Part shown: positions 1-64,000 of the stretch, piece by piece | Layout of the letters: the number at the start of each line of letters is the position of its first letter | How positions within the stretch are numbered: the stretch's first letter is position 1 | DNA from: a virus | IMG/VR virus record: IMGVR_UViG_3300044712_002679 | Span: 116,406 to 180,405 of that record | Reading direction: 5' to 3' (one strand) | DNA length: 64,000 nt | Position numbers and translations under genes: made by a program | The notes under the pieces: generated by a model | What the model was told of the DNA's origin: nothing | What the model saw: only the letters and a program-made list of their open reading frames with translations | Database searches by the model: none

Positions 1-7977: not shown

Positions 7978-8053
7978 TGGACTGTATCGGATTTGCACCG
8001 ATTGTTAGCATAATTACTTTTTTGGTTTGCTATGCTTCAAAAAGCAACAGCCC
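7978..8053 (-). tRNA. tRNA-like gene with 17-nt anticodon loop and 4-nt D loop (probable pseudogene or non-canonical tRNA)
   Basis: Acceptor GGGCTGT/ACAGTCC, T arm ATCGG-TGCAAAT-CCGAT, stem TAGCA/TGCTA enclosing AACCAAAAAAGTAATTA; same 3' trailer as the two tRNA-Phe genes. Confidence 0.35.
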
Positions 8054-8055
8054 AT

Positions 8056-8676
8056 TTATTTTTTATATTTATTTTTATTTTTTCCACCATGTGTATCTAA
8101 TGTTGCATTACAATTTGGACATAATATTCTTAAATTTGTTAATCTATGATCATTATTTATCCCATTTATATGATCTAATATTAAACTTATATGTTTTCCT
8201 TTCCAATTTTCATCTTGTCCACACATTTCACACTTTCTTTTTTTTAATCCATCTTCATATAATCTTTCTTTCAAATGTGTTGTATTAAAATTGGAATTTT
8301 CAACTAATATTAATGATAAATCTATTTTTTTATTTAAATTTTTTATTTGAAATTCATATTTAATAAAATGATCAATATTTATATCATATTTTTTAATATA
8401 TTTTTTTAATGTGTTATAAGAAGAACCAAAATTATTAATATCTAATTTAATTAAACATTCTTTATATGTTTTTGAATTTTTAACAATTTCAATTAAATAA
8501 TCTTTTTCATATTTATTTTTTACACTATAATGTGCTTCTATTTTTAATTTTTTTCGTCTTTCCTCAATTGATCTTATTGATCTATCTAATTTAGTTAAAC
8601 AATATTTTAAACCATAAATAGGATAATTTTCAATCAATATATCATCTTCATTTTTTGTCCATTTTTTATTTTTCAT
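8056..8676 (-). CDS. HNH homing endonuclease (free-standing)
   Basis: CEMCGQDENWKGKHISLILDHINGINNDHRLTNLRILCPNCNA = HNH core with flanking CxxC pairs; embedded in tRNA array. Confidence 0.85.
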   Translation of the reverse strand: MKNKKWTKNEDDILIENYPIYGLKYCLTKLDRSIRSIEERRKKLKIEAHYSVKNKYEKDYLIEIVKNSKTYKECLIKLDINNFGSSYNTLKKYIKKYDINIDHFIKYEFQIKNLNKKIDLSLILVENSNFNTTHLKERLYEDGLKKRKCEMCGQDENWKGKHISLILDHINGINNDHRLTNLRILCPNCNATLDTHGGKNKNKYKK

Positions 8677-8767
8677 TTTAAGTTATTTTTTGTAGTATAT
8701 ATAAATATTTTAAACTACAAAAAATCACTATGAACTATAAAAATTCAAAAAAATAGTTATGGGAATG

Positions 8768-8848
8768 CACGACAGAGAGGATTCGAACCCCTGAACCTTT
8801 CGGTATAGTTTTGGAGACTATCAGCTTTAACCACTTGCATACTGCCGT
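8768..8848 (-). tRNA. Class II (long variable arm) tRNA, anticodon CCA (Trp codon UGG), discriminator G
   Basis: Acceptor ACGGCAG/CTGTCGT, class II-type D loop AAGTGGTTAAA, anticodon arm ATAGT-CTCCAAA-ACTAT, variable arm ACC-GAAA-GGT, T arm AGGGG-TTCGAAT-CCTCT; 81 nt. Confidence 0.65.
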
Positions 8849-8857
8849 ATATTTTTG

Positions 8858-8941
8858 CGGAGGCGAAGGGAATCGAACCCCCAAATCATTACTGATTTAC
8901 TTGTTTTCAAGACAAGCCCCTCGTCCATTCGGACCACCTCC
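8858..8941 (-). tRNA. tRNA-Ser (UGA), class II
   Basis: Acceptor GGAGGTG/CGCCTCC, anticodon arm CTTGT-CTTGAAA-ACAAG, variable arm AAATCA..TGATTT, T loop TTCGATT, discriminator G. Confidence 0.85.
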
Positions 8942-8991
8942 AAATACAATTTAAAAGATTGTTCGTTATTTTTTGCTGTATGTATTCTTTG
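8942..8991 (-). repeat. Spacer with conserved trailer and free anticodon-arm-like hairpin (loop CUUUUAA)
   Basis: CAAAGAATACATACAGCAAAAAA trailer after tRNA-Phe; ACAAT-CTTTTAA-ATTGT at 8946..8962, loop identical to the two UUU-anticodon tRNAs. Confidence 0.65.
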
Positions 8992-9067
8992 TGGGGTGAG
9001 GTGGATTCGAACCACCATCCCTGGATTTTCAGTCCAGTGCGAAACTGACCAACTGCGCTACCACCCC
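8992..9067 (-). tRNA. tRNA-Phe (GAA), canonical T-loop
   Basis: Acceptor GGGGTGG/TCACCCC, anticodon arm CTGGA-CTGAAAA-TCCAG, T arm GGTGG-TTCGAAT-CCACC, discriminator A. Confidence 0.9.
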
Positions 9068-9084
9068 AATAAGTATAACGTATG

Positions 9085-9157
9085 TGCGTCTGGTGGGTCA
9101 CGATCCCACGACTCCATCATTAAAAGTGATGTACTCTACCAACTGAGTTACAGACGC
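9085..9157 (-). tRNA. tRNA-Lys (UUU), swapped T-loop ATCGTGA
   Basis: Acceptor GCGTCTG/CAGACGC, D arm ACTC-AGTTGGTA-GAGT, anticodon arm CATCA-CTTTTAA-TGATG, T arm GTGGG-ATCGTGA-CCCAC, discriminator A. Confidence 0.8.
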
Positions 9158-9196
9158 AAAAATATTCAATATGTCAATGAACTTTAAAAAAAATTG

Positions 9197-9282
9197 TGAT
9201 CCCGATGGGACTCGAACCCATGTACAACTTTCGTATCCCACATTAAAAGTGTGGTGCCTCGTTCCAACTCGGCCACGGAATC
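9197..9282 (-). tRNA. Class II (long variable arm) tRNA, anticodon UUU (Lys), discriminator A
   Basis: Base-by-base reverse complement: GATTCCG TG GCC GAGTTGGAACGA GGC A CCACA CTTTTAA TGTGG GATACGAAAGTTGTAC ATGGG TTCGAGT CCCAT CGGGATC A; Ser-like D arm; 86 nt. Confidence 0.7.
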
Positions 9283-9308
9283 AATAAATAAAGAACGTAA
9301 CAAAAAAA

Positions 9309-9334
9309 AATCCGAACTTTTTACGGTTCGGATT
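9309..9334. terminator. Strong bidirectional terminator
   Basis: AATCCGAAC / GTTCGGATT 9-bp stem, 9 A upstream and 5 T downstream. Confidence 0.8.
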
Positions 9335-9580
9335 TTTCTGTTTTATCTTAATTAAAAATCAATTTATTTTGACTTATTAAGTAAGCATACGAAATCCGAA
9401 CCTGATCTATGTGACCAAAAGCTCTTAAAGGATTTACTATGTTTACTTACGTTTCTCATGATTTCTATTTTTTACTTTGTTTTACTTATATAGAAAATTA
9501 ATTCTATTTTGTTTATTTTTTCTTTTATATATTAACGTAAAAAAGTCATTTTTTTCTATTTTTGATTTTTGTGACTTTTC
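9335..9580 (-). ncRNA. Candidate non-coding RNA unit 1 (promoter to terminator, about 250 nt)
   Basis: Bounded by minus-strand TATATTTG box (9587..9594) and terminator 9309..9334. No ORF of 60 aa or more. Nested long hairpin 9378..9449 (TAAGTAAGCAT/ATGTTTACTTA outer, AAATCC/GGATTT inner). Confidence 0.4.
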
Positions 9581-9586
9581 ACGATA

Positions 9587-9594
9587 CAAATATA
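9587..9594 (-). promoter_or_regulatory. -7 promoter box TATATTTG (minus strand)
   Basis: Part of a ~55-nt block duplicated at 9827..9880 (ACAAATATACRCATTATTTTTAATCWACCAAAT). Confidence 0.55.
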
Positions 9595-9649
9595 CGCATT
9601 ATTTTTAATCTACCAAATTTTTTTAATGTTTTTTTTTAAAATAATTAAC

Positions 9650-9820
9650 AGAAAGAGTTTTAACCTTTCCGCAAGACTTTCGCAATAACTTTCTCAAGGT
9701 TGTTGTTAGTTCTTGTTTGTATCCAGTCTCTTATCCCCTTTGAGTTGGGTGTTTAGGTATTATAAGTGAACTCTCTTATAATCTTGCTTGGGCGCACATC
9801 CTAAACTTTACTTTTCAAAT
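9650..9820 (-). ncRNA. Candidate non-coding RNA unit 2 (about 170 nt, locally GC-richer)
   Basis: Downstream of minus-strand TATATTTG box 9827..9834. No ORF of 60 aa or more on the minus strand (the only track ORF here, 9788..9991 +, is antisense and AT-rich). Visibly higher G+C than surroundings. Ends with GAAAG..CTTTC hairpin and T-rich tract. Confidence 0.4.
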
Positions 9821-9826
9821 TCTTTA

Positions 9827-9834
9827 CAAATATA
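9827..9834 (-). promoter_or_regulatory. -7 promoter box TATATTTG (minus strand)
   Basis: Second copy of the duplicated promoter block. Confidence 0.55.
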
Positions 9835-9949
9835 CACATTATTTTTTAATCACCAAATATTTTTCAATATTTTTTCAATTAAATTCATTGGTTTACAATT
9901 GGTAATTGGCAAAATTACTAAAATTGGCAATAATAAATCAAATGTTTTT

Positions 9950-10270
9950 TCATTTATTTTTCATTTCGAATTCGAATGTTGCATCATATGATTCACAATA
10001 TCCTGGTTTATCGTAAGATATTTTCCAACCATAATCTCGATATAAGTCTTCAAAATCCATCCAATGATTTTTGTATATATGTTCACTTGTCATATGTTCG
10101 GGTGCAACTTTCATAATTTCTGTCATAATATCTTTTTGTCTTATCGTAAAACTAGATTTGACATAATTATTTTTAATTGCATTATTTATTCCGAGTATTA
10201 CAAAATCTGGAATATTACTTTTTGCTTCATTCCTAGCTTCTTCTGGTGTTATTGGCTTAATTTCTGACAT
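9950..10270 (-). CDS. Hypothetical protein
   Basis: 106-aa ORF, first gene of a long minus-strand block. Confidence 0.6.
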   Translation of the reverse strand: MSEIKPITPEEARNEAKSNIPDFVILGINNAIKNNYVKSSFTIRQKDIMTEIMKVAPEHMTSEHIYKNHWMDFEDLYRDYGWKISYDKPGYCESYDATFEFEMKNK

Positions 10271-10272
10271 AT

Positions 10273-10485
10273 TTAGAATATTTTATTATACCACTTAGTT
10301 TTATCTTCCCAATATTTTAATAATATTTCAAACCCTTCTTTGGTTTTATCATCAATTTCTCCGTTATTACGCATTTGGGCAATTCTTTTCTTCAAAGATT
10401 TAAGATACATACGTTTACGTATGATCATAAATAACAATAAAAAAAATGCATTAAATACTAAGTAAATTACAATTTTTGTTATCAT
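10273..10485 (-). CDS. Hypothetical membrane protein
   Basis: 70-aa ORF with N-terminal hydrophobic helix IVIYLVFNAFFLLLFMII; promoter box 27 nt upstream. Confidence 0.55.
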   Translation of the reverse strand: MITKIVIYLVFNAFFLLLFMIIRKRMYLKSLKKRIAQMRNNGEIDDKTKEGFEILLKYWEDKTKWYNKIF

Positions 10486-10512
10486 AAAATATAGTTTTTT
10501 AAATTACAAATG

Positions 10513-10520
10513 CAAATATA
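10513..10520 (-). promoter_or_regulatory. -7 promoter box TATATTTG (minus strand)
   Basis: CAAATATA on plus strand, 27 nt upstream of start 10485. Confidence 0.5.
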
Positions 10521-10542
10521 ATAAAAATATTTAAATATACAA

Positions 10543-11196
10543 TTATTTTTCACCAGAATTATAACTATTGTCTAACATTATGACACCATCTGAATTATAG
10601 ATATCAATTACATCTTTAACATAGTTTAATAGTCTTTTGGGTGCTTTATAAATTGAACAAGGTCTACCATCAATACCATTTTCTTCTTTTTCGTTAGTTT
10701 TTTTAAATAATACAGAAACACTTTCAGAAAATGATCCACCAACATGATGCCAATCTTCATAATTCACTTTATAATTATAAGTATTCCAAGTCATTCTTTT
10801 AATTCTTTCTTCAGTATCAAAATTATGAACAAATGTATATAATCTTCGTCTACTATAAATACCATCATTTATATATGCTACTAGCGATATTAGAAATATA
10901 TTAATTGTTGCTTGATTATATTCTTTTAATAAGTTATCAAATTGTTTATACCAAGATTTGATAAAATTTAATATATTTTCATCTATATCAATATCAAGGT
11001 CTAAATTAAATGCACGAGAAGCATTTAATGGTGTATCTGTTTTTATTTTTGGTGATATTTTTGTTTTTGGTGTATCTTTTACACCATATTTAGCTGGATC
11101 AAGTCCATTTCGTCTAAAGGTGTCTGCTAATGTTTCACCGGGTAGTGCTGATAATAATTCGAATAAAAAATCATCATAATTTTTTAATATTTTCAT
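10543..11196 (-). CDS. Hypothetical protein
   Basis: 217-aa ORF; no motif recognised. Confidence 0.65.
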   Translation of the reverse strand: MKILKNYDDFLFELLSALPGETLADTFRRNGLDPAKYGVKDTPKTKISPKIKTDTPLNASRAFNLDLDIDIDENILNFIKSWYKQFDNLLKEYNQATINIFLISLVAYINDGIYSRRRLYTFVHNFDTEERIKRMTWNTYNYKVNYEDWHHVGGSFSESVSVLFKKTNEKEENGIDGRPCSIYKAPKRLLNYVKDVIDIYNSDGVIMLDNSYNSGEK

Positions 11197-11230
11197 AAAA
11201 AATTTTATTGTTATATATAAAATTTTTATG

Positions 11231-11316
11231 AAAAAAAAAGTAAATAATAGCTTTTCATTTAATGAGGTTAATAAGCAATTAAGGATGTATCCTCTTATAC
11301 ACCCACTATTATTTAC
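11231..11316 (-). other. Large-loop terminator-like RNA element
   Basis: 11-bp arms GTAAATAATAG / CTATTATTTAC enclose 55 nt (with inner AGGAT-ACA-TCCT hairpin), followed on the minus strand by a 9-U tract. Confidence 0.35.
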
Positions 11317-11459
11317 GATTTTATTTTTTCACACAAATCTTTAAATATGTATTCAAATTCTTCATCATTAACAACTTTATTAATATAATCTTCGAAGGAT
11401 ATATTATTATCTTTTGAATATAATTCATAAGTTGTTTCGATTAATTTTTCTAATATCAT
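11313..11459 (-). CDS. Hypothetical small protein (48 aa)
   Basis: ORF below the track threshold, read by hand: MILEKLIETTYELYSKDNNISFEDYINKVVNDEEFEYIFKDLCEKIKS. Confidence 0.3.
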   Translation of the reverse strand: MILEKLIETTYELYSKDNNISFEDYINKVVNDEEFEYIFKDLCEKIKS

Positions 11460-11474
11460 AATTTAAATAAAGTG

Positions 11475-11570
11475 AAAAAAACAAGTAATTCTTAGTCATC
11501 CTATGTACTAATCAATATTCGTGCATTATAGAATCTGCCAATCAACCAAACACTTAATTACTTGTTTTTT
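11475..11570 (-). other. Large-loop terminator-like RNA element
   Basis: Arms AAAAAACAAGTAATT / AATTACTTGTTTTTT enclose 65 nt; sits between two minus-strand ORFs. Confidence 0.35.
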
Positions 11571-11574
11571 AATT

Positions 11575-11787
11575 TTAATTTTTGTTTTGGTTACTGTTAT
11601 ATGATTTGAATAAAATATTACTAAGAATATTTACACCAAGTGCTTGCCAAAATGTGATTTTTGTTAAGCCAAATAATATTGGCATTAGCCAATTCCACAA
11701 CCACATTGTTGGTAATGCTAAAATCAATGAAACAATAGCAATTAATACAATTACACCAAAAACTTTAAGAAATGCTTCCATAATCAA
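11575..11787 (-). CDS. Hypothetical membrane protein
   Basis: 70-aa ORF with two hydrophobic segments. Confidence 0.55.
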   Translation of the reverse strand: MIMEAFLKVFGVIVLIAIVSLILALPTMWLWNWLMPILFGLTKITFWQALGVNILSNILFKSYNSNQNKN

Positions 11788-11844
11788 TATTTTTAATTTA
11801 TTTATTATTTATTATATATTGAATATATGGATTTGTTTAATTAA

Positions 11845-12057
11845 TTACCATTCATCTTCGAAATATTCTTTATCTTTTTTGTCTTTAAGATATTTATTTC
11901 TTTTTTTTATCCATTTTTGTAATTTTTTCTTTAATTTTTCATTAATTCCAAATTCATCCATTTCTTGGGAATAAATACCTTTTTCTAAGATTTCAATAAA
12001 ATTTTCTAAAAATTCATCATCAATTTTTAATACATCTTTAGCCATTATTGTTTTCAT
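11845..12057 (-). CDS. Hypothetical protein
   Basis: 70-aa ORF, co-oriented and tightly packed. Confidence 0.5.
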   Translation of the reverse strand: MKTIMAKDVLKIDDEFLENFIEILEKGIYSQEMDEFGINEKLKKKLQKWIKKRNKYLKDKKDKEYFEDEW

Positions 12058-12060
12058 ACA

Positions 12061-12282
12061 TTATTTATCACTATTAAGAAATCTACGTGGATTCCAAATC
12101 ATTTCATTTATCACCATTGCTAAAATTTCAACTTCTTTCAGCGTAATATCATCAGGTAAGAATTGATGGAGTAAATTATTTATTTCTGGCTTTAATCTAT
12201 CCATATGTTCTTGTTTTTCTTCGATTGTAATATCGGGTTTTTCACACAATAATTCTTGTGTCATTCTAATTGCTTCTTGCAT
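12061..12282 (-). CDS. Hypothetical protein
   Basis: 73-aa ORF, co-oriented and tightly packed. Confidence 0.5.
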   Translation of the reverse strand: MQEAIRMTQELLCEKPDITIEEKQEHMDRLKPEINNLLHQFLPDDITLKEVEILAMVINEMIWNPRRFLNSDK

Positions 12283-12295
12283 AATTTTATCTGTT

Positions 12296-12763
12296 TTATT
12301 TTTTCATTCGATTTGATGTCTCCCCATCAAAATTATCTTGTTTTGCCTTATGTGGAAACATTGCATAAAATATTTTCCAAACTTTTTTTGATCGAGTTTT
12401 CTTTGGGTATCTGATTGAATTTTTGTTAGACCCACCACTACCAACATAGACACCTTTATTGTCTCTTGTTTCTTTTATACTATTTGTATCTAATGTTTTA
12501 TTTTTTTTATCAAATTCTTCCAAATAAATATTATGTAATTCTGTCATATCAATGTTAGTATCCATTACAATTGTTCGTATTTCTTTTAAAGCCAAATATC
12601 TTTCTTTCACTATACCCCTACAATGCTTATCTTCGTTTATGTTTGTTTCTAAATATGCTATTTGTTTATTTAAATGTTCGATATAAAGATTTTTATCTAC
12701 ATAATTACCACCATGTCCATCGTGTTTGTGAATAAGTGTTCTTAATTTTCTATATTTTTCCAT
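12296..12763 (-). CDS. Hypothetical protein
   Basis: 155-aa ORF. Confidence 0.6.
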   Translation of the reverse strand: MEKYRKLRTLIHKHDGHGGNYVDKNLYIEHLNKQIAYLETNINEDKHCRGIVKERYLALKEIRTIVMDTNIDMTELHNIYLEEFDKKNKTLDTNSIKETRDNKGVYVGSGGSNKNSIRYPKKTRSKKVWKIFYAMFPHKAKQDNFDGETSNRMKK

Positions 12764-12764
12764 A

Positions 12765-13322
12765 TTAATCTGTATAACTTAATACTGCAATTTTTATATT
12801 GTTGGTGTAGATACTATCTACTCGAATAAATAAGGCATCCCCATTTTCATATTTTTCATATAATTCATCATAATTGTCTTCTAATGATCCTATTATTTCT
12901 TTAATTTCTAAATAATAAAAATTAAAATCATATTCTTTTTCTAAATATTCATATTCTTTTTCTAATTTTTCTATCCATTTAGCTTGTTCATTAATATTTT
13001 TAAATGAATTCAATTTTGGTTTATATGAATTATCATCATATGCAATATAATCATAATCAACGATTAACATCAAATCTAATAATTCTTTGGCTTTTTCAGA
13101 CAATTTAGTCGATGTTATATGATCATCATAATCAACCAACAGTGAATCTATTTTACCGTCAATTTCTATATTTTCTCTTAGCCAATTATCCAAATGATGT
13201 TCTAAATTATCATATGTAAAAAAATTAGTATCAAAATTTTTCTTAAATTCTTCTATTAATTCTTGTCGTACTTCTAAGTATCTTTTTATTAATTCATTAT
13301 CTTTATTTACTATTGGTCTCAT
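12765..13322 (-). CDS. Hypothetical protein
   Basis: 185-aa acidic ORF. Confidence 0.6.
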   Translation of the reverse strand: MRPIVNKDNELIKRYLEVRQELIEEFKKNFDTNFFTYDNLEHHLDNWLRENIEIDGKIDSLLVDYDDHITSTKLSEKAKELLDLMLIVDYDYIAYDDNSYKPKLNSFKNINEQAKWIEKLEKEYEYLEKEYDFNFYYLEIKEIIGSLEDNYDELYEKYENGDALFIRVDSIYTNNIKIAVLSYTD

Positions 13323-13331
13323 ATTTTTTTA

Positions 13332-13877
13332 TTATTTTTTGTCACACATCAACCGTCTTTGTCTAATAAGATCAATTAATTCTATTGAAAAATCTTTATT
13401 AACTTCATTAGCTAACGGTAGAATATATTTTTCTGTTTGTTGTAAATATTCTAAAACTTTTTTATCTGTGTGTGTATCTAAATGTAAATCTGTCAAATTA
13501 CTAATTCTATCAGCGCATTTTAATATCTTTGCTCTTATTGAAATATATTGTAATCTTTGACAATATTCTTCTTTTGTTTCATCTTCACGTTTAGTAACTT
13601 CCAAAATTACATTAACGACTTCTGGTCCATCAATATCAAGTGATCTAATTTCATCTAAATTTGTTCCCAATTCTTCTATTAAATCGTGCAACAGACTAGA
13701 TTTCAATAATATGGGATCATAAAAATATTTGTAATCTAATAAAATACCCAATGTTGCAAAAGAATGTCTAAATTGATTTCCACCAACTTTTCTATGAACA
13801 CCAATTAAAGCAGTTGCTTTTAAAATGTATGGTGCAAGATTTAAATTTTGCAATGATATTAGGTTATTATTTGTCAT
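13332..13877 (-). CDS. HD-domain (p)ppGpp pyrophosphohydrolase (small alarmone hydrolase, SpoT/Mesh1-like)
   Basis: HRKVGGNQFRHSFATLGILL...LLKSSLLHDLIEELG...KILKCADRISNL parallels the SpoT hydrolase motifs H..Q.R..G.PY..HP..VA, LLHDvvEDT and KLADRlHNm. Confidence 0.7.
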   Translation of the reverse strand: MTNNNLISLQNLNLAPYILKATALIGVHRKVGGNQFRHSFATLGILLDYKYFYDPILLKSSLLHDLIEELGTNLDEIRSLDIDGPEVVNVILEVTKREDETKEEYCQRLQYISIRAKILKCADRISNLTDLHLDTHTDKKVLEYLQQTEKYILPLANEVNKDFSIELIDLIRQRRLMCDKK

Positions 13878-13952
13878 ATAAATATTGATTTATAGTAAAT
13901 AAAAATGTGGTTAATATATCATCAGGCATTTCTGTTTTAATTTTATACATAA

Positions 13953-14144
13953 TTATTTAAATCTTTTTTCAAAACTTTCTTTATTTAATGATACACCATT
14001 CTGAAATTTATAAAATCTTCCATCGAAAATAACATTAAATACATCACCAGATTTTGCATCTAATTTATTATCAATGCCATTTCGAACATTTTTTATTTGT
14101 ACATCTTCTGTACACGTTACAGTTTTTGTTATACTTTTTTTCAT
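13953..14144 (-). CDS. Hypothetical protein
   Basis: Start set at ATG 14144 (ATGA overlap with upstream stop); 63 aa. Confidence 0.45.
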   Translation of the reverse strand: MKKSITKTVTCTEDVQIKNVRNGIDNKLDAKSGDVFNVIFDGRFYKFQNGVSLNKESFEKRFK

Positions 14145-14608
14145 ATTGGTAATATGTGAAATTCTTTTAAAAATATATAATTTACAATATATTCCCAATT
14201 AGGGAATTCTTTAGAACCAAATTTTATAAATTCACCTTTAAAATCTAATTGTCCATGCATATCAGTATCATCAATTAGATAATCTCCAATATGTAAAGAT
14301 TTATCACATGACATATCAAGTCTTTCTAATGTTTCAAATCCTAAATGTTCAAGAACCCAATATGCTTTTTCTGTATAACTATTTAGATTATATATTGATG
14401 GTCGAGTTAAAATACGAACTTCAAAATATTCTTCAAGTTTTTTAAATGCTTTAATTGCACCTGGGATTTCTTCCAATTTAATAAAAAATCCAAACTGTGA
14501 TTGTGGATATTTTTGTGTTGGACATTTTTCCAAATCATTTAAATATGCCTTTGCAAAATTGCAAAGAACCCCATCTAAATCCACATATATTATTTTATTT
14601 TTTTTCAT
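14141..14608 (-). CDS. 5'(3')-deoxyribonucleotidase (NT5C family, HAD superfamily)
   Basis: KIIYVDLDGVLCNFAKAY (HAD DxDG motif near N-terminus) and IGDYLIDDTDMHG; longest ORF extends to 14632 but ATG 14608 avoids overlap with upstream gene. Confidence 0.7.
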   Translation of the reverse strand: MKKNKIIYVDLDGVLCNFAKAYLNDLEKCPTQKYPQSQFGFFIKLEEIPGAIKAFKKLEEYFEVRILTRPSIYNLNSYTEKAYWVLEHLGFETLERLDMSCDKSLHIGDYLIDDTDMHGQLDFKGEFIKFGSKEFPNWEYIVNYIFLKEFHILPI

Positions 14609-15389
14609 TTTTAAAATTTTTAAATTTTTCATATTTTCTATTCAAATATATATCAGACAAATTTTCTTCATAAATATAATTTAAAAAATTAAATGCATCT
14701 CTATACAAATATAATCTATTTGTTGAATAATGTTTTAAAATTTTTGTTTTTTTTGTTATTATTTTATTTTTTTCTAAAAAATCTTGAATTTGTTCTAAGC
14801 ATTCTTTAGTTGATATTAAATTTACTTTTATTCTATTATTATCTTTACCATATATTGTTAATGATCCATCACCATCAAACATACCAGCTATAAAATTCAA
14901 ATAATATTTTTCATCTATGTTTTTAATAATGAAATTATCACTTTTTTCAACATTTATATATTTTTGTAATTTTTTTGTGAATAAATTATTTGTAATAGAT
15001 ATTACATATGAAGTATATTCTTTATTGTTTCTTTTGTCAATAGTTGTATTTTTAACAATTTTATGTTCAGATTCTAATGACTTTTTAAATTTTATTAATA
15101 TTTCTTCATCTTTAGATACTAATCTAACTTTATTATTTTTTAAACAACCATCTGCAACAATAAAACCTAACCAATACGCTTTTTCTTTCGTGTCAATATT
15201 ATCAAAATATGATATATTGAATTTTAATTTGCTTTCATTTAACCTATTTCTATTTGTATTAATATTATTGTTTCTTAATATATTACTTACTGTTACTTGT
15301 GATATATTTAATTTTTTTGATATTTCAATTTGTTTATTTGTTAACGATAAATTAATTATTTCTGTTATTAAATCTTTATTTATTTTCAT
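14595..15389 (-). CDS. LAGLIDADG homing endonuclease (double-motif, free-standing)
   Basis: AYWLGFIVADGCL and NFIAGMFDGDGSL motifs about 100 aa apart; N-terminal HTH-like ISKKLNISQVTVSNILR. Confidence 0.85.
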   Translation of the reverse strand: MKINKDLITEIINLSLTNKQIEISKKLNISQVTVSNILRNNNINTNRNRLNESKLKFNISYFDNIDTKEKAYWLGFIVADGCLKNNKVRLVSKDEEILIKFKKSLESEHKIVKNTTIDKRNNKEYTSYVISITNNLFTKKLQKYINVEKSDNFIIKNIDEKYYLNFIAGMFDGDGSLTIYGKDNNRIKVNLISTKECLEQIQDFLEKNKIITKKTKILKHYSTNRLYLYRDAFNFLNYIYEENLSDIYLNRKYEKFKNFKNEKK

Positions 15390-15441
15390 TTATATTCCAT
15401 ATCATTTTTTTTATTTTAATATTTGTCCATATCAACATATA

Positions 15442-15882
15442 TTATATATTAATATTAAAATCTCGTTTTATTCTAATTTTTTCTTCTCGATCAAAAATAG
15501 AATTTTTTTTATCATACAGTTTTTTTCCTTTGGCAATACAAATTGTTACTTTACAAAGACCTTGTTTATTAACAAACATATTCAAAGGAATTATTGTTAA
15601 TCCTTTTTCTTTTATTTTGACTTTAAGTTTTTTTAATTCTTTTTTTGTTAATAATAATTTTTTTGGTCGTTTTGGATCATGATTAAATTGATTTGCAAAT
15701 TCATATTCATCAATATGACAATTTACTAAATATAAATCGTTTCCTGTAAACGAACAAAAACTTTCAGATAATGATGCTTTACCCTTTCTTATTGATTTTA
15801 TTTCTGAACCCACAAGCTGAATCCCCGCTACGATTTCATCTTCTATAAAAAATTCGTAGTATGCTTTTTTATTTTTTATCAT
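15442..15882 (-). CDS. smpB: SsrA-binding protein SmpB
   Basis: NKKAYYEFFIEDEIVAGIQLVGSEIKSIRKGKASL...DPKRPKKLLLTKKEL...KVTICIAKGKKLYDKK aligns along the full length with E. coli SmpB. Confidence 0.9.
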   Translation of the reverse strand: MIKNKKAYYEFFIEDEIVAGIQLVGSEIKSIRKGKASLSESFCSFTGNDLYLVNCHIDEYEFANQFNHDPKRPKKLLLTKKELKKLKVKIKEKGLTIIPLNMFVNKQGLCKVTICIAKGKKLYDKKNSIFDREEKIRIKRDFNINI

Positions 15883-16201
15883 ATCTGATTTTATTTATTT
15901 TTTGTAATTTTAACTTTCTATCATTTCGTAATATTAATACATTAATTTCATTAGCACCACTAACATTATCATCAATTTTTTTAACATTATCTAACATTTC
16001 AGAATTTAATATTTCAATACTATTACCCTTTAAATCATTTACTACACTACCTATTTTTGGATATGTTGGATATGTTAACGGTAATTTTGTTTTTCGGCAA
16101 AGAAATTCAAATATTAAAGTAGATCCATAATTTAAAGGATTCCAATCTTTTTCATTTGAAATAATCCATGTATTATAAAAAATATATCCATAATATTTCA
16201 T
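15869..16201 (-). CDS. Hypothetical protein
   Basis: 110-aa ORF overlapping neighbours by a few nt (operon-like). Confidence 0.55.
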   Translation of the reverse strand: MKYYGYIFYNTWIISNEKDWNPLNYGSTLIFEFLCRKTKLPLTYPTYPKIGSVVNDLKGNSIEILNSEMLDNVKKIDDNVSGANEINVLILRNDRKLKLQKINKIRYDKK

Positions 16202-17154
16202 AATAAAATTCTTCCTTTATTTGGAAATTTGTAATTTTTAACTATTTCGTTATATACTTTATCGACTGTTGGATGACATTTATAAATATTTGGATCAGGA
16301 TCAATATCTTGACCCACTGTTTCTGGATTATCTAAACAAAAAGCTACAGGTGGCATAATATTATATTTACTGTTATATTTAATGCAATATTTCATATCTG
16401 ATGCACAAAATAATTTACAATCACCTAAAATATATGAATATTTATAATTTTGATATCCTTTTCTATATGGTGATCTCAATCTTGGATCAATTGAACTACC
16501 CAATTGAATAATATGTGTATCTGTTGTACCAGCCAAATGTAATATTCCGGAGTCCATTGTAATTACCATTGATGATTTATTTAAAATATGCCAAGTCTGA
16601 TGAATATTTATTTTATTAATTAGATTAAGTCCATTTTTAACATCTATATCATAAACAGGCTTCTGTATTTTATAATTTCCGTGTTCAACAGCATCTTTAC
16701 CAATTAATACTATCGGAATATTAATTTTGTTTATTTCATTTACTAGTTCTTGCCATCGTTCTTTTTCCCAACTTCTAGATGGCCAAGATTTAACAGGATG
16801 CATCACAATATAATTTTCTGGTAAATTAGATATCTCTTCATATTCATCAGGAAAAAATTCAATTTTCATTTCTTCGGGTAATAATTGAAATCCGGCACTA
16901 ATAGAATGAATTTGTCTAATATCTGTTCTAGTGTGAAGAAATTTATCGGGTCTAAAAGTTTCAATAAATAAATCACCATCATCTGGTGTTTGGTTATCAG
17001 TCAATATTATATATGGATAATTTTTAAGTAATTCTTTTTGATATGTGTAAACATAAATATTTTGATCATAGATTTCACTAAGATATTTTATTGTTGGAAT
17101 AGCACATAATGTATCACCGACACTTTGAGAACCAATTAAAACTAATATTTTCAT
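16198..17154 (-). CDS. Glycosyltransferase family 9 (heptosyltransferase-like)
   Basis: MKILVLIGSQSVGDTLCAIPTIKYL and VITMDSGILHLAGTTDTHIIQLG match GT9 motifs (ILVIr.s.lGD....P and DSG..HLAaa.g.P...lfG); start set at ATG 17154. Confidence 0.7.
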   Translation of the reverse strand: MKILVLIGSQSVGDTLCAIPTIKYLSEIYDQNIYVYTYQKELLKNYPYIILTDNQTPDDGDLFIETFRPDKFLHTRTDIRQIHSISAGFQLLPEEMKIEFFPDEYEEISNLPENYIVMHPVKSWPSRSWEKERWQELVNEINKINIPIVLIGKDAVEHGNYKIQKPVYDIDVKNGLNLINKINIHQTWHILNKSSMVITMDSGILHLAGTTDTHIIQLGSSIDPRLRSPYRKGYQNYKYSYILGDCKLFCASDMKYCIKYNSKYNIMPPVAFCLDNPETVGQDIDPDPNIYKCHPTVDKVYNEIVKNYKFPNKGRILL

Positions 17155-17197
17155 TCTAATTATATACATTTTATAGTTTAAGTTTTAATAAAAATTG

Positions 17198-17205
17198 TAT
17201 ATTTG
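17198..17205 (+). promoter_or_regulatory. -7 promoter box TATATTTG
   Basis: 48 nt upstream of ATG 17254 in a divergent intergenic region. Confidence 0.5.
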
Positions 17206-17253
17206 CATAAAAAATTTTTTCATTTTTAATATATATCTAAAAAAAACAAAAAT

Positions 17254-17925
17254 ATGGCTAAATTATTAAAATATGAATCTTTTTTGAATGAAAAAAAATT
17301 GAATTTAGATAACACATATGAATATTTGAAAAAAGTTACTAAAAAATGTAATTATGAACAATCCCAACATTTTTATATGAAAGAACCAATTGAAATTGGA
17401 ACATGTAAAAGTGGTAAATTTTATTTAAATTATTTAAGTGTTAATTATTATGATGATCATTTAGCATTTTGGATTATATATAATGAAAGACCAGATAAAT
17501 TATTTGGCACATCTTGGGATTCATCCGTAATATGGGAAGAAGAAGGTAAATTGAATTATATTGATGAAAACATCAAAGAAGAATTTAAATTATATCCAAA
17601 TTTTATGGAAATTATTGCAGAAAAAATCAAATCATATGATGATTTAGATAACTGGTGTAAATATTTAGTTGATCTTGGTTTAAAATCTAGAAAATATCAT
17701 CGTTGGGCAATATCAGCATCTATAAAAGATAAATTAACATGGGATGAAAGAATAGAATGGACAAAAAATCAAATTGAAATTGACAAATTATTGAATCGTC
17801 ATTCTAAACCTGTTGAAGAAAAACGATTGAAAGATATGTTAACTTTGGGTGAAGTTGAATATGATAAAAAAATGAATAAACAGAATAAAGAAATTGAAGA
17901 TATTTTAAAAGAAATGGATTTATAA
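17254..17925 (+). CDS. Hypothetical protein
   Basis: 223-aa ORF. Confidence 0.65.
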   Translation: MAKLLKYESFLNEKKLNLDNTYEYLKKVTKKCNYEQSQHFYMKEPIEIGTCKSGKFYLNYLSVNYYDDHLAFWIIYNERPDKLFGTSWDSSVIWEEEGKLNYIDENIKEEFKLYPNFMEIIAEKIKSYDDLDNWCKYLVDLGLKSRKYHRWAISASIKDKLTWDERIEWTKNQIEIDKLLNRHSKPVEEKRLKDMLTLGEVEYDKKMNKQNKEIEDILKEMDL

Positions 17926-18615
17926 TAAGTGACATATTTTTTTAGCTGCTTCAACACAAGACAATACATCATGTTCACAATAGTTTTTAATTCTTTCTAA
18001 TTCACCACGTTCCCAATAACTAGTGTGGACTTCTTTTCCACACATATCAGTTTTTGGACTTTCGATATTTAAACAATATAACATATCATCGAATGATGAT
18101 GTTTCTAATGTTCCTATACTTCGCCACACTTCAGATAAATCGAATACTGGCATATCCCATGGTTTAACATCAAATGTTTTTAATATCTTAGGTATTTCTA
18201 AACCATATGACAACATTTTTTTATTCATCCAGGGAATGTCAAATCCCTTTATATAATATCCACATAGTTGATATAAAGTTTTATTTGCGTTAGAAAAAAT
18301 CGAATGTGATTTTTTCATGATTTTTTCTTCATCATCATCATAACATGATATGATTTTAACATTTCCTTTTGTTGCTGTTGCAATTGATACACAAACAGTT
18401 TTACCAAATTCAGGCATAATACCTGCCTTTTTAATATATACTATATTTGGATCACCTGCCCATTCAGCACTTCCTGATGCAGATGATGCCCTACGTCTTT
18501 CTAACTTATTCATAAATAAATCATATCCCCGTACATCATTTACTTTTAATGTTTCTAAATCGGGATATTTGCCGACAGTTTCTATATCGAAATATATTAA
18601 TTCACCATAATTCAT
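17920..18615 (-). CDS. Stand-alone 3'-5' exonuclease (DEDDy, PolB-exonuclease-like)
   Basis: ExoI IYFDIETVG, ExoII GYYIKGFDIPWM, ExoIII YCEHDVLSC. Confidence 0.75.
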   Translation of the reverse strand: MNYGELIYFDIETVGKYPDLETLKVNDVRGYDLFMNKLERRRASSASGSAEWAGDPNIVYIKKAGIMPEFGKTVCVSIATATKGNVKIISCYDDDEEKIMKKSHSIFSNANKTLYQLCGYYIKGFDIPWMNKKMLSYGLEIPKILKTFDVKPWDMPVFDLSEVWRSIGTLETSSFDDMLYCLNIESPKTDMCGKEVHTSYWERGELERIKNYCEHDVLSCVEAAKKICHLL

Positions 18616-18653
18616 ATTTTATTATAGTGAAAAAAATAAAAAAGGTTAAAAAA

Positions 18654-18671
18654 AAGAACCTTTCGGTTCTT
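18654..18671 (-). terminator. Rho-independent terminator
   Basis: AAGAACC TTTC GGTTCTT; on the minus strand followed by an 8-T run. Confidence 0.65.
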
Positions 18672-18976
18672 TCTTAATCAAATAATAAATCTTTTTATGT
18701 TATATTGTGTTCAAGATTATACAGCTTTATAATTTGATCATCTGTTACCCGATTTGGATCAAATGGTGTATCAAAACCATATTTCATCATCAACCACATC
18801 TGATCATCATTAGTTAAATTATTCCACCAAAGTCACGATAAAATTGCTTATGTCTTTTATATCGCACAATTCTCCTTTTTATAATAGGGATTATGTCGTA
18901 ATAGAATATACCAATTAACAATATTGTAAAAAATATTATTAGCATAATACTAAAAAAATGCATAATTTGTTCCATA

Positions 18977-19564
18977 TTATTTAATATATGCTAAACATTT
19001 GTTTTTTGCTTCTGTAAGTTCAATGAATTTATCTTGACTACCACCTTTATCAGGATGATATATTTTAGATAATTCACGATATTTAGACTGAACATCATCT
19101 TTAGTGGCATCAGTAGTCAACCCCAAGAAATCAAATGATTCTCTTGGTACTAAACTATTAAAGAATAAGGATGCCAAAAAACCGAAATGTGCAAATGGAT
19201 CAAATCCATCAAATGGATCATTCCATCTTCGATATTCTTCCCGTCTACGTTGATTTTCTTCTTTTTCTCTACGTCTACGTTCCATTTCTGTTGGAAACAA
19301 ATCTTCACGCATTTTAACTATAACTGATGCATAAAAATAATTCCAAAGTTTTTCTGGCAATTGACCAGCAGTTTTTTTATCAATACCATCCCATTTCATT
19401 CGAATTGCACGAACAGCATTTTCGAATCCTTTGATATTTTGATAAGAATTTCCAACTTCAAGTAGTGTTAGAAAATCTTGTGTTAAATCAGCAATAAATT
19501 CATTATGCTTAAAATTAACACCATGTAATAAATTGTACTTTTTTTGATAATCTAATGTTTTCAT
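18977..19564 (-). CDS. J-domain (DnaJ-like) protein, J domain at C-terminus
   Basis: DFLGLTTDATKDDVQSKYRELSKIYHPDKGGSQDKFIELTEAKNKC with HPD tripeptide; start set at ATG 19564 because the promoter box lies inside the longer ORF. Confidence 0.8.
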   Translation of the reverse strand: MKTLDYQKKYNLLHGVNFKHNEFIADLTQDFLTLLEVGNSYQNIKGFENAVRAIRMKWDGIDKKTAGQLPEKLWNYFYASVIVKMREDLFPTEMERRRREKEENQRRREEYRRWNDPFDGFDPFAHFGFLASLFFNSLVPRESFDFLGLTTDATKDDVQSKYRELSKIYHPDKGGSQDKFIELTEAKNKCLAYIK

Positions 19565-19588
19565 TGTTGTTGTTTTTAAATGATGACA

Positions 19589-19596
19589 CAAAGATA
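19589..19596 (-). promoter_or_regulatory. -7 promoter box TATCTTTG (minus strand) with conserved leader
   Basis: Minus-sense CTATCTTTGTGTCATCATTTAAAAACAACAATG; 24 nt to the ATG. Confidence 0.65.
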
Positions 19597-19647
19597 GTAA
19601 TAATTTTTTTAATATTACCAAAATATTGTAGTTTTTTCAAAAAAAAA

Positions 19648-19673
19648 GGAAGGCTATACAGTTTAAGCCTTCC
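19648..19673 (-). terminator. Rho-independent terminator
   Basis: GGAAGGC / GCCTTCC stem, 12-nt loop, T-run on the minus strand; 3' of gene 19928..20329. Confidence 0.6.
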
Positions 19674-19927
19674 CAAAAATTTTAAGATATTATTTTATTC
19701 AATGATCAATTGAATATGGGTCAATATTCTTAATAAACCCTTACGTTTGATTAGGTTACAAACCTTTAAAAAAACCGTTTCTCCACTATATTTTTCATTA
19801 ACGTTGAAAAACATCTCCAAACTAGAACCCAAAAAATCATACGACTGTCAAATTAAGATTATGATCCGATTAACGTTGAACGATCTTAATTTATATAATA
19901 TATAATGAAGTTAAAAAAAAGTTTATT

Positions 19928-20329
19928 TTATTTACAATAATAGCAAAAATTATAACCTGAATTAACCCGTCTAGTCAAACATTTTTGACACCATTCATTA
20001 TTTCCTTTGCGCAATTCTATTTCCGATTTAGTTAAAGCAACATTATAATTTTGTTTTCGATTGGTTATTTTATTTAATTTTGGATTATATTTTTTAATCA
20101 AGTCATATTCTAAATCAAGCATATCTGTTTGATTTTCACATATTTTTATTACTTCAAAAATCAAATCCTTTCCATTAGCTTTATGCCAACGAAATCTATC
20201 ATTTGGAACTTGGACTGTTGTACCAATATAGACAAGTTCTTTTGTTTTTTTATCAAGACCTTTATAAATATAAAAACCTTTTGAAAAAATAAGATTTTTA
20301 TTTTTTGCACACAATAAATCAGATTCCAT
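19928..20329 (-). CDS. GIY-YIG domain nuclease with C-terminal Zn finger
   Basis: GFYIYKG...LVYIGTT...NDRFRWHK...LEYDLIKKYNPKLN (GIY, YIG, R, H, E, N positions) and CQKC...CYYC. Confidence 0.7.
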   Translation of the reverse strand: MESDLLCAKNKNLIFSKGFYIYKGLDKKTKELVYIGTTVQVPNDRFRWHKANGKDLIFEVIKICENQTDMLDLEYDLIKKYNPKLNKITNRKQNYNVALTKSEIELRKGNNEWCQKCLTRRVNSGYNFCYYCK

Positions 20330-20706
20330 TATCCAAGTTTTCTTAAATAAATTAATTGTAGTGGACTAACTTTACCATATTTTTTCAATGTTGCTAATAT
20401 ACTTTTGTAGAATTTTCTGTCATTTACTGATAAACGACTATTTAGATCATATAACTGTTTGAAATGTGTATAGCTAACAGAAACCCAATCATCAGGTACT
20501 TTGTCCAACTTATTATCTAAATTGTTGTAAATTTTAGTCACAGCACCAAAAGATGCTTGTTTTTTACCATTATCTGTCGCAATTTTTATCGCTTTAATCC
20601 ACAATTCTGGTTCTTCAATATGTCGCATATCCTGCATCATAAAAAATTCTTTTGGATATACAGGTGATTTTACATTTTCGTTAAATTCAACAAATTTGGT
20701 TTTCAT
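20329..20706 (-). CDS. Hypothetical protein
   Basis: 125-aa ORF, start/stop overlap with downstream gene. Confidence 0.6.
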   Translation of the reverse strand: MKTKFVEFNENVKSPVYPKEFFMMQDMRHIEEPELWIKAIKIATDNGKKQASFGAVTKIYNNLDNKLDKVPDDWVSVSYTHFKQLYDLNSRLSVNDRKFYKSILATLKKYGKVSPLQLIYLRKLG

Positions 20707-20727
20707 ATACCTATATATATTAAAAAA

Positions 20728-20871
20728 TTATTTAATAAAATCGGATGTGTTTCTATGTTCCCAAAATTTTCTACATTTAACAGCAGTATTCTTTTTTTCG
20801 AGTTTACAGTTCCCATATTCTGCACATTTTCTACACAAGATGATGTATGATGTATTTTTTTCAGTTTTCAT
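20728..20871 (-). CDS. Hypothetical small Cys-rich protein (47 aa)
   Basis: Hand-read ORF MKTEKNTSYIILCRKCAEYGNCKLEKKNTAVKCRKFWEHRNTSDFIK; below track threshold. Confidence 0.3.
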   Translation of the reverse strand: MKTEKNTSYIILCRKCAEYGNCKLEKKNTAVKCRKFWEHRNTSDFIK

Positions 20872-20878
20872 ATACCAA

Positions 20879-21616
20879 TTATTTTAATCTTGTTATAGTT
20901 ATAATAACACCACCAACACTAGTTCCACTTGTTTTGAATGCACCCCTTGGAATATTTTCGATATTAGCATTAACTTCACTTAGCCAATTTCTAAATTCGG
21001 TTTCTTTTTTATTATTTGAATTTTTCCAATGTTCAGATGCGATTGATACCAATTTGCCACCACATTTCAATAATTCATACATATGTTTTACGTGGTCGAT
21101 ATCTTGATTGGCTGTGAATGGTGGATTTGCTATAATTTTATCATATACAGGTTGATTCGGAATCATTAAAAAATCTCCAACTTCATGATGAAAACCTTTT
21201 TTATTTAGTATTAATGAATTTGCTTCCATCAATTCAATTGCAAGAACTTGACAATCAATATTTTTTCTTAATATCGCTTCGATTATAGCACCTTGACCTG
21301 CACTAGGTTCTAATACAATATCATTTTCTTTTAAATCTGCCAAATTCACTAATTTATCTGCAAGTTCACTTGGTGTTTCAAAAAATTGATATTCTTTTTT
21401 TAAATTACGTTTTTCACCATTGGATATTTGATTAAGTAAATCAGTAGGATCAGAATTAAACACAAACCCAAACGTTTTACCACCAACCCATTTACCACCA
21501 ATCAAATTAAGTGATTTTGCTACATCTTGGTATAATTTTCTTTCGAGTTGAACATTTGGTAATTTAACAACATTACCATCAACGGTACATTGAATTAATA
21601 CTTCTTCTTTTGTCAT
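20879..21616 (-). CDS. N6-adenine DNA methyltransferase (orphan)
   Basis: SAM motif I VLEPSAGQGAII and catalytic motif IV IIANPPFT; no adjacent restriction gene. Confidence 0.8.
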   Translation of the reverse strand: MTKEEVLIQCTVDGNVVKLPNVQLERKLYQDVAKSLNLIGGKWVGGKTFGFVFNSDPTDLLNQISNGEKRNLKKEYQFFETPSELADKLVNLADLKENDIVLEPSAGQGAIIEAILRKNIDCQVLAIELMEANSLILNKKGFHHEVGDFLMIPNQPVYDKIIANPPFTANQDIDHVKHMYELLKCGGKLVSIASEHWKNSNNKKETEFRNWLSEVNANIENIPRGAFKTSGTSVGGVIITITRLK

Positions 21617-21641
21617 AAAATTGTTGTTTTAAATGATTGTG

Positions 21642-21649
21642 CAAAGATA
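21642..21649 (-). promoter_or_regulatory. -7 promoter box TATCTTTG (minus strand) with conserved leader
   Basis: Minus-sense CTATCTTTGCACAATCATTTAAAACAACAATTTTATG; 25 nt to the ATG. Confidence 0.65.
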
Positions 21650-21679
21650 GTTAATTTTTTATTAAATAACAAAAAAAAA

Positions 21680-21695
21680 GAGGATTTAAATCCCC
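21680..21695 (-). terminator. Rho-independent terminator
   Basis: Minus-sense GGGGAT TTAA ATCCTC followed by a 9-T run; 3' of gene 21700..23271. Confidence 0.55.
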
Positions 21696-21699
21696 TTTT

Positions 21700-23271
21700 T
21701 TAATCTAATGTTGTGTATTCAAACCCATCTTTGGTTTTAAAGAATACTATATGTTGAAATTTGCCTAATTTATTTATAATTCCGTGTGCATTAATCCAAG
21801 TAGTTAAACCCTTATTATAATTTAATCGTAATTGTGTAGATGTTCCAACACAACAACTTCCAGAAACCCTAGAAATTGCGTGTGTGTGTCCAACCACATT
21901 TTTAACCGACAATTTTGAAAATTGATTCATTCCACCACGACTGCCAGATGCACCTAAATTTCCATGCATTGAACACAAATATCCATTAACAACAATATTA
22001 TCATTATATGTTAAACAATGAAAATTTGGATATTTTTTATTAATAACATAAGGTACGATACCATTTGGTGCTTCACCTTTTAATATAACACTAGCATATT
22101 CCATATAAGGAATTGCATTTTTTAGTGAATTCATTTTTCTCCAATCAGTTTCACGCAAAAATCTATCAACATGTTCATCATGATTTGATTTCACTATATA
22201 AACATCATAATCTTTTATTTGTGATAACCATTCTAACATTTCATCCAATTCTTTTTGAAGCGAATTTGATCCGTTCATTTCCATTTCGTGTTGTAAAAAT
22301 GGATCATTTGTGTTATGATGTGTTATAGAATATGAATCCATTATATCATGAATAAACAATGTTTTTGGATATAATTTTTGACATAAATCATTTAATGTTT
22401 TATCAATAATTTCAGTATTTACACATTTTGTATGAATATCACCCATTATCAACGCATCAACAGTTTCAATTCTTTTAACAACACCATTATTTACATGATA
22501 AAACAAATCAATAAATTCGCCAGTATCTTTTGCGCTTACTTGTCTAAAGAAATAAGTATCTTCATCTTTTATTTCAACAATAGCAAACCCACTCGAAAAA
22601 TGAAATTCCCCTTTTTTACCAGCCTTTGTATCAGAAAAATTTTGTTTTGTAACTGCACCAGTAGTAAACATTAACTTTGGTTTATATTCATTTATAACTG
22701 GAACTGTTTTTAATTCTATTTTTGGATGTCCAACAACACAAGAATAATCACCTGTCATACCTTCAAGTCCCATTAATGGTGAATAAGCTGTTGGTTGTAT
22801 TTTAACATCACCTAGTACTTGTATTGATTTATTTAAGTTGTGCCTATTTAACGTTAAATGTGGTACAATTTTTTCATCCCACCAATCATTATCAGTATTT
22901 GTATTTATACTTGTTGGGTTGTGATAACGAAAAGGAATTACCAAAATTTCAGCATCAAGAACATCTTTATATGATAACATATTATTCCATAACCCAATAT
23001 TTACACTTGTTGCATTTTGTGCAGAAGTAATAAAATAATATTTTTTTGATTTATCGTGTTGTTTTAATTTTGCAAGTTTTATTTGTTCAGGTATAATAAT
23101 TACTTTTTCTTTTATTCCTAATTTTTCTGAACACCATCTTCTAAGTGTTCTTTCGGATTTATTTGTAAAATCCATAAGTATTTTCATCCTATCATCCCAA
23201 GTTTTTGTTCTATCCCAATATATACTACGAATTTTTTCAATATCTTCATCTTTTAGGTCTTTAAATTTCAT
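21700..23271 (-). CDS. Calcineurin-like metallophosphoesterase with N-terminal HTH-like region
   Basis: ALIMGDIHT, VKSNHDEHVDRF, VVGHTHA motifs in canonical order. Confidence 0.7.
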   Translation of the reverse strand: MKFKDLKDEDIEKIRSIYWDRTKTWDDRMKILMDFTNKSERTLRRWCSEKLGIKEKVIIIPEQIKLAKLKQHDKSKKYYFITSAQNATSVNIGLWNNMLSYKDVLDAEILVIPFRYHNPTSINTNTDNDWWDEKIVPHLTLNRHNLNKSIQVLGDVKIQPTAYSPLMGLEGMTGDYSCVVGHPKIELKTVPVINEYKPKLMFTTGAVTKQNFSDTKAGKKGEFHFSSGFAIVEIKDEDTYFFRQVSAKDTGEFIDLFYHVNNGVVKRIETVDALIMGDIHTKCVNTEIIDKTLNDLCQKLYPKTLFIHDIMDSYSITHHNTNDPFLQHEMEMNGSNSLQKELDEMLEWLSQIKDYDVYIVKSNHDEHVDRFLRETDWRKMNSLKNAIPYMEYASVILKGEAPNGIVPYVINKKYPNFHCLTYNDNIVVNGYLCSMHGNLGASGSRGGMNQFSKLSVKNVVGHTHAISRVSGSCCVGTSTQLRLNYNKGLTTWINAHGIINKLGKFQHIVFFKTKDGFEYTTLD

Positions 23272-23326
23272 ATTTAAATTTTTTTTTTTCTTATATAATA
23301 TATTTTAAATTATTTGTTTAATAATA

Positions 23327-23761
23327 TTATGTTAATTGTTGCTTATGATTCATCAACTTATAAAAATCATATTCAAAAATCATATTTTTTGGTATTGAAA
23401 AAGTTGAAAACATGTCAGCCATTTCTTGACACGAATAATTATTTAAATTATCACCAGTACCAGAATATGCTACAATAAATAGAAATTTTAATCCATTTTC
23501 ACTTTCAGCATATTCATATAATTCTTTAATTTGTTTAATTATAAAATCTTTTGAAATTGATGGATGTATTTTTTTTGTTAAATCTTTTGTTATAATTGCA
23601 TAAGAATTACCTTGTAATCCTGATGCTTGCCCGTAAATTGCCCCACATCTTAATCTTGCAAACAAAGCGGATCCTTTCCCGTGGCGACCTTGATTATTAG
23701 ATCCAAATACAAAAATTTGATTTGGTTTAATATTTTTTATTTTTCCTTTATAAACTAACAT
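23327..23761 (-). CDS. SLOG/DprA-LOG-like Rossmann-fold protein
   Basis: IFVFGSNNQGRHGKGSALFA...GLQGNSYAIITKD matches the FVFGSN..G.HG.G.A...G.SYAIpT signature seen in phage SLOG-type proteins (by memory of the pattern). Confidence 0.45.
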   Translation of the reverse strand: MLVYKGKIKNIKPNQIFVFGSNNQGRHGKGSALFARLRCGAIYGQASGLQGNSYAIITKDLTKKIHPSISKDFIIKQIKELYEYAESENGLKFLFIVAYSGTGDNLNNYSCQEMADMFSTFSIPKNMIFEYDFYKLMNHKQQLT

Positions 23762-23826
23762 AATATTATTTAATTCAATATTTTAAAAAAGTTTAACATT
23801 TATTGTACGATATTTAAAAACTTTTT

Positions 23827-23834
23827 TATATTTG
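23827..23834 (+). promoter_or_regulatory. -7 promoter box TATATTTG
   Basis: 47 nt upstream of ATG 23882 in a divergent intergenic region. Confidence 0.5.
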
Positions 23835-23881
23835 TCCACTAATATAGAATATTAATAATTTAAAAATTCAAAATAAACAAT

Positions 23882-25027
23882 ATGAGTGAAAATCAAGAAA
23901 ATATAAATTCTGAAAAAACATATAATAAGTTTTCTGTGAGATATATGTATACTAAAGATGAGTGTTATCAGGAATCATTAAATTATAATTCCCGAATTGA
24001 ATTCGCTAGGGAGTCAAAAAGTATTTATAAGTGTGCAGAATTGAATTGTTGGTTAAATGATTTTCCACATTTAAGAACAAAAGATACCCCAGTAAAAACA
24101 AGATATACTAAGTTTGAATGTTATAATATGTCATTGAAATGTAAAAACACAAGAGAATTTAAAGCTAAATATAAATTTTATTACATGTGTTCAGCATTAA
24201 ATGGTTGGTTGGATGAATTTAAATTAAACCAAAAAACTAAAACTAAAGAAAAATTAACAAAAGCACAATGTAAAAGATCAGCAAAAAATTATACTACCCG
24301 AAGTGAATTTGCAGCTAAAGGAAAAAAATATTATGAATTTGCTACTAAAAATGGATGGATAAAAGAAATATGTTCACATATGATTGAATCTGAACACGAT
24401 AAAAATTATTGGACAAAAGAAAATTGTAATAGTGAAGCCTTGATATATAAAACTAGAAAAGATTTTGAACTTGGGAATCCATCAGCTTATACACAATCAA
24501 AATTAAAGGGTTGGTTGGATGATATTTGTTCACATATGGAAATAGAAATTAAAGATGAATTTTGGACAAAACAACGTTGTCAAATTGAAGCTGCAAAATA
24601 TCCGAAAAAAAGTCATTTTTCTTATTATTCAGAACCAGCATATAGAATAGCAAGTCAAAATGGATGGTTAGATGATATATGTAAACATATGTTAGATGAT
24701 GATAATGAAAGATTTTTAAAACTAACAGAAAAAGAAATATGTTTCAATGAAGCTTTGAAATATTCTACAATGAAAGACTTTTTTGAAAATTCTCCTGAAA
24801 AATTTGAAAAATGTAGAATAAATAAATGGTTTTATGAAGCATGTAAACATATGCCATCACAAACTTTACCTGTTGATTATTGGACATATGAAAGATGTGC
24901 AATTGAAGCAAAAAAATATAAAACAATAAGAGATTTTAGATATCACGCTAAAGGTGCATACAATAAAATATTAGAATTCAAATGGAAAGAATTAGATCAG
25001 CATTTAAGAAATGATATTTCAATATGA
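23882..25027 (+). CDS. Tandem-repeat protein (7 x ~46-aa WTKE.C..EA.KY..R.EF......AY..A...GWLDDIC.HM)
   Basis: Seven successive repeats read in the translation; translationally coupled (ATGA overlap) to the primase gene. Confidence 0.75.
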   Translation: MSENQENINSEKTYNKFSVRYMYTKDECYQESLNYNSRIEFARESKSIYKCAELNCWLNDFPHLRTKDTPVKTRYTKFECYNMSLKCKNTREFKAKYKFYYMCSALNGWLDEFKLNQKTKTKEKLTKAQCKRSAKNYTTRSEFAAKGKKYYEFATKNGWIKEICSHMIESEHDKNYWTKENCNSEALIYKTRKDFELGNPSAYTQSKLKGWLDDICSHMEIEIKDEFWTKQRCQIEAAKYPKKSHFSYYSEPAYRIASQNGWLDDICKHMLDDDNERFLKLTEKEICFNEALKYSTMKDFFENSPEKFEKCRINKWFYEACKHMPSQTLPVDYWTYERCAIEAKKYKTIRDFRYHAKGAYNKILEFKWKELDQHLRNDISI

Positions 25028-26190
25028 CAGAAGAATTAGATAAAAGTTATATTAAGTCGGTTATTCAACTGATTTTAAATAAAGTTCACGTTGAACCACA
25101 GAAAAGAAACATTAAAGAATTTTCTGATAGATTTAATTTTGCTTGTCCAATATGTGGTGATAGTCATAAAAATATAAATGCAAAACGTGGAAATATGTAT
25201 TTCAATACGATGCATTATGTCTGTTTTAATGAAAAATGTGGTAGGTCATTTATAAAACTATTAAAAACATTTGAAGTTGATATTGATCTTCAAAAGAAAA
25301 TGGATATATATAATTATATTGATAATAATGTACATTGGAATAAAAAAGAAGATAATTATGTCTTGCAACGTCTTGATAAATTAATTGACATTGATTTTCT
25401 TATTGAAACTTTAAATAATAATCCATCATCGCAATTTTCAAAATTTGGACCAATTAAAACCAATTCAGCAGCATATCAATATTTGAAATTTGAACGGTTA
25501 ATTGATAACTTTGAAAATATATATGAAGCTGAATATACAGTAACACCTAAATGGAAAGAAAAAGTAATCGTCATTCTTAATAAAAGTGGTAATAAGGTAC
25601 TTGGATTACAAATACGTAACTTAAAATCTGGTGATAAAAGATGGTTTAAAATTTTTAATTTTGAAAAACTTCATAATATGGTTCATCCCGAAGATCCACT
25701 TGATGAACTTGAAGCATTATCTTATAATAAAATATCAAATTTTTATAATATATTAAATGTTGATTGGGATAAACCAGTAACTATATTTGAAGCTTATTTA
25801 GATTCAACATTTTTTCCCAACGCAATAGGTGCTATTGGACTAAATAGTATTAATGATATGGGGTTTTTATTAAGTGACGATCTTGATACCCGTTTTTTCT
25901 TTGATCAAGATGAAGTTGGAATAAAAAATTCAATAGTGATGTTAGACAAAGGTTATAAAGTATTTTTGTGGCAAAAATTGAATGTTGATTTTTTAAAAAA
26001 TAAAGTTGATAAATATCAAGCAGAAAAAATATTATTAAAAATAAAAGATTTAAATAAATTGGTACAGGATATGAAAAATACTGACCCTTATAATAAATTA
26101 AAATTAGATAAATATTTTTCAAATGACACATTTGATAAAATATATTTGGATTTTACAAAATACCCAAAAAATTCAAAATCTAAAAATTAA
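25024..26190 (+). CDS. DNA primase (Zn-ribbon + TOPRIM)
   Basis: CPICGDSHKNINAKRGNMYF...VCFNEKCG zinc ribbon; TOPRIM-like TIFEAYLDS and FFFDQDEVG. Confidence 0.7.
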   Translation: MTEELDKSYIKSVIQLILNKVHVEPQKRNIKEFSDRFNFACPICGDSHKNINAKRGNMYFNTMHYVCFNEKCGRSFIKLLKTFEVDIDLQKKMDIYNYIDNNVHWNKKEDNYVLQRLDKLIDIDFLIETLNNNPSSQFSKFGPIKTNSAAYQYLKFERLIDNFENIYEAEYTVTPKWKEKVIVILNKSGNKVLGLQIRNLKSGDKRWFKIFNFEKLHNMVHPEDPLDELEALSYNKISNFYNILNVDWDKPVTIFEAYLDSTFFPNAIGAIGLNSINDMGFLLSDDLDTRFFFDQDEVGIKNSIVMLDKGYKVFLWQKLNVDFLKNKVDKYQAEKILLKIKDLNKLVQDMKNTDPYNKLKLDKYFSNDTFDKIYLDFTKYPKNSKSKN

Positions 26191-27068
26191 TTTTCTTCGA
26201 AATATGAAAATTTGTGTAATTTTTTAATAAAAATTTGACCTTGCTTGCGTATATAAGCTTCCACTTTTTTAATATTCTTATTATCAAAATATTTTCCAAT
26301 ATTATTTTTTTCTGTTTTAGATAATTCATCAAAATTAAAATTAAAATTACACATATCTTTATAATACTTAAGTGGATATTTATTTTCTTCTTCTTTTATT
26401 GTATTTAATAAATTTTTGGATTTTTTCACTTTAAGATAAAATTCGTGTAATCTTGCGGATAATTCATCTTCGTTTGCCAAGTAACAATAAACTAAAAATT
26501 TTTTATATGATTCAGAACCATCGGTTGTTGAAGTTAAATCAGTAATTGATGCGATACTACCAAATCTAACTTCATGTATAAATAAGTCAACAATATCACC
26601 CTTAAAAATGCGTTTAGTATCATCTGAAAAAAATTCATTTCGACTACGAGAATATAATATCTTACTTTTAATAGTTCTATCTACTAAATGTTTAATTTCG
26701 TGAGTTAATAGTTCTTTAGTATCATATTCTTTATTTTCAATACCCAACATTATATCAACATAATATTTATTTCTTTTGTTTTTTTGTTTTTTTGGTATAA
26801 TATTAACTGAAGCTATTGCTCGATTATAATATATACTAACTATAATATTACTTATAAAAACTAATTCTGTATTTTTTAATTGCCATGATCCATTAATATA
26901 AACTTCATTGGGCTTTAAAATATTTATATTAAATTCTGAAATATCAACAATTGTTTGGGTTTCTTTTTTATCAATCGCATCTTCAATTTGTTTCCACATT
27001 TTTTCGACAATTTCAAGTGTTAATTTATTTACACCCAATTTTTCAAATATTTTAAAAGTTGTTATCAT
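26187..27068 (-). CDS. Hypothetical protein with HExxH motif (possible metallopeptidase)
   Basis: LLTHEIKHLVDR; no other support. Confidence 0.35.
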   Translation of the reverse strand: MITTFKIFEKLGVNKLTLEIVEKMWKQIEDAIDKKETQTIVDISEFNINILKPNEVYINGSWQLKNTELVFISNIIVSIYYNRAIASVNIIPKKQKNKRNKYYVDIMLGIENKEYDTKELLTHEIKHLVDRTIKSKILYSRSRNEFFSDDTKRIFKGDIVDLFIHEVRFGSIASITDLTSTTDGSESYKKFLVYCYLANEDELSARLHEFYLKVKKSKNLLNTIKEEENKYPLKYYKDMCNFNFNFDELSKTEKNNIGKYFDNKNIKKVEAYIRKQGQIFIKKLHKFSYFEEN

Positions 27069-28525
27069 AATTCAATAATTTTGATTTTTTTCTTTTTACA
27101 CAATGAAATCAATTTTTCTTTATTTTCTTGGTCTGATTCAGATACTTTAAGATAGTTATCAGTTAATCTGATTTCTTTAATGTAATTTATTGGTATTTTA
27201 TTTGCATGAATTTGAATTTCCGAATATAAATTATAAAATCTATCCCCTTCGATAAATACTTTACCTTTACTTGTTTCAAAAACACGACCATCATTTTTAT
27301 GATTTAAATTTTCTAAAATTGTTTTTGATTCATATTTATATTCTGGATAAAATTTTTCTTTTACTAAATTTGAATAAATTTTTTTTAATTCTTTTTTCTT
27401 ATATATTGTATCCACATTTTCTGCCACACTATCCAATAATGTAAAAGTCACTTTAAATTTTTCATAAATAGATGGTTTAAAATATATCATAACCGAACCA
27501 TGACCAGTTTCATATCCACCATCATTAAACCAATCCGGAATACAAAATATCAAATCTTCTGTTCCAAATTTTTCAAGTTCAATTTCTTTTCTTTCATTCC
27601 ACCAAGTTTCATTTTCATCTATAATTTGAATTTCTTTTTTTAATTCATTTCTACTCATCAAAAATCCTTTTTCAAGTATTGATATTACGGATTCATATGA
27701 TGATAAGTGTCTAGCAAATGGATATTCATCATTTTCAGCATCATTTTCAGCATCATTTTCAGCATCATTTTCAGCATCATTTTCAGCATCATTTTCAGCA
27801 TCATTTTCAGCATCATTTTCAGCATCATTAAATAATATACCAATTCCTTGTATTTGATTATTATTAGTTTGATATGTAAATTCTTTATATATTTTACCTT
27901 CTTTAATTTCATTCCAAAATTTAACAACACCTGGACAAGTTGAATCGTTAATGTCATGAAACATAACGATTTTAGCATATTTACCCAAATTTTCATAATC
28001 GGTAGATACACCTTCATATGAATGATCAGCATCAATAAATATAAAATCATATTTTTGACCTTTAAAATCTTCACTTGTTCCTATATGTAAATTAATGTAT
28101 TGTTTTATATCTTCAGTTAATCCTTTATCTGAAATATCAACACCAATAGATTTTAAATTTGGATTTTTGAGTTTTAAAATATTATCAATTAATATATGGG
28201 TTCCACCTTTAAATATACCCACCTCAACATATGTATTTATATCATATTTCAACAATTCTAATAAAGCATCAGCTATTTGTTTTGGGGTTTGAAACATAGC
28301 TTCTTCGTTTCTATCATAAACCATATATTGATTCCATTCACCATAACCATCTCTATCTTCTACACATAAACCATAATCGCAAACTAAATTTATAATATCA
28401 ACTTCTTTAATATCGGTCGCATTTAATTTAGAAATACTTTCAATTAATTTTTTATTTTTACTAAATTTGTTATCTTCAAATATATTTATATTTTTGTGCG
28501 TGAAATCACTAAACCGTTTAATCAT
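27065..28525 (-). CDS. Class I SAM-dependent methyltransferase fused through an (NDAE)x8 linker to an unknown C-terminal domain
   Basis: VEVGIFKGGTHILI...IGVDISD...YDFIFIDADHSYEGV...MFHDI (MT motifs); C-terminal FARHLSSYESVISILEKGFLMSRNEL; start set at ATG 28525. Confidence 0.65.
   Translation of the reverse strand: MIKRFSDFTHKNINIFEDNKFSKNKKLIESISKLNATDIKEVDIINLVCDYGLCVEDRDGYGEWNQYMVYDRNEEAMFQTPKQIADALLELLKYDINTYVEVGIFKGGTHILIDNILKLKNPNLKSIGVDISDKGLTEDIKQYINLHIGTSEDFKGQKYDFIFIDADHSYEGVSTDYENLGKYAKIVMFHDINDSTCPGVVKFWNEIKEGKIYKEFTYQTNNNQIQGIGILFNDAENDAENDAENDAENDAENDAENDAENDAENDEYPFARHLSSYESVISILEKGFLMSRNELKKEIQIIDENETWWNERKEIELEKFGTEDLIFCIPDWFNDGGYETGHGSVMIYFKPSIYEKFKVTFTLLDSVAENVDTIYKKKELKKIYSNLVKEKFYPEYKYESKTILENLNHKNDGRVFETSKGKVFIEGDRFYNLYSEIQIHANKIPINYIKEIRLTDNYLKVSESDQENKEKLISLCKKKKIKIIEL
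27727..27822. repeat. 12-bp tandem repeat x8 (CATCATTTTCAG), in-frame (NDAE x8)
   Basis: Read directly in sequence. Confidence 0.95.
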
Positions 28526-28620
28526 AATCAAAAAATCTATTTTACATATATATAAAAAAATTAAACAACATTCTAATAAAAAAAACATATATAAAACTGT
28601 ACAATAAATAAAAAATATTA

Positions 28621-29154
28621 ATGAAGCAAAAAGAATCAGAAAACAGAATTAATTATTCAATTAAAGATTTAACCGTAAGGTTAGTTGGTGATAATGTTAC
28701 AAATGGTGTAATTGACACTAAAAGTGCAATAAAATTGGCTAGAGATATGGAATTAGATTTGGTCGAAATTTCGGGTCCAGTTAACGGAAATCCATCAATT
28801 TGCAAAATAGTTGACTATCAAAAATATCTTTACGACAAAAAGAAAAAAGATAAAGATCAAAAGAAAAAGCAAAAATTAAGTCAGTCAGAAGTCAAAGAAA
28901 TTAGAATGACCCCGCATACTGATGAACACGATTTTAATTTTAAATTAAATCATGCTAAAAACTTCTTAACCAATAACGATAAAGTATTAGTTTCAGTATT
29001 CTTTAAGGGTAGAGAAATATCATATAAAGAACAAGGTCAAATTGTTTTATTAAAATTTGCAAAGGAATTGGAAGATATTGGCATACCTGAGTATTTACCT
29101 AAACTAGAAGGAAAAAAAATGCTAATGATGATTAAACCTAAACCAAAAAAATAA
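28621..29154 (+). CDS. infC: Translation initiation factor IF-3
   Basis: RINYSIKDLTVRLVGDN...MELDLVEIS...PSICKIVDYQKYLYDKKKK...VKEIRMTPHTDEHDFNFKLNHAKNFL...VFFKGREISYKEQG aligns along the full length with E. coli IF3. Confidence 0.9.
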   Translation: MKQKESENRINYSIKDLTVRLVGDNVTNGVIDTKSAIKLARDMELDLVEISGPVNGNPSICKIVDYQKYLYDKKKKDKDQKKKQKLSQSEVKEIRMTPHTDEHDFNFKLNHAKNFLTNNDKVLVSVFFKGREISYKEQGQIVLLKFAKELEDIGIPEYLPKLEGKKMLMMIKPKPKK

Positions 29155-29157
29155 AAA

Positions 29158-29173
29158 AGCAGAATAATCTGCT
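29158..29173. terminator. Terminator hairpin between convergent genes
   Basis: AGCAGA ATAA TCTGCT with A-run and T-run. Confidence 0.65.
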
Positions 29174-29183
29174 TTTTTATTTT

Positions 29184-29606
29184 TTAAAATTGGGGAATAT
29201 CACGCTTATTTATATTAATATTATAATCTTTTAATATATTAAACATTATATTTGCTGTTTTTCTATCTGCATATAGAGAATTACGAATACTATTATTATA
29301 ATATATTACATTGTTTTCAATATTAAATGTTATATTTTGAATTCGTACATCTTGAATTTCACCTGTTCCAATTAAGCATAACATTTTAGGATGTGGTAAT
29401 TCAATTTTAAACACATTAAAAAGAAATGGTGTCGTATCATCATCTACTGGTTTAAAAGTTATAGAATCACTTATATATTTTTTTAAAATTAAATCAGATG
29501 CCATTTTTATATATTGTTTATGTCTAAGATCATCATAATTTTTAACTTTATCTATATATGAATTATATGTGTTGACCATTAATTCATTAAATTTAAAAAT
29601 TTTCAT
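29184..29606 (-). CDS. Hypothetical protein
   Basis: 140-aa ORF. Confidence 0.6.
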   Translation of the reverse strand: MKIFKFNELMVNTYNSYIDKVKNYDDLRHKQYIKMASDLILKKYISDSITFKPVDDDTTPFLFNVFKIELPHPKMLCLIGTGEIQDVRIQNITFNIENNVIYYNNSIRNSLYADRKTANIMFNILKDYNININKRDIPQF

Positions 29607-29649
29607 ATTATTTTTTTTAATATATATATTAATTTAAAAATGATAAAAT

Positions 29650-30456
29650 ATGATAAAATTATTTGAAAAATGGTTAATTTTTGAAAGATTAAATTCTGCT
29701 AAAGGTCGAAATATGATGAAATTGGTCGATTATTTTGAAAAATCCATCAAAGAAAAAGAAGCAGAATTACCAGAATTCTTTCAAATACATTATCCCCACA
29801 TATTCGATAATTGGGCTTTAGAAAATTCAAACTATTTTGTAGAATTAGATGAATATGATTCAGAAGAAGAAGCATATGAAAATGTTATATATCCAACAAC
29901 ATATTATGAATTAGAATCTGATATTCTAGAAAAATACAAAAATTTTTTAATTGAAATTGTTGATAATGTTTTTAAAAAAAATCCATATAATTTAGATTTG
30001 TGTATATTACCATTATATGTAACATATACTTATGAAGATGATGTAATTGATGGGTGGCTAGTTCATTTTACTGATTATGAAAAAAATATTAAATCTATAC
30101 TAAAATCACAACACTTCCAAGGAATTCCAAATATGTATAATTTAGCAATAACAAGCACAAATGAAGATGATTATAGTGAAGATGGTTATTGTTTTGGATT
30201 TGATATATCTGATGTATATGAAAATTTTAAAGATGGATATTCACATTATGGTAATTTTGGTATTTTATTTAAATCTAGTGGAATAAAACTTTACCATAAT
30301 GGTGATGATGAACATCAAGTAGTATTCATTGGAAATCAAGTCAGTAATTTAATTCCTTTTTGGTATGATCCAAATACAAAAGAACTTTACAATAAAAATA
30401 AGACTATTAGGTCAAATGATTATGAATACTTTTTTGAACAAATCATTGAATCTTAA
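29650..30456 (+). CDS. Hypothetical protein
   Basis: 268-aa ORF; WLVHFTDYEKNIKSILKS resembles the HFT..N..sIL motif of 402..1793. Confidence 0.65.
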   Translation: MIKLFEKWLIFERLNSAKGRNMMKLVDYFEKSIKEKEAELPEFFQIHYPHIFDNWALENSNYFVELDEYDSEEEAYENVIYPTTYYELESDILEKYKNFLIEIVDNVFKKNPYNLDLCILPLYVTYTYEDDVIDGWLVHFTDYEKNIKSILKSQHFQGIPNMYNLAITSTNEDDYSEDGYCFGFDISDVYENFKDGYSHYGNFGILFKSSGIKLYHNGDDEHQVVFIGNQVSNLIPFWYDPNTKELYNKNKTIRSNDYEYFFEQIIES

Positions 30457-30707
30457 TTGTTGTGCTTATTATAATATTTAGATACAGTATAATTAAACCA
30501 ATTTTTTGCAACTAAGTTAGCTTCGATTGAATAAATTAATAAATCCTTTATTTTATTGAGAAAATTATAAGTCATTTCATTTTGAAACATAACATTAGAA
30601 AAAGAATTTTTAATTAAACCATCTTCATAATCAAAGCCAGATTTAATATTATCATTTATATGTTTTAATTCATATAATTCTTTTATTTGTATATCTTTTT
30701 CTATCAT
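30453..30707 (-). CDS. Hypothetical protein
   Basis: 84-aa ORF. Confidence 0.5.
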   Translation of the reverse strand: MIEKDIQIKELYELKHINDNIKSGFDYEDGLIKNSFSNVMFQNEMTYNFLNKIKDLLIYSIEANLVAKNWFNYTVSKYYNKHNN

Positions 30708-30716
30708 AGTATGTTA

Positions 30717-31307
30717 TTATTTTGTGTTTAAATCAAATTCCACTATTTTATCTTTTGGTTTGATTGTTATTATATTAACAATTTTTTTCATATTATATAA
30801 CACCATCATTTTACCATTACCAAATGGATTATTCATTAAATCGTAATCTACTCCATTTTTAATATAAAATTCCCTAAGATATTTGGTATTTGTTGATTTT
30901 ATTGCTTTTTCATTTAAAATAATGTTATTAAAAATATATCCTGGAACTTTACCATCTTTGATATATTTTTCTAATCTATTCATTACCATTTTTTTCAAAC
31001 TTCCAATTACATAAAATTTTATAAATTCTTTAACCTTTTCAATATCTAAAAATACTTTATTAATATCAACACCATATTCAACTGTAATCAAATATAATTT
31101 TCGACTTCCTTTTGCATATCGTATTGCGGTACTATAATCTGTTGCTATATATAAACCAGCACCATACTCATATCTACCATTTTTTTGTGCAATAATATCA
31201 TCATAATGGTCAAGATTTCCACCATGCCAAAAATTCATAGTGTTTGGTATGTTGGGTGGAAAAATTTCTTCTTCGTTTAATTTGAATTTATCAAATTGTA
31301 ATATCAT
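30717..31307 (-). CDS. Hypothetical protein (possible PARP/ART-like H-Y-E fold)
   Basis: FWHGGNLDH...YGAGLYIATDYSTAIRYA resembles hWHGs...G.GiYfA...S.s..Y of PARP-type ARTs; weak. Confidence 0.3.
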   Translation of the reverse strand: MILQFDKFKLNEEEIFPPNIPNTMNFWHGGNLDHYDDIIAQKNGRYEYGAGLYIATDYSTAIRYAKGSRKLYLITVEYGVDINKVFLDIEKVKEFIKFYVIGSLKKMVMNRLEKYIKDGKVPGYIFNNIILNEKAIKSTNTKYLREFYIKNGVDYDLMNNPFGNGKMMVLYNMKKIVNIITIKPKDKIVEFDLNTK

Positions 31308-31630
31308 AAACTACTTTTTCTTTCGATTGCTTCAGCAGATGGTATTTTATCAGTTACATATTCAATTAGATTTGATAATGATTCAACTTCATCTTTAACA
31401 TCATCATCTGATGATTCCATTTTTAAATACACATCATATGATTCATTGCCTACTTTATCAATTTCAATTTTTCTGATTTCTCCAGATTTGGGTATATAAA
31501 AAAATAAAGATTCGTCACCTCTTTGTAATTGAAATCCAAGTGTTTCTAATTTATCCATTTCTATTTCATTCCAAGCTGTATCACTTTTTGATTTTTTAAA
31601 AAACCCTTCATAAGTTTTAATTATTTTCAT
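31304..31630 (-). CDS. Hypothetical protein
   Basis: 108-aa ORF, 4-nt overlaps with both neighbours. Confidence 0.55.
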   Translation of the reverse strand: MKIIKTYEGFFKKSKSDTAWNEIEMDKLETLGFQLQRGDESLFFYIPKSGEIRKIEIDKVGNESYDVYLKMESSDDDVKDEVESLSNLIEYVTDKIPSAEAIERKSSL

Positions 31631-31908
31631 ATTATATTATATTTTTTTCCTTTCATTAAAATATCTAAATCTTTTGGATATAAATTTTCTGTTGTTGTTT
31701 TTTTAAGAAATACGGTATTATCTATTTTTTGATATTTTTTAAGTAATTTATACATATCATTTAAATCATATGGATTATATTTAATTGTATTTCCAAATTT
31801 ATCATTTGGTGTATCAAGTAATTCTTCATCATTATATTTATCTAAATGAAATAATTCATACTGTATATCTTCATCTATTTGAAAATTTTCAAATTTTTTT
31901 AAAATCAT
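31627..31908 (-). CDS. Hypothetical protein
   Basis: 93-aa ORF, 4-nt overlaps. Confidence 0.55.
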   Translation of the reverse strand: MILKKFENFQIDEDIQYELFHLDKYNDEELLDTPNDKFGNTIKYNPYDLNDMYKLLKKYQKIDNTVFLKKTTTENLYPKDLDILMKGKKYNII

Positions 31909-32453
31909 ACTGTTAATTTATCTTTTTTGTTACTCCAAATATAATAACCTTGATATTCATTTTCATATACCATTCCACCCAACGTTGATATGACATTTAA
32001 TGTTGTATCAAACGTTATTGTTTGTTGAAAAGTGTATTTTAATGATTCTTTATCAATAAAAGATAATGGTTTTAATTTAATACCAAATATATCCAATGAA
32101 TCTGGAATATCTGAATAAAATTCCGACAAAGCATAAGTTACTAAGTTTTCTCTAATATTTTCAATATCTTCTTTATCAAAAATATAACATTTAAATATTA
32201 CACGTTCAGAACCAAGAATATCGCCTGTTATATCATTTAGTTTATATAAATGTTTTTTCTTATCTAACAAATCCACATATTGATCATATGTTTTATAATA
32301 ATCAACAAGTGTTTTAGTATATTTATTTCCAGCTAATTTAATATTATAGAAAAATTCGTCTATTTTAACATTTGGAATTTGAAATTCGTATAACGAATTC
32401 CATTCTGTAAATTTTGTAATATTTAATGTTTCTTTCATATTTTTTTCATTCAA
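31905..32453 (-). CDS. Hypothetical protein
   Basis: 182-aa ORF. Confidence 0.6.
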   Translation of the reverse strand: MNEKNMKETLNITKFTEWNSLYEFQIPNVKIDEFFYNIKLAGNKYTKTLVDYYKTYDQYVDLLDKKKHLYKLNDITGDILGSERVIFKCYIFDKEDIENIRENLVTYALSEFYSDIPDSLDIFGIKLKPLSFIDKESLKYTFQQTITFDTTLNVISTLGGMVYENEYQGYYIWSNKKDKLTV

Positions 32454-32455
32454 TT

Positions 32456-32776
32456 TTAAATTAAATTAAAAGAATTAAATTCTTTTATATGTTTCAATTT
32501 TTTATTTTTGGAATTATCATCTTTTTCTTTAGCTATAAAATCATCTAAAATTTCATTTAATATTTCTTTCACTAATTGATGATATTCTATTTCATCTTTC
32601 ACTAGATTTATTCCTTTGTTCTTGATATCTTCTAAAATATCATTGAATCTTTTATTGTTTTTATAATATTTTTTAAGTGAACTTGGTTTTGCTCCTTTTT
32701 TAATATAAAAACTAATAATTGGATATAATTCTTTAAATATGTCCGATTTAGCTTGTTTTTTTATTGATTTTTCCAT
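32456..32776 (-). CDS. Hypothetical protein
   Basis: 106-aa Lys-rich ORF. Confidence 0.55.
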   Translation of the reverse strand: MEKSIKKQAKSDIFKELYPIISFYIKKGAKPSSLKKYYKNNKRFNDILEDIKNKGINLVKDEIEYHQLVKEILNEILDDFIAKEKDDNSKNKKLKHIKEFNSFNLI

Positions 32777-32896
32777 ATTCTATATATATAATTTTAAAAT
32801 TTTCATTTTTATATATATCATATGATTATATGGTGAAAATTGAATTGTCCTGTGTAGTAAATTCTAGAACAATCATAAATATGGATTACCTAAAAA

Positions 32897-33355
32897 TTAA
32901 ATTAATGATTGAAATTTTACATATTTTTTAGGACACAAATAAAAATTTCGATAACTTTTTTCTTTTTTATCATACAATTCTTTAAAAAACCAATTTTTAT
33001 ATGTACTACTATATATTATTAAACACTTGGTTTTAGAAGCATTTAATATTATATAGCAATATAATGTCCTTATATTTCTTTTATCTATTTTATATTTTTC
33101 ATCAACAATTATATCTTGGTATGGTACATCATCAAATGTCATAAAATCTATTTCTTTCCATTGTTTGACTTCAACCCGCATTGATATTTTTATATCACCA
33201 TCATCAGTATGTTCATATCTCGATTCTTCATCTGGTGTTACAGTATATGGTAAAATCTCACTATCAAAACCCAATTTTGTCATCCAATTATTAACAACAA
33301 TTGTTGCTTTTTTAGCATCATTTAAATTTTGCGTAAAAATGTTTCTGGGTTTCAT
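32897..33355 (-). CDS. Hypothetical protein, possible PD-(D/E)xK nuclease
   Basis: HTDDGDIKISMRVEVKQW fits D..(n)..E.K; 4-nt overlap with the polB fragment. Confidence 0.35.
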   Translation of the reverse strand: MKPRNIFTQNLNDAKKATIVVNNWMTKLGFDSEILPYTVTPDEESRYEHTDDGDIKISMRVEVKQWKEIDFMTFDDVPYQDIIVDEKYKIDKRNIRTLYCYIILNASKTKCLIIYSSTYKNWFFKELYDKKEKSYRNFYLCPKKYVKFQSLI

Positions 33356-34722
33356 ATTGAAAATATTGAATTTAATACTGACAATCTTTTATTTATTGTT
33401 GGTAATCCTATTGGTTCGAGAAAACGATTCACAATATGTAAGAATGTTAAATCAAATTGTTCATCAAAATCAATTTTAACACCTTCTTTTTCTACAATTT
33501 CATATGGATGCATACTTCTTTGAAAAGCAAAAACATTATTTTTAGGATGATTACAATAATAATATTTTATTCTTCCACCTCTTATATTATCATATTTTAC
33601 TTTATATTCCGAATTTTTGTTTAATAAATAATTGTGTAATGCTGCAGCTTTAACACCAAAATGCGCACCTTTAATACATACAACATCGGTTACATCATCT
33701 ATACACTTAATTGAATAATTACTACAACTAGTGGTCATACTAATATCTTCGATATCTGCCATTATAAATTCTCGCTTCATATCTTTAACCAATTTTAAAA
33801 CTTTTCTAATATCAATATTATTAGGATTTCCAAATATATACCTTAAAAAATCATAAATATTTTCTCTAACAAATGGTGGTGTAGAAGATTTAACAATCTC
33901 AACACCCTTTGGATAAAAATATGTCAAATTTTCATAAAAAATTCCATCTTCCCAAACAACATTGTTTATGTAATTCTTTTTTTGAATATGTAATGCTGAA
34001 CGATTAATTGTTTCAAGTTCAAATACATGAAGATTTTTAACACCATATCTTGATGCATATTCAACAAGCCAACTGTTATATAATTTTTCAACAAATATTC
34101 TATTAGCATGTAATATCCAATCCAATTCTTCACCCATATAATTAGATGAATCAATCATTGGTTTAAAAGAAATATATAATGAATCGGTATCACCATATAT
34201 GATTATTGGCTTTTCTTTTGGAATTTGTTCTATATGTGAAAAGTCACCAATTATTCTTTTAAATAAAATATTATAACTTTTAAATTCTTTCTTATCTTCA
34301 ATTAAATCGAATTTATTTATATTTAACTTTTTTAATAACCCATCATCACCATCTAATGAATTGTGTGGATAATTAATATTCATTCCATTAATATCCAACA
34401 AGAAATATTTACCTTCTTTTTCGGCTATATATTCTAAACCTAATCTTTTGTGGGTTTCGATATCCAAATGCCACTCATTATAAAAATATTGTTCAATTTT
34501 TTTCAACATAAAATTTATAACATCACGACCATGTGCAGTAATAGCATTTGCTATATGTGAATTTGATATTACAAAATGCGGATTTGCGAATGCGCCGTAT
34601 GTTCCGTTAATCACGAGCTTAAGTGCTAATTGCATCGCTTTCGCTCTATCATATTCAGCTTTTGTTTCGTCTATTCGACTTTTTAATTCCGCAATTTTTT
34701 GTCTTTTTTCATCAGGTGTCAT
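33352..34722 (-). CDS. Family-B DNA polymerase, C-terminal half only (fingers motif B, palm motif C, thumb)
   Basis: KLVINGTYG (motif B KxxxNSxYG) about 35 codons after its own ATG, and IIYGDTDSLY (motif C). No exonuclease motifs or motif A in this ORF. The upstream neighbour is on the other strand. Confidence 0.85.
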   Translation of the reverse strand: MTPDEKRQKIAELKSRIDETKAEYDRAKAMQLALKLVINGTYGAFANPHFVISNSHIANAITAHGRDVINFMLKKIEQYFYNEWHLDIETHKRLGLEYIAEKEGKYFLLDINGMNINYPHNSLDGDDGLLKKLNINKFDLIEDKKEFKSYNILFKRIIGDFSHIEQIPKEKPIIIYGDTDSLYISFKPMIDSSNYMGEELDWILHANRIFVEKLYNSWLVEYASRYGVKNLHVFELETINRSALHIQKKNYINNVVWEDGIFYENLTYFYPKGVEIVKSSTPPFVRENIYDFLRYIFGNPNNIDIRKVLKLVKDMKREFIMADIEDISMTTSCSNYSIKCIDDVTDVVCIKGAHFGVKAAALHNYLLNKNSEYKVKYDNIRGGRIKYYYCNHPKNNVFAFQRSMHPYEIVEKEGVKIDFDEQFDLTFLHIVNRFLEPIGLPTINKRLSVLNSIFSI

Positions 34723-34815
34723 TTAATATAATATATTTTTCTATATTTAGCATAAAAAAATTTTTTTGTTTATAAATTGTTTTCTGTTTTTAATATATAA
34801 GAAAAAAAATACAAT

Positions 34816-35217
34816 ATGCATATACAATTATTTAATGAACATCATAATGATTTAGAAATTTGGAAAAAAATGATGGATGAATATGATTTAAAATATTTTA
34901 CAGAATTAAGTCAATTATCTAAATCTGATTTAGAACAAATGAGGGAAGATTGGAAAGCGATGAGAAGATATGCGTTATATAAATTAAATCTAGAATTAAA
35001 TAATTCTGGTAAAATTGGACAATTATTGAATGTTGATGTTGAAGATTCAGAATTATATCCATATTTAGATGATAAAGAAGCCAAATTCGGTGGAAATAAA
35101 GAACATTTAACATATAAACAATTATTCTTTAAATATTCTAGAATATTAGATTTTAATGATGGATATAAGCCAAAAAATTTAATATTGATAACCAAAGAAT
35201 TGAAAAATCTCAAATAG
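34816..35217 (+). CDS. Hypothetical protein
   Basis: 133-aa ORF; overlapping antisense ORFs judged spurious. Confidence 0.55.
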   Translation: MHIQLFNEHHNDLEIWKKMMDEYDLKYFTELSQLSKSDLEQMREDWKAMRRYALYKLNLELNNSGKIGQLLNVDVEDSELYPYLDDKEAKFGGNKEHLTYKQLFFKYSRILDFNDGYKPKNLILITKELKNLK

Positions 35218-36454
35218 TTTTTAATCCAACTTGCCAATATGTTTTACCAGATAATATAATAGACACTTGATTACTTAATCCATTTATAGTGTGTTCTAAT
35301 ATATTATTTGTATTTGAAAAATTAATTATACCGCCATCCCAAGCTGAAATATTCATTAATGATGCAATTCTATCAATTCTACATGCATATCCATAATAAC
35401 AATCATTTCCGATATATGATCCGGCAAAAACTAATCCGATAATTTTTTTAACTCCCGAAAAATCAGCAATTAACGCAGAACCAGAATCACCACGATTTAT
35501 AGGATATGGACAATCTGGGTGCATTGGCTGTGTTGAACCTGTTGTAGCAACAAATTCAATTAGATCAGAATAGCTAACGTTTATATATTTTCCTTGTTTT
35601 TTATAATAAATATTTGAAATAACTGATGGAAATTGTGAAATTCGTAATTTTGTAATCCCTTCACCTTTCCCACCTGTTGTTCTTCCTGCACTATATAATA
35701 ATGGATTATATGATGATGATCCAGGAATTAAAATATTATTAATTTCTTCAGTTGTCGCAAATGGTAGTGGGTTTGTAAAACTCAATCCTTCATATTTATA
35801 TGATGTATTATTTGAAAATGTGTCTCCTGAATTAATTGTTGTTAATGCAACATCGACATAATTATAACCATATGAACTTATTGGATAATATTTTTTAACA
35901 ACACCAATTGGATGATTATCAGATATGCTTTCGTGTGGTTGTGTTACGATATTATTCTTAATGTTACTAATTATGCTAGTTGAACTTCTTTCCGAGCATA
36001 TAAAAGCATCATCAATAAAAACATGATTATTAGATACACCAACCAAAGAATTAGTATCATTATCTTTAGCAATAAATCCCAATGTGCCTGTTGAGTTTGG
36101 CATTGATGTAATATTACTTGCTGATATTCCACCTTTCAATGGTCTAAAAATATTTTTATTTGATATCGTTGTACCAGACCAAATGTAAAATTTAGGATCA
36201 CAACCCAATAATTTAAAATCTTTTTGTACAACATCAGTTTTAATAAATTGATCATTTATATTAATCTCATTTGGTAATAACTGATCTTCAGTCAATTGAT
36301 CTTTTGGTATTTTTTCTTTAACTGAAAAAACGATTGATTTTTCATCTGTTAATATTCCATTAACAGATTTATATCCATATCCAACACCAATTATATTGTC
36401 ATCTGTATTTTGATGGTATTCTTCAATAGTCTTTAATAATTCTTCATGGCCCAT
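35210..36454 (-). CDS. Trypsin-like (S1 family) serine peptidase
   Basis: Catalytic triad candidates in order: VSNNHVF (His), YVDVALT (Asp), NRGDSGSALIA (Ser, GDSG motif). Confidence 0.65.
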   Translation of the reverse strand: MGHEELLKTIEEYHQNTDDNIIGVGYGYKSVNGILTDEKSIVFSVKEKIPKDQLTEDQLLPNEININDQFIKTDVVQKDFKLLGCDPKFYIWSGTTISNKNIFRPLKGGISASNITSMPNSTGTLGFIAKDNDTNSLVGVSNNHVFIDDAFICSERSSTSIISNIKNNIVTQPHESISDNHPIGVVKKYYPISSYGYNYVDVALTTINSGDTFSNNTSYKYEGLSFTNPLPFATTEEINNILIPGSSSYNPLLYSAGRTTGGKGEGITKLRISQFPSVISNIYYKKQGKYINVSYSDLIEFVATTGSTQPMHPDCPYPINRGDSGSALIADFSGVKKIIGLVFAGSYIGNDCYYGYACRIDRIASLMNISAWDGGIINFSNTNNILEHTINGLSNQVSIILSGKTYWQVGLKTI

Positions 36455-36458
36455 AATA

Positions 36459-37232
36459 TTATAATAAATTTGGGATGTGTATAAACACAGTTACTATTCT
36501 AGTTGTCGTCGTCGTTGTCGTAGGTGCTACGGTTGTCGTCGTCGTTGTCGTAGGTGCTACGGTTGTCGTCGTCGTTGTTATTGGTCTTCTAGTAGTTGTC
36601 GTCGTTGTTATTGGTCTTCTAGTAGTTGTCGTCGTTGTTATTGGTCTTCTAGTAGTTGTCGTCGTTGTTATTGGTCTTCTAGTAGTTGTTGTCGTTGTTG
36701 TTATTGGTCTTCTAGTAGTTGTTGTCGTTGTTGTTATTGGTCTTCTAGTAGTTGTTGTCGTTGTTGTTATTGGTCTTCTAGTAGTTTTTGGTCTATTTGT
36801 TATTATTTTTGATCTATTTACAGATGATAATAATACAATTGTTGTAGTAATTGTTGTAGTTGGAACAAAAATAAAATCAGATTCAAATATTCGTAAATTC
36901 ATAGTATGCCAATCTGTTGCTGTTTCTGAAAAAGCAAAAAATATATTTGTTCCTGTTGAATATTTAATTTTAGCTATTGAAATTATATAATAATTTAAAA
37001 ATTTATTTATTAATAAATAATTTGAATTATTATTTGATAAATATTGTACTAAATTTTTGCTATAACCCTTACCTCTTAAAGATAATGGAATTGTATTGAA
37101 ATCAATTTCAACTTCAGCTAAAAATGTGATATTATTTTTTTCAAAAAAATCAAATATATTAGAATATGTGCCAGATTTAAGTTTAAATTTAACATAATGA
37201 TCATTTAACCAACAATATCCAACATTTGTCAT
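36459..37232 (-). CDS. Thr-rich (mucin-like) repeat protein
   Basis: About 125-aa N-terminal domain followed by RRPITTTTTT(T) x7 and VAPTTTTTTT x2. Confidence 0.7.
   Translation of the reverse strand: MTNVGYCWLNDHYVKFKLKSGTYSNIFDFFEKNNITFLAEVEIDFNTIPLSLRGKGYSKNLVQYLSNNNSNYLLINKFLNYYIISIAKIKYSTGTNIFFAFSETATDWHTMNLRIFESDFIFVPTTTITTTIVLLSSVNRSKIITNRPKTTRRPITTTTTTTRRPITTTTTTTRRPITTTTTTTRRPITTTTTTRRPITTTTTTRRPITTTTTTRRPITTTTTTVAPTTTTTTTVAPTTTTTTTRIVTVFIHIPNLL
36497..36790. repeat. 30/33-bp tandem repeats encoding the poly-Thr linker
   Basis: GGTCTTCTAGTAGTTGT(TGT)CGTCGTTGTTATT units read directly. Confidence 0.9.
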
Positions 37233-37286
37233 TTTTATAATTATTTAATTTTTTTATATATTAAAATTAAATAATGATAAAAATAA

Positions 37287-37574
37287 TCACCAACTATTCG
37301 CAAATCGAATTTTGTGTACACCATCTGGTATTTCCGATACAATGATTTCAAATCCATCTGTCATATCTTTACTGTATTCGTGTTTTGGTATAGGTATTTC
37401 TAATTTTTCATCTAATAATGACAAATATGGATACTTATTCCCAAAATATTCAGCAGTTTCTTTTGGTAATTCTTTAATACCTGCTTCTAAACAAGCAATC
37501 AATACTTTTGATTGTTTCTTATAATTTTCATTTTCGGGTGAAACAAACCCTGTGATTTTCGTTGACATTCCCAT
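37287..37574 (-). CDS. Hypothetical protein
   Basis: 95-aa ORF. Confidence 0.55.
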   Translation of the reverse strand: MGMSTKITGFVSPENENYKKQSKVLIACLEAGIKELPKETAEYFGNKYPYLSLLDEKLEIPIPKHEYSKDMTDGFEIIVSEIPDGVHKIRFANSW

Positions 37575-37585
37575 TTTTTAATAAT

Positions 37586-38122
37586 TTATTTATTAATTAA
37601 TTCTTTAATTGCATTTATTCCGTTTTCATTAATGTTCCTCGTACCGATTCCAGCAAATTTTTTTGTTAATTTTGGTATTTCTTCATATATTTCAAAACTT
37701 TCTGATTCATAATCATAATAATACCATTGATTAGCAGTTTGTTCAAACAAAAAAATTGGTTTTTTATTATCTATTGCACAAGATACTGCATATCCTGTTC
37801 CACCACATACGTTATTTATATCATCTAACATACCAATAGCAAAAATAGTATCTGAACATTTTACTTGAAACCAATCTCTTGATATTAAATTTTTAATATA
37901 CGATGATAGATTTGAAATATTTCGATTTAATCTAACATTAGCAATTTTAATATGTTCATATCCTTCTTTAAGCTGTTTTGGTGACAATATATGACGGTTC
38001 TTTGAATCTGTATCGTGACCATCAAAAGAAAATGCGACTACATCAAAACCTTTCTTTATAGCTTCATTTTCGAATATAGTATCTGATCCTTTTGCACCCC
38101 CAGAATAACAAGTATATTTCAT
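37586..38122 (-). CDS. SLOG-like Rossmann-fold protein (GGAxGxD motif)
   Basis: MKYTCYSGGAKGSDTIFENEAIKKG at the N-terminus, as in DprA/LOG/DUF2493-type SLOG domains. Confidence 0.4.
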   Translation of the reverse strand: MKYTCYSGGAKGSDTIFENEAIKKGFDVVAFSFDGHDTDSKNRHILSPKQLKEGYEHIKIANVRLNRNISNLSSYIKNLISRDWFQVKCSDTIFAIGMLDDINNVCGGTGYAVSCAIDNKKPIFLFEQTANQWYYYDYESESFEIYEEIPKLTKKFAGIGTRNINENGINAIKELINK

Positions 38123-38721
38123 ATTTTTAAATTAAAATTCAATTTTAAAAAATTAGAATCATCATCAATTCTAGTATCATCAATTTTTTTCATTTTATCA
38201 ATAATCTTTCTAAAATTTGAATTGGATATATCTAAAATATTAAAAATACAAGATAATCTACAAGGATAATATCCATCTATTGATATTGTTCCAAATCTAT
38301 TGTTTTTTTGTGGTTCTTCTTGATCACCCAAATAATATTCTAATGTCATATTATCTAAATTTATTATATAGCCATATTCACAATATAACGATTCTTTTAT
38401 AAATTGATTATCTATAATATAATCTTCTATTTTTCCATCATACATTTCAATAAGCCATTCTGTGCTTTGTATATCACTAAATAAATCAGAATTATTTGGA
38501 CTTGTGTATTGTTTATATTTGTCGATCATTTCTTTGTCAGTAATATCGACATTTTTTAATTTTGATGATCGTTCTTTAAAAGTTTTCCAACCTTTTTCAT
38601 TATTTATTCTAACAATCAAATCTAAAACATCTTCACCCAATCCATCAGGATCAGAATTTTCATTATTATAACCCAATGATAATTTATCCTGATAAATTAT
38701 TCCTACTACACCTTTACACAT
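38119..38721 (-). CDS. Hypothetical protein
   Basis: 200-aa ORF. Confidence 0.6.
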   Translation of the reverse strand: MCKGVVGIIYQDKLSLGYNNENSDPDGLGEDVLDLIVRINNEKGWKTFKERSSKLKNVDITDKEMIDKYKQYTSPNNSDLFSDIQSTEWLIEMYDGKIEDYIIDNQFIKESLYCEYGYIINLDNMTLEYYLGDQEEPQKNNRFGTISIDGYYPCRLSCIFNILDISNSNFRKIIDKMKKIDDTRIDDDSNFLKLNFNLKI

Positions 38722-38733
38722 ATTTAACTTAAT

Positions 38734-39498
38734 TTATATTGTTAATTCTAATGCTATTAATAAACTGGTATTTTGATTATCTATAAATAAAAAAGTGTCA
38801 AACACATAGACTGTAATATCATCTTCTGTGAATGTTATAGATTTAAAATATTTTTTGGGGAATGTTATTGATAAGTCATCGTGGGTTATATCACAAATTT
38901 TAAGATTCCATTGTATATCTTCACCAATCGAAAGACTATTATCAGTTATATCTAATGTAAGAATATCATTTTCATTATCAACTGCTCCAATTTTTTTAAT
39001 TTTTGTAAATGAATTTTTATCTAATGTGAATTTAAAATCCATATTATTTATATTGACAGTTTTTTTAATTTTTTCGATATCAATATTTGTGTTCATACCC
39101 CGAATATCACCACCAATAATACTTAATTTTAATTTAGAATTTTTTAATTTTAAATTATCTGCATACGTATCATCGTTCATAAAAAATTCACAATTGACAC
39201 TTTCATCATAATCTAAATAATTTTTAAGTGTACTTTCAAATTTAGCACCCTTTTTGACGATATATCTAATTTCTTGTGTTATATCATCAGTAAATGAAAA
39301 AACTTCATTTGTTTTAAAAATAAATGATTTAAATGCATTTACATTTGATTTTTCACCTACAACCACATAAAATAATGTGTCATTTTTATTTATTTTAAAA
39401 AGAATTTCATCATCAATTGATAAAAGATCATGGATTTTATCCAAGAAAAAGTTTAACTGTTGTATTGACATGCTAAACTTGTATGAAATATTCGACAT
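38734..39498 (-). CDS. Possible DNA polymerase sliding clamp
   Basis: 254 aa, beta-rich two-halves pattern and size typical of phage gp45/PCNA-like clamps; no diagnostic motif, judged by overall look only. Confidence 0.3.
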   Translation of the reverse strand: MSNISYKFSMSIQQLNFFLDKIHDLLSIDDEILFKINKNDTLFYVVVGEKSNVNAFKSFIFKTNEVFSFTDDITQEIRYIVKKGAKFESTLKNYLDYDESVNCEFFMNDDTYADNLKLKNSKLKLSIIGGDIRGMNTNIDIEKIKKTVNINNMDFKFTLDKNSFTKIKKIGAVDNENDILTLDITDNSLSIGEDIQWNLKICDITHDDLSITFPKKYFKSITFTEDDITVYVFDTFLFIDNQNTSLLIALELTI

Positions 39499-39611
39499 AG
39501 TTATATTTTTACTTTTTTATAGATTAAAAATAAATTAGAGTTTATTTTATTTTATTTGATCTAATTATTTTCGAATTATATTTATTTTGTTTCATGTTGT
39601 TGAATTTTTAT

Positions 39612-39619
39612 TATCTTTG
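39612..39619 (+). promoter_or_regulatory. -7 promoter box TATCTTTG
   Basis: 61 nt upstream of ATG 39681 at the major strand switch. Confidence 0.5.
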
Positions 39620-39680
39620 CACAATTAATGACACCAATCATCATATCAACGGGTGTGGTTAAATTATTTAAATTCATAAA

Positions 39681-40418
39681 ATGTCAAAAATAATCGAATT
39701 AATAAAGATCCATTTTGGTGATAATTCATTTACACCATATGGGCAATGGATTAAAATATTTAAACTTTTTGTTGAAAATTCATCTGAATCAACCAAACAT
39801 AAAATTGATCAAATAGATGAATTTATAAATAAATGGATTGAAAAAGAATATGGTGATTGGTCTATTCCAAATACAATTATAGAAGCCAAAGAAAAATTAG
39901 AAAATAAAATTAATGTTTTTTATGAAATATTAAAAGAATATTCTATAAATAATGAAAAAATTAAAAAAATTATAATAATTCCTGATACTAATGCGCTAAT
40001 ACAAAAACCTGATCCAAAGTCATATAAACAATTAATGAATAACGATAATCTAACGATTATTTTTTTACCTACTGTGTTAAGTGAACTAGATGAACTTAAA
40101 ATTAAAACTTCAAATTTAGATTTTCAAGAAAAAGTAAAATCAGTAATAAATAGATTAAAAGGATATAGAAAACAAGGCAACTTAATTGATGATGATGTAA
40201 CAGTCGAAAAAACAATAAAACTTAAAATGGTTGCATCAGAACCAAATTTTGATAAAACGTTATCTTGGCTTGATAGAAATAACAATGATGATCGGATAGT
40301 TGCAAGTGCATTAGAAATTCAACGGGATAATCCTTCTTCTGTTGTTTGTTTAATAACAAGTGACATAAATTTTCAAAATAAAATAATGATGGCAAAATTA
40401 CCATACAAAGATATATAG
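39681..40418 (+). CDS. PIN-domain protein (putative ribonuclease)
   Basis: C-terminal half: IIIPDTNALI, LPTVLSELDEL, NNNDDRIVASAL, LITSDINFQNK supply the four acidic PIN positions in order. Confidence 0.65.
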   Translation: MSKIIELIKIHFGDNSFTPYGQWIKIFKLFVENSSESTKHKIDQIDEFINKWIEKEYGDWSIPNTIIEAKEKLENKINVFYEILKEYSINNEKIKKIIIIPDTNALIQKPDPKSYKQLMNNDNLTIIFLPTVLSELDELKIKTSNLDFQEKVKSVINRLKGYRKQGNLIDDDVTVEKTIKLKMVASEPNFDKTLSWLDRNNNDDRIVASALEIQRDNPSSVVCLITSDINFQNKIMMAKLPYKDI

Positions 40419-40457
40419 AAAGAAGTTTAAAAAACTTCTTTTTTGTTAAAAATTTTG

Positions 40458-40465
40458 TATCTTTG
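40458..40465 (+). promoter_or_regulatory. -7 promoter box TATCTTTG
   Basis: 23 nt upstream of ATG 40489. Confidence 0.6.
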
Positions 40466-40488
40466 CAAATATTTTTTAACATTCAATT

Positions 40489-41808
40489 ATGACAAAAACA
40501 GAAGAATTTATCCAAAAAGCGAAACTTGTTCACGGGGATAAATATAATTATTCTAAAGTCGAATATATTAATAATCACACTAAAGTTACTATTATTTGTC
40601 CAAAGCATGGTGAATTTAAACAACAACCAGCAAATCATTTAAATAATATGGGTTGTCCAAAATGTGTTGGCAATATAAAATTAACAACAACAGATTTTTT
40701 ATCAAAAGCAAAAGAAATTCATGGGGATAAATATGATTATTCAAAAGTTGAATATGTCGGAATATTTAATCACGTGAAAATAATTTGTCCAATTCATGGG
40801 GAATTTGAACAAACACCAAGACAACATCTTAAAGGTCGTGGGTGTTATAAATGTGGTGGTACACAAAAATATACACAAAATGAATATGTTATAAAAGCAA
40901 AGGAACTTCACGGGGATAAATATGATTATTCAAAAGTTAATTATTTGGGTGGTAGAAAAGATATAATTATAATTTGTCCTAAACACGGTGAATTTAAACA
41001 AAAAGCTGGTCAACATATACATGGTTCAGGTTGTCCAAATTGTGCTGGATTAGGGTTTATATTTCTATCATTTGAAGAAGCAAAAATTTTTGTTAAAAAT
41101 CTTAATTTACAAACACAAAATGAATGGCAAAAATATTGTAAATCGGGAAATAAACCTGATAATATACCAATAGCACCCGAAATTGTTTATAAAAAAGTTT
41201 GGATTAACTGGGGTGATTGGTTGGGTACATTTAAAATTTCAAATCAAAAAAAAGAATATTGGACATTTGAAGAAGCTAGAATATTTGTTAGAAATCTTAA
41301 TTTAAAATCAATAACAGAATGGAAAAGATATTGTAAAAATGAAAATAAACCTAGCAATATTCCAAATGATCCATACGGAACGTATAATAAATATGGTTGG
41401 TTAAATTGGGGTGATTTTTTAGGCTCATTTACATTAGCACCAAAAGATAGACAATATTTATCATTTGAAGAAGCAAGAAATTTTGTTAGAACACTTAATT
41501 TAAATTCAAAAGAAAAATGGGTAAATTATTGTAAATCGGGAAGTAAGCCTAACAATATTCCAAATGATCCATATAGTTATTATAAAGATGATGGTTGGAT
41601 TGATATGGGGGATTGGTTGGGTACATTTACAATTGCCCCACGATATAAACAATTAAATTATCTTTCAGAAGAAGAATTCATACAATTTATTAAAGATACA
41701 TTTCCAAATTTATATGGTGCTGAACTTCATAAAGCATATGAAGCTTGGTGGGATGAAAATAAACCAGAATATTTACCAAAGGATGTTGCTAAATATTATA
41801 ATAAATAA
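40489..41808 (+). CDS. WGDWLG-repeat family protein 1 (3 Zn-ribbon modules + 3 repeats + conserved tail)
   Basis: HGDKY.YSKV.Y...V.IICP.HGEF.Q....H..G.GCP.C x3; F.EAR.FVR.LNLKS..EW..YCKSG.KP.NIP..P...Y...GW..WGDWLG x3; tail NYLSEEEFIQFIKDTFP...AWWDENKPEYLPKDVAKYYNK. Confidence 0.85.
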   Translation: MTKTEEFIQKAKLVHGDKYNYSKVEYINNHTKVTIICPKHGEFKQQPANHLNNMGCPKCVGNIKLTTTDFLSKAKEIHGDKYDYSKVEYVGIFNHVKIICPIHGEFEQTPRQHLKGRGCYKCGGTQKYTQNEYVIKAKELHGDKYDYSKVNYLGGRKDIIIICPKHGEFKQKAGQHIHGSGCPNCAGLGFIFLSFEEAKIFVKNLNLQTQNEWQKYCKSGNKPDNIPIAPEIVYKKVWINWGDWLGTFKISNQKKEYWTFEEARIFVRNLNLKSITEWKRYCKNENKPSNIPNDPYGTYNKYGWLNWGDFLGSFTLAPKDRQYLSFEEARNFVRTLNLNSKEKWVNYCKSGSKPNNIPNDPYSYYKDDGWIDMGDWLGTFTIAPRYKQLNYLSEEEFIQFIKDTFPNLYGAELHKAYEAWWDENKPEYLPKDVAKYYNK

Positions 41809-41811
41809 TTT

Positions 41812-43515
41812 ATGTCAAAAAAACGACCTTTTTTATCATTTGAAAATGCTAGATTTTTTTCACGATCTATTAATTTAAAAAGTGGGAAAGAATGGAAAGA
41901 ATTTTGCAAATCAGGTAATAAGCCTGATAATATACCAACAAATCCATATGAAGTATACAAAAAAGAATGGATTAGTATGGGTGATTGGTTAGGGACATTT
42001 TCGGTTCATACTAAAAATTTTTTATCATTTAATGAAGCAAGAATTTTTGCTAGATCAAATAATTTCAAAAATAGAGAAGATTGGAAATTATATTGTAAAT
42101 CGGAAAATAAACCTAATAATATTCCGACAAATCCATATGAAGTATACAATAAAGAATGGATTAGTTGGGGGGATTGGCTAGGAACAAAAATAGGATTTGA
42201 AGGATTTTTATCATTTGAAGAAGCTAGAAATTATGTTAGAAATCTGAACTTAAAATCAAATAAAGAATGGTATAAATATTGTAAGTCAGGAGATAAGCCT
42301 GATAATATTCCATCTACACCAAATAAAAAATATAAAAATTGTGGTTGGACTAATTGGTATGATTGGTTTGGAACAAAAATTGAATTTGAAGGATTTTTAT
42401 CATTTGAAGAAGCTAGAAATTATGTTAGAAACCTGAATATAAAATCATCAAATGATTGGGCTAAATATTGTAAATCTGGAAATAAACCTAATAATATTCC
42501 AAGTAATCCACGTGAAGTATATAAAAATGAATGGAATGATTGGGGTGATTGGTTAGGAACATTTACTATATCAACACAAAACTATGTGTATTTATCATTT
42601 GATGATGCAAGAAATTTTGCTAGAAATCTTAATCTAAAAACACAAACATATTGGAGGAAGTATTGTAAATCGGGAAATAAACCTGATAATATACCAAGTG
42701 ATCCATCCAAAGGTTATAAAGATAAAGGTTGGCTTAGTTGGGGTGATTGGTTAGGTACAAAAATTGGATTTAATGGGTTTTTACCATTTGAAGATGCAAG
42801 AAATTTTGTTAGAAATCTTAATCTAAAAACCCAATATGAATGGAAAGTGTATCTTAATAGTGGAAACAAACCTAACAATATTCCAAATAAACCACGGGAT
42901 GTATATAAAGATTGGATTAGTATGGATGATTGGTTAGGTACTTTTGTGATATCAACCCATAAACAAAAATTTTTATCATTTGATGAAGCAAGAATATTTG
43001 TTAAAAATCTTAGATTAATCGGTAAAGATGATTGGTATAATTATTGTAAAAGCGGAAACAAACCAACGGATATTCCAACTACACCCAATACCGTTTATAG
43101 TGAATGGGTGGGTTGGGGTGATTGGTTAGGAACATATAATATAGCATCATTTGATAAAGAATTTTTATTGTTTAATGATGCGAGAAATATTATTAGAAAC
43201 AAAAATTTTAAAAATCAAAATGAATGGTTTGAATATTGCAAATCGGGAAATAAGCCAAAAAACATTCCAAGTGATCCATCAAAAACCTATATAAATGATT
43301 GGATTGATTGGGGTGATTGGTTGGGTACATTTACTATTGCAACCCAAAATAAACAATTAAATTATCTTTCAGAAGAAGATTTCATACAATTTATTAAAGA
43401 CACATTTCCAAATATTCCACCTGGAATTGAACTTCGCAAAGCATATGAAGCTTGGTGGGATGAAAATAAACCTGATTATTTACCAAAGGATGTTGCAGGA
43501 TACTACAATAAATAA
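41812..43515 (+). CDS. WGDWLG-repeat family protein 2 (8 repeats + tail)
   Basis: Eight consecutive ~57-aa repeats counted in the translation; tail nearly identical to protein 1. Confidence 0.85.
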   Translation: MSKKRPFLSFENARFFSRSINLKSGKEWKEFCKSGNKPDNIPTNPYEVYKKEWISMGDWLGTFSVHTKNFLSFNEARIFARSNNFKNREDWKLYCKSENKPNNIPTNPYEVYNKEWISWGDWLGTKIGFEGFLSFEEARNYVRNLNLKSNKEWYKYCKSGDKPDNIPSTPNKKYKNCGWTNWYDWFGTKIEFEGFLSFEEARNYVRNLNIKSSNDWAKYCKSGNKPNNIPSNPREVYKNEWNDWGDWLGTFTISTQNYVYLSFDDARNFARNLNLKTQTYWRKYCKSGNKPDNIPSDPSKGYKDKGWLSWGDWLGTKIGFNGFLPFEDARNFVRNLNLKTQYEWKVYLNSGNKPNNIPNKPRDVYKDWISMDDWLGTFVISTHKQKFLSFDEARIFVKNLRLIGKDDWYNYCKSGNKPTDIPTTPNTVYSEWVGWGDWLGTYNIASFDKEFLLFNDARNIIRNKNFKNQNEWFEYCKSGNKPKNIPSDPSKTYINDWIDWGDWLGTFTIATQNKQLNYLSEEDFIQFIKDTFPNIPPGIELRKAYEAWWDENKPDYLPKDVAGYYNK

Positions 43516-43518
43516 TTT

Positions 43519-44823
43519 ATGTCAAAAAAATTAACAACAGAAGAATTCATTATTAAAGCCAAAGGTGTTCATGGTGATAAATATGATTATTCTAAAGTTG
43601 ATTATGTTAATAATCATATTAAAGTTACTATTATTTGTCCAATACATGGTATTTTTGAACAAACACCAAGTAATCATTTACAAGGTAAGAATTGTATTAA
43701 TTGTGGTTCTTATAATCAATCTAATACCATAAAAAATAAAAATATATCATTTGAAGAATCAAGAAATTTTGTTAGAAATCTTAATTTGAAATCGCAAAAA
43801 GAATGGAATAAATATATTAAATCAGGTAATAAACCTGATAATATTCCAAGTATGCCAAATCGAATATATAAAAATAAAGGTTGGATTAGTATGGGTGATT
43901 GGTTAGGAACTTTTACAATAGCATCATATAAAAAAATTTTTTTACCATTTGAAGAAGCAAGAATTTTTGCTAGAAATCTTAATTTAAATTCACAAAAAGA
44001 ATGGTTAAAATATCGAAAATCTGATAATAAACCTGATAATATTCCAAGTAATCCATATAGTGTATATAAAAATGATGGTTGGTTATCATGGGGTGATTGG
44101 TTAGGAACAAAAAATGATTTTAATGGATTTTTACCATTTGATGATGCTAGAAATTTTGCTAGAAATCTTAATTTAAAACCATATGATAAATGGAAAAAAT
44201 ATTGTAAATCAGGAAATAAACCTAACAATATTCCAAGTAGTCCTGATAAAGTATATAAAAATAAAGGTTGGATTGATTTTGGTGATTGGTTAGGTTATAA
44301 AAAAGATTTTTTATCATTTGAAGAAGCCAGAACTTTTGTTAGAAATCTTAATTTAAAATCACAAAAAGAATGGATTGAATATTGTAAATTAGGAAATATG
44401 TTAGATAATATACCAAGTAATCCACAACATACTTATAAAAATAAAGGTTGGATTAGTTGGGGTGATTGGTTAGGCACATTTACTATTTATAAAAACAATT
44501 TTTTACCATTTGAAGAAGCAAGAATATTCGCAAGAAATCTTAATTTAAAATACAAAAAGAAATGGATTGATTATTGTAAATATGGTAATAAACCAAATAA
44601 TATTCCATCTGATCCATATCGTACATATAAAAATAATGGATGGGTTAGTTTTGGTAATTGGTTAGGTACTGAATATTTATCGGAAGAAGAATTCCAACAA
44701 TTTATTATTGATAATTTTTCAGATGTTCATCCTGATGATATGAATAAATTTTATGAAATATGGTGGAATGATAATCAACCAATTAATTTACCAAAATATC
44801 CAAAAGAATATTATAATAAATAA
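43519..44823 (+). CDS. WGDWLG-repeat family protein 3 (1 Zn-ribbon module + 5 repeats + tail)
   Basis: As above; gene junction ATAAATAATTTATGTCAAAAAAA identical to the junction between proteins 1 and 2. Confidence 0.85.
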   Translation: MSKKLTTEEFIIKAKGVHGDKYDYSKVDYVNNHIKVTIICPIHGIFEQTPSNHLQGKNCINCGSYNQSNTIKNKNISFEESRNFVRNLNLKSQKEWNKYIKSGNKPDNIPSMPNRIYKNKGWISMGDWLGTFTIASYKKIFLPFEEARIFARNLNLNSQKEWLKYRKSDNKPDNIPSNPYSVYKNDGWLSWGDWLGTKNDFNGFLPFDDARNFARNLNLKPYDKWKKYCKSGNKPNNIPSSPDKVYKNKGWIDFGDWLGYKKDFLSFEEARTFVRNLNLKSQKEWIEYCKLGNMLDNIPSNPQHTYKNKGWISWGDWLGTFTIYKNNFLPFEEARIFARNLNLKYKKKWIDYCKYGNKPNNIPSDPYRTYKNNGWVSFGNWLGTEYLSEEEFQQFIIDNFSDVHPDDMNKFYEIWWNDNQPINLPKYPKEYYNK

Positions 44824-44877
44824 AATAAAAATTTTTTAAAAAACTTACAATAAATTTGCTTTTTCGTAATAAAAACT

Positions 44878-44885
44878 TATATTTG
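44878..44885 (+). promoter_or_regulatory. -7 promoter box TATATTTG
   Basis: 28 nt upstream of ATG 44914; a second match TAAATTTG at 44851..44858. Confidence 0.55.
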
Positions 44886-44913
44886 CACAATGTTTAATTA
44901 AAAATATAAGTTT

Positions 44914-45546
44914 ATGAAAAAGTTTTTATCATTTGAAGAAGCAAAGGCATTTGCACAAAGTTTAAATTTAAAATCCTTAAAGGATTGGAAAGATTACTGT
45001 AAATCGGGTAACAAACCTAATAATATTCCAAATGATCCGTACAGTGCATATAAAAACAACAATTGGATTTCGTGGGGTGATTGGTTGGGTACATTTAGGG
45101 TTTCGAATAGGAACAAACAGTTCATATCTTTTGAAGAAGCAAAAGAAATTATCAAAAAATTAAATTTGAAAAACCGAAAAGATTATGAAAAATATCAATC
45201 AGATATGATTGAAAAACTTAATAATGCGACTGTACCAACAAATCCAAATGTTGTATATAGTAGTTCTTGGAAAAGTTGGAATGATTTTTTGGGTATAGAA
45301 CCAAATGAATTTCTTCCATTTGAAGAAGCAAGGAATTTTGTGCGATCACTTAATTTAAAAAGTGTTCGGGATTGGGAAAAATACAGAAAACAAAAACCTG
45401 ATAATATTCCATCTTTACCAAGTAGTTATTATAAAGAAAAATGGATAAATTGGGGGGATTGGTTAGGAACAAACAATGTTGCTACTAAATACGTATCATT
45501 CGAAGATGCAAAAAATATTGTTCGTAAATTAAAAGATTCAAAATGA
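44914..45546 (+). CDS. WGDWLG-repeat family protein 4 (3 repeats + truncated 4th, no tail)
   Basis: Ends inside a repeat (YVSFEDAKNIVRKLKDSK*), ATGA overlap with the next gene. Confidence 0.8.
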   Translation: MKKFLSFEEAKAFAQSLNLKSLKDWKDYCKSGNKPNNIPNDPYSAYKNNNWISWGDWLGTFRVSNRNKQFISFEEAKEIIKKLNLKNRKDYEKYQSDMIEKLNNATVPTNPNVVYSSSWKSWNDFLGIEPNEFLPFEEARNFVRSLNLKSVRDWEKYRKQKPDNIPSLPSSYYKEKWINWGDWLGTNNVATKYVSFEDAKNIVRKLKDSK

Positions 45547-46670
45547 AAAAGGAATTTTTACCATTTGAAGAAGCAAGAACATTCGTAAGATGCCTTAATT
45601 TAAAATCTTTTAAAGATTGGAAAAAATATTGTAAATCTGGAAATAAACCTATTAATATCCCATCTTGTCCTCATGTTATATATAAAAATGATTGGATTAG
45701 TTGGGGGGATTGGATAGGAACATTTTCAGTTCATACTAAAGAATTTTTACCTTTCGAAGAAGCAAGAAATTTTGTTTATACTAAAAATTTGAAAAATCAA
45801 GCTGAATGGTGGATATATTGTAAATCTGGAAATAAACCTGATAATGTGCCGTGTTCACCTGACATAATTTATAAAAATAATGGTTGGAATGGTTGGTATG
45901 ATTGGTTTGGATATGATAAAATATCGGTTTTAAAAAATAACTTCATAATAAAAGCTAACATTGTCCATAATAATAAATTTGATTATTCAAAAGTTAATTA
46001 TATTAATGTTAAAAATAAAGTTATAATTGGATGTCCCATACATGGTGATTTTGAACAAACTATAAATGGACATTTAAATGGTAGGGGGTGTTCAAAATGT
46101 GCTAAAATTGATTATAGATCATTTGAAAATGCTAGAAATTTTGTTCATTCTTTAAATTTACAAACGAATGCGGAATGGATAATTTTTAATAAAAGCGAAA
46201 ATATGCCTAAAGATATTCCACATAACCCAAATGTTGTATATAAAGATAATGGTTGGATTAGCATAGGTGATTGGTTAGGAACAAATTCAATTGCACCACA
46301 ATATATGAAATATAGAACATTTGAAGAAGCTAAAATTTTTGCACAAAAGCAAAATTTAAAATCTAAAGATGAATGGAAAGTATTTAAAAAATCCGAAAAT
46401 TTTCCTATTGATATACCTAAAAATCCAAACGTTACATATAAAGATAATGGATGGATTTCTTGGGGTGATTTTTTAGGTACATTTACATTAGCACCAAAAA
46501 ATATATCAAAAAATTATTTATCGGAAGAAGCAGCCAAACAATTTCTTATTGCTAATTTTTCAGATGTTCATCCCGATGATATGGATGATGCTTATGAAAA
46601 ATGGTGGAATAATAATCAACCAATTAATTTACCAAAACATATAAAATTACATTATAAATTGTTTTATTAA
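45543..46670 (+). CDS. WGDWLG-repeat family protein 5 (2 repeats + Zn-ribbon module + 2 repeats + tail)
   Basis: Module order read from the translation. Confidence 0.85.
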   Translation: MKKEFLPFEEARTFVRCLNLKSFKDWKKYCKSGNKPINIPSCPHVIYKNDWISWGDWIGTFSVHTKEFLPFEEARNFVYTKNLKNQAEWWIYCKSGNKPDNVPCSPDIIYKNNGWNGWYDWFGYDKISVLKNNFIIKANIVHNNKFDYSKVNYINVKNKVIIGCPIHGDFEQTINGHLNGRGCSKCAKIDYRSFENARNFVHSLNLQTNAEWIIFNKSENMPKDIPHNPNVVYKDNGWISIGDWLGTNSIAPQYMKYRTFEEAKIFAQKQNLKSKDEWKVFKKSENFPIDIPKNPNVTYKDNGWISWGDFLGTFTLAPKNISKNYLSEEAAKQFLIANFSDVHPDDMDDAYEKWWNNNQPINLPKHIKLHYKLFY

Positions 46671-46673
46671 AAA

Positions 46674-47426
46674 ATGAAAAAGGAATTCTTATTATTTGAA
46701 GAAGCTAGAAATTTTGTTAGAAATCTTAAATTAAAATCACAAAAAGAATGGAACAAATATATTAAATCAGGAAATAAACCTGATAATATTCCAAGTGATC
46801 CATATATTGCTTATAAAGATAATGGTTGGCTTAATTGGGGTGATTGGTTAGGTACATTTACTATAAAAAATAAAGATTTTTTACCATTTGAAGAATCAAG
46901 AAATTTTGTTAGAACACTTAAATTTAACAATAGAAAAAAATGGAAATTGTATTGTAAATCTGGTAAACCTGATAATATTCCAAGTAATCCAAACGTTGTA
47001 TATAAAGATAATGGTTGGTATAATTGGGGTGATTGGTTAGGAACATATACAATTGCAACATTTAATAAAGAATATTTATCATTTTATGATGCTAAAATAT
47101 ATGTTCATACATTAAATTTAAAAACCAAAATTGAATATGTTAAATATATTAAATCTGGTAATAAACCTGATAATATTCCAAGTGATCCATATAAGGTTTA
47201 TTACGATAAAGGTTGGATTAATTGGGGTGATTGGTTAGGTACATTTACTATTTCAAATCAAAATAAACAATTATATTATTTATCAGAAGAAGAATTTCAA
47301 CAATTTATTATTGCTAATTTTTCAGATATTCATCCAGATGATATGGATGAAGCTTATAGTAATTTTTGGAATAAAAATGAACCTATAAATTTACCAAAAT
47401 ATCCAAAAATATTTTATAATCAATAA
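46674..47426 (+). CDS. WGDWLG-repeat family protein 6 (3 repeats + tail)
   Basis: Module order read from the translation. Confidence 0.85.
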   Translation: MKKEFLLFEEARNFVRNLKLKSQKEWNKYIKSGNKPDNIPSDPYIAYKDNGWLNWGDWLGTFTIKNKDFLPFEESRNFVRTLKFNNRKKWKLYCKSGKPDNIPSNPNVVYKDNGWYNWGDWLGTYTIATFNKEYLSFYDAKIYVHTLNLKTKIEYVKYIKSGNKPDNIPSDPYKVYYDKGWINWGDWLGTFTISNQNKQLYYLSEEEFQQFIIANFSDIHPDDMDEAYSNFWNKNEPINLPKYPKIFYNQ

Positions 47427-47434
47427 AAAATGTT

Positions 47435-47442
47435 TATATTTG
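47435..47442 (+). promoter_or_regulatory. -7 promoter box TATATTTG
   Basis: 15 nt upstream of ATG 47458. Confidence 0.5.
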
Positions 47443-47457
47443 TATTAAATTTATAAA

Positions 47458-50097
47458 ATGAAAAAAGTACCAAATAATGAATGGTGGTATGTTATTAAAA
47501 ATGAACAACCACCACGATTACAAAAGTTAGAATTGTTAAATAAATTGGAACATGATTTAAAATATTGTGAACCATATGAACTTCAACTAATAATTGATTC
47601 TGGCTTGATTCCAAAAGAATTTAGTGAAGTTATTAAATATGAAGCAGGATCAAGTGGTCGATTAAAAATTTTTGAAAAATTAAAAGAAAAATTTGAAGAT
47701 CCATTCTATAAAGATAATAATGAATCAGAATCAGAATCAGAATCAGAATCAAAAACAGATGAAGAAATTAATCAAAAAGATGAAATTGATGCTACAATCA
47801 CAGAAGAAAATAATGAAACTGAACCATCTTTACCATCGTTAACAATTATTCAAGATTTATATAATATTGATAATTATAATTATAATGCAGATGATGAACG
47901 TTTAGAAGCATTAATTCAATTTAAATTAAGAAAGGCTTGGAATACCGCATTAAATGATAATAATTTTATATCTTTATTAAAAGATAAAGATGGTGGTGAA
48001 AGATATAATATTATCAAACAATTGTTTTTTGATGAATATGATGAAGTTATTAAATATATACCACCTAAAGGTTACAATTTTAAAATAGAAAATAAAATAG
48101 CACCGCCATTGTTAATGCAATCATTAACCGTATATAGATTATTGAAATATAAAATATATGGTAATTGGTCTGGAACTGGTGCAGGAAAAACATTATCTTA
48201 CATATTAGCAAGTAGATCAATTGATGCTAAAATTACATTAGTTGTTGTTTTGAATTCAATTATAAAGCAAACAGTACGAGTAATAAATTCAGTATATCCT
48301 GATAGTGTTATATATACACAATATGATAAAAAATTAAAAATTGACACATCAAAAAATAATTATATCATATTGAATTATGAAAAATTTCAACAAAATTATT
48401 CTGAAGAATTATATCAACATTTAAATATTAATCATAAAATTGATTTTATTGTAATTGATGAAATTCATAATATAAAACATAGAGAAGATGGCAGAAAGCC
48501 AAAAGATGATCCAAAAGAATCAATTAGACGACAAGTTTTGAGTAGGATTATTGGTAGATCAAAAGAAAAAAATCCAAACTTATATCTTTTAGCGTTGTCA
48601 GCAACACCCATAATAAATGATATATCAGAAGCAAAATCATTATTAGAATTAATGACAGGATATTCTTATGATGATATAGGTAATAGTCCTACTATTGATA
48701 ATGGAAGAGAAATGTTTAAAGCATTATCATTAAATGGGCTAAGATATATTCCAAAATATGATATAACGATAAATGAATTAAATGGACACAATACACCCGA
48801 ATTGAATATTAATGGTGATCATTTAGCTGATCAATTATCAAATATATCATCTAAAAAAACATTAGATATTGAAAAAATTTTAATTCCTGATAAATTAAAT
48901 GCGATTAAAAAATTTTTAAAGAAAGGTACTGTCATTTATTCATATTTTAAAACTGATATTATAAATCAAGTAATATCATATGTTGAAGATTTGGGATTTA
49001 AAATCGGAACATATACAGGTGATGATGATGTTGATGATAGAGATAAAACTTTTGAAAAGTTTAAAAATGGTGAAATTGATATTCTTATTGGAACAAAACC
49101 AATTGGTACAGGATTAGATGAATTGCAAAAATGTTGTAATCAGATGATATTACTTAATTTACCTTGGACTCATGCTGAATATATTCAACTTATTGGTCGT
49201 TTGATAAGAAAAGGTAATTTATTTGAAAAAGTTGATATTATCATTCCACAAATTAAAATAAATTTAGATAATGATGTTTGGTCTTGGGATATTCAAAGGT
49301 TCAATCGCATAAAGTTCAAAAAAACATTATCAGATTTAGTTATTGATGGTATAATACCATCAGATAAAATGCCATCAATTGAAACAATGCGCAGACAAGC
49401 TATTCAAGCATTACAGAATTGGAAAGATCGAATTGCATCAGGTAATATTATTGAAATTAACAGAAAGAAATTAGAAATTGATTTATATCCAGAAATTTTA
49501 GATTATAGTCAAAAACTTGAACATATTAATTCCGAACTTCAAGATATTATAAGAAAAGCTAAAACTAGTAAATCTAGCACAACACATAAAGAATTTATTA
49601 CTAAACCCGAAAATTGGTTTAGATATCATGCATTAAGAGATGAAAGTATGAAATCCTGGTCTGAAATTCCATATGAATACATAGCCAAGAAAATAAAAAA
49701 TAAACGCCATTATGTTGCTGATTTTGGTTGTGGTGAAAACAAATTAAAAGATTTGATTCCTAAGAATAAAGTTATTTCTTTTGATCATATTGCATTTGAT
49801 GATACAGTACACGCATGTGATATGAAAGATGTTAGTGAATATATTAAAGATGAAGAACTTGACATTGCAGTATTTAGTTTAGCACTTTGGGGGATAAATT
49901 ACAAAGATTATTTGGTTGAAGCATATAGAACATTGTGTTATGGTGGGTTTATTTATATTGCAGAACCATCTAAAAAATATGATGGTGAAGATGGACAAGA
50001 AGAATTAAAAAAATTGATAGTTGAAGCAGGATTTAAGTTGGTTGGTGATATTGAAACTAGAGGAAAATTCATTTACATTACAGGAACTAAAGTATAA
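47458..50097 (+). CDS. SF2 helicase fused to a C-terminal Rrp8-like (Methyltransf_8-type) SAM methyltransferase
   Basis: Helicase: GNWSGTGAGKT (I), VIDEIHNIK (II), LALSATP (III), QLIGRLIRKG (VI). MTase: YVADFGCGENKL...VISFDHIA...VHACDM...LDIAVFSLALWGINYKDYLVEAYRTLCYGGFIYIAEP parallels eukaryotic Rrp8. Acidic (ES)x5 tract near the N-terminus. Confidence 0.8.
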   Translation: MKKVPNNEWWYVIKNEQPPRLQKLELLNKLEHDLKYCEPYELQLIIDSGLIPKEFSEVIKYEAGSSGRLKIFEKLKEKFEDPFYKDNNESESESESESKTDEEINQKDEIDATITEENNETEPSLPSLTIIQDLYNIDNYNYNADDERLEALIQFKLRKAWNTALNDNNFISLLKDKDGGERYNIIKQLFFDEYDEVIKYIPPKGYNFKIENKIAPPLLMQSLTVYRLLKYKIYGNWSGTGAGKTLSYILASRSIDAKITLVVVLNSIIKQTVRVINSVYPDSVIYTQYDKKLKIDTSKNNYIILNYEKFQQNYSEELYQHLNINHKIDFIVIDEIHNIKHREDGRKPKDDPKESIRRQVLSRIIGRSKEKNPNLYLLALSATPIINDISEAKSLLELMTGYSYDDIGNSPTIDNGREMFKALSLNGLRYIPKYDITINELNGHNTPELNINGDHLADQLSNISSKKTLDIEKILIPDKLNAIKKFLKKGTVIYSYFKTDIINQVISYVEDLGFKIGTYTGDDDVDDRDKTFEKFKNGEIDILIGTKPIGTGLDELQKCCNQMILLNLPWTHAEYIQLIGRLIRKGNLFEKVDIIIPQIKINLDNDVWSWDIQRFNRIKFKKTLSDLVIDGIIPSDKMPSIETMRRQAIQALQNWKDRIASGNIIEINRKKLEIDLYPEILDYSQKLEHINSELQDIIRKAKTSKSSTTHKEFITKPENWFRYHALRDESMKSWSEIPYEYIAKKIKNKRHYVADFGCGENKLKDLIPKNKVISFDHIAFDDTVHACDMKDVSEYIKDEELDIAVFSLALWGINYKDYLVEAYRTLCYGGFIYIAEPSKKYDGEDGQEELKKLIVEAGFKLVGDIETRGKFIYITGTKV

Positions 50098-50376
50098 ATT
50101 AAAAATATGAAAGAAGATGAAAAAAGTGTAATTGGGGATTTCACAATAAACATTGTGTTATATATTATGATATTAAAACCTGTATTAAAACTAAAACCAG
50201 GTTTTTGGGAATATCTAAAGGAATCTGATTATTTGGATAAAATATGTTATATAGAAAACGATCAAACGATTTATTTTAATTGATGGAATATATTTTAAAG
50301 AATAAATTAGTATATGTTTAGCATGTTTTAATGATATAAGAATTGCACATAATTATTTAAATGATACGAATTAAAA

Positions 50377-50694
50377 TTGGCAAAAAAGTTAAAATATGGT
50401 AGGGAAGTTGTTTGGATAAATCACAATCGAAAAAGATTTAGCAAATCTGAACGGGAATTTATATTTAAACGGGACAATTATATTTGTCAATTATGTAAAA
50501 AAGATTTATATTTGTATCCACATAAACGAATATTAGATCACAAAGTACCATTATCTCAACTTGGGTCGAATGATTTTACTAACATATGGTTATTGTGTGA
50601 TGAATGTGATAAAAATAAAAAATCAGAAATATTACCATCTGTGATTAAAGAAAGATTATTATTTTTGCAAAATAAATATGGTCACATTAAATGA
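50377..50694 (+). CDS. HNH endonuclease
   Basis: CQLCKKDL...ILDHKVPLSQLGSNDFTNIWLLCDECDKNK; TTG start as given by the track; 4-nt overlap with denV. Confidence 0.65.
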   Translation: MAKKLKYGREVVWINHNRKRFSKSEREFIFKRDNYICQLCKKDLYLYPHKRILDHKVPLSQLGSNDFTNIWLLCDECDKNKKSEILPSVIKERLLFLQNKYGHIK

Positions 50695-51119
50695 CACGAA
50701 TTAATTCATCAATTAAGCCTAGAAATCTAACAGATCAGCATTTAATAGCTGAACTTCGGGAATTACCAAGGATATTCACAGCAGTTAATAAACGTTTAAT
50801 TTTGGGAAGGTCATTTAATGATATTCCAAAGGAATTTACTTTAGGTGTTGGGCATTGTAAATTTTTCTACGATAAATTGGATTTTTTATATTTACGACAC
50901 ATAGAATTAAAAAACGAATATTTGTTAAGATTCGATAAAAAATGGAAATATGACATAGAATATTTATGTCGATTTAAATCATATATTCCGACTGACAAAG
51001 AAAGGCGAATTCTTATTGATCGTATATCACAACGAATACTAGATAGTAGTCAAATTCCAAGATATTATGGTAAATCCATATCAAAAGATGATGCAATTGA
51101 AATTTTACAAAATTGTTAA
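50691..51119 (+). CDS. denV: Pyrimidine-dimer DNA glycosylase (T4 endonuclease V family)
   Basis: MTRINSSIKPRNLTDQHLIAELRELPRIFTAV...GVGHCKFFYDKLDFLYLRHIEL closely parallels T4 DenV [31 protein letters not shown]...GAGHVTFFYDKLEFL. Confidence 0.9.
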   Translation: MTRINSSIKPRNLTDQHLIAELRELPRIFTAVNKRLILGRSFNDIPKEFTLGVGHCKFFYDKLDFLYLRHIELKNEYLLRFDKKWKYDIEYLCRFKSYIPTDKERRILIDRISQRILDSSQIPRYYGKSISKDDAIEILQNC

Positions 51120-51159
51120 ATTTTTTTGTCAATTTTTTGCATAATTAAAATATCTTATT

Positions 51160-51167
51160 TATGTTTG
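51160..51167 (+). promoter_or_regulatory. -7 promoter box TATGTTTG
   Basis: 30 nt upstream of ATG 51198. Confidence 0.45.
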
Positions 51168-51197
51168 TGTGTTATAGAAAATGTATAAAGATATATT

Positions 51198-51482
51198 ATG
51201 GAAAGAACGATAGGTGATGGTTTTTTTGTATCAAAAGATGAAAATGGTAATGATTGCAAAATTGGTGATAGTGTCATAATATCAGAACCACCTTGTAGAA
51301 TTTATAGTAGTGAACGAAATGCATATATTGAAACCGAACGTAAAAATTACGAAGGTATTTTAATGCTTAGTTTAGAAAATGGATATTATTTAAAAGGTGA
51401 TGGAATTCATTTTCAACCACCAAAACACGGAACACCAAGTATTTTTGGTGGAAAAGAACTATGGTTGTGGCGACTTAAATAA
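51198..51482 (+). CDS. Hypothetical protein
   Basis: 94-aa ORF. Confidence 0.55.
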   Translation: MERTIGDGFFVSKDENGNDCKIGDSVIISEPPCRIYSSERNAYIETERKNYEGILMLSLENGYYLKGDGIHFQPPKHGTPSIFGGKELWLWRLK

Positions 51483-51490
51483 AATAAGAT

Positions 51491-51763
51491 ATGAAAGAAT
51501 ATATTTGTTATAGAACCAAAGATTTAGAAGGTGATATTTGGTGTGAAAGAGCATTTTTATTTGAACGTGGTCAAGATGTAGAAAGATTTTTCACAAAAGA
51601 AAAAATTGCTGAATTATTTTTTGAAGGTGAGATTGAAAGTGTAAGGTCTATTGTTTTTCACAAGGTTAATCCAACTAATGAAACACCATATAACATTGAA
51701 ATAAATGGTGGTGATGTCGAAATAGTTGCAATGTTTAATGGTATTTTTATTAAATCTTTTTAA
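51491..51763 (+). CDS. Hypothetical protein
   Basis: 90-aa ORF. Confidence 0.55.
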   Translation: MKEYICYRTKDLEGDIWCERAFLFERGQDVERFFTKEKIAELFFEGEIESVRSIVFHKVNPTNETPYNIEINGGDVEIVAMFNGIFIKSF

Positions 51764-51764
51764 T

Positions 51765-52613
51765 ATGACAGTTGTCGAAAAAATTCACAATGACATTGAT
51801 TCAGCACAAATTAGACTTTTGGCTGAATGTAAAAAAAATGTTATTTCCATAGAAATGGAAGAAAAAAGTAGTGGTATTATAGAAAAAGCAGAAAGACTAA
51901 AAAAGTTAGGATTTGTTAATAATATTGAAGTTAAAAATGTCGAAAAAACATTAGAAATTTTAACATTAAGTAAAAAACAAATTGAATATTTAGAATATTT
52001 AACAAATAAGTATCCTTTTCATAAATTTATTACAATTGATGAATTTGATAAAATTTGTAAAAAATATAAATTAATTTATGCATCAGTTGATAATTATTTA
52101 AAAGAAGTTCCGAATAAAAATTTGTTAGAAATTGAAAATGGAAAACAATTAGAATCTGTTGATAAATTGGGGGTAGGGTATAAAATTGAAATCGTTAATG
52201 ATGTTGTAATTTGTGATAAATTTCTTAAAATGTTTAACCTTGATGAAAATTTTATAACAGATGATGAAGTTAAAGAATTACATTTAAAATATCGGAAATC
52301 TGAACCTAAAAATTGGTACTTTAGGGATGATTCATCTATGGTATTTTATGATGCTATGAAAGAAACTGGATTAAATTTTAATATTAAAAAATATTCGGAA
52401 ATTAATAAAAATGGATATTTTATTGCTGCACCAAAATCGCATTTTAATTTAAGGGGATTAAAATCCCAAGGATTAGGATACTTTTTAAATAAAACTTTCG
52501 AAGTAAAGGATCCAATTGTTTTTCAATATTGTAAAAATAAATTTTTGAGGATTGAAACTAAGTGGGGATTAGAAGCTGAAGATGATAATTTAATATTACC
52601 AATATCAAACTAA
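51765..52613 (+). CDS. Hypothetical protein
   Basis: Start set at ATG 51765 (just after the upstream stop) within track ORF 51726..52613. Confidence 0.6.
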   Translation: MTVVEKIHNDIDSAQIRLLAECKKNVISIEMEEKSSGIIEKAERLKKLGFVNNIEVKNVEKTLEILTLSKKQIEYLEYLTNKYPFHKFITIDEFDKICKKYKLIYASVDNYLKEVPNKNLLEIENGKQLESVDKLGVGYKIEIVNDVVICDKFLKMFNLDENFITDDEVKELHLKYRKSEPKNWYFRDDSSMVFYDAMKETGLNFNIKKYSEINKNGYFIAAPKSHFNLRGLKSQGLGYFLNKTFEVKDPIVFQYCKNKFLRIETKWGLEAEDDNLILPISN

Positions 52614-52723
52614 TGACTAAGAAGAAAATAATTTTGTATTATGTTATTATGTGTATTTTATTGCTTGTTGTAGGATTATCAATAATAATTTCAAGTTTAT
52701 TGTAATAATTGAAATAATTTTAT

Positions 52724-52731
52724 TATATTTG
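52724..52731 (+). promoter_or_regulatory. -7 promoter box TATATTTG
   Basis: 24 nt upstream of ATG 52756. Confidence 0.55.
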
Positions 52732-52755
52732 CATCGTAAATAAATACTCAAGAAT

Positions 52756-53109
52756 ATGAAAGAATATAAACTTTGGTTGAATCCAGAAAAATTTAAAGTC
52801 GTTGGATATTATCCATACACATCAGGTGTAGAAAGAAAAATATTATCACAATGTCATAATTACAAAACAGATGATCATGATTATCTTGATGATTTTTGTA
52901 ATTCTGTAAAAGATATGGCAATAGCCAAAGGTTGTGTTTGGGATAATAAGGTTGTTATCGAACTCGAACCAATATCGACAAATCATAATCACGTTAAAGC
53001 ATCCAATATTTTTGTTGGTTGTTATGATGGTCTTTGGTCAGTTGGATTGGGTGTTTGGCAAGATGTGTGGCTTGAAAAAAATGGTGCAAATAAATATTTT
53101 ACGGAATGA
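52756..53109 (+). CDS. Hypothetical protein
   Basis: 117-aa ORF. Confidence 0.6.
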   Translation: MKEYKLWLNPEKFKVVGYYPYTSGVERKILSQCHNYKTDDHDYLDDFCNSVKDMAIAKGCVWDNKVVIELEPISTNHNHVKASNIFVGCYDGLWSVGLGVWQDVWLEKNGANKYFTE

Positions 53110-53294
53110 AAAAAATACCAATTGAACTACAAATAATTTTTAAAATCCTTGGATATTGTATTTTAGGCATCCTTCTTGGGATGATATTAGTATATATTTT
53201 AGGAACATCAAAAGGTACACCACAGGAAAAGGAATGGCATTTCAGGGATAGTGTAAATAAAGCTTGGGTTTATAAACACGATAGTATAAAATAG
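53106..53294 (+). CDS. Hypothetical membrane protein
   Basis: 62-aa ORF with hydrophobic helix ILGYCILGILLGMILVYIL. Confidence 0.5.
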   Translation: MKKIPIELQIIFKILGYCILGILLGMILVYILGTSKGTPQEKEWHFRDSVNKAWVYKHDSIK

Positions 53295-53302
53295 TTTAAA
53301 TT

Positions 53303-53671
53303 ATGGAAAAAATTATTTTAGAAATACCAAAAGAAGATATTGAAGAAGTTATACACTTACTGAGATATGCAATGTACGAAGAACCTACAAGTAATGATGT
53401 TTGGACATTACTTGCACCATTTTGTGAAGAACACAGTAGTATTAAATTTGATGGAAGAGAAGAAGAATTTTTGATGAATAAGTCAAAAAATTCAGGCAAT
53501 ACCACTAATACTATGTTAGATATTCTTCAATCAAAAGAAGAATTGTTGGAATGTATCCAAAATTTGATGGGTGTATTTGATACACCAGTTTCAAGAAGAT
53601 TAATAAAGGGTGATTTTACAGATGAAGTTCGTAAGATAGGTCGCCAAATTTTGGAAAGTAATGGCAAATAA
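53303..53671 (+). CDS. Hypothetical protein
   Basis: 122-aa ORF. Confidence 0.6.
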   Translation: MEKIILEIPKEDIEEVIHLLRYAMYEEPTSNDVWTLLAPFCEEHSSIKFDGREEEFLMNKSKNSGNTTNTMLDILQSKEELLECIQNLMGVFDTPVSRRLIKGDFTDEVRKIGRQILESNGK

Positions 53672-53678
53672 ATGACTT

Positions 53679-54203
53679 ATGAAAAAGAAAATTAAAAAAC
53701 ATAATCCAGATAGGTATGGTGAAACATACGATATCAATTGGATAAATACCCAAATTGAAGTTTTGGTCAATATAAGACCATGGATTATTTTATCTGGTGG
53801 GTGGGCTTGGCATTTCATTTCACCACCACATACCGAATATAAACACATTCATGATCATAAAGATATTGACATTTTTGTACTACCAGAAAATTTCACAATA
53901 GTACAATTAGCACTCGAATCAATTGGTTTTTATCGAATGAAAACTAAATATGATAATAATACTTTCATTCGGTATGAAAAAATTGATAATGATAAAAAAA
54001 TTGTTATTGATATGTTCAAATCTAAAGTTCCATTCATTACTGTTAAAGGGTGGAATGTAGTTGATCCTACACATTTATTGACATTGTACTATTCAGTTCA
54101 TCAAAGTGATCATTGTATAGCGGTTAAAGCATCCAGGATGCTTATTGAACAGGGTATAGACATAATAGATAATGAAGAACTGGTAAAAATCCCAAATAAT
54201 TAA
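53679..54203 (+). CDS. Hypothetical protein (possible nucleotidyltransferase fold)
   Basis: SGGWAWHF...HDHKDIDIFV loosely fits the G[GS]...D.D NTase signature; weak. Confidence 0.3.
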   Translation: MKKKIKKHNPDRYGETYDINWINTQIEVLVNIRPWIILSGGWAWHFISPPHTEYKHIHDHKDIDIFVLPENFTIVQLALESIGFYRMKTKYDNNTFIRYEKIDNDKKIVIDMFKSKVPFITVKGWNVVDPTHLLTLYYSVHQSDHCIAVKASRMLIEQGIDIIDNEELVKIPNN

Positions 54204-54465
54204 ATCATTTTTTAGCGATGGGAAAATTTAAAAAAATGTTTATAATGTTGAAATCAAAAGAATGTAATTTCTTTTTTTATACAACAAGCGGAAGTTATGG
54301 AATGTATTGCGAACAAATAAGGCATAAGTGTTTTTGCATTCCGTTTTTAGTTGGAATTAGATATACGGTTTCGTGGGGTGGCTAATATGTTGTACATGAA
54401 AATATAGAAATAGTGAAATAACAAAAAAAAAGTTAAAAAACATATAGGAATTTGAAATTTTTTCG

Positions 54466-54473
54466 TATCTTTG
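54466..54473 (+). promoter_or_regulatory. -7 promoter box TATCTTTG with conserved leader
   Basis: TTTTTCGTATCTTTGTATCGTAATTAAAACAACAACAAATG; 23 nt to ATG 54497; near-identical to the 1831..1874 block. Confidence 0.65.
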
Positions 54474-54496
54474 TATCGTAATTAAAACAACAACAA

Positions 54497-54883
54497 ATGA
54501 AAGTATTTGAAATAATCTACACAAAAGAATCGGAAAAATTAACATTACCATATGGTAGTTTGAATACATATTATGTAAAAGATGACAATGTATGTTTTTC
54601 TGTTGATGTATATATTGAAACGGTAAAAGATATCGTTGAAAGTAAAAGTGAAATTGCTGTTACTGAAAAATATAGTAATTTCAATATTGTTTCAATAAAA
54701 CATATTGGTAATAAAGATTACCAATTTGAAGCTATTGCACCCGATGATTACGTTAAAATAAATTCATCAGATGTTTTAAATTCTGTAAAAAATGGACAAC
54801 GTGATAGGGTTTGTTCCGAAGAAGTGCAAGAATTTCAGAAAAATGGTAAACGAATACCACATCCTACATATTCGGAATTTTAG
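54497..54883 (+). CDS. Hypothetical protein
   Basis: 128-aa ORF. Confidence 0.6.
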   Translation: MKVFEIIYTKESEKLTLPYGSLNTYYVKDDNVCFSVDVYIETVKDIVESKSEIAVTEKYSNFNIVSIKHIGNKDYQFEAIAPDDYVKINSSDVLNSVKNGQRDRVCSEEVQEFQKNGKRIPHPTYSEF

Positions 54884-54971
54884 AAAACAAATTATTAAAA
54901 TATTACTATATACTTTATGATTAAATTTTATAATTCGCTTTCTCCACCTTCATATTCCATTAAACTAGAAT

Positions 54972-55196
54972 ATGAAAGCAATTTCGAAACTGCGACTTTG
55001 GAGAGTTGCAATCGTACACCGTAATGGTTACGAAGCACCATCAATATTGGTGGAAGCTAAAGCAAATGATGTACACGATGAAGTACGAAAATTAAATCTG
55101 AGACTTTTAGATTTTCCTGACAAATGGAGTTATCATTTGTTAGACCTCAAAAAAAAATTTGATGATAAAAGGGGAAAATGGGTAACAGAAGAATGA
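54972..55196 (+). CDS. Hypothetical protein
   Basis: 74-aa ORF followed by a terminator. Confidence 0.5.
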   Translation: MKAISKLRLWRVAIVHRNGYEAPSILVEAKANDVHDEVRKLNLRLLDFPDKWSYHLLDLKKKFDDKRGKWVTEE

Positions 55197-55201
55197 AAAA
55201 A

Positions 55202-55223
55202 AAGGTTGTCAAATGGCAACCTT
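55202..55223. terminator. Bidirectional terminator between convergent genes
   Basis: AAGGTTG TCAAATGG CAACCTT with A-run and T-run. Confidence 0.65.
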
Positions 55224-55239
55224 TTCTTTTTTATGTATC

Positions 55240-55752
55240 TTATTTATCAGATTTGACCTGATCTAATTGATTTAAACCATAATCTGGCTTATCTAATACA
55301 TCAAAATCAAAATCATATAATTTATATTTTATAATATAATGTAAAACTTTAGTGTACCAGTTAGGATCGGCTGAATAACCTTTTCGTATTTCATTCAACC
55401 AAACTTTATAATCTGTTATTTTGTTTTGAGTCAAGTTGTTGTAATATTTCTTTTTTGAAATAAATGTACAAAAATGTTGAAATGATAATGTATCAGTTTC
55501 ATATCCACGATAATGACTTCCATACTTTACACCAAAAAAATTGTTTTTATATTTACACAATTTACTATTACCATAAGCACTTTCGTGCATTGATATTCCT
55601 AATATAATACTTGGTGGAATTTCATATTCTTTCATAAGTTCAATTGAAATACTATCATATTTTTCAATAAAAGTTAATGGTGTGTGTTTTTGTGCATTTA
55701 AAATTAAAGTAAAAAATAACATTACTATTACTAGTTTAATTTTTTTTATCAT
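55240..55752 (-). CDS. Peptidoglycan hydrolase, GH73 glucosaminidase family, with signal peptide
   Basis: N-terminal MIKKIKLVIVMLFFTLILNAQ; IPPSIILGISMHESAYGNSKLCKYKNNFFGVK matches the GH73 core (..ESg.G.S.la...nN.FGiK). Confidence 0.75.
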   Translation of the reverse strand: MIKKIKLVIVMLFFTLILNAQKHTPLTFIEKYDSISIELMKEYEIPPSIILGISMHESAYGNSKLCKYKNNFFGVKYGSHYRGYETDTLSFQHFCTFISKKKYYNNLTQNKITDYKVWLNEIRKGYSADPNWYTKVLHYIIKYKLYDFDFDVLDKPDYGLNQLDQVKSDK

Positions 55753-55967
55753 ATTTTTTGTTGTTTTTTATTGATAAAATACTATAATAATTTCACCTAT
55801 TATCTTCCGCTTTGGTTTTAATTGAAAAGATTTTTTGAATAGCGGATTGTGATTTTTTATCAATAATAATTCACCTAAGAATTATTGTCATTTTTAAAAA
55901 GCTAAAAATTATTTTTTACATATATATAAAAAATTCTAATTTGTTTTTTAAATTGAATAATTTATTG

Positions 55968-55975
55968 TATATTTG
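55968..55975 (+). promoter_or_regulatory. -7 promoter box TATATTTG
   Basis: 22 nt upstream of ATG 55998. Confidence 0.55.
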
Positions 55976-55997
55976 TTGAAATTTTAAAATGTGAATT

Positions 55998-56222
55998 ATG
56001 AAAAAAGAACTTTTTTGCGTAGCGTTATATCACCCAGTTAAAAACGATTTTAATGGTGAATTTGATTCTTTTGCTATTGATGCTAAATGTACTACTGATG
56101 ATTTGGCAAAATTAAAAACTGATGATGATCTTGGTTATATTGAGTTAGTTGGATGGTTACCAATTAAACATTATAATGGTGCTACAGTTAGCGAATCAAA
56201 TGATTATTTTGTACGTTGGTAA
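55998..56222 (+). CDS. Hypothetical protein
   Basis: 74-aa ORF. Confidence 0.55.
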   Translation: MKKELFCVALYHPVKNDFNGEFDSFAIDAKCTTDDLAKLKTDDDLGYIELVGWLPIKHYNGATVSESNDYFVRW

Positions 56223-56223
56223 A

Positions 56224-56433
56224 ATGGAAGAAAAATTATATGAAACATTAAAAAAAGTATTTGACTTAACACATGGTGCTTGGGATGATCCTGTAATAAG
56301 TGAAGAATTGTATAATGAAATGGAAAATGTTTTGATTGAATATGAAAAAAATATTCAGACAAATGGTAGAAAATATCGAATAACAAACGATATCACAATG
56401 ACAATAAATGATATTAAACCTGATAAATTATGA
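56224..56433 (+). CDS. Hypothetical protein
   Basis: Start set at ATG 56224 within track ORF 56149..56433, avoiding overlap with the upstream gene. Confidence 0.5.
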   Translation: MEEKLYETLKKVFDLTHGAWDDPVISEELYNEMENVLIEYEKNIQTNGRKYRITNDITMTINDIKPDKL

Positions 56434-57065
56434 AAAATTTAGCTACTAGTTCAACCGATCCTAAAGTATTAGAAGATTTAGATAATACTATTTGTGAAGA
56501 ACTCAAATTAGCCGGAATACCAATAATAAAACTTGAAGAACGATCAGGTGAAGTACCAACAATATTTGGTGGAAAAATTGGGAATTGGACTTTTCGTAGA
56601 GCTTGGTATTATTGGGTTGCATCAACAGAAAACGTGGAAGATGGATTACCATTAAAATTAGCATTGGAATTGCACAATAAATCAATAACTAGTATCACTG
56701 GTGTCGAATATGATATTCTTGGTAAATATATTCGATCTGGTGGTGATTGTTCATGTCCATCACCCGATGGTTATACTTCACAACCAAAGTATAATGAAGA
56801 ATTGGAAGAAAGATTAATCGAATTAGGATATATACGAAAGACATTTAAAGGTAGTGATAAAGAATATTCTTATATTGATATCAATTGTGGTGATGTTGCT
56901 AAATTGTGCAATGAAGGTAAATTAAATGTTGAACGATATGTAGATTGCTATCATATAGATGAACAATTTGGATTAAATGAACTTGCGTATGCAATATTTA
57001 ATCACAATGTTAGAATAGGAAATTCTATATTAGAATCATTAAAAATAAAAGGATTAATAAAGTAA
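56430..57065 (+). CDS. Hypothetical protein
   Basis: 211-aa ORF. Confidence 0.6.
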   Translation: MKNLATSSTDPKVLEDLDNTICEELKLAGIPIIKLEERSGEVPTIFGGKIGNWTFRRAWYYWVASTENVEDGLPLKLALELHNKSITSITGVEYDILGKYIRSGGDCSCPSPDGYTSQPKYNEELEERLIELGYIRKTFKGSDKEYSYIDINCGDVAKLCNEGKLNVERYVDCYHIDEQFGLNELAYAIFNHNVRIGNSILESLKIKGLIK

Positions 57066-57069
57066 TAAA

Positions 57070-58158
57070 ATGACAAAATACGAAAAATTAGTAATAAAAC
57101 CGATATTTGATATAATTGAAAAATATCAAGAATATTTAACCCAACCAGAAAATTTACCACAATTAGCTAAGATTGGATATATTTACAATAAATTGTATTA
57201 TGCTGGAAGAATTGCATATGGTTATAGTGGTATAGTCAAAAAAGGAAGTACTTGTGAAAATAACCCCAAAGATTGGTTGGAAAATGTTAATTATTTAAAT
57301 GAAAAAATTGATTATCTTGTTTATGATGCTTGGGGAATGCATGTATCAAATGATGGTAATATACTAAGTTTTGAAGAAATAAAAAATCTTGTTTTTGAAG
57401 GTAAAACATTAACAGAATTTGAAATTAAACAAAGAAAACCGAACAAAACCTTCGATGAATGGGTTGAAATTTTAACAGACAAACAATATAAGTATTATAC
57501 ATTATTTCCAAATAGAAGAAAAGTTGCAGATTATTTATTGTGTGTTATTGGTACTGATTTTGGCTACAATAAAAAAAGTGGATATATTATAGAAGAAGCT
57601 GGTGGTGCAGATCAAGATATTGATTTATATGGTTATTGGGAAAATTCAGTTATTTGTTCTGAAATAAAACCAATTATTGAAAAAATATTTGAATATACTG
57701 AAGTTAAAATTGCACTTGATGCTGTAAGTGATTATGTGAAATCATTAAGAATCAAAAGACAAAAAGAAGAACAAAAATCTTGGGATGTTTTTTATAAAAT
57801 TATAAATGAACAAAGGAAAGAAAATAATTTACCAGAACTTGATATATCTGATCCAAATACTTTACCTATTATTCAGGATTTTATAAATGATGAAATTTCA
57901 AAAATTGATAAAGTTGATAAAGTTGATAAAGTTGATAAAGTTGATAAAGTTGATAAACCACGTTTATATTATCCAATAAGTAATTATTCAATCATAACAT
58001 TATTTGATGAAAATACACATATTTCATACATTAATGCTGGTATCGAAGTTTGTGAAGATATTTTATTGCATAAAAATGATTATTTAATTAAAAATGATGT
58101 TGGTTATGAAAAAAACATCATATTTGCTGAAAAATTCTTAAAAAAATTTAAAAAATGA
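57070..58158 (+). CDS. Hypothetical protein with (KVD)x5 repeat
   Basis: 362-aa ORF; GATAAAGTT x5 at 57907..57951. Confidence 0.65.
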   Translation: MTKYEKLVIKPIFDIIEKYQEYLTQPENLPQLAKIGYIYNKLYYAGRIAYGYSGIVKKGSTCENNPKDWLENVNYLNEKIDYLVYDAWGMHVSNDGNILSFEEIKNLVFEGKTLTEFEIKQRKPNKTFDEWVEILTDKQYKYYTLFPNRRKVADYLLCVIGTDFGYNKKSGYIIEEAGGADQDIDLYGYWENSVICSEIKPIIEKIFEYTEVKIALDAVSDYVKSLRIKRQKEEQKSWDVFYKIINEQRKENNLPELDISDPNTLPIIQDFINDEISKIDKVDKVDKVDKVDKVDKPRLYYPISNYSIITLFDENTHISYINAGIEVCEDILLHKNDYLIKNDVGYEKNIIFAEKFLKKFKK

Positions 58159-59207
58159 AAACTGTAAATATTAAAAATAATATTTGGTTGGTGGGTCGAA
58201 GTACTAAATTTAATTTAACTAGAATTACAAAAATTCATATATTATTGGGGGATGAAATTATTTATAGTGGTAAAACTTCCGATGCTCCTGTTGAATATAT
58301 TAAGTATGTCGGTGACGAAGAATATTGCTTAATATATAAAAAGATAAAAAAAGTTAATTGGATAATAGATAAATATGTTTTCGATGATTACGAAGAAAAA
58401 TTAGAAACTGCTATAAAAAATAGTGGTCATAATGTTTTATTTTATGATGATTTCATTTTTGAAAATCTTACTGAATTTTTCAATAAAAAGTTTGAATGGA
58501 AAGGTATATCAAATCCAATTACAATTTTTCACGGATCATATCAAACTGCTAAACAATTGAATAAGTATGCATATTATCCTGGAATTTATTTGACATTGGA
58601 CAATTATGAATGTTTCAAATATTATGGTTTATTTGGAGATAATCTATTAAATTCCAACTATTTTATGATGGGATTAAATGATGTATTGCGAAATAAAGAT
58701 AAATTCTTCGACATATTTAAAACTGACGGCATCTTCATCAGACCTTCAGATGGATTCAAATCTTTTCCTGGTCAAACATTACCGAAAGATAACTTTGATT
58801 TTGAATTTAATGTATTTTTACAATCATATGGTGGTTTAGATACTGACACACTTGTTGTTGTTTCTGCAATTCAAGATATTGAAGAAGAATATAGATTTAT
58901 TGTTGTTGATAATATTGTTGTTTCAGGTTCATTGTATATGGATAAGAATAATCGTGATAGTCACAATGCATATTACGATAAATTATGTACTGATCAAAAT
59001 GCTTGGGATTTCGCTGTTGAAATGTCAAAAATTTATCAACCAGATAAAGCATATGTAATAGATGTATGTAAATTATCAAATGGTGAATACAAAATGATTG
59101 AATTGAATTCGTTTTGTTGTGGTTCTATGTATGGAAATGATTATGATAAAGTTGTAGATGCTGTAAATAATTTATGTATTAAAGATTTTGAAGATGTTTA
59201 TGAATAA
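58155..59207 (+). CDS. ATP-grasp-like protein (phage R2K-type), paralog of 2315..3121
   Basis: EEEYRFIVVDNIVVSGSLYMD...AYVIDVCKLSNGEYKMIELNSFCCGSMYG. Confidence 0.55.
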   Translation: MKTVNIKNNIWLVGRSTKFNLTRITKIHILLGDEIIYSGKTSDAPVEYIKYVGDEEYCLIYKKIKKVNWIIDKYVFDDYEEKLETAIKNSGHNVLFYDDFIFENLTEFFNKKFEWKGISNPITIFHGSYQTAKQLNKYAYYPGIYLTLDNYECFKYYGLFGDNLLNSNYFMMGLNDVLRNKDKFFDIFKTDGIFIRPSDGFKSFPGQTLPKDNFDFEFNVFLQSYGGLDTDTLVVVSAIQDIEEEYRFIVVDNIVVSGSLYMDKNNRDSHNAYYDKLCTDQNAWDFAVEMSKIYQPDKAYVIDVCKLSNGEYKMIELNSFCCGSMYGNDYDKVVDAVNNLCIKDFEDVYE

Positions 59208-59217
59208 ATAAAATAAA

Positions 59218-59628
59218 ATGAAAAAAGACACAAAAAAAATAACAATAAGATCATTTCTTAAAGAATGGTTTAAAAATACAAATGAAGATATTATTATTGA
59301 TTCAGAAAAAAATATTTCAGTTAAAAATAAAAATATGCGATTTTTTTTCGAAGAATTTTTAACAGCATTTTTAAATAATTCTGGTCATTATAGAATTGTT
59401 GGATGTGATTTAGCATCATCATTTAAAATAAATTTTTCGGAAGAAGAAACAATGTTAAAAATTGCACAAGATATTTGGGATAATCCACATGATTATTTCA
59501 AATTTAATAAAAAAGAAAATGAATATTATGAATTTTTAAAATATTTATGGGTTGAAACCCCTAATAGTAAAATGAGATTGACTGATTGTGTGAATACTGG
59601 TATTCCAGAAGAATTAAAAACGAATTAA
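59218..59628 (+). CDS. Hypothetical protein
   Basis: 136-aa ORF. Confidence 0.6.
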   Translation: MKKDTKKITIRSFLKEWFKNTNEDIIIDSEKNISVKNKNMRFFFEEFLTAFLNNSGHYRIVGCDLASSFKINFSEEETMLKIAQDIWDNPHDYFKFNKKENEYYEFLKYLWVETPNSKMRLTDCVNTGIPEELKTN

Positions 59629-59629
59629 A

Positions 59630-60031
59630 ATGAAAACAAAAAAAGTTTGTTCAAATGATCATTTTCTTAAATTATTGAAACAATTTAAGAAAATAAGTTG
59701 TCGTGTAATACTTGATCATAAAGAAAGCAAATATTACAAATTATATTGTGATTTTGCTTTTGGTGATTTTATAAATAAATCACCATTTGATCACATATTG
59801 GACGATTTATTTAAAAACTTTAAAGCAAATCCAATAAAAACCAATTCTGGTCTTACTGATGAAATGTGTAGTGAATATATGAACAAATTTTATGTGACAT
59901 ATACATTCGAAAACGAATTAGGTAAACGTTCAATTGATTCTAATTATATTGTATTCCGAATTTATGTTAAAATTGGAACAATTAGGAAAAAACGATTAGT
60001 TAAATGGTCAGTACCAATAATATGGAATTAA
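59630..60031 (+). CDS. Hypothetical protein
   Basis: 133-aa ORF. Confidence 0.6.
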   Translation: MKTKKVCSNDHFLKLLKQFKKISCRVILDHKESKYYKLYCDFAFGDFINKSPFDHILDDLFKNFKANPIKTNSGLTDEMCSEYMNKFYVTYTFENELGKRSIDSNYIVFRIYVKIGTIRKKRLVKWSVPIIWN

Positions 60032-60582
60032 AAAATATTATATTTGAAGGAATAACAATAAAACCAAAAAATGGTTTTTATAAATGTCCATTTAAGTGTG
60101 GTGTTCCAAATTATCCAACACCCAAATGGAAAACTGAAAATGGTTTTATGAAACATTTAGAAAAATGTTATAAAAGACCATCATTAATTACTAAACATGA
60201 AAATGATAAGCAAGAATTGTTGGATGAATTAGAAAAGGTTAAACAAGAATATTTGCCAACAATCAAATATAAAATAGGTGATAAAATTTGGTTTGTTCGA
60301 AAAATTGTTGAAAAAGATACCCACGAATGGCGATTCAATAGATCAGTAAAAGTTAGATATGAACCAATATTAAGATTTGATGCTGAAGAAACAATAATTA
60401 ATAGTATCAATTTTGATAACCCATATTTTCATGTTACATTAGAAAATATTGAAAGATTGTTATATTTCAATAATGAAATTAGACCTTCTGATATAATGAA
60501 TAAAGAAGATGCTATTAAAACTGCAAAACAAAAAACAATTGAAGATAAAGAATATAGAGATGAATGTTCACGTTACAGATAA
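60004..60582 (+). CDS. Hypothetical protein
   Basis: 192-aa ORF; alternative start ATG 60022 reduces overlap with the upstream gene. Confidence 0.6.
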   Translation: MVSTNNMELKNIIFEGITIKPKNGFYKCPFKCGVPNYPTPKWKTENGFMKHLEKCYKRPSLITKHENDKQELLDELEKVKQEYLPTIKYKIGDKIWFVRKIVEKDTHEWRFNRSVKVRYEPILRFDAEETIINSINFDNPYFHVTLENIERLLYFNNEIRPSDIMNKEDAIKTAKQKTIEDKEYRDECSRYR

Positions 60583-61000
60583 TAAAAATATTAGTTCTGA
60601 TTTAGAAGATGATAGTTTTGCTAATGGATTACGTGCATTGTTTACTCGTGGTGAATTTTGTAAAAAATGTAGATTAAATAATAAAATCAAAAATATTTTA
60701 AGTTTAATGTTAAATGAAACAAGTGAAGATACTTGTTTTATGGAAGAATCCCAATTTGAACTATTTATGCAAGCAAAAATTTGGATAAATAAACAAATTG
60801 GTTTATCTTCGGAAAAACAAATATTAACAGCACGATTAGCTGGATTTATATATCATTGGATGAATGTTGATTTTAAATATTATCCATTCGATAATGAAAA
60901 TGATTATAATCAAGCTTGTGAATGGATTATGAATAAATTGAGTGATAAATATTCTGTTTCTGAAATGACTATTGGTTCAGATGAAAAAATAAGAAAATGA
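60560..61000 (+). CDS. Hypothetical protein
   Basis: Start set at ATG 60560 within track ORF 60509..61000. Confidence 0.55.
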   Translation: MNVHVTDNKNISSDLEDDSFANGLRALFTRGEFCKKCRLNNKIKNILSLMLNETSEDTCFMEESQFELFMQAKIWINKQIGLSSEKQILTARLAGFIYHWMNVDFKYYPFDNENDYNQACEWIMNKLSDKYSVSEMTIGSDEKIRK

Positions 61001-61275
61001 AAATTAAATTAAAAAATTTAATACTTGGTTTAAAAGAACAATGTCCAATTAAACGAGCATTTAGAAATTTCATTATTACAGGAAATGCTTGGGGGTTATT
61101 TAGCATTAGAAGCCACCAAAGAGCTGATGGTAAAGAAAAAGTAATGTATAATACTAAAGCAACAGCACAAAAAGCTGCTGATAGTATGAAGATAAAAATG
61201 AAAAAACACTTTTCGGTATATAAATGTATCTATTGTGATGGTTATCATTTAGGTAAAAATAGGGAAAATAAATAA
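60997..61275 (+). CDS. Hypothetical protein
   Basis: 92-aa basic ORF, C-terminal CIYCDGYH. Confidence 0.55.
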   Translation: MKIKLKNLILGLKEQCPIKRAFRNFIITGNAWGLFSIRSHQRADGKEKVMYNTKATAQKAADSMKIKMKKHFSVYKCIYCDGYHLGKNRENK

Positions 61276-61286
61276 AATTAAACGAT

Positions 61287-61730
61287 ATGAAATTAAAATC
61301 ACCATTTGGAATGTCACCAACAGGTGTGGGTCCAAAAATATATGCAAGTGCGATACCATTTATTGTAATTGGATGTTTGTTTCCATCACATAGTTCAAAT
61401 ATATTATTGCAACTTATTGGGATATGCTTTATTTTATTGGGTATCATTGTATTTATATTAACAATGATTCAACTTATAATTAAATTTAATGAAGGGAAAT
61501 TAGCAACAACTGGTGCTTTTAAGTTTTCTAGAAATCCATTATATTCATGTTGGATTGTATTTATAATTCCTGGTTTGGCGTTATTGTGCCTTAATTGGTG
61601 GTTTATATTGGGTTCTGTTTCAATGACTATAACATTAAATATTTTCATAAAGAAAGAAGAAAATATGTTATTGAATGCGTTTGGTCAAGAATATTTAGAT
61701 TATAAAAAAGAAGTTGGTAGAATAATTTAA
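61287..61730 (+). CDS. Membrane methyltransferase of the isoprenylcysteine carboxyl / phospholipid methyltransferase family
   Basis: Four hydrophobic segments; LATTGAFKFSRNPLYSCW...EENMLLNAFGQEYLDYKKEVGRII matches G.Y...RhP.Y...EE..L...FG..Y..Y. Confidence 0.7.
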   Translation: MKLKSPFGMSPTGVGPKIYASAIPFIVIGCLFPSHSSNILLQLIGICFILLGIIVFILTMIQLIIKFNEGKLATTGAFKFSRNPLYSCWIVFIIPGLALLCLNWWFILGSVSMTITLNIFIKKEENMLLNAFGQEYLDYKKEVGRII

Positions 61731-61736
61731 AATACT

Positions 61737-62045
61737 ATGGGACTAGAAATTAAAAGAAATGCTAAAGGTAAATATCAACTGAAATCAACGATATCAGATG
61801 AAAAATTACATAAAGATTGGATAACTGAAGATGAAGCTAAAAAAATTTTAATTGAAAGAGAATATTGGAGATTTATTGAAGAAACAATTAAAATTTATTT
61901 GGATTTTCCAAATGGTTGTATGGTCAATGGTAAATATGAAGCTAAAAATTTCCAAGGAAATAAATTTATTATTGAACATTGGAATGATGGTAAAATTGAA
62001 GAAAAATATAAAGAAATAATTAGTCAATTAAATATAGTGTTGTAA
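61737..62045 (+). CDS. Hypothetical protein
   Basis: 102-aa ORF. Confidence 0.55.
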   Translation: MGLEIKRNAKGKYQLKSTISDEKLHKDWITEDEAKKILIEREYWRFIEETIKIYLDFPNGCMVNGKYEAKNFQGNKFIIEHWNDGKIEEKYKEIISQLNIVL

Positions 62046-62046
62046 A

Positions 62047-62580
62047 ATGAAACGAATTAAAACAGAAGAAATCAAACAATGGAATGTAGCGAAAAAAACT
62101 AAATCCATTAAAGCAAAACCATTAATTTCTATTATGGTTGATAAAAGTGTTATGAGTAAATTTCTTGTTGATACATTGGAAGGTAAAGAACCATTAGGTG
62201 ATGGTGCCATCATTTGTATTGGGGAAAGTAATGATGTTTGGCAACAAATGCCAAAAAAGCTTCTTCAAAAATATGATGTAACTGCAATTGATAATGATGG
62301 ATGGATGGTTTGTGAACCTAAACCTGATAATTCTGTTGAAGCAATTGAAATAACTGAAAATTTAAAAGAATATATTGATAATGTTGATACATTTATTGGT
62401 GATAATGAAGATTTTTATATTATCGGTCTTTGGGGTGAAAAAACAGTATTATTAGATGTTCCAATTCAAATTCAACGTGCAGATATTGGTGATTTTATTT
62501 GTCGAAATCGGGAAGATAAAACAGATGTTTGGATTGTTAAAAGAAAAATATTCATTAACACATATAATATTATTGGATAA
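62047..62580 (+). CDS. Hypothetical protein
   Basis: 177-aa ORF. Confidence 0.6.
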   Translation: MKRIKTEEIKQWNVAKKTKSIKAKPLISIMVDKSVMSKFLVDTLEGKEPLGDGAIICIGESNDVWQQMPKKLLQKYDVTAIDNDGWMVCEPKPDNSVEAIEITENLKEYIDNVDTFIGDNEDFYIIGLWGEKTVLLDVPIQIQRADIGDFICRNREDKTDVWIVKRKIFINTYNIIG

Positions 62581-62631
62581 TAAACTTTTTTGTTTTTATA
62601 ATCTATAAATTATAAAAAAAGTTGTTGATGC

Positions 62632-62970
62632 ATGTATTCTTTTGTAATAAGAGGAATTAAAATTAAAGTTGATGATTTGATGAAATTATTAAATATTGAA
62701 CAACATCAAATCGGACTTAAAGATTATAATTTTCAATTTTTTAAAGATTTGTTAAAAACGTTTTCAGTTGAACCAACAGGTAATTATTTTGGAAATATTG
62801 ATTACGAAACAATTATAATTGGTGATGACATTGGTTATATTGAAAATGGTGAAGTTGAAGAATTTGAAGATAGGACTAAATTTCAAGATGATGCATTACT
62901 TAATAGATTAAATGAAGTCGGAATTACTGGAACGTTGAAAACATATATCCAAGTAATTTCAAAAAAATAA
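62632..62970 (+). CDS. Hypothetical protein
   Basis: 112-aa ORF; its 3' end lies in the 51-bp duplication. Confidence 0.55.
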   Translation: MYSFVIRGIKIKVDDLMKLLNIEQHQIGLKDYNFQFFKDLLKTFSVEPTGNYFGNIDYETIIIGDDIGYIENGEVEEFEDRTKFQDDALLNRLNEVGITGTLKTYIQVISKK

Positions 62971-63042
62971 AGATTAATGAAAACAGTTAAAACATATATT
63001 CAAGTAATTTCAAAAAAATAAAGATTAATGAAAACAGTTAAA
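62941..63042. repeat. 51-bp tandem duplication (2 copies, 1 mismatch) spanning a gene junction
   Basis: ACATATAT(C/T)CAAGTAATTTCAAAAAAATAAAGATTAATGAAAACAGTTAAA x2; duplicates the stop of 62632..62970 and the ATG plus first codons of 63028..63303. Confidence 0.9.
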
Positions 63043-63303
63043 ACAATTATAGGTGTTGTAGCAGAATATAATGGGAAATATTGGGGAACACAATATGCAG
63101 ATGAAAAATTTACAGTTAATGAATTTGGTGATATTAAAAATGCAAAAATATGTGATCCAAAATATTGTCTTAAACCAACAGATATGACTTGGGATCCAAA
63201 AAATACATTAGGAAATAATCACGAATATGATTTGTTGAAAAATGCAAAATTAGTAAAGATAAAAAAAATAATAACTACTGAAATAGAATTAGAATTAAAA
63301 TAA
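63028..63303 (+). CDS. Hypothetical protein
   Basis: 91-aa ORF. Confidence 0.55.
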   Translation: MKTVKTIIGVVAEYNGKYWGTQYADEKFTVNEFGDIKNAKICDPKYCLKPTDMTWDPKNTLGNNHEYDLLKNAKLVKIKKIITTEIELELK

Positions 63304-63319
63304 AAAATAATAAATAAAT

Positions 63320-64000
63320 ATGATAAGACAAGACATAAAATTTGATTTTGATGATATTTTAATTGTACCAAAAAATCAAAGTTCAATAGATACAAGAAGC
63401 ATTATTAATGTGTATGATGAAAATGAAATGCTTCCATTATTTACAGCACCAATGGATACTGTTGTTGGAAATAAAAATATGGAAATATTTAAACAAAATA
63501 AAATATATCCAATAATACCTAGAACATATAAGCTATCATTTGGACCAGGTACTAATGATTCTTGGATTGATGAATGGGTGGCATTAGGGTTAAATGATTT
63601 TGAAAAATTATTAAATATCACTAATCCATATTTTGATTTAGATCATGTTGATACCAAATATATTCTTATTGATATTGCCAATGGTAATATGAAAAAAATG
63701 CATGATTTAATTGTAAAATCAAAAAATATTTATGGTGATAAATTACAATTAATGGTTGGTAATGTCGCTAATCCTGAAACATATAAAATAGTATCAGAAT
63801 TAGGTGCTGATTATGTGCGAATTGGTGTGGGTAATGGTGGTGGGTGTTTTGTAGAAAACACAAAAGTTATAACTAAAAGAGGAATTATAAATATTCAAGA
63901 TGTCATAATTGGTGATGAAGTATTAACCCACACTGGTGAATATAAGAGAGTATATAATACAATATCATATGAAACTTTTGAAGATTTAATTCAAATTAAT
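63320..64000 (+). CDS. GMP reductase-like enzyme (IMPDH/GMPR family), interrupted by an intein; partial, runs off the window
   Basis: Hand-translated (not in track): FDFDDILIVPKNQS, LFTAPMDTVVG, ILIDIANGN, MVGNVANPET, GADYVRIGVGNGGGC parallel E. coli GuaC (..DVLIRPKRS, ANMDTV, IDVANG, GNVVTGE, GADIVKVGIGPGSVCTTR). Confidence 0.8.
   Translation, partial: MIRQDIKFDFDDILIVPKNQSSIDTRSIINVYDENEMLPLFTAPMDTVVGNKNMEIFKQNKIYPIIPRTYKLSFGPGTNDSWIDEWVALGLNDFEKLLNITNPYFDLDHVDTKYILIDIANGNMKKMHDLIVKSKNIYGDKLQLMVGNVANPETYKIVSELGADYVRIGVGNGGGCFVENTKVITKRGIINIQDVIIGDEVLTHTGEYKRVYNTISYETFEDLIQIN
63845..64000 (+). mobile_element. Intein N-terminal part (Hint domain block A) inserted at the catalytic-Cys position
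   Basis: After GVGNGGG the frame continues CFVENTKVITKRGIINIQDVIIGDEVLTHTGEYKRV instead of CTTR; this is a typical Cys1 + hydrophobic + T.V...G......D....GD.V intein start. Confidence 0.75.

What the first reader, a model, noticed from the sequence alone, without database searches (positions are those of the whole stretch)
8768..8848. Class II tRNA carrying the Trp anticodon CCA with discriminator G
This is an 81-nt tRNA with a class II-type D loop (AAGTGGTTAAA) and a variable-arm helix (ACC-GAAA-GGT). Its anticodon arm is ATAGT-CUCCAAA-ACTAT, so the anticodon is CCA. The discriminator is G73, which together with CCA is the E. coli TrpRS identity set. A normal 72-nt tRNA-Trp(CCA) is also present (5187..5258). 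This is the same phenomenon as the Lys cases: a second, re-scaffolded copy of a tRNA.
Basis: partly seen in the sequence, partly recalled or inferred. Interest (0 to 1): 0.75.

Follow-up and report, generated by a model that had tools for sequence, protein, structure and literature searches.

The report
Phage tryptophan tRNA with an extra arm
This is a real tryptophan tRNA gene of a very large phage that carries an extra hairpin normally seen only in serine, leucine and tyrosine tRNAs, and it belongs to a widespread phage family of such tRNAs that I could not find described in the literature.

Summary
Window 8848..8768 (minus strand) is an 81-nt tRNA with anticodon CCA, A1-U72, G73, a 3-bp D stem with an 11-nt loop, and a 12-nt variable region forming a small GAAA-capped hairpin.

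It is not a one-off. A pattern scan of viral contigs found 104 loci, about 65 distinct sequences, mostly on contigs over 100 kb and including the Lak megaphages. All five helices covary, including the extra arm. A family model scores the window copy at 78 bits.

The family keeps the bacterial Trp identity set: G73 in 65 of 67, and A-U, G.U or U-A at 1:72 in 63 of 67. It lacks the G1-C72/G2-C71 pairs that tRNA-Ser from the same contigs keeps. Its arm geometry matches tRNA-Tyr, not tRNA-Ser. In near-complete phage tRNA arrays it is the only Trp tRNA.

The best reading is therefore a working, Trp-charged tRNA that reads UGG. Why it has the extra arm is unknown.

In passing: relatives with a UCA anticodon carry a copy of the Trp anticodon loop (CUCCAAA) on the extra arm. 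Long-armed Lys, Cys, Thr and other tRNAs occur in the same phages.

The parts
8768..8848 (-). Long-armed (class II-type) tRNA-Trp(CCA), 81 nt; position 1 is at 8848 and discriminator G73 at 8768
   Evidence: ARAGORN; Rfam tRNA 46.8 bits; family model R1 78.2 bits, full length
8842..8848 (-). Acceptor stem 5' strand ACGGCAG; pairs with 8769-8775 (CUGUCGU). Gives A1-U72, C2-G71, G3-C70
   Evidence: Read from the sequence; R1 alignment
8823..8839 (-). D arm: UGC / AAGUGGUUAAA / GCU. A 3-position stem whose outer pair is a U10.U25 mismatch, with an 11-nt loop holding G18 G19
   Evidence: R1 alignment flags this single non-standard pair; the D stem covaries in relatives
8805..8821 (-). Anticodon arm AUAGU-CUCCAAA-ACUAU; anticodon C34 C35 A36 lies at 8814-8812
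8793..8804 (-). Variable region, 12 nt: A-CC-GAAA-GG-UUC (or ACC-GAAA-GGU-UC). A mini-hairpin capped by a GNRA tetraloop
   Evidence: MFE fold; R1 alignment; all three pairs of the equivalent hairpin covary in relatives
8776..8792 (-). T arm AGGGG-UUCGAAU-CCUCU
8768..8768 (-). Discriminator G73; no CCA end is encoded (the next bases are CAU)
   Evidence: G73 in 65 of 67 family members
5187..5258 (-). Ordinary short (class I) tRNA-Trp(CCA) in the same array, also with A1-U72 and G73
   Evidence: ARAGORN; Rfam 56 bits; acceptor read-out
5091..9282 (-). The tRNA array that holds the gene: Lys, Trp, His, Ser, Phe, Ser, Trp, Ser, Phe and Lys genes, interleaved with homing-endonuclease ORFs
   Evidence: Pfam hits GIY-YIG for 6186-7097 and HNH for 8056-8676

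Best explanation
The gene encodes a working tryptophan tRNA of a huge, AT-rich phage. It is most likely charged with tryptophan by a bacterial-type TrpRS, through the anticodon CCA, G73 and A1-U72, and it most likely reads UGG on the ribosome like any tRNA-Trp.

It differs in its body. It has a class II-type core: a 3-bp D stem with an 11-nt D loop, plus a small extra hairpin in the variable region. The hairpin has the geometry of bacterial tRNA-Tyr: 1 nt, a 2-4 bp stem, a tetraloop, then 3 nt.

It is one member of a phage-specific family that serves as the Trp tRNA of many large phages.

Shown here:
- the structure and its conservation and covariation;
- the retained identity elements;
- the family's role as the sole Trp tRNA in near-complete arrays.

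Inferred:
- charging by TrpRS.

Speculative:
- the purpose of the arm. My preferred guess is that it makes phage tRNAs structurally distinct from host tRNAs, helping them escape tRNA-targeting nucleases or be handled separately. It may instead simply be required to stabilise the class II-type core.
For: 1. It is a real tRNA: ARAGORN and Rfam; family model R1 at 78.2 bits.
2. It belongs to a family. There are 104 viral-contig loci and about 65 distinct sequences, plus the Lak megaphages.
3. The structure is under selection. In 16 gapless members, 100% of cells pair and 19 of 23 pairs show compensatory changes, including all 3 extra-arm pairs; slid controls pair at 30-42%. Extra-arm stems average 3.61 bp against 2.85 +/- 0.09 in shuffles.
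4. Trp identity is retained: G73 in 65 of 67; 1:72 is A-U 42, G.U 14, U-A 7. The short Trp tRNAs of the same phages show the same pattern. It matches the bacterial Trp identity set in PMC9976931.
5. It is not Ser-like. tRNA-Ser from the same loci keeps G1-C72 (47/51), G2-C71 (50/51) and A3-U70 (46/51), which this family lacks. Ser arms are 5-6 bp with 1 nt on the 3' side; this family has 3 bp with 3 nt, like Tyr.
6. It is not Tyr or Leu: those have A73 in 30/31 and 54/57.
7. It acts as the Trp tRNA. 91 loci hold only the long form, and arrays covering 19-21 amino-acid types have it as their only Trp(CCA).
8. Long-armed Lys tRNAs keep A73 and long-armed Cys keep U73, so the discriminator follows the anticodon.
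9. The window shows no sign of stop-codon recoding: reading TGA or TAG as sense barely lengthens the longest ORFs, and both are used as stops.
Against: - No charging or expression data exist.
- The window copy has a U10.U25 mismatch, leaving two Watson-Crick D-stem pairs, and the shortest arm in the family. This particular copy could be weakened.
- It is redundant with the normal tRNA-Trp at 5187-5258.
- Folding energy does not stand out from shuffles.
- G73 plus an extra arm are also part of the Ser identity set, so some serylation cannot be excluded from sequence alone.
- No tool result bears on the proposed purpose of the arm.
Confidence: 0.72

Rival explanations
1. It is a serine-accepting missense tRNA. 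SerRS ignores the anticodon and recognises the extra arm and G73, so the tRNA would insert Ser at UGG codons, like allo-tRNAs or nematode nev-tRNAs.
For: - It has an extra arm, G73 and a Ser-like D arm. The nearest BLAST hits in cultured phages are tRNA-Ser.
- CGA to CCA is a single base change.
- Rare bacterial MAG tRNAs do combine a CCA anticodon with Ser-type acceptor stems.
Against: - G1-C72, G2-C71 and A3-U70, nearly invariant in phage tRNA-Ser (47-50 of 51), are absent. The window copy has A1-U72 and C2-G71. In E. coli tRNA-Leu, C2-G71 is an antideterminant against SerRS (PMC9976931).
- The arm is 2-3 bp with 3 unpaired nt on the 3' side, against 5-6 bp and 1 nt in Ser.
- The family is the only Trp tRNA in near-complete arrays.
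Confidence: 0.06
2. This particular copy is a decaying duplicate (pseudogene) in an array churned by homing endonucleases. Only the normal tRNA-Trp at 5187-5258 would be used.
For: - It has a U10.U25 mismatch and the shortest variable hairpin in the family.
- It is redundant with a canonical Trp gene.
- The same array holds tRNA-like sequences that are interrupted or score low.
Against: - The universally conserved tRNA positions I checked by eye are intact: U8, A14, G18 G19, U33, T54 T55 C56, A58 and C61.
- All other 20 modelled pairs are standard.
- Its 78 bits lie inside the family range of 64-103.
- Another member also has a 10:25 mismatch: L010, read from the sequence.
- Ten loci carry both long and short Trp genes.
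Confidence: 0.12
3. It is a tRNA-shaped RNA with a non-decoding role, such as a decoy or sponge for a host tRNA-targeting nuclease, or a regulator, rather than an adaptor used in translation.
For: - Phage tRNAs that neutralise tRNA-cleaving defences are known (PARIS, retron effectors and anticodon nucleases; PMC11464382, PMC11555353 and PMC10264068, listed).
- The gene is redundant with a normal Trp tRNA.
Against: - The complete identity set, the canonical anticodon loop CUCCAAA and the 7/5 acceptor/T architecture are all conserved.
- It is the sole Trp tRNA in many arrays. A pure decoy would not need all of this.
- The known phage counter-defence tRNAs also work as tRNAs, so this is more an added role than a true rival.
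Confidence: 0.07

Closest known systems
Bacterial tRNA-Trp (class I; e.g. E. coli or B. subtilis tRNA-Trp)
   Same: Anticodon loop CUCCAAA, discriminator G73, A1-U72, and a 7/5 acceptor/T architecture. The window's own short tRNA-Trp (5187-5258) shares these.
   Different: Canonical tRNA-Trp has a 4-5 nt variable loop and a 4-bp D stem. This one has a 12-nt variable region with a hairpin, and a 3-position D stem with an 11-nt loop.
Bacterial tRNA-Tyr (class II)
   Same: Extra-arm geometry: 1 nt, 3 bp, a 3-4 nt loop, then 3 unpaired nt. D arm of the GAGYGGYYAAA type. TyrRS and TrpRS are sister class Ic enzymes (established knowledge).
   Different: Tyr has A73, G1-C72 and anticodon GUA. None of these is present here.
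tRNA-Ser, and Ser-identity tRNAs with foreign anticodons (allo-tRNAs, Mukai 2017, PMC5389517; nematode nev-tRNAs, Hamashima 2016, cited there)
   Same: An extra arm combined with an anticodon that does not belong to Ser, Leu or Tyr; G73.
   Different: Allo-tRNAs have 8/4 or 9/3 acceptor/T stems, long arms and Ser identity, and are thought to mistranslate or regulate. This tRNA is 7/5, has a tiny arm, lacks G1-C72/G2-C71, and keeps the identity set that matches its own anticodon.
SelC* tRNA-Cys (Mukai 2017, PMC5389517)
   Same: A class I amino-acid identity (U73, GCA) carried on a long-armed scaffold.
   Different: SelC* mimics tRNA-Sec (modified 8/4, long stems) and occurs in anaerobic bacteria. 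The phage Trp family has a canonical 7/5 body.
Phage tRNAs that evade tRNA-targeting defences (PMC10264068; T5 tRNA-Lys versus PARIS, PMC11464382)
   Same: Phage-encoded duplicates of host isoacceptors whose sequence differs from the host tRNA.
   Different: According to the title and abstract of PMC10264068, the known cases change the anticodon loop. Here the loop is canonical and the difference lies in the core and variable arm. No link to defence was tested.

Membership tests
tRNA (Rfam RF00005) | Cloverleaf with conserved core nucleotides, scoring above the curated threshold | tested here: met
   46.8 bits against a gathering score of 29; ARAGORN call
Bacterial tRNA-Trp identity | Anticodon C34 C35 A36 | tested here: met
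   Loop CUCCAAA at 8816-8810
Bacterial tRNA-Trp identity | Discriminator G73 | tested here: met
   G at 8768; G73 in 65 of 67 family members; identity set per PMC9976931
Bacterial tRNA-Trp identity | A1-U72 first pair | tested here: met
   A at 8848 pairs with U at 8769; A-U in 42 of 67 members, G.U in 14, U-A in 7
Bacterial tRNA-Trp identity | Aminoacylation with Trp by TrpRS | not testable with these tools
   Needs an aminoacylation assay
Class II (long-variable-arm) tRNA | Variable region of 10 or more nt (definition quoted in PMC7609411) | tested here: met
   12 nt, 8804-8793
Class II (long-variable-arm) tRNA | The variable region forms a stem-loop that is conserved | tested here: met
   CC/GG (or ACC/GGU) with a GAAA loop. 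The equivalent 3 pairs all covary in relatives. The window stem is minimal, at 2-3 bp
Class II (long-variable-arm) tRNA | Amino-acid family is Leu, Ser, bacterial Tyr or Sec | tested here: not met
   Anticodon CCA with a Trp-type acceptor end. This is what makes it unusual
tRNA-Ser (SerRS substrate) | G1-C72 and G2-C71, conserved in bacterial tRNA-Ser | tested here: not met
   A1-U72 and C2-G71 here; tRNA-Ser of the same phage loci has G-C at 47/51 and 50/51; PMC9976931
tRNA-Ser (SerRS substrate) | Long extra arm with Ser-type size and orientation | tested here: not met
   Ser: 5-6 bp with 1 nt on the 3' side. This family: 3 bp with 3 nt. Window copy: 2-3 bp
tRNA-Tyr / tRNA-Leu (bacterial) | Discriminator A73 | tested here: not met
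   G73 here; phage Tyr has A73 in 30/31 and Leu in 54/57
Allo-tRNA | 8/4 or 9/3 acceptor/T-stem composition | tested here: not met
   7-bp acceptor stem and 5-bp T stem; definition from PMC5389517
Phage long-armed tRNA-Trp family (model R1, defined here) | Full-length match to the covariance model, in the range of other members | tested here: met
   78.2 bits over positions 1-83; family range about 64-103 bits; other window tRNAs score 44 bits or less

The most novel reading that the evidence does not exclude
Large phages may maintain a parallel, structurally marked tRNA set. Ordinary class I isoacceptors (Trp, Lys, Cys, Thr, Asn, His and others) would be rebuilt on a class II-type body with a small extra hairpin while keeping their cognate identity elements.

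On this reading the extra arm is a functional handle, not a relic. It would distinguish phage tRNAs from host tRNAs for nucleases, modification enzymes or synthetases.

In UGA-reading relatives of this Trp family the arm has been elaborated into a full copy of the Trp anticodon stem-loop (CUCCAAA). That copy could keep TrpRS recognition after the real anticodon changed to UCA.
Probability: 0.3. Interest if true: 0.85.

Novelty: new variant of a known kind. Interest (0 to 1): 0.62.

Why it matters
Textbooks and current reviews limit long-variable-arm (class II) tRNAs to Leu, Ser, bacterial Tyr and Sec (PMC7609411, PMC9976931). Here a tryptophan tRNA is built on that body plan. It is conserved with compensatory changes across more than 60 distinct phage sequences and serves as the only Trp tRNA in many phage arrays.

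The consequences would be:
- TrpRS, and by extension LysRS and CysRS, tolerate an extra arm in nature.
- Phage tRNA sets are structurally more distinct from host sets than has been recognised.
- Annotation pipelines will label these genes correctly by anticodon while missing that their architecture is unusual.

Such naturally evolved scaffolds would also be useful for designing orthogonal tRNAs. The UCA relatives with a pseudo-anticodon on the extra arm would be a natural counterpart of a design so far shown only synthetically (PMC7590224).

Tried and rejected
- **Mis-specified scans.** The first two viral scans used a D-loop-to-anticodon spacing of 12 nt instead of 13. They returned only 2 loci. 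The corrected pattern with variable gaps returned 104.
- **Cultured phages.** BLAST of the window tRNA and of two family members against about 50,700 phage records found no long Trp(CCA) other than in the Lak MAGs. The nearest hits were tRNA-Ser and long tRNA-Cys.
- **Stop-codon recoding, or Hirsh-type reading of UGA.** Rejected for this window. Reading TGA or TAG as sense barely lengthens the longest ORFs, and stops are TAA 44, TGA 12, TAG 1.
- **A dedicated phage TrpRS paired with the long tRNA.**
  - No TrpRS is encoded in the window.
  - A 239-aa mini TrpRS-like gene (PF00579) sits 8 nt downstream of the long Trp in L073.
  - In LR756501, LR756502 and L370-L374 the same gene lies near short Trp tRNAs or none.
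  - So there is no specific association.
- **Cellular genomes.** Across 185,579 species genomes the pattern matched 38 loci, of which 19 fold as Trp(CCA) tRNAs. About six of those sit in phage-like multi-tRNA arrays on MAG contigs. Most of the others are solitary and have Ser-type acceptor stems. This is not a host-type tRNA.
- **Folding energy.** Not informative (z -0.34).
- **Literature.** Eight full-text searches found no description of a class II tRNA-Trp or of a natural pseudo-anticodon on a variable arm. The library lacks most subscription journals, so prior description cannot be excluded.
- **Metagenome scan.** Not used, because the other collections gave enough.

Full report
**1. What is in the window**

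The window is AT-rich (about 25% G+C) and looks like part of a huge phage genome.
- It encodes a family B DNA polymerase, translation initiation factor IF3, methyltransferases, a PIN-domain protein and several homing endonucleases.
- Its only extended DNA match in about 50,700 phage records is to the 636-kb uncultured phage LR756504.1.
- On the minus strand between 5091 and 9282 lies an array of at least 14 tRNA genes, interleaved with GIY-YIG and HNH endonuclease ORFs.

The finding is one of these genes, at 8848..8768. Its parts, read from the sequence, are:
- Acceptor stem ACGGCAG/CUGUCGU, with A1-U72, C2-G71 and one G.U.
- U8 and A9.
- D arm UGC-AAGUGGUUAAA-GCU.
- Anticodon arm AUAGU-CUCCAAA-ACUAU.
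- A 12-nt variable region, ACCGAAAGGUUC.
- T arm AGGGG-UUCGAAU-CCUCU.
- Discriminator G73. No CCA end is encoded.

ARAGORN calls it tRNA-Trp(CCA). Rfam's tRNA model gives 46.8 bits. The minimum-free-energy fold is the cloverleaf with an ACC-GAAA-GGU hairpin, although the energy itself is unremarkable (z -0.34).

**2. It is a member of a large phage family**

- *Lak megaphages.* BLAST of the tRNA found a weak match in the Prevotella Lak megaphages. It turned out to be a 92-nt tRNA-Trp(CCA) with a 5-bp extra arm.
- *Viral contigs.* My first pattern scans used the wrong D-loop spacing and found only two loci. The corrected pattern, GTGGT-N11-14-CUCCAAA-N15-40-GGTTCRANTCC, matched 104 stretches of viral contigs. 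ARAGORN called 99 Trp(CCA) tRNAs of 79-92 nt in them, about 65 distinct sequences. Most lie on contigs longer than 100 kb.
- *Covariation.* A gapless alignment of 16 members of 83 nt was tested against a five-helix structure. 100% of cells form standard pairs. 19 of 23 pairs show changes on both sides, including all three pairs of the extra-arm hairpin. Slid controls pair at 30-42%.
- *Arm stems across the family.* Over 66 members the best extra-arm stem averages 3.61 bp, against 2.85 +/- 0.09 in shuffled arms.
- *Family model.* A covariance model of the 16 (R1) scores the window copy 78.2 bits over its full length. That is inside the family range of about 64-103 bits. The window's other tRNAs score 44 bits or less.
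- *Closest relatives.* The nearest are other family members at 80% identity or less.

**3. Which amino acid?**

I tabulated the acceptor end of every distinct long-armed tRNA in the fetched phage loci.

| tRNA class | n | Discriminator (73) | 1:72 | 2:71 and 3:70 |
|---|---|---|---|---|
| Long Trp | 67 | G 65 | A-U 42, G.U 14, U-A 7, G-C 2 | 2:71 C-G 34 |
| Short Trp, same phages | 9 | G 9 | A-U 5, G.U 3 | not tabulated here |
| Ser | 51 | G 37 | G-C 47 | 2:71 G-C 50; 3:70 A-U 46 |
| Tyr | 31 | A 30 | not tabulated here | not tabulated here |
| Leu | 57 | A 54 | not tabulated here | not tabulated here |

What the review literature says (PMC9976931):
- The bacterial Trp identity set is the CCA anticodon, G73 and the first pair A1-U72.
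- G1-C72 and G2-C71 are essentially invariant in bacterial tRNA-Ser.
- C2-G71 in E. coli tRNA-Leu acts as an antideterminant against SerRS.
- G73 acts against LeuRS and TyrRS.

The extra-arm geometry points the same way:
- Long Trp: 1 nt, 3 bp, a 4-nt loop (GAAA in 29 of 68), then 3 nt. This is the geometry of the phage tRNA-Tyr genes.
- Ser arms: 5-6 bp with 1 unpaired nt on the 3' side.
- Leu arms: 2 unpaired nt on the 3' side.

Function in arrays supports this. 91 loci hold only the long Trp form and 10 hold both forms. Arrays covering 19-21 amino-acid types (L087, L003, L009, L096) have the long form as their only Trp(CCA).

Together these results make Trp charging and normal UGG decoding the best-supported reading. 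Charging itself remains an inference.

The window shows no sign of stop-codon recoding. Reading TGA or TAG as sense barely lengthens the longest ORFs, and both are used as stops. A role in reading UGA is therefore not indicated here.

**4. Caveats for this particular copy**

- R1 flags one non-standard pair, U10.U25 at the outer end of the D stem.
- The outer extra-arm pair is deleted relative to the family consensus.
- At least one other member also mismatches at 10:25 (L010, read).
- The universally conserved tRNA positions I checked by eye are present.

I give about 0.12 to the possibility that this copy is a weakened duplicate.

**5. Distribution outside phages**

- The same pattern matched 38 loci across one genome for each of 185,579 species. 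Nineteen of them fold as Trp(CCA) tRNAs.
- About six of these sit in phage-like multi-tRNA arrays on MAG contigs and have the A1/G73 signature.
- Most of the others are solitary genes with Ser-type acceptor stems (GGAGAG..., GGGAGGG...; mostly G73) and long arms.
- Those solitary genes are a different thing. They show what a Ser-identity tRNA with a CCA anticodon looks like.
- Apart from the Lak MAGs, cultured-phage records hold no long Trp(CCA) that BLAST could find.

**6. A wider phenomenon**

- In the same phage loci, ARAGORN finds long-armed versions of Lys, Cys, Thr, Asn, His, Val, Pro, Gln, Met, Glu and Arg tRNAs. The window's own Lys(CUU) at 5092-5178 and Lys(UUU) at 9197-9282 are among them.
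- Their discriminators follow their anticodons: Lys has A73 in 7 of 8 and Cys has U73 in 4 of 4.
- Long Cys tRNAs are the closest non-Trp matches to R1, at 72-74 bits.
- Two cultured phages carry such genes in their GenBank annotation. E. coli phage EcS1 has an 84-nt tRNA-Cys. Xanthomonas phage XacN1 has an 89-nt Cys, a 91-nt Thr and an 89-nt Asn.
- The XacN1 paper does not comment on them.

**7. Why the arm?**

Nothing I could run answers this.
- The anticodon loop is canonical. The known evasion route through anticodon-loop mutations (PMC10264068) therefore does not apply.
- I looked for a dedicated synthetase. A 239-aa TrpRS-like protein (PF00579, with HIGH and KMSKS motifs and a shortened C-terminal part) lies in the tRNA arrays of the 642-kb and 735-kb phages and their relatives.
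- In L073 that gene starts 8 nt downstream of the long Trp gene. The other loci have short Trp tRNAs or none nearby, and the window has no such gene.
- So no specific pairing is supported.

My preferred guess is that the arm marks phage tRNAs as structurally distinct from host tRNAs. This is inference only. A purely structural need of the class II-type core is equally possible.

**8. An observation made in passing that bears on the arm**

- I scanned for the same scaffold with a UCA anticodon. This gave 9 distinct tRNAs of 93-97 nt. All of them have UCCAA in the loop of a long extra arm.
- The comparison sets have none: 0 of 68 long Trp(CCA), 0 of 51 Ser, 0 of 59 Leu and 0 of 31 Tyr.
- A second scan that required the motif found 98 loci and 60 distinct tRNAs. 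Because the motif was imposed, only its placement and the loop size in this set are independent evidence.
- In that set the arm is a 4-7 bp stem that covaries between sequences. It closes a 7-nt loop, GUCCAAA in 19 and CUCCAAA in 16. That is a copy of the Trp anticodon stem-loop.
- G73 occurs in 57 of the 60 and A1-U72 in 46.
- A synthetic pseudo-anticodon on the variable arm has been shown to enhance aminoacylation (PMC7590224). I found no report of a natural one.
- These UCA tRNAs are not in the window, and I did not follow them further.

**9. Literature and novelty**

Eight full-text searches and targeted reading found no description of a class II tRNA-Trp. Reviews restrict class II to Leu, Ser, bacterial Tyr and Sec. 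The library lacks most subscription journals, so an earlier description cannot be excluded.

I rate the finding as a new variant of a known kind. It is a bona fide tRNA-Trp by identity, built on an unexpected body plan, and it is widespread in large phages.

Noticed in passing
L147-L247 (viral contigs), e.g. L179, L190, L155, L147: About 60 distinct 93-100-nt phage tRNAs with anticodon UCA and a Trp-type acceptor end (G73 in 57/60, A1-U72 in 46/60). They carry a long extra arm whose 7-nt loop is GUCCAAA or CUCCAAA, a copy of the Trp anticodon stem-loop. In the scan that did not impose the motif, 9 of 9 had it, against 0 of 68 long Trp(CCA) and 0 of 141 Ser, Leu and Tyr. This may be a natural pseudo-anticodon that retains TrpRS recognition in opal-decoding tRNAs.
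   Followed up: partly
window 5092-5178 (-) and 9197-9282 (-); also L001 7992-8080, L368 5390-5659, L370 9700-9986: Long-armed tRNA-Lys(CUU/UUU) of 82-91 nt with A73 and a 4-bp GNRA-capped extra arm. They recur in arrays of related huge phages.
   Followed up: partly
Many viral loci; L145 2994-3077 (E. coli phage EcS1); L146 339-429, 2972-3060, 3749-3837 (Xanthomonas phage XacN1): Long-armed versions of Cys, Thr, Asn, His, Val, Pro, Gln, Met, Glu and Arg tRNAs occur in the same phages. Cultured phages EcS1 (84-nt tRNA-Cys with U73) and XacN1 (Cys 89, Thr 91 and Asn 89 nt) have them annotated, but the XacN1 paper does not remark on them.
   Followed up: partly
L107, L115, L119, L123, L135, L144 (bacterial MAG or chromosome contigs): Solitary long-armed tRNAs with anticodon CCA but Ser-type acceptor stems (G1-C72, G2-C71; G73 in five, U73 in L107) and 6-7 bp arms. 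They occur in Dehalococcoidia, Acidobacteriota, Saccharibacteria and others, and are candidates for Ser insertion at UGG or for an allo-tRNA-like role.
   Followed up: no
L368 5986-6705; L073 about 8298-9020; L369-L374: A 239-aa TrpRS-like class Ic synthetase (PF00579, with HIGH and KMSKS motifs and a shortened C-terminal region) sits inside the tRNA arrays of 0.5-0.7-Mb phages. It is often directly downstream of long-armed Lys tRNAs, and in L073 it lies 8 nt downstream of the long Trp.
   Followed up: partly
window 5309-5443 (-): A 135-nt match to the whole tRNA model (45.5 bits), with a roughly 60-nt insertion between the D arm and the T arm. ARAGORN does not call it. It may carry an intron or be disrupted.
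   Followed up: no
window 6014-6102 (-) and 7142-7220 (-): A Ser-like long-armed tRNA scoring below the Rfam threshold (25.1 bits). Separately, ARAGORN calls a 79-nt 'His(GUG)' that overlaps tRNA-Ser and has no Rfam support. Both are doubtful genes.
   Followed up: no
window about 8990-8968, 7975-7950 and 7727-7705 (-): A repeated spacer motif, AAAGAAUAC(A/G)(U/C)ACAGCAAAAA, directly follows the two tRNA-Phe genes and a degenerate tRNA-like sequence at about 8056-7975. Each time it precedes a tRNA-Ser, which suggests a duplicated Phe-spacer-Ser unit.
   Followed up: no
window 28621-29154 (+), 39681-40418 (+): The phage encodes a full-length translation initiation factor IF3 and a PIN_4-domain protein, a predicted nuclease fold.
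   Followed up: no

What the first reader, a model, noticed from the sequence alone, without database searches (positions are those of the whole stretch)
9197..9282. Class II tRNA carrying the Lys anticodon UUU on a Ser-like body
The base-by-base reverse complement gives an 86-nt molecule. Its D arm (TGGCCGAGTTGGAACGAGGCA) closely resembles bacterial tRNA-Ser. It has a 16-nt variable arm, a perfect anticodon arm CCACA-CUUUUAA-UGUGG (UUU) and A73. A conventional 73-nt tRNA-Lys(UUU) sits 40 nt away (9085..9157). tRNA-Lys(UUU) is the classic target of PrrC-type anticodon nucleases. A Lys-decoding tRNA in a foreign body plan is a plausible escape device. The alternative, Ser or Leu charging, would give Lys-to-Ser/Leu mistranslation.
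Basis: partly seen in the sequence, partly recalled or inferred. Interest (0 to 1): 0.8.

Follow-up and report, generated by a model that had tools for sequence, protein, structure and literature searches.

The report
Phage lysine tRNA with extra arm
This is a real transfer RNA gene of a very large bacteriophage that reads the lysine codon AAA but has the long extra arm normally found only on serine, leucine and tyrosine tRNAs; it belongs to a conserved family found so far only in viruses, and its purpose is unproven.

Summary
Window 9197..9282 (minus strand) is an 86-nt tRNA with a 7/5 acceptor/T arm, a class II D arm, anticodon UUU, a 16-nt variable region and A73 (ARAGORN; Rfam 53.8 bits).

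It is not a one-off. I found 32 distinct relatives in viral and metagenome contigs. Across them 99.9% of pair cells are paired, 15 of 22 pairs show compensatory changes, one of them in the extra arm, and A73 is invariant. Two signature scans of 185,579 bacterial and archaeal genomes found no such tRNA.

It keeps the lysine identity set (UUU plus A73). It lacks the serine set (G73, G2:C71, long helical arm) and the leucine A15:U48 pair. In the same phage tRNA arrays, extra-arm versions of Gly, Cys, Trp, Thr, Asn, His, Met and other tRNAs carry the discriminator of their own amino acid, not that of Ser or Leu. AAA is 10% of this phage's codons and encodes conserved lysines.

The most likely reading is a lysine-accepting phage tRNA. 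The "Ser-like body" and mistranslation ideas are disfavoured. Escape from host tRNA nucleases is plausible but untested. A second subtype occurs in the window (5092..5178) and, unremarked, in cultured Caulobacter phage phiCbK.

The parts
9197..9282 (-). 86-nt class II-shaped tRNA-Lys(UUU), 'type a' body; the finding itself
   Evidence: ARAGORN; Rfam RF00005 53.8 bits; family covariation
9276..9282 (-). acceptor stem, 5' strand GAUUCCG; pairs with 9198..9204
   Evidence: 6 of 7 acceptor pairs show compensatory changes in the family
9256..9273 (-). D arm GCCG-AGUUGGAACG-A-GGC: 3-bp stem plus G13/A22, the class II type; G15 present
   Evidence: by D arm, the nearest neighbours are other extra-arm tRNAs
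9238..9254 (-). anticodon arm CCACA-CUUUUAA-UGUGG; the anticodon UUU is at 9245..9247
   Evidence: all 5 stem pairs covary
9222..9237 (-). variable region GAUACGAAAGUUGUAC: short hairpin (A:U and C:G closing GAAA) between the invariant flanks GAU and UGUAC
   Evidence: pair at alignment columns 50:62 is AU 11, UA 11, CG 10 in 32 sequences
9205..9221 (-). T arm AUGGG-UUCGAGU-CCCAU with a canonical T loop
9197..9197 (-). discriminator A73; CCA is not encoded
   Evidence: A73 in all 40 long tRNA-Lys of the data set
9085..9157 (-). class I tRNA-Lys(UUU) partner, 73 nt, with an unusual T loop AUCGUGA
5092..5178 (-). second extra-arm lysine tRNA, anticodon CUU, 'type b' body; same family as those of huge phage LR756504 and Caulobacter phage phiCbK
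8768..8848 (-). extra-arm tRNA-Trp(CCA) with A1-U72 and G73, in the same gene cluster
9306..9337 (.). terminator-like hairpin just upstream of the tRNA cluster, so the cluster probably starts a new transcription unit

Best explanation
Window 9197..9282(-) is a functional tRNA gene of a huge phage whose DNA polymerase is related to those of the 635-735 kb 'uncultured phage' genomes. It belongs to a family of lysine tRNAs, found so far only in viruses, that carry a long variable arm on a class II-type D arm.

Shown: the cloverleaf, including the extra arm, is held in place by compensatory changes across 32 distinct relatives. UUU (fixed by most of the retrieval patterns) and A73 are invariant. 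No such tRNA turned up in 185,579 cellular genomes.

Inferred, step 1: it is charged with lysine by a class II LysRS (host or phage), because lysine identity rests on the anticodon triplet plus A73, and the Ser and Leu determinants are missing. Inferred, step 2: it reads AAA (and AAG by wobble), which is the commonest codon of this phage, alongside the class I copy 39 nt away. Inferred, step 3 (weakest): the extra arm is kept because it makes the phage's tRNA-Lys structurally unlike host tRNA-Lys. That could hinder host tRNA-directed defence nucleases that grip the anticodon stem, D loop and variable face, such as AriB of PARIS, or Schlafen-type enzymes that cut the anticodon arm.

The same trick appears in these phage tRNA arrays for at least a dozen other amino acids.
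For: A real tRNA.

Family and selection: the exact anticodon arm occurs in 9 viral contigs. An anticodon-free body pattern hits 12 viral loci, of which 10 carry UUU, 1 is Ser GCU and 1 is Ile GAU. There are 33 metagenome loci. In alignment A3, 14 of 20 predicted pairs are compensated. With the two extra-arm pairs added, 99.9% of cells are paired, 15 of 22 pairs show a change on both sides, and the covariation score is 0.645 against 0.178 in shuffles (0 of 500); the arm pair is AU 11, UA 11, CG 10. Locus L080 is syntenic with the window and differs by compensatory changes.

Virus-only so far: no tRNA among the hits of two signature scans of the genome collection.

Lysine, not Ser or Leu: A73 in 40 of 40 long tRNA-Lys. 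G15:C48 in 35 of 40 by a fixed-position count; the four A:C cases are type b tRNAs whose extra nucleotide before the D stem shifts that count by one, so they too read as G15:C48. By contrast A15:U48 occurs in 14 of 16 phage tRNA-Leu. The extra-arm stem is weak (two covarying Watson-Crick pairs; median of 1 pair when folded alone), against 3-7 bp with a 0-2 nt 3' linker in tRNA-Ser of the same arrays. The identity rules are taken from PMC9976931.

Sister extra-arm tRNAs keep their own discriminator: Gly U 4/4, with G1:C72, C2:G71 and G3:C70; Cys U 3/3; Trp G 4/5; Asn G 5/6; His C 3/4; Thr U 4/6. Rfam confirms such tRNAs in L011 at 52-60 bits. The Gly family occurs in 9 viral contigs, all with U73.

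AAA means Lys: 99 per 1000 codons, and the conserved Lys residues of the PolB KKxY and KSSTP motifs are AAA or AAG.

Escape idea: tRNA-Lys(UUU) is the top target of AriB and of a bacterial Schlafen. The AlphaFold 3 model of AriB in that paper spans position 40/41 and D-loop U16-U17. After Lys and Met, the commonest extra-arm variants in the by-catch are Thr UGU and Asn GUU, which are the other AriB targets.
Against: There are no expression, processing or aminoacylation data. The anticodon loop is the ordinary CUUUUAA, so nucleases that read only the loop (PrrC-type; the escape route described in PMC10264068) would not be evaded. Class IIb synthetases approach tRNA from the variable-arm side (my own knowledge, not tested here), so a host LysRS might be hindered. 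A73, U35 and a Tyr-like arm geometry overlap with TyrRS determinants. A long arm could expose the tRNA to toxins that prefer class II tRNAs (MenT3, SLFN11-type; the papers were seen but not read in depth). The phiCbK relatives of the type b subtype have U73, not A73, so the discriminator rule is not universal. The overlap with known nuclease targets was noticed after the fact, in a sample that was collected through Lys.
Confidence: 0.6

Rival explanations
1. Neutral scaffold. Phage tRNA arrays make new tRNAs by duplicating class II-type genes and re-targeting the anticodon and the acceptor end. On this view the extra arm is kept only because the 3-bp class II D arm needs it to fold, and it gives no benefit. 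The tRNA would still be a working lysine tRNA.
For: By D arm, 77 of 105 extra-arm variants are closest to other extra-arm or natural class II tRNAs, and only 8 to a class I tRNA of the same amino acid. Two shared scaffolds recur across amino acids. Body-plan swaps also run the other way, giving class I-shaped tRNA-Leu, and L062 3144..3221 looks like an intermediate form.
Against: The arm's flanks GAU and UGUAC are invariant in 32 sequences while the stems drift, which suggests more than simple folding upkeep. The families persist across very different phages, from a 25% GC huge phage to phiCbK, whose genome is close to the 67% GC of its host (Gill 2012). They are absent from the cellular genomes scanned.
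Confidence: 0.2
2. Private pair. The extra arm is a handle for phage-encoded translation factors, such as a phage LysRS, so that the phage runs its own lysine-charging system independent of the host.
For: In the 636-kb phage LR756504 a compact 378-aa class II LysRS lies between tRNA-Lys genes, about 95 nt from an extra-arm tRNA-Lys(UUU). The window itself encodes an IF3. Extra-arm initiator-like tRNAs exist in related arrays.
Against: No LysRS homologue was found in the 64-kb window or in the flanks of any other locus, about 0.9 Mb in all. No other phage LysRS turned up in viral contigs, and the other matches in the phage collection look like bacterial lysS. phiCbK-type phages carry the tRNA with no LysRS reported.
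Confidence: 0.12
3. Missense tRNA. A class II-tRNA synthetase (SerRS, LeuRS or TyrRS) charges it regardless of its anticodon, so AAA is partly read as Ser, Leu or Tyr, as with allo-tRNAs and nematode nev-tRNAs.
For: It has a class II D arm and a long variable region. SerRS and LeuRS ignore the anticodon. A73 suits LeuRS and TyrRS, and U35 suits TyrRS. phiCbK's extra-arm Lys tRNAs have U73, as does that phage's tRNA-Ser(CGA).
Against: A73, not G73; no conserved G2:C71; G15:C48 rather than A15:U48; an arm that is too short and differently hinged for Ser. Sister extra-arm tRNAs carry U73, G73 or C73 to match their own anticodon, which neither Ser nor Leu charging would explain. AAA is 10% of all codons and encodes conserved catalytic lysines.
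Confidence: 0.08
4. Non-translational role. It acts as a decoy or sponge for tRNA-directed nucleases, or as a dedicated aminoacyl donor for a non-ribosomal reaction such as a tRNA-dependent modification.
For: There is precedent for special tRNA isoacceptors outside translation, and for phage use of aminoacyl-tRNA in DNA modification. The tRNA duplicates a class I copy only 39 nt away.
Against: All features needed for translation are kept: U33, A37, G18G19, a canonical T loop, a strong 51:63 to 53:61 G-C T stem, and the 7/5 geometry. The CUU extra-arm tRNA is the only CUU tRNA in the window, and in phiCbK the extra-arm tRNAs are the only tRNA-Lys genes in the 6-kb tRNA cluster examined.
Confidence: 0.05
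5. A decaying tRNA-Ser pseudogene, or a chance cloverleaf.
For: None beyond its odd appearance.
Against: 53.8 bits against the Rfam tRNA model; 32 distinct relatives with 99.9% of pair cells paired and 158 doubly compensated cells.
Confidence: 0.01

Closest known systems
Phage anti-defence tRNAs: the T5 tRNA-Lys(UUU) variant that resists the PARIS nuclease AriB, and mycobacteriophage tRNAs with altered anticodon loops
   Same: A phage-encoded extra copy of tRNA-Lys(UUU), the tRNA most often attacked by bacterial immune nucleases, differing in structure from the host tRNA (PMC12409363, PMC10264068, PMC13056530).
   Different: Those tRNAs escape through a few base changes in the anticodon stem-loop or D loop and keep the class I shape. 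Here the loop is standard and the whole body plan differs (extra arm plus class II D arm). Resistance has not been tested.
allo-tRNAs (Mukai et al. 2017, PMC5389517)
   Same: Bacterial and phage tRNAs with a long variable arm and non-Ser/Leu/Tyr anticodons, found by metagenome mining.
   Different: allo-tRNAs have 8/4 or 9/3 acceptor/T arms, a tRNA-Sec-like D arm and Ser identity (G73 or U73), and they insert Ser. This tRNA is 7/5, has A73 and keeps the Lys identity set.
nev-tRNAs of nematodes (Hamashima et al. 2012, PMC3333845)
   Same: Class II-shaped tRNAs whose anticodons belong to class I amino acids.
   Different: According to that paper's title and abstract (not read in full), they are nematode-specific and decode an alternative genetic code for leucine. 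Here the acceptor-end identity follows the anticodon.
Bacterial tRNA-Tyr, tRNA-Ser and tRNA-Leu (natural class II tRNAs)
   Same: A 3-bp D stem with G13/A22 and a long variable region. The arm geometry (short stem, 3-4 unpaired nucleotides on the 3' side) is closest to the tRNA-Tyr of the same arrays.
   Different: The anticodon is UUU. There is no G73 or G2:C71 (Ser), no A15:U48 (Leu), and no G34 or A36 (Tyr).
The 87-91 nt tRNA-Lys genes annotated in Caulobacter phage phiCbK and relatives (NC_019405.1 50139..50226 and 50233..50323)
   Same: Extra-arm lysine tRNAs in a cultured phage. They clearly belong to the same family as the window's CUU tRNA at 5092..5178.
   Different: They are the other subtype (type b), not the type a body of 9197..9282. 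They have U73 and an encoded CCA. The genome paper (PMC3556154) does not comment on their length.

Membership tests
tRNA (Rfam RF00005) | Cloverleaf with a 7-bp acceptor stem, D arm, 5-bp anticodon stem with a 7-nt loop, and a 5-bp T stem with a T loop; score above the gathering threshold | tested here: met
   53.8 bits against a threshold of 29, model positions 1-71, no non-standard pairs; ARAGORN
Class II (long variable arm) tRNA | Variable region longer than 10 nt that forms a stem-loop, with a 3-bp D stem | tested here: met
   16-nt variable region. The arm pair covaries as AU, UA and CG across 32 sequences. D stem GCC/GGC with G13/A22.
tRNA-Lys (class II LysRS identity) | Anticodon U34 U35 U36 plus discriminator A73 (PMC9976931) | tested here: met
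   UUU and A73 are present here. A73 occurs in 40 of 40 long tRNA-Lys. UUU itself was fixed by most of the retrieval patterns.
tRNA-Lys (class II LysRS identity) | Actual acceptance of lysine | not testable with these tools
   Needs aminoacylation assays or charged-tRNA sequencing.
tRNA-Ser (SerRS identity) | G73, G2:C71, and a long helical variable arm that joins the T stem with 0-2 unpaired nucleotides | tested here: not met
   A73. Pair 2:71 is A-U here and varies in the family as CG, AU, GC and UA. Only 2 Watson-Crick pairs in the arm and a 4-nt 3' linker, against 3-7 bp and 0-2 nt in tRNA-Ser of the same arrays. Only C11:G24 is shared.
tRNA-Leu (bacterial LeuRS identity) | A73 plus the A15:U48 tertiary pair and the D-loop G18G19/A20a context | tested here: not met
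   A73 is present, but 15:48 is G:C. It is G:C in 35 of 40 long tRNA-Lys and never A:U, whereas it is A:U in 14 of 16 phage tRNA-Leu.
tRNA-Tyr (bacterial TyrRS identity) | A73, U35, with G34 and A36; a class II body | tested here: inconclusive
   A73, U35 and a Tyr-like arm geometry are present. G34 and A36 are replaced by U. The size of that penalty is not known from these tools.
allo-tRNA | 8/4 or 9/3 split of the 12-bp acceptor/T branch; Ser-type discriminator | tested here: not met
   The 7/5 split is supported by covariation; the discriminator is A73.
tRNA-Sec (RF01852) | 8/5 or 9/4 branch, 6-bp D stem, anticodon UCA | tested here: not met
   No RF01852 match to 9197..9282 in the permissive scan, although two neighbouring Ser tRNAs give sub-threshold matches.
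Phage anti-nuclease tRNA | Demonstrated resistance to a host tRNA nuclease and rescue of infection | not testable with these tools
   Only circumstantial: the identity of the usual targets and the virus-only distribution.

The most novel reading that the evidence does not exclude
Large phages keep a parallel set of tRNAs tagged with a long variable arm. Versions were seen here for Lys, Gly, Thr, Asn, Met (including initiator-like forms), Trp, Cys, His, Ile, Phe, Gln, Glu and Val, and each keeps the identity elements of its own amino acid. On this reading the arm is a self-mark. It would let the phage's translation run on tRNAs that host immune nucleases, or the phage's own host-shutoff nucleases, cannot grip. 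It might also be recognised by phage-encoded factors such as the LysRS of LR756504 or the IF3 in this window.
Probability: 0.25. Interest if true: 0.9.

Novelty: new variant of a known kind. Interest (0 to 1): 0.7.

Why it matters
The textbook rule is that in bacteria and their viruses only Leu, Ser, Tyr and Sec tRNAs have a long variable arm. The known exceptions (allo-tRNAs, nev-tRNAs) are reported or inferred to take serine or leucine identity, which does not match their anticodon. Here a conserved, covarying family, seen so far only in viruses, puts that arm on a tRNA that otherwise looks like a proper lysine tRNA. The same is done for a dozen other amino acids.

If these tRNAs are charged correctly, synthetases tolerate a major change of tRNA shape. 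It would also mean phages exploit tRNA shape, which bears directly on the old question of why phages carry tRNAs and on the recent finding that bacterial immunity targets tRNA-Lys.

The idea can be tested now, because Caulobacter phage phiCbK, a cultured model phage, carries two such lysine tRNAs. These tRNAs could also serve as natural scaffolds for engineering orthogonal tRNAs.

Tried and rejected
1. My first viral scan pattern was mis-specified and returned nothing. I corrected it and checked it on local loci before re-running.
2. The type b D-arm pattern hit 38 viral loci, but 30 of them are an unrelated repeated sequence, not a tRNA. These were discarded.
3. The second genome-collection scan gave 31 hits. 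By my estimate that is about the number expected by chance, and none is a tRNA.
4. I looked for a LysRS near the tRNA. A motif scan of the window and a tblastn search of all loci found only the LR756504 gene. A search for related loci found only the same phage. The other hits in the phage collection are bacterial-type lysS sequences, and I did not follow them up.
5. There is no blastn match of the tRNA in E. coli genomes. In GenBank phages only a class I tRNA-Lys of the 735-kb phage matches.
6. The extra-arm tRNA-Gly has no match in GenBank phages.
7. An exact-protein look-up for the window's source contig found nothing.
8. Pfam and PHROGs scans of about 50 window ORFs found no aminoacyl-tRNA synthetase, RNA ligase, polynucleotide kinase or CCA-adding enzyme.
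9. I considered and rejected a genetic-code change at AAA.
10. Ten literature searches found no description of a 7/5 class II tRNA-Lys in phages. Subscription-only journals are not covered.

Full report
THE OBSERVATION. On the minus strand at 9197..9282 the window carries an 86-nt tRNA. ARAGORN calls it tRNA-Lys with anticodon ttt. The Rfam tRNA model matches it from end to end at 53.8 bits (E 8.7e-9), with every stem made of standard pairs and the extra nucleotides placed in the variable region. Read directly, the parts are: acceptor GAUUCCG/CGGGAUC, D arm GCCG-AGUUGGAACG-A-GGC, anticodon arm CCACA-CUUUUAA-UGUGG, variable region GAUACGAAAGUUGUAC (16 nt), T arm AUGGG-UUCGAGU-CCCAU and discriminator A73. 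CCA is not encoded. The minimum-energy fold of the single sequence gives the same five-arm shape. A standard 73-nt tRNA-Lys(UUU) lies 39 nt downstream at 9085..9157 (63.6 bits).

THE SETTING. The window is about 25% G+C and is phage DNA. It encodes the C-terminal half of a family B DNA polymerase, a helicase, and many HNH, GIY-YIG and LAGLIDADG homing endonucleases. It also encodes a translation initiation factor IF3. The polymerase fragment is 41-48% identical to those of the 635-735 kb 'uncultured phage' genomes LR756501-4 and LR745206, and 32% identical to Prevotella phage Lak-A2. The source is therefore a relative of the largest known phages. The tRNA heads a minus-strand cluster that follows a terminator-like hairpin. 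The wider array at 5091..9282 holds at least 14 tRNA genes interspersed with endonuclease genes.

A CONSERVED FAMILY FOUND ONLY IN VIRUSES.
- The exact 22-nt anticodon arm occurs in 9 IMG/VR contigs.
- A body pattern that leaves the anticodon free hits 12 viral loci. Ten carry UUU on a long tRNA, one is a genuine tRNA-Ser(GCU) and one is an extra-arm tRNA-Ile(GAU).
- A metagenome scan added 33 loci, one of which (L070) has a tRNA identical to the window's.
- Thirty-two distinct sequences align as A3. RNAalifold recovers the cloverleaf, with 14 of 20 pairs showing a compensatory change and none broken.
- With the two extra-arm pairs added, 99.9% of 701 pair cells are standard pairs and 15 of 22 pairs show a change on both sides. 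The covariation score is 0.645, against 0.178 in shuffles (0 of 500) and at most 0.11 when the partners are slid by one to three columns. The arm pair at columns 50:62 is AU 11, UA 11, CG 10.
- The arm reads G-A-U-x-C-(loop)-G-y-U-G-U-A-C. The flanks GAU and UGUAC are invariant, and so is A73.
- Locus L080 has the same gene order as window 8768..9282 and differs by compensatory changes.
- Two independent signature patterns were scanned over one genome for each of 185,579 bacterial and archaeal species. The first gave no hit. The second gave 31 hits, about the number I estimate would arise by chance, and none is a tRNA.
- No cultured phage in GenBank has this 'type a' body.

A SECOND SUBTYPE. 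The window's other long lysine tRNA (5092..5178, anticodon CUU) has a different 'type b' body. This body is shared with extra-arm tRNA-Lys genes of contigs 187-636 kb long, including LR756504. It is also shared with the 87-nt and 91-nt tRNA-Lys genes annotated in Caulobacter phage phiCbK and 26 related isolates. The phiCbK genome paper lists these tRNAs without commenting on their length.

WHICH AMINO ACID? Lysine identity for the class II LysRS rests on the three anticodon bases plus A73, and moving UUU onto other tRNAs confers lysine acceptance (PMC9976931). This tRNA has both elements.
- Against Ser: it has A73 rather than G73, and pair 2:71 is A-U here and variable in the family. The arm has only two covarying Watson-Crick pairs and four unpaired nucleotides on its 3' side. 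The tRNA-Ser of the same arrays have 3-7 bp stems and 0-2 unpaired nucleotides there.
- Against Leu: the 15:48 tertiary pair is G:C in the long tRNA-Lys and never A:U, whereas it is A:U in 14 of 16 phage tRNA-Leu.
- Tyr cannot be fully excluded. The arm geometry is closest to tRNA-Tyr, and A73 and U35 are TyrRS determinants, but positions 34 and 36 differ.

The strongest argument comes from the neighbours. The same arrays hold extra-arm versions of many class I tRNAs, and their acceptor ends follow their own anticodon. The counts are Gly(UCC) U73 with G1:C72, C2:G71 and G3:C70 (4/4); Cys U73 (3/3); Trp G73, often with A1-U72 (4/5); Asn G73 (5/6); His C73 (3/4); Thr U73 (4/6); Met, Ile, Phe and Val A73. 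Some CAU tRNAs carry the initiator-like 1:72 mismatch and a GGG/CCC anticodon stem. None of the Cys, Gly, His or Thr forms has the Ser-type G73. Rfam independently places the insertion in the variable region of the Gln, Gly, Thr and Lys forms of a 360-kb contig, at 52-60 bits. The extra-arm tRNA-Gly is itself a family present in 9 viral contigs, always with U73. The design rule is therefore 'own identity on a class II body', not 'Ser or Leu body with a foreign anticodon'.

Finally, AAA is the commonest codon of this phage (99 per 1000). AAA and AAG encode the conserved lysines of the polymerase KKxY and KSSTP motifs. The code is therefore standard, and a Ser or Leu reading would damage every protein.

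One caveat: the phiCbK type b tRNAs have U73 and an encoded CCA, as does that phage's tRNA-Ser(CGA). The discriminator rule is thus not universal, and that lineage needs its own test.

WHY THE ARM? This part is inference. Judged by D arm, 77 of 105 extra-arm variants are closest to other extra-arm or natural class II tRNAs. Only 8 are closest to a class I tRNA of the same amino acid. Two scaffolds recur across amino acids. This fits re-targeting of shared class II scaffolds, and a neutral origin cannot be excluded. Three things point to a selected role:
- the invariant arm flanks;
- the persistence of the families in very different phages;
- their absence from the cellular genomes scanned.

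tRNA-Lys(UUU) is the main target of PrrC, of AriB (PARIS) and of a bacterial Schlafen. AriB also cuts Thr(UGU) and Asn(GUU). In the AlphaFold 3 model published for AriB, it contacts position 40/41 and the D-loop residues U16-U17. That is the face from which a long variable arm projects. In the by-catch of my Lys-directed scans, the commonest extra-arm forms after Lys and Met are Thr(UGU) 6/16 and Asn(GUU) 6/18, and there are none for Ala (0/18) or Asp (0/17). This pattern was noticed after the fact and is only a lead. The anticodon loop itself is unchanged, so enzymes that read only the loop would still cut.

A 'private pair' with a phage LysRS is suggested by LR756504, where a 378-aa LysRS sits among the tRNA-Lys genes. 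No LysRS was found in this window or beside any other member.

COMPARISON WITH WHAT IS KNOWN. In function it is closest to the phage tRNAs that defeat tRNA-cleaving defences, but those keep the class I shape and differ by point changes. In shape it is closest to allo-tRNAs and nev-tRNAs, but those have Ser or Leu identity and, for allo-tRNAs, an 8/4 or 9/3 geometry, which was tested here and not met. Ten full-text searches found no description of 7/5 extra-arm tRNAs for lysine or other class I amino acids in phages. The library lacks most subscription journals, so prior notice cannot be excluded, and the phiCbK genes have sat in GenBank, annotated simply as tRNA-Lys, since 2012.

VERDICT. The Lys-decoding reading is supported, the Ser/Leu mistranslation reading is disfavoured, and the escape function is plausible but untested. 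I rate it a new variant of a known kind, with interest 0.7.

Noticed in passing
window 5092..5178 (-): A second extra-arm lysine tRNA (anticodon CUU, A73, 47.7 bits) with a different 'type b' body: one extra nucleotide before the D stem, a C27/A43 mismatch, a 4-bp arm with a GUAA loop and a CACC linker. It is the only CUU tRNA in the window. Its family reaches huge phages and Caulobacter phage phiCbK.
   Followed up: partly
window 8768..8848 (-): An 81-nt tRNA-Trp(CCA) with a roughly 10-nt variable arm that keeps Trp identity (A1-U72, G73). A class I tRNA-Trp lies at 5187..5258.
   Followed up: partly
window 9085..9157, 7729..7801, 7057..7131 (-); also L080 1332..1404: Several class I tRNAs (Lys UUU, Phe, His) have an unusual T loop, AUCGU(G/A)A, in place of UUCGAAU. 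Positions 54 and 58 are swapped to A54 and U58.
   Followed up: no
window 8969..8990, 7952..7973, 7706..7727 (minus-strand sense); similar at 5358..5383: A 22-nt motif AAAGAAUACAUACAGCAAAAAA follows the 3' ends of tRNAs at two of the three sites, and an unannotated tRNA-like element at the third. In two spacers its AGAAUAC pairs with a downstream GUAUUCU, and the pair encloses a T-arm-like hairpin. These may be tRNA-like mini-helices or processing elements.
   Followed up: no
window ~7978..8055 (-): A tRNA-like sequence (GGGCUGU ... AUCGG-UGCAAAU-CCGAU-ACAGUCC-A) that neither ARAGORN nor Rfam calls.
   Followed up: no
window 5309..5443 (-): A 135-nt Rfam tRNA match (45.5 bits) with an insertion of about 60 nt; ARAGORN does not call it. 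It may be a tRNA with an intron or an insert.
   Followed up: no
window 28621..29154 (+): A phage-encoded translation initiation factor IF3 (Pfam IF3_N 9.5e-20, IF3_C 5.2e-32).
   Followed up: no
window 39681..40418 (+) and 30717..31307 (-): A PIN_4-domain protein (3.3e-14), which is a possible RNase, and a weak PARP-like ADP-ribosyltransferase match. Both are candidate host-takeover or RNA-targeting functions.
   Followed up: no
window 33352..34722 (-): Only the C-terminal half of a family B DNA polymerase is encoded here (it aligns to RB69 residues about 550-780). The gene appears to be split, in a region dense with homing endonucleases.
   Followed up: no
L001 10761..11897 (-) = LR756504.1 398751..399884: A compact 378-aa class II LysRS (Pfam tRNA-synt_2, 3.9e-71; no Pfam hit for the OB-fold anticodon-binding domain). 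It is flanked by four tRNA-Lys genes, one of which has an extra arm.
   Followed up: partly
L129 2985..3071 and 3078..3168 (phiCbK NC_019405.1 50139..50323); L130 585..766 (CcrRogue): Cultured Caulobacter phages carry extra-arm tRNA-Lys(CUU) and tRNA-Lys(UUU) with U73 and an encoded CCA. They are the only tRNA-Lys genes in that cluster. The genome paper does not remark on them.
   Followed up: partly
L003 5388..5475, L010 1099..1186, L064 6059..6145, L078 3618..3708, L124 2403..2597: Extra-arm CAU tRNAs with initiator hallmarks: a mismatch at 1:72 and GGG/CCC in the anticodon stem.
   Followed up: no
L062 5130..5205, 5435..5510, 5515..5589: The reverse body-plan swap: tRNA-Leu of 75-76 nt with a short variable loop that still keep A73. 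Across the data set 7 of 8 such short tRNA-Leu have A15:U48.
   Followed up: no
L062 3144..3221: A tRNA-Lys(UUU) with the class II 'type a' D arm but only a 5-nt variable loop. It may be an intermediate between the two body plans.
   Followed up: no
L003 5307..5379 and L010 1194..1266: Contigs that carry the same extra-arm tRNA-Lys also carry tRNAs with stop-codon anticodons (UUA and CUA). This hints at stop-codon recoding in related phages.
   Followed up: no

What the first reader, a model, noticed from the sequence alone, without database searches (positions are those of the whole stretch)
9335..9834. Two tandem promoter-driven units with no ORF: candidate structured ncRNAs next to the tRNA array
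A ~55-nt block containing a minus-strand TATATTTG box is duplicated (9587 and 9827). Each copy faces a stretch with no ORF of 60 aa or more on that strand. Unit 2 (about 9650..9820) is visibly GC-richer than the surrounding DNA. Unit 1 (about 9335..9580) contains a nested long hairpin (9378..9449) and ends at a very strong terminator (9309..9334). The phage encodes SmpB, so I looked for tmRNA features and did not find them. These may therefore be other regulatory or decoy RNAs.
Basis: partly seen in the sequence, partly recalled or inferred. Interest (0 to 1): 0.6.

Follow-up and report, generated by a model that had tools for sequence, protein, structure and literature searches.

The report
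Leader-peptide attenuator controlling phage tRNA array
The stretch flagged as two non-coding RNA genes holds a short translated leader ORF plus a terminator switch just upstream of the phage's tRNA genes; its codons match those tRNAs one for one, so the phage probably makes more tRNA only when ribosomes run short of it.

Summary
The sequence features are real: a duplicated Bacteroidota-type promoter block, a GC-richer unit 2, a long hairpin and a strong terminator. No tmRNA is present.

Unit 1 is not an ORF-free ncRNA. It holds a 31-codon ORF (9459..9364, minus strand). Codons 5-17 (SKHSKSFKSFWSH) plus three later codons are cognate to all nine anticodon species of the tRNA array that starts about 20 nt after the terminator (Lys, Ser, Phe, Trp, His). 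That 13-codon run is unique in all six frames of the 64-kb window.

A segment inside the ORF (GGTTCGGATTT) is complementary to the terminator's 5' arm. This is the classic 1:2 / 2:3 / 3:4 attenuator layout.

Related phages carry the same module with different leaders that track different arrays:
- LVLCLCVLVL before Cys/Val/Leu
- LLQQLQLLQL before Gln/Leu
- a Lys-rich leader before Lys/Lys
- TPAPAVAFRRGTGTGTGT before Arg/Thr/Val/Ala/Gly/Pro, in the 735-kb phage LR756501
- QRLHLQELEQP before Pro/Glu/Gln/His/Leu/Arg, in cultured Cellulophaga phage phi17:2

Compensatory changes preserve both helices. I found no published description.

Unit 2 is conserved in one close relative only, where it has no promoter of its own. 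Its role is unresolved.

All of the evidence is computational.

The parts
9825..9875 (-). Promoter block copy 2 (P2): -33 TTTG at 9857..9854, -7 TATATTTG at 9834..9827
   Evidence: Direct repeat D1. Exact TTTG-N19-TAnnTTTG match. Lies inside an insertion that the relative L016 lacks. Resembles the region upstream of the helicase gene at 47458.
9807..9949 (-). Window-specific 143-nt insertion between the stop codon of the 106-aa gene and unit 2. It carries P2 and GCCAATT-type short repeats.
   Evidence: Alignment with L016. 72% match over 107 nt to 47354..47452. Repeat D5.
9640..9806 (-). Unit 2: GC-richer conserved non-coding block, role unresolved
   Evidence: GC 0.38-0.39. Homolog only in L016/L031. 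About 93% identical there, with an indel that breaks any reading frame. No Rfam hit. Whole-unit fold z = -0.5.
9751..9806 (-). Unit 2 5' hairpin (GTTTAGG...CCTAAAC enclosing ATTATAAG/CTTATAAT)
   Evidence: -14.3 kcal/mol, z = -3.6, 0 of 200 shuffles as good. An A-to-G change in L016 keeps the pair as G-U on this strand.
9648..9672 (-). Unit 2 3' hairpin, a weak terminator-like site followed by a U-poor tail
   Evidence: Terminator scan. z = -2.5. Identical in L016.
9585..9635 (-). Promoter block copy 1 (P1): -33 TTTG at 9617..9614, -7 TATATTTG at 9594..9587. Drives the leader and the tRNA array.
   Evidence: The same promoter type sits upstream of the leaders in L014, L016, L018, L019, L021, L022, L033 and phi17:2.
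9522..9582 (-). 5'-UTR module: start-proximal hairpin (GTGAAAAGTCA / TGACTTTTTTAC) followed by an ATATATAA box
   Evidence: z = -3.0. The module AAAAATRGAAAAAAnTGAYnTTTTTT...ATATATAA is conserved in leaders that serve three different amino-acid sets: W/L016, L018/19, L021 and L033. Function unknown.
9364..9459 (-). Leader ORF, 31 codons: MRNVSKHSKSFKSFWSHRSGSDFVCLLNKSK (ATG 9459..9457, TAA 9366..9364)
   Evidence: ORF list. Homologous ORFs in L016, L018 and L019. 19 of 30 codons are array-cognate against 0.26-0.28 background, P about 1e-5 to 5e-5.
9409..9447 (-). Regulatory codon run: AGT AAA CAT AGT AAA TCC TTT AAG AGC TTT TGG TCA CAT. Further cognate codons follow: TCA at 9405, TCG at 9399, TTC at 9393.
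   Evidence: Longest run of array-cognate codons in all six frames of the window: 13, next best 8. The only 17-codon windows that cover all 9 anticodon species lie here. It uses rare codons: TCC 2.0, TCG 3.3, AGC 1.1, AAG 9.4 per 1000.
9378..9449 (-). Segment 1:2 hairpin (anti-antiterminator). It overlaps the regulatory run and sequesters segment 2.
   Evidence: -23.2 kcal/mol, z = -4.9.
9392..9402 (-). Segment 2, GGTTCGGATTT, the 5' strand of the antiterminator. It lies inside the ORF at codons 20-23.
   Evidence: Perfect 11-bp complement of 9335..9325. Co-transcriptional folding.
9325..9335 (-). Segment 3, AAATCCGAACC. It is shared between the antiterminator (with segment 2) and the terminator (with segment 4).
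   Evidence: Compensatory changes in L018/L019 affect segments 2, 3 and 4 together.
9302..9339 (-). Intrinsic terminator: 14-bp stem AGAAAAATCCGAAC / GTTCGGATTTTTTT, 8-nt loop, then a U-tract. It ends about 20 nt before the first tRNA.
   Evidence: z = -5.0.
5091..9282 (-). Regulated tRNA array, in order: Lys(UUU) x2, Phe, Ser(UGA), Trp, Ser(CGA), Phe, Ser(GCU), Ser(GGA), His x3, one insert-containing tRNA, Trp, Lys(CUU). HNH and GIY-YIG endonuclease genes are interspersed.
   Evidence: ARAGORN and Rfam. Endonuclease genes.

Best explanation
**What unit 1 is.** Unit 1 (9617..9302, minus strand) is a ribosome-mediated (leader-peptide) transcription attenuator. It gates transcription of the phage tRNA array at 9282..5091.

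**Proposed mechanism (inferred).**
1. A host-type Bacteroidota promoter (P1) starts a transcript.
2. After a roughly 120-nt A-rich 5' UTR, the transcript encodes a 31-codon leader peptide.
3. Codons 5-17, plus three later codons, are one or more codons for every tRNA species in the array: Lys AAA/AAG, Ser AGT/AGC/TCC/TCA/TCG, His CAT, Phe TTT/TTC, Trp TGG.
4. If any of these aminoacyl-tRNAs is scarce, the ribosome stalls in the run. This melts the 1:2 hairpin but leaves segment 2 (GGUUCGGAUUU) free.
5. Free segment 2 pairs with the terminator's 5' arm (AAAUCCGAACC). The terminator cannot form, and RNA polymerase reads into the tRNA genes.
6. If the tRNAs are plentiful, the ribosome runs on over segment 2. 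If there is no translation, segment 2 stays locked in the 1:2 hairpin. In either case the terminator forms about 20 nt before the first tRNA.
7. The result is negative feedback: the phage's tRNA supply is matched to translational demand, and possibly to host tRNA depletion.

**What is shown.** The ORF, the codon-anticodon match, the alternative pairings and their covariation, and recurrence of the same design with different amino-acid sets in related phages.

**What is inferred.** Translation of the ORF, stalling, termination and read-through.

**Unit 2.** Unit 2 (9806..9640) is most likely the structured 3'-UTR and weak terminator of the upstream 106-aa gene. In this phage it has been placed behind a duplicated promoter cassette (P2), so P2 plus P1 may act as tandem promoters for the tRNA operon. 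This part is weakly supported.
For: 1. **ORF and statistics.** The 31-aa ORF was found. Its 13-codon cognate run is the longest in 128,000 six-frame codon positions; the next best is 8, against a background frequency of 0.278. All 9 anticodon species are covered, and the only 17-codon windows in the window that do so are the six inside the leader. Cognate codons are enriched over the phage's own long ORFs, P about 1e-5.

2. **Geometry.** The terminator ends about 20 nt before the first tRNA, so there is no room for another promoter. An 11-bp segment 2:3 complement exists. When the transcript is truncated before the terminator's 3' arm, segment 3 pairs with segment 2 while the A site is at or before the run. 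It is freed once the ribosome passes the run. This holds in 7 of 8 leaders.

3. **Covariation.** W has GGTTCGGA/TCCGAACC, L018 has AGTTTGGA/TCCAAACT and L019 has GAGTTTGGA/TCCAAACTC. Matching changes occur in the terminator's 3' arm. In L016 a 1-nt indel shifts the peptide's C-terminal frame but keeps the RNA segment.

4. **Independent recurrence with different amino-acid sets:**
- L014: LVLCLCVLVL before Cys, Val x3, Leu x5
- L027: LLQQLQLLQL before Gln/Leu
- L022: a Lys-rich leader before Lys/Lys, and ELLAVEQVNLLLWADED before Asp/Glu/Leu/Val/Ala/Gly
- L021: an Asn/Tyr/Asp leader
- LR756501.1: TPAPAVAFRRGTGTGTGT before Arg/Thr/Val/Ala/Gly/Pro
- Cellulophaga phage phi17:2: QRLHLQELEQP before Pro/Glu/Gln/His/Leu/Leu/Arg, and TKTGITVIDKTKGARAY.GDTVIG before Ala/Lys/Ile/Gly/Met/Asp/Thr/Val/Arg/Met/Tyr

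5. **Specificity of the pairing.** The true leader-array pairing is the best of 720 permutations. The leader core is the top-scoring window of its whole locus in 6 of 7 independent cases.

6. **Synteny.** The arrays in the window and in L014 lie at a comparable position, each a short way upstream of a homologous ATP-grasp gene. They carry different tRNAs and correspondingly different leaders.

7. **Conservation.** The non-coding stretch 9805..9295 is about 91% identical to L031, while neighbouring genes are 70-88% identical.
Against: - There are no expression, ribosome-profiling or termination data. Everything is inferred from sequence.
- For full-length transcripts the minimum-free-energy fold keeps the terminator even with a stalled-ribosome mask in every relative tested. 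The apparent thermodynamic switch in the window depended on the U-tract pairing with the A-rich 5' region. The switch therefore has to be kinetic, as in classical attenuators.
- With no ribosome, the truncated transcripts of W, L016, L018, L014 and L021 fold into the antiterminator at equilibrium. Termination without translation then relies on the 1:2 hairpin forming first.
- One leader (L021) is not significant against coding background, and L022a folds ambiguously.
- Some leader codons in L016/L018 (TCC in L016; AGT and TCC in L018) have no detected tRNA. Either those tRNAs were missed or they have been lost.
- Anticodon assignments rest on ARAGORN, and several tRNAs are atypical.
- Tight transcription-translation coupling has not been demonstrated in Bacteroidota, to my knowledge.
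- For unit 2 the explanation rests on a single relative.
Confidence: 0.8

Rival explanations
1. One reading: both units are promoter-driven, ORF-free structured ncRNAs (regulatory or decoy RNAs) that act in trans.
For: Promoters are present. There are stable hairpins: z = -3.6 for the unit 2 5' hairpin and z = -4.9 for the unit 1 hairpin. The non-coding stretch is conserved at least as well as neighbouring genes. A terminated leader transcript could also act as an sRNA; this is known for the Sinorhizobium rnTrpL attenuator (PMC6614838, listed).
Against: Unit 1 contains a conserved ORF whose codon content tracks the downstream tRNAs across many phages. An ncRNA model cannot explain that. There is no Rfam family. 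Unit 2 has no promoter in its only relative, and its overall fold is not better than shuffles.
Confidence: 0.05
2. Unit 2 specifically is an independent small RNA or cis-element with its own function. Examples would be a processing or stability element, or a protein-binding site that controls entry into the tRNA operon.
For: GC-richer than its surroundings. Its 5' and 3' parts are nearly identical in L016 while its middle varies. The 5' hairpin has z = -3.6, and an A-U to G-U change is compatible only with this strand. In the window it has acquired its own promoter.
Against: Only two sequences exist in the collections searched. There is no covariation and no Rfam hit. It is absent from L018/L019, which keep the attenuator.
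Confidence: 0.3
3. The small ORF encodes a functional micro-peptide with its own terminator, and the match to the tRNAs is coincidental or reflects general codon usage.
For: Some leaders look like signal or hydrophobic peptides, for example MKKFNNILVLCLCVLVLASATGQSMF in L014. RefSeq annotates the phi17:2 leader B region as a hypothetical protein, gp077.
Against: The peptides are unrelated in sequence, yet each matches its own array. The true pairing is the best of 720 permutations, and the leader core is the top window of its locus in 6 of 7 cases. The frameshift in L016 preserves the RNA but not the peptide. Rare codons are chosen so that each isoacceptor is represented.
Confidence: 0.03
4. 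Translation of the leader does sense the same tRNAs, but the output is not transcription termination. Stalling could instead control RNA processing or stability, or RNase P/RNase E access to the first tRNA.
For: Full-length folds always retain the terminator. Coupling of transcription and translation in Bacteroidota is untested. The first tRNA starts 0-60 nt after the hairpin.
Against: Every case has a canonical intrinsic terminator with a U-tract, plus a segment complementary to its 5' arm. That segment sits just beyond the codon run, which is the geometry specific to termination control.
Confidence: 0.1
5. The region encodes a divergent (possibly two-piece) tmRNA that partners the phage SmpB.
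For: SmpB is encoded about 6 kb away. Unrelated high-GC phages that carry a homolog of the neighbouring 106-aa gene have a permuted tmRNA nearby.
Against: ARAGORN finds no tmRNA. No Rfam tmRNA model, including the permuted ones, hits at the gathering score across the window, nor at E <= 10 in 9150-10050. There is no tRNA-like T-arm or acceptor in 9300-9900.
Confidence: 0.01

Closest known systems
Leader-peptide (ribosome-mediated) transcription attenuators of amino-acid biosynthetic operons (trpL, hisL, leuL, thrL, ilvL, pheL; Rfam Trp_leader, Thr_leader, Phe_leader and others)
   Same: A short leader ORF with a run of regulatory codons. An intrinsic terminator sits directly before the regulated genes. 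Three mutually exclusive pairings exist (1:2, 2:3, 3:4), with segment 2 just downstream of the run. The regulated product is related to the amino acids encoded in the run.
   Different: The regulated genes are tRNAs, not biosynthetic enzymes. The run mixes up to nine codon species for five or six amino acids, one or more per isoacceptor in the array, rather than repeats of one or two amino acids. The element is phage-encoded and uses Bacteroidota promoters. There is no sequence membership: Rfam leader models score 17-25 bits against gathering scores of 41-55, essentially on the terminator alone.
pheST (pheM leader) attenuation in E. coli, where a translation-apparatus gene is controlled by cognate codons (from my own knowledge of the literature, not checked here)
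   Same: A component of the translation machinery for a given amino acid is controlled by ribosome speed on that amino acid's codons.
   Different: The target there is an aminoacyl-tRNA synthetase, for a single amino acid, in a cellular operon.
T-box riboswitches
   Same: They sense tRNA status to control read-through of a terminator upstream of translation-related genes.
   Different: A T-box binds uncharged tRNA directly through a specifier codon and a T-box sequence, with no leader translation. No T-box model matches here.
Small stable RNAs encoded next to phage tRNA genes (T4 species 1 and 2, rnaC/rnaD; from memory, not tested)
   Same: Non-tRNA transcribed sequence adjacent to a phage tRNA cluster that is interspersed with homing endonuclease genes.
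   Different: Unit 1 is translated and acts in cis. No sequence comparison with the T4 RNAs was possible.
tmRNA
   Same: It lies near tRNA genes in a phage that encodes SmpB.
   Different: There is no tRNA-like domain or tag reading frame. All detectors were negative.

Membership tests
Leader-peptide transcription attenuator (mechanistic class) | Short ORF in the leader transcript with a cluster of regulatory codons | tested here: met
   31-codon ORF at 9459..9364 with a 13-codon run. Equivalent ORFs occur in 10 other leader/array pairs.
Leader-peptide transcription attenuator (mechanistic class) | Intrinsic terminator between the leader ORF and the regulated genes, with no intervening promoter | tested here: met
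   14-bp stem plus U-tract at 9339..9302. The first tRNA starts at 9282.
Leader-peptide transcription attenuator (mechanistic class) | Antiterminator: a segment at or after the end of the codon run is complementary to the terminator's 5' arm | tested here: met
   11-bp GGTTCGGATTT/AAATCCGAACC pairing. It is preserved with compensatory changes in L018/L019. It forms in truncated-transcript folds in 7 of 8 leaders.
Leader-peptide transcription attenuator (mechanistic class) | Anti-antiterminator (1:2) hairpin that overlaps the regulatory codons and sequesters segment 2 | tested here: met
   Hairpin 9449..9378, -23.2 kcal/mol, z = -4.9. In equilibrium folds of truncated RNA it does not always beat 2:3.
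Leader-peptide transcription attenuator (mechanistic class) | Regulatory codons correspond to the function of the regulated genes | tested here: met
   All 9 anticodon species are covered. The leader-array pairing is the best of 720 permutations. The leader core ranks first in 6 of 7 loci.
Leader-peptide transcription attenuator (mechanistic class) | Read-through increases when the cognate aminoacyl-tRNA is limiting, and the leader is translated | not testable with these tools
   Needs Term-seq, Ribo-seq or reporter assays.
Rfam amino-acid operon leader families (Thr_leader RF00506, Trp_leader RF00513, Phe_leader RF01859) | Score at or above the family's gathering threshold | tested here: not met
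   25.2, 16.8 and 16.8 bits against thresholds of 55, 41 and 55.
tmRNA | tRNA-like acceptor/T-arm domain plus a tag-peptide reading frame, detected by ARAGORN or by the Rfam tmRNA models including the permuted forms | tested here: not met
   No hit. The same tools do detect a permuted tmRNA in L005.
T-box riboswitch | Specifier loop and conserved T-box sequence (Rfam RF00230) | tested here: not met
   No match, even at E <= 10.
Bacteroidota sigma-A type promoter | -33 TTTG and -7 TAnnTTTG, about 19-21 nt apart (consensus from the literature, recalled from memory) | tested here: met
   Exact matches at 9617..9587 and 9857..9827. The same motif precedes the leaders in relatives. Promoter activity itself was not tested.
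Independent structured ncRNA gene (unit 2) | Own promoter and terminator conserved in relatives, with structure supported by covariation | tested here: inconclusive
   The promoter is present only in the window. There are two sequences and no double-sided changes. Only the 5' hairpin is significantly stable.

The most novel reading that the evidence does not exclude
Phages of Bacteroidota, from 145-kb T5-like Cellulophaga phages to the 735-kb 'huge phage' LR756501, organise their tRNA genes into amino-acid-specific regulons. Each regulon sits behind a bespoke multi-codon leader-peptide attenuator. The phage thereby reads ribosome speed on exactly the codons its tRNAs serve, and switches each tRNA block on only when that decoding capacity is short. 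Shortage could arise from host codon-usage mismatch, from phage-induced host shut-off, or from host anticodon-nuclease defences. This would be the first case of ribosome-mediated attenuation controlling tRNA genes. It would also be a natural multi-input sensor of tRNA availability.
Probability: 0.7. Interest if true: 0.9.

Novelty: new variant of a known kind. Interest (0 to 1): 0.82.

Why it matters
Phage tRNA arrays are usually treated as constitutively expressed codon-usage supplements or as counter-defence cargo. How their expression is controlled is essentially unknown.

Evidence here from eleven leader/array pairs in at least eight phages shows that each array is preceded by a leader ORF written in the array's own codons, coupled to a terminator switch. 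This has several consequences:
- It gives a concrete, testable feedback mechanism for the control of tRNA supply.
- It explains why these arrays are grouped by amino acid.
- It extends the classical attenuation paradigm from biosynthetic operons to tRNA genes, and to viruses.
- It provides an internal check on the decoding identity of atypical phage tRNAs.
- It corrects annotations. For example, phi17:2 gp077 is a leader, and gp078 overlaps a likely tRNA.
- It offers compact, natural, multi-codon sensors of translation capacity for synthetic biology.
- Because a cultured phage-host pair (Cellulophaga baltica / phi17:2) carries two such leaders, the idea can be tested directly.

Tried and rejected
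- **tmRNA:** ARAGORN and all Rfam models were negative.
- **Known RNA families:** only sub-threshold hits, driven by the terminator: MicC, Thr/Trp/Phe leaders and others.
- **DNA similarity of 9280-9960 to GenBank phages:** only two short chance-level hits.
- **Exact-pattern scans for unit 2:** none in IMG/VR with a 19-mer. In JGI metagenomes a 20-mer found only L031 (the same phage as L016) plus two chance hits in high-GC contigs. Covariation for unit 2 is therefore impossible.
- **Identical-protein look-up:** it gave only identical or near-identical copies, L012 and L013.
- **Anchors that found no relatives:** the 460-aa gene and SmpB.
- **Loci from the 106-aa gene anchor:** mostly without nearby tRNAs. 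L004-L006 are unrelated high-GC phages.
- **Unit 2 as a decayed copy of the 78-aa gene in L002, or as a coding region:** rejected. The frame is not kept between the window and L016, and the substitutions are non-synonymous.
- **Unit 2 as a degenerate copy of unit 1:** rejected. Only the promoter block is shared.
- **Unit 2's 7-codon mini-ORF (MCAQARL) as a second leader:** its codons do not match the array, so this was not pursued.
- **Full-length thermodynamic 'switch' test:** I withdrew the apparent positive result after one search showed it depended on artefactual U-tract/5'-A-rich pairing. It was replaced by truncated-transcript folding.
- **phi17:2 gp078 as a third leader:** rejected. It overlaps what looks like a missed tRNA-Ser(UGA).
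- **Literature:** nine full-text searches found no description of leader-peptide control of tRNA genes in phages. The one candidate paper (PMC3082878) mentions tRNA operons only in another context.
Full report
**1. The observation**

- A 51-nt block is duplicated at 9585-9635 and 9825-9875, 80% identical.
- On the minus strand each copy is a complete Bacteroidota-type promoter, TTTG-N19-TATATTTG, at 9617..9587 and 9857..9827.
- That strict motif occurs 4 times in 64 kb against 1.4 expected, which is not significant on its own. The extended -7 motif TGNNTATATTTG occurs 6 times against 1.3 expected, with 0 of 100 shuffles reaching 6.
- A third similar cassette lies upstream of the helicase gene at 47458.
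- Unit 2 is GC-richer: 0.38-0.39 against 0.17-0.27.
- The long hairpin 9449..9378 (-23.2 kcal/mol, z = -4.9) and the terminator at 9339..9302 (-15.8 kcal/mol, z = -5.0) are real.
- SmpB is encoded at 15442..15882.
- There is no tmRNA by ARAGORN or Rfam anywhere in the window, and none at E <= 10 in 9150-10050.

Fourteen tRNAs by ARAGORN, plus one insert-containing tRNA by Rfam, lie at 9282..5091 on the same strand. HNH and GIY-YIG endonuclease genes are interspersed among them. The phage is 25% GC. It encodes a T5 A1-like protein, and its nearest cultured relatives infect Flavobacteriia.

**2. Unit 1 is not ORF-free**

The minus strand has a 31-codon ATG ORF at 9459..9364: MRNVSKHSKSFKSFWSHRSGSDFVCLLNKSK.

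The tRNA array is unusual because it serves only five amino acids: Lys (UUU x2, CUU), Ser (UGA, CGA, GCU, GGA), Phe (GAA x2), Trp (CCA x2) and His (GUG x3).

Codons 5-17 of the ORF are AGT AAA CAT AGT AAA TCC TTT AAG AGC TTT TGG TCA CAT. TCA, TCG and TTC follow a few codons later. Every one of the nine anticodon species has at least one cognate codon.

The statistics are strong.
- The 13-codon run of array-cognate codons is the longest in all six frames of the window. The next best is 8, against a background frequency of 0.278.
- Among 47,509 stop-free 17-codon windows, the only six that cover all nine anticodon species are the six inside this ORF.
- The leader uses codons that are rare in the phage's own genes (TCC 2.0, TCG 3.3, AGC 1.1, AAG 9.4 per thousand). 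This is what you would expect if each isoacceptor had to be represented.

**3. Attenuator anatomy**

Segment 2, GGTTCGGATTT (9402..9392, codons 20-23), lies in the 3' half of the long hairpin. It is a perfect 11-nt complement of AAATCCGAACC (9335..9325), which is the 5' arm of the terminator. The terminator's 3' arm is GTTCGGATTTTTTT. The U-tract ends about 20 nt before the first tRNA, so the array can only be transcribed through this terminator.

I folded the transcript truncated just before the terminator's 3' arm, with a 30-nt ribosome footprint masked.
- The terminator's 5' arm is paired to segment 2 while the A site is on codons 2-15.
- It becomes free when the A site passes codon 16, because segment 2 is then covered.
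- The same transition, right at the end of the cognate run, is seen in 7 of 8 leaders analysed.

Two caveats apply.
- With the full-length RNA, the terminator is always the minimum-free-energy structure in the relatives. The apparent switch I first saw in the window depended on the U-tract pairing with the A-rich 5' region, and I discount it. The decision must therefore be kinetic, as in the trp and his attenuators.
- Without a ribosome, several truncated transcripts prefer 2:3 at equilibrium. Termination in the absence of translation therefore relies on the earlier-made 1:2 hairpin.

**4. Relatives**

The ATP-grasp (R2K) gene a short way beyond the far end of the array served as an anchor. 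With it and other routes I obtained related loci.

*Homologous leaders*
- L016 (= L031): MTIVSKHSKSFKSFWSHRS..., with the same terminator. A 1-nt indel changes the peptide's C-terminus but not the RNA segment.
- L018/L019: M..ISKHSSSSKSFKFWF.... Their helices are AGTTTGGA/TCCAAACT and GAGTTTGGA/TCCAAACTC, and the terminator is AAATCCAAACT/AGTTTGGATTT. The C:G to U:A and G:C to A:U changes are thus present in segments 2, 3 and 4 together.

*Non-homologous leaders in front of arrays with other contents*
- L014: MKKFNNI-LVLCLCVLVL-... before Cys(GCA), Val x3, Leu x5. This array, like the window's, lies a short way upstream of a homologous ATP-grasp gene.
- L027: LLQQLQLLQL before Gln/Gln/Leu/Leu/Gln/Leu/Leu.
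- L022: a leader with 8 Lys in 25 codons before Lys(UUU)/Lys(CUU), and ELLAVEQVNLLLWADED before Asp/Asp/Glu/Leu/Val/Leu/Leu/Leu/Ala/Gly.
- L021: an Asn/Tyr/Asp-rich leader before Asn/Tyr/Asp....
- The 735-kb GenBank phage LR756501.1: TPAPAVAFRRGTGTGTGTCVPAG before Arg x3/Thr x3/Val x2/Ala x2/Gly x3/Arg/Pro.
- The cultured Cellulophaga phage phi17:2 (NC_021798.1) has two. MKI-QRLHLQELEQP-... precedes Pro/Glu/Gln/His/Leu/Leu/Arg, with all 7 anticodons covered. ...TKTGITVIDKTKGARAYLGDTVIG precedes Ala/Lys/Ile/Gly/Met/Asp/Thr/Val/Arg/Met/Tyr. Each follows an identical promoter block and is followed by a terminator.

*Specificity tests*
- In a matrix of leader-versus-array enrichment, the true pairing is the best of all 720 permutations of six independent pairs.
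- The leader core is the single top-scoring window for array-cognate codon density in its whole locus in 6 of 7 independent cases.
- L021 is weak against coding background, and L022a folds ambiguously.

**5. Mechanism**

The best explanation is ribosome-mediated transcription attenuation of the tRNA operon.
- Shortage of any of the cognate aminoacyl-tRNAs stalls the ribosome in the run. This frees segment 2, the antiterminator forms, and the tRNAs are transcribed.
- When supply is ample, or when there is no translation, the terminator forms.

This amounts to negative feedback on tRNA supply. The ORF, the codon match, the pairings, their covariation and the recurrence are shown. Translation, stalling and termination are inferred.

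A conserved 5'-UTR module remains unexplained. It consists of a hairpin, GGAAAAAA-nTGAC-TTTTTTCC, followed by ATATATAA. It is shared by leaders that serve three different amino-acid sets.

**6. Unit 2**

- Unit 2 (9806..9640) has a homolog only in L016/L031.
- There it starts 9 nt after the stop codon of the 106-aa gene. The 143 nt that carry promoter P2 in the window are absent.
- The frame is not conserved and the substitutions are non-synonymous, so it is unlikely to code for protein.
- Its 5' hairpin is stable (z = -3.6), its 3' hairpin resembles a weak terminator (z = -2.5), and the rest is unremarkable.
- With two sequences about 93% identical, no covariation test is possible.
- My working reading is that it is the structured 3'-UTR and weak terminator of the upstream gene. 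In this phage a duplicated promoter cassette then turned it into part of a tandem-promoter leader for the tRNA operon. An independent sRNA or cis-element is not excluded.

**7. Comparison with what is known**

Functionally, unit 1 meets every sequence-level criterion of the leader-peptide attenuator class. It is not a member of any Rfam leader family; the scores are far below threshold. It differs from known attenuators in three ways: the target is tRNA genes, the run has a multi-amino-acid, one-codon-per-isoacceptor design, and the element is viral. It is neither a T-box nor a tmRNA.

Nine full-text searches found no description of such control of tRNA genes. The library does not hold most subscription-journal papers, so an older report cannot be ruled out.

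**8. Verdict**

- The ncRNA interpretation is replaced, for unit 1, by a leader-peptide attenuator. That is a new variant of a known mechanism, apparently widespread in phages of Bacteroidota, and testable in a cultured system.
- Unit 2 remains unexplained.

Noticed in passing
window 5091-9282 (minus strand): Several array tRNAs are structurally atypical for their anticodon. Lys(UUU) at 9196-9282 (87 nt), Lys(CUU) at 5091-5178 (88 nt) and Trp(CCA) at 8767-8848 (82 nt) have long, type-II-like variable arms. The array serves only five amino acids. Who charges these tRNAs, and with what, is open.
   Followed up: partly
window 5309-5443 (minus strand): Rfam calls a 135-nt tRNA that ARAGORN finds only in intron mode, with a 55-nt insert in the anticodon arm and a nominal Leu(AAG) identity. 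It may be an interrupted or intron-bearing tRNA. The leader has one CTT codon.
   Followed up: no
window 7142-7309 (minus strand): ARAGORN's tRNA-His(GTG) at 7142-7220 overlaps tRNA-Ser(GGA) at 7220-7309 by one base and has a mismatched acceptor stem. It may be a pseudo-tRNA.
   Followed up: no
window 9522-9582; L016, L018, L019, L021, L033: A conserved 5'-UTR module lies between the promoter and the leader ATG: a hairpin GGAAAAAA-nTGAC-TTTTTTCC followed by ATATATAA. It is shared by leaders that serve different amino-acid sets. In some phages it reads as a mini-ORF (MEKxD(F/Y)F...), but the ATG is ATA in the window. Function unknown.
   Followed up: partly
window 47290-47460 and 9807-9949: The 143-nt insertion carrying promoter P2 is 72% identical over 107 nt to the region just upstream of the 879-aa helicase gene. 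This suggests a reusable promoter cassette, with TTATTGC.AATTT and GCCAATT-like repeats that could be operator sites.
   Followed up: partly
window 15442-15882: The phage encodes SmpB, but no tmRNA is detectable anywhere in the 64-kb window. The partner tmRNA may be the host's, or it may lie elsewhere in the genome.
   Followed up: partly
L036 (NC_021798.1) 90383-90484 and 88442-88561: In Cellulophaga phage phi17:2, the annotated CDS gp078 overlaps what looks like an undetected type-II tRNA-Ser(UGA), with the anticodon stem-loop CTGGT-CTTGAAA-ACCAG. The annotated CDS gp077 starts at a TTG inside the promoter and is really the leader ORF of the second tRNA block.
   Followed up: partly
L021 11799-11871, L022 19685-19759, L034 17172, L017 3610-3684: Relatives carry suppressor-type tRNAs (anticodon CTA, and one TTA). 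This hints at stop-codon recoding in part of this phage group. The window itself shows no suppressor tRNA, and its genes read well in the standard code.
   Followed up: no
L004-L006 8309-8676: High-GC phages that share a homolog of the 106-aa gene carry a permuted (two-piece) tmRNA, followed by CTA-anticodon tRNAs, about 2 kb downstream of that gene.
   Followed up: no
L034 (LR756500.1), about 40270-40607: An Asn-rich small ORF (9 Asn in 48 codons) plus a terminator precedes tRNA-Asn(GTT) at the end of the fetched stretch. It is a possible further leader, but the rest of that array was not fetched.
   Followed up: no
window 2315-3121 and relatives: An ATP-grasp (R2K family) gene lies close to the tRNA arrays in this phage group, including the huge phages. 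One GenBank homolog is annotated 'ribosomal protein S6 glutaminyl transferase'. A link to translation is possible.
   Followed up: no

What the first reader, a model, noticed from the sequence alone, without database searches (positions are those of the whole stretch)
15442..15882. Phage SmpB without a recognisable tmRNA in 64 kb, plus phage IF3
A full-length SmpB and a full-length IF3 (28621..29154) are encoded. SmpB is only known to work with tmRNA. None of the tRNA-like genes here has the tmRNA architecture: none has an alanine-type G3.U70 acceptor, a resume codon or a tag ORF ending in hydrophobic residues. Either the tmRNA lies elsewhere, or the phage SmpB hijacks or inhibits host tmRNA, or it partners with one of the odd tRNA-like RNAs. 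Together with the tRNAs, the alarmone hydrolase and the Rrp8-like methyltransferase, this is a broad translation-takeover toolkit.
Basis: partly seen in the sequence, partly recalled or inferred. Interest (0 to 1): 0.55.

Follow-up and report, generated by a model that had tools for sequence, protein, structure and literature searches.

The report
Megaphage SmpB gene, tmRNA partner unresolved
A very large, low-GC phage carries intact, conserved copies of the bacterial ribosome-rescue protein SmpB and initiation factor IF3, which is already known for huge phages; the missing tmRNA partner cannot be called absent, because the window is only part of the genome.

Summary
Window 15442-15882(-) encodes a full-length SmpB (179.5 bits against a cutoff of 130). 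Window 28621-29154(+) encodes a full-length IF3. No tmRNA was found in the 64 kb window or in 10 kb to its left, using ARAGORN (default and relaxed), Rfam (gathering and E<=10), a phage-tmRNA HMM and my own G3:U70/T-arm finder.

The "orphan" reading is not established. The window is a replication/early region of a huge phage that probably infects Bacteroidota, and the genome may be about 0.5 Mb.

Two complete relatives disagree:
- The 735-kb phage LR756501 (SmpB 53.5% identical) has no detectable tmRNA anywhere.
- Lak-B5 (543 kb) has a convincing tmRNA about 250-300 kb from its smpB.

In Bacteroidota bacteria smpB and ssrA are also unlinked (2 of 80 loci).

The phage SmpB is conserved in the same gene order across more than 20 related contigs. 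It is under purifying selection (dN/dS about 0.13). It keeps the invariant core residues and the C-terminal tail.

SmpB, tmRNA and IF3 in huge phages were reported in 2020. This is a new member of a known kind. My best reading is canonical ribosome rescue during infection, with the host tmRNA somewhat more likely as partner than an unseen phage tmRNA.

The parts
15442..15882 (-). smpB: full-length SsrA-binding protein, 146 aa, including the C-terminal tail (GKKLYDKKNSIFDREEKIRIKRDFNINI)
   Evidence: NCBIfam NF003843 at 179.5 bits against a cutoff of 130. Pfam PF01668. PDB alignments. Conserved residues. Tail alignment. dN/dS 0.135 against L138.
15869..16201 (-). 110-aa ORF of unknown function. 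It overlaps the smpB start by 14 nt, and its position upstream of smpB is conserved in relatives.
   Evidence: No Pfam family. Same position in L001, L003 and L004.
16198..17169 (-). Glycosyltransferase family 9-like gene. It is the first gene of the conserved GT9 - small ORF - smpB run, with a 4-nt overlap with the next ORF.
   Evidence: PF01075 at 51.2 bits. Gene order shared with L001, L003, L005 and L138-L141.
14595..15389 (-). Free-standing LAGLIDADG homing endonuclease immediately downstream of smpB
   Evidence: PF14528 at 51.5 bits. An ORF of similar size sits in the same place in L003, L005 and L138.
28621..29154 (+). infC-like gene: full-length translation initiation factor IF3, 177 aa
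   Evidence: IF3_N 71 bits and IF3_C 110.1 bits. Best phage matches are LR756500/501/504 at 48-52%. Also present near smpB in relative L005.
5091..9282 (-). tRNA array (Lys, Trp, His, Ser, Phe; 14 ARAGORN calls plus a 135-nt Rfam hit at 5309-5443), interrupted by GIY-YIG and HNH endonuclease genes. It contains no tmRNA.
   Evidence: The same amino-acid set sits next to smpB in LR756501.

Best explanation
This is a working SmpB gene that has been inherited for a long time within a clade of low-GC huge phages, which probably infect Bacteroidota.

**Proposed mechanism.** During infection the phage makes its own SmpB, and its own IF3. SmpB binds the tRNA-like domain of an alanyl-tmRNA. Its C-terminal tail probes the empty mRNA channel of ribosomes stalled on broken or truncated mRNAs. 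Trans-translation then releases those ribosomes for phage protein synthesis.

**The RNA partner.** I lean towards the host's own tmRNA, because no tmRNA is detectable in this window, near smpB in the clade, or anywhere in the closest complete relative.

**Shown:** gene identity, integrity, conservation, purifying selection, and absence of a tmRNA in the 74 kb examined.

**Inferred:** that it acts in ribosome rescue, that it does so during infection, and that the partner is host tmRNA.
For: **Identity and integrity.**

**Residues.** All universally conserved SmpB positions are kept (E. coli numbering: N17, G33, G38, E40, K42, S43, R86, L90-92, E96, K124, G132, K133, K134, D137, K138). The basic C-terminal tail is present. 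The deviations (E31 to V, N93 to T) are shared with Bacteroidota bacterial SmpBs and with phage SmpBs that sit next to a tmRNA, so they reflect lineage rather than decay.

**Selection and conservation.** dN/dS is 0.135 at dS 0.59. The position after GT9 and a small ORF is conserved in contigs from many metagenomes.

**Likely host type.** The nearest cellular SmpBs are almost all Bacteroidota at 49-58% identity.

**A foreign SmpB can work with a different tmRNA.** H. pylori SmpB, only 34.6% identical, complements E. coli delta-smpB. Phage lambda-immP22 plating drops 10,000-fold without smpB or ssrA (PMC2862035).

**No phage tmRNA found.**
- None in the window plus 10 kb.
- None within 10 kb of smpB in about 25 clade loci.
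- None in the complete 735-kb LR756501 by four methods.
Against: - Only about 74 kb of a genome that may be about 500 kb was seen.
- Lak-B5 and a Lak-like IMG/VR contig carry both smpB and a distant tmRNA.
- Another huge-phage lineage has a tmRNA directly upstream of smpB.
- Mar_Mega_1 has one tmRNA (PMC9723777).
- Default ARAGORN missed two real phage tmRNAs (L059, Lak-B5), so very divergent ones could still escape.
- LR756501 shares only scattered homologs with the window, so it is an imperfect proxy.
- There are no expression or binding data.
Confidence: 0.5

Rival explanations
1. The phage encodes its own tmRNA elsewhere in its large genome. SmpB is then half of a complete phage-borne trans-translation pair, as in Lak megaphages.
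For: - Lak-B5 has a tmRNA at 409,798-410,205 and smpB at 112,449-112,868.
- IMG/VR contig 3300013936_000289 holds both at a distance.
- 36 IMG/VR contigs carry a huge-phage tmRNA family, often next to smpB.
- Huge phages are reported to carry tmRNAs and SmpB (PMC7162821). Mar_Mega_1 has one tmRNA.
- The window may be about 13% of the genome.
Against: - The closest complete relative by SmpB and IF3 similarity (LR756501) has none by ARAGORN default and -ps95, Rfam, nhmmer and the TLD finder.
- About 25 clade loci and 74 kb of this phage are negative.
- The tRNA array next to smpB, a likely site, has none.
Confidence: 0.38
2. The phage SmpB interferes with host trans-translation. It would sequester host tmRNA or occupy stalled ribosomes, either to block tagging of phage proteins or to blunt a host response.
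For: There is no direct evidence. The idea is compatible with a SmpB lacking its own tmRNA. The window subgroup has a distinctive tail ending (REEKIRIKRDFNINI), shared with L003, L005, L013 and L061.
Against: - All core residues and the GKKxYDK hinge/tail motif are kept exactly as in tmRNA-partnered SmpBs.
- Phages studied so far need trans-translation rather than suffer from it (PMC2862035).
- The gene co-occurs with pro-translation genes (IF3, tRNAs).
Confidence: 0.06
3. SmpB partners with one of the unusual tRNA-like RNAs of the neighbouring array instead of a tmRNA.
For: The array contains unusually long tRNAs with the class II shape and Lys/Trp anticodons, and a 135-nt tRNA-like gene.
Against: - All have ordinary anticodon arms, none has G3:U70, and there is no resume codon or tag frame.
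- The same tRNA types occur in relatives as part of normal arrays sorted by amino acid.
- SmpB is known to replace the missing anticodon arm of the tmRNA tRNA-like domain (established knowledge). A complete tRNA leaves no place for it.
Confidence: 0.03
4. The gene is a recent, functionless passenger picked up from a host, or the window is a mis-assigned bacterial or CPR genome piece in which smpB is simply the cell's own gene.
For: One 86%-cluster member is annotated as Candidatus Dojkabacteria SmpB. The nearest cellular homologs are Bacteroidota.
Against: - Identity within the clade (62-91%) exceeds the best bacterial identity (58% or less).
- Conserved position and dN/dS 0.13.
- Phage hallmarks in the window: an A1-like DNA transfer protein (phrog_1745, E=8.6e-134), homing endonucleases, redundant tRNA arrays, 18 genes shared with phage LR756501, and relatives listed in IMG/VR.
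- No rRNA and no other non-tRNA RNA family reached Rfam's gathering score in the window. None of the larger ORFs scanned against Pfam or PHROGs matched a ribosomal-protein family.
Confidence: 0.03

Closest known systems
SmpB genes of huge phages (Al-Shayeb et al. 2020, PMC7162821), e.g. the 735-kb phage LR756501
   Same: - Full-length SmpB in a phage of very large genome with many tRNAs and IF3.
- LR756501 SmpB is 53.5% identical and its IF3 49% identical.
- The same Lys/Trp/Ser/Phe/His tRNA array lies a few kb from smpB.
- 18 shared genes.
- No tmRNA detected.
   Different: - Lower GC here (about 25% against 32%).
- No long-range shared gene order.
- The window's clade has its own conserved GT9 - ORF - smpB - LAGLIDADG arrangement and a distinctive tail ending.
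- The complete genome is not available.
Lak megaphages of Prevotella (e.g. Lak-B5, MK250024.1)
   Same: Bacteroidota-infecting megaphage of about 26% GC that encodes SmpB (44-46% identical), with tRNA arrays near smpB.
   Different: Lak-B5 has its own tmRNA (409,798-410,205, tag ending RMAA) about 250-300 kb from smpB. No such RNA was seen for this phage in the sequence available.
Huge-phage tmRNA-smpB cassettes (IMG/VR 3300002835_000001, 3300046787_000508, 3300021138_000127 and others)
   Same: Phage-borne SmpB with the same lineage-typical residues (T at E. coli position 31, T/S at 93).
   Different: A 400-nt tmRNA with a 20-aa tag (about GNVYNNMEIAGxLATSxVxA) lies 70-650 nt upstream of smpB. 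Nothing similar is found here.
Bacterial SmpB of Bacteroidota (Bacteroidales, Maribacter, Flavobacteriaceae etc.)
   Same: Same family, length, tail and lineage-specific residues, at 49-58% identity. In those genomes smpB is also unlinked to ssrA.
   Different: Encoded by a phage and forming its own clade, with higher identity within the clade (62-91%) than to any bacterium.
Phage-encoded IF3 (LR756500/501/504, Agrobacterium phage Atu_ph07)
   Same: Two-domain IF3 of normal length in a huge or jumbo phage.
   Different: Only 41-52% identical. No functional data exist for any of them.

Membership tests
SmpB (SsrA-binding protein; PF01668 / TIGR00086 / NF003843) | Profile score above the curated equivalog cutoff over the full length | tested here: met
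   179.5 bits against 130 (NF003843) and 174.2 against 119.1 (TIGR00086), residues 2-142 of 146. Pfam 178.3 bits against 27.
SmpB (SsrA-binding protein; PF01668 / TIGR00086 / NF003843) | Conserved core residues and the basic C-terminal tail after the GKK hinge | tested here: met
   N17, G33, G38, E40, K42, S43, R86, L90-92, E96, K124, G132, K133, K134, D137 and K138 (E. coli numbering) are kept. A tail of about 25 residues is present. The functional roles of these residues are recalled from the literature, not tested.
SmpB (SsrA-binding protein; PF01668 / TIGR00086 / NF003843) | Binds the tRNA-like domain of tmRNA and supports trans-translation | not testable with these tools
   Needs binding or complementation assays.
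Complete phage-borne trans-translation pair (tmRNA + SmpB) | A tmRNA gene (G3:U70 acceptor, T-arm, resume codon, tag frame) in the same genome | tested here: inconclusive
   None in the window plus 10 kb by five methods. The rest of the genome is not available.
Translation initiation factor IF3 | N-terminal and C-terminal IF3 domains in one protein of about 180 aa | tested here: met
   PF05198 at 71 bits (residues 10-80) and PF00707 at 110.1 bits (residues 90-174) in a 177-aa ORF.
Huge phage (over 200 kb) related to the LR756501 / Lak group | Phage hallmark genes and homology to members of the group | tested here: met
   A1-like DNA transfer protein (phrog_1745, E=8.6e-134) and family B DNA polymerase. 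18 genes with 35-81% identical homologs in LR756501. SmpB relatives on IMG/VR contigs up to 465 kb. No capsid or terminase gene lies in this window.
Huge phage (over 200 kb) related to the LR756501 / Lak group | Genome longer than 200 kb | tested here: inconclusive
   The cluster table lists a longest contig of 501,337 bp for the exact SmpB. Retrievable contigs are 1.4-26 kb. A relative with the same gene order lies on a 235-kb contig.

The most novel reading that the evidence does not exclude
A whole lineage of Bacteroidota megaphages, including this one and the 735-kb LR756501, keeps a conserved SmpB under purifying selection but has no tmRNA of its own. The viral protein would then load the host's tmRNA onto stalled ribosomes. 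That would be a virus supplying only the protein half of a two-part ribosome-rescue machine to keep ribosomes free while host mRNAs are destroyed or cleaved by defence nucleases.
Probability: 0.45. Interest if true: 0.5.

Novelty: new member of a known kind. Interest (0 to 1): 0.3.

Why it matters
Huge phages carry pieces of the translation machinery, and it is unclear which pieces act alone on host components. If this SmpB truly lacks a phage tmRNA, it gives a clean test case: one viral protein that must recognise a host RNA and the host ribosome. That would suggest ribosome stalling limits megaphage infection.

The work also gives two practical results. Default ARAGORN misses real megaphage tmRNAs (Lak-B5, L059). 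The largest published phage genome (LR756501) has SmpB but no detectable tmRNA.

As it stands, the finding mainly adds a well-conserved new clade to an already reported phenomenon.

Tried and rejected
**Retrieving the source genome.**
- An exact 38-mer from smpB is absent from IMG/VR.
- A 20-kb piece has no megablast match in INPHARED.
- Exact-protein look-ups gave only Logan and JGI contigs of 1.4-26 kb. One of them extended the window 10 kb to the left, and that stretch has no tmRNA.

**Searches that found nothing useful.**
- A single-sequence search of IMG/VR found no relatives. An alignment query was needed.
- I tried to intersect tmRNA-bearing IMG/VR contigs with smpB-bearing clade contigs. 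The two family-specific patterns found 36 and 11 contigs, none from the close clade.
- blastn of a huge-phage tmRNA against INPHARED gave no match.
- Mar_Mega_1 (OU342829.1) is not in the collection.

**Ideas I dropped.**
- An early idea that this is a T5-like phage of about 120 kb, based on the A1-like protein, a deoxynucleotidase and a tRNA cluster. The cluster table and the relatives' contig sizes pointed to a huge phage instead.
- The relaxed ARAGORN hits in the window (8666-9084, 35880-36275). They overlap tRNA genes or a protease-like ORF and have implausible tags.
- A strict-finder hit in L005/L006/L007 (13733-14086). It reuses the T-arm of a well-scored tRNA-Ser, so I treated it as chance.

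**Not run.** I did not predict a structure, because sequence evidence for the fold is already unambiguous.

Full report
**What is there**

The ORF at 15442-15882 on the minus strand encodes 146 residues. It is a full-length SmpB.
- NCBIfam equivalog NF003843 scores 179.5 bits against a cutoff of 130, and TIGR00086 scores 174.2 against 119.1, both covering residues 2-142.
- Pfam PF01668 gives 178.3 bits.
- The protein aligns end to end with solved SmpB structures (7ljp_A, E=1.1e-40; Thermus, Aquifex and E. coli chains).

The ORF at 28621-29154 (+) is a two-domain IF3 (IF3_N 71 bits, IF3_C 110.1 bits). Both parts of the observation are correct.

**No tmRNA in the window**

- ARAGORN finds 14 tRNAs, all between 5091 and 9282 on the minus strand, and no tmRNA.
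- Rfam finds only tRNAs at gathering threshold. It finds no tmRNA family even at E<=10.
- Relaxed ARAGORN (-ps95, -ps90) yields one candidate. It overlaps three tRNA genes and its tag ends in CRAFP, so I treat it as spurious.
- I wrote a finder for the tRNA-like domain. It requires a T-loop (TTCRANN), a 5-bp T-stem, a 7-bp acceptor 150-800 nt apart, and G3:U70. It recovered 13 of 15 control tmRNAs with essentially no false hits. It also recovered the Lak-B5 tmRNA. It finds nothing in the window.
- None of the 14 tRNA acceptor stems has G3:U70, from my reading of the sequences.
- A Logan contig from the same run extends the window 10 kb to the left. It is also negative.

**What the window is**

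- GC content is 21-31%.
- The window has no close match in INPHARED or IMG/VR.
- It carries an A1-like DNA transfer protein (phrog_1745, E=8.6e-134). Its best matches are in Maribacter, Cellulophaga and Flavobacterium phages.
- It also carries a family B DNA polymerase, a PolB-type exonuclease, a helicase, a PIN-domain protein, a pyrimidine-dimer glycosylase and a glucosaminidase.
- There are many GIY-YIG, HNH and LAGLIDADG homing endonucleases, and most remaining ORFs have no family.
- Eighteen genes have homologs of 35-81% identity scattered over the 735-kb phage LR756501.
- The cluster table for the exact SmpB sequence lists a longest contig of 501,337 bp. The look-up tool returned only short contigs.

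I conclude that this is a replication/early region of a huge phage whose host is probably in Bacteroidota. Host and genome size are inferences.

**The gene is conserved and constrained**

- SmpBs 62-91% identical occur on many metagenome and IMG/VR contigs of 24-30% GC.
- The order GT9 glycosyltransferase - small ORF - smpB - LAGLIDADG-type ORF - 5'-nucleotidase recurs in L001, L003 (a 235-kb NCBI contig), L005/L007 (154 kb) and L138-L141.
- IF3 and a Lys/Trp/His/Ser/Phe tRNA array lie nearby in those relatives too.
- dN/dS between the window gene and its 86%-identical relative is 0.135 at dS 0.59.
- The positions invariant across SmpBs are kept, and the tail after the GKK hinge is present.
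- Positions 31 and 93 (E. coli numbering) differ from E. coli. The same residues occur in Bacteroidota bacterial SmpBs and in phage SmpBs that sit beside a tmRNA.
- The best matches among 185,579 species genomes are almost all Bacteroidota at 49-58% identity. That is lower than identity within the clade, so the gene is an old resident of this phage lineage.

**Is it an orphan?**

Linkage tells us nothing here.
- Only 2 of 80 bacterial smpB loci, mostly Bacteroidota, have a tmRNA within 10 kb.
- About 25 clade loci have none either.

Phage tmRNAs do exist and are detectable.
- One huge-phage lineage has a 400-nt tmRNA with a 20-residue tag directly upstream of smpB (L039, L059, L075-L078).
- 36 IMG/VR contigs carry that tmRNA family.
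- Rfam scores it at 75.5 bits.

I then fetched two complete relatives.
- **LR756501** (735,411 bp; smpB at 199.5 kb) has 59 tRNAs in arrays sorted by amino acid. It has no tmRNA by ARAGORN default or -ps95, by my finder, by nhmmer, or by Rfam over the whole genome.
- **Lak-B5** (543,529 bp; smpB at 112.4 kb) has a convincing tmRNA at 409,798-410,205. Its acceptor is GGGGATG/CATCTCC with G3:U70, its T-arm is GTGGT/ACCAC, and its tag ends in RMAA. Default ARAGORN misses it.
- A Lak-like IMG/VR contig likewise holds both genes far apart.

So one relative is an apparent orphan and one is not. A 64-kb window cannot decide.

**Mechanism**

Established knowledge: SmpB binds the tRNA-like domain of alanyl-tmRNA. 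With its C-terminal tail in the empty mRNA channel, it lets tmRNA enter stalled ribosomes.

Two published results are relevant (PMC2862035).
- H. pylori SmpB, only 34.6% identical to the E. coli protein, complements E. coli delta-smpB.

A phage SmpB that is 49-58% identical to Bacteroidota SmpBs could therefore plausibly use host tmRNA.

My best reading is canonical ribosome rescue during infection, and I put the partner probabilities as follows:
- host tmRNA: about 0.5
- an unseen phage tmRNA: about 0.38
- interference with host rescue, partnership with the odd tRNAs, or a functionless passenger: together about 0.1

**Comparison with what is known**

Al-Shayeb et al. 2020 state that huge phages encode IF1, IF3, release factors, tmRNAs and SmpB. 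Their supplementary GenBank files contain at least eight annotated SsrA-binding proteins. Mar_Mega_1 has one tmRNA.

This is therefore a new, well-conserved clade within a known phenomenon. The only element that could be new is a lineage-wide absence of a phage tmRNA, which remains to be shown.

- The Rrp8-type methyltransferase domain (PF05148, 99.7 bits) is the C-terminus of an 879-aa ResIII/Helicase_C protein.
- The "alarmone hydrolase" is a sub-threshold HD_4 match.
- The restricted tRNA repertoire is explained by arrays sorted by amino acid, as in LR756501.

Noticed in passing
window 9196-9282, 5091-5178, 8767-8848 (all minus strand): tRNAs of 82-88 nt with a long variable arm (the class II shape) carry Lys (UUU, CUU) or Trp (CCA) anticodons. 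The same odd types recur in relatives L003/L005 and in LR756501 at 203-207 kb. It is unclear which synthetase charges them. Relatives encode synthetase-like genes next to the array.
   Followed up: partly
window 5309-5443 (-): A 135-nt Rfam tRNA hit (45.5 bits) that default ARAGORN misses. It is a normal acceptor/D/T body with an insertion of about 60 nt in the anticodon arm. Similar over-long tRNA hits occur in LR756501 (L127 9096-9213 and 6050-6160).
   Followed up: partly
window 6186-7097, 8056-8676, 14595-15389, 19928-20329, 40489-47426: Dense load of homing-endonuclease genes. GIY-YIG and HNH genes sit inside the tRNA array, a LAGLIDADG gene lies right after smpB, and there is a run of HNH/INT_rpt paralogs at 40.5-47.4 kb.
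   Followed up: no
window 47458-50097 (+): 879-aa fusion of a ResIII/Helicase_C helicase with a C-terminal Methyltransf_8 (Rrp8-type) domain. A DNA or RNA remodelling role seems more likely than ribosomal RNA methylation.
   Followed up: no
MK250024.1 (Lak-B5) 409,798-410,205 = L150 about 13,798-14,205: Convincing megaphage tmRNA (G3:U70, tag ...EFRMAA) that default ARAGORN misses and -ps95 finds. It lies about 250-300 kb from the Lak smpB.
   Followed up: yes
L039 8953-9356; L059 9546-9954; L075 2340-2761; L076 9521-9928: A conserved huge-phage tmRNA family with an unusually long tag (about GNVYNNMEIAGxLATSxVxA) immediately upstream of smpB. 36 IMG/VR contigs of up to 334 kb carry it, and no INPHARED record does.
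   Followed up: partly
LR756501.1, whole genome (L123-L137): The largest published phage genome has SmpB and IF3 but no tmRNA detectable by four methods. Its 59 tRNAs are grouped into arrays by amino acid. A group I intron (96 bits) lies at L137 25159-25390.
   Followed up: yes
L354 5390-5830 (about 4-4.6 kb left of the window start): A 430-nt intergenic gap holds four copies of a TAGGAACNAYYTATGC-like motif. It could be a promoter or operator array. Nearby are genes for Tpt1 (RNA 2'-phosphotransferase) and two radical SAM enzymes.
   Followed up: no
protein P0122 (MCK9416742.1): A member of the 86%-identity SmpB cluster is annotated in NCBI as Candidatus Dojkabacteria SmpB. Given the phage gene order of its cluster mates, this is probably a phage contig binned into a CPR genome.
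   Followed up: no
window 2315-3121 (-) and 58155-59207 (+): Two R2K-clade ATP-grasp paralogs lie about 55 kb apart. Both match the same LR756501 region at 354.8-355.6 kb.
   Followed up: no
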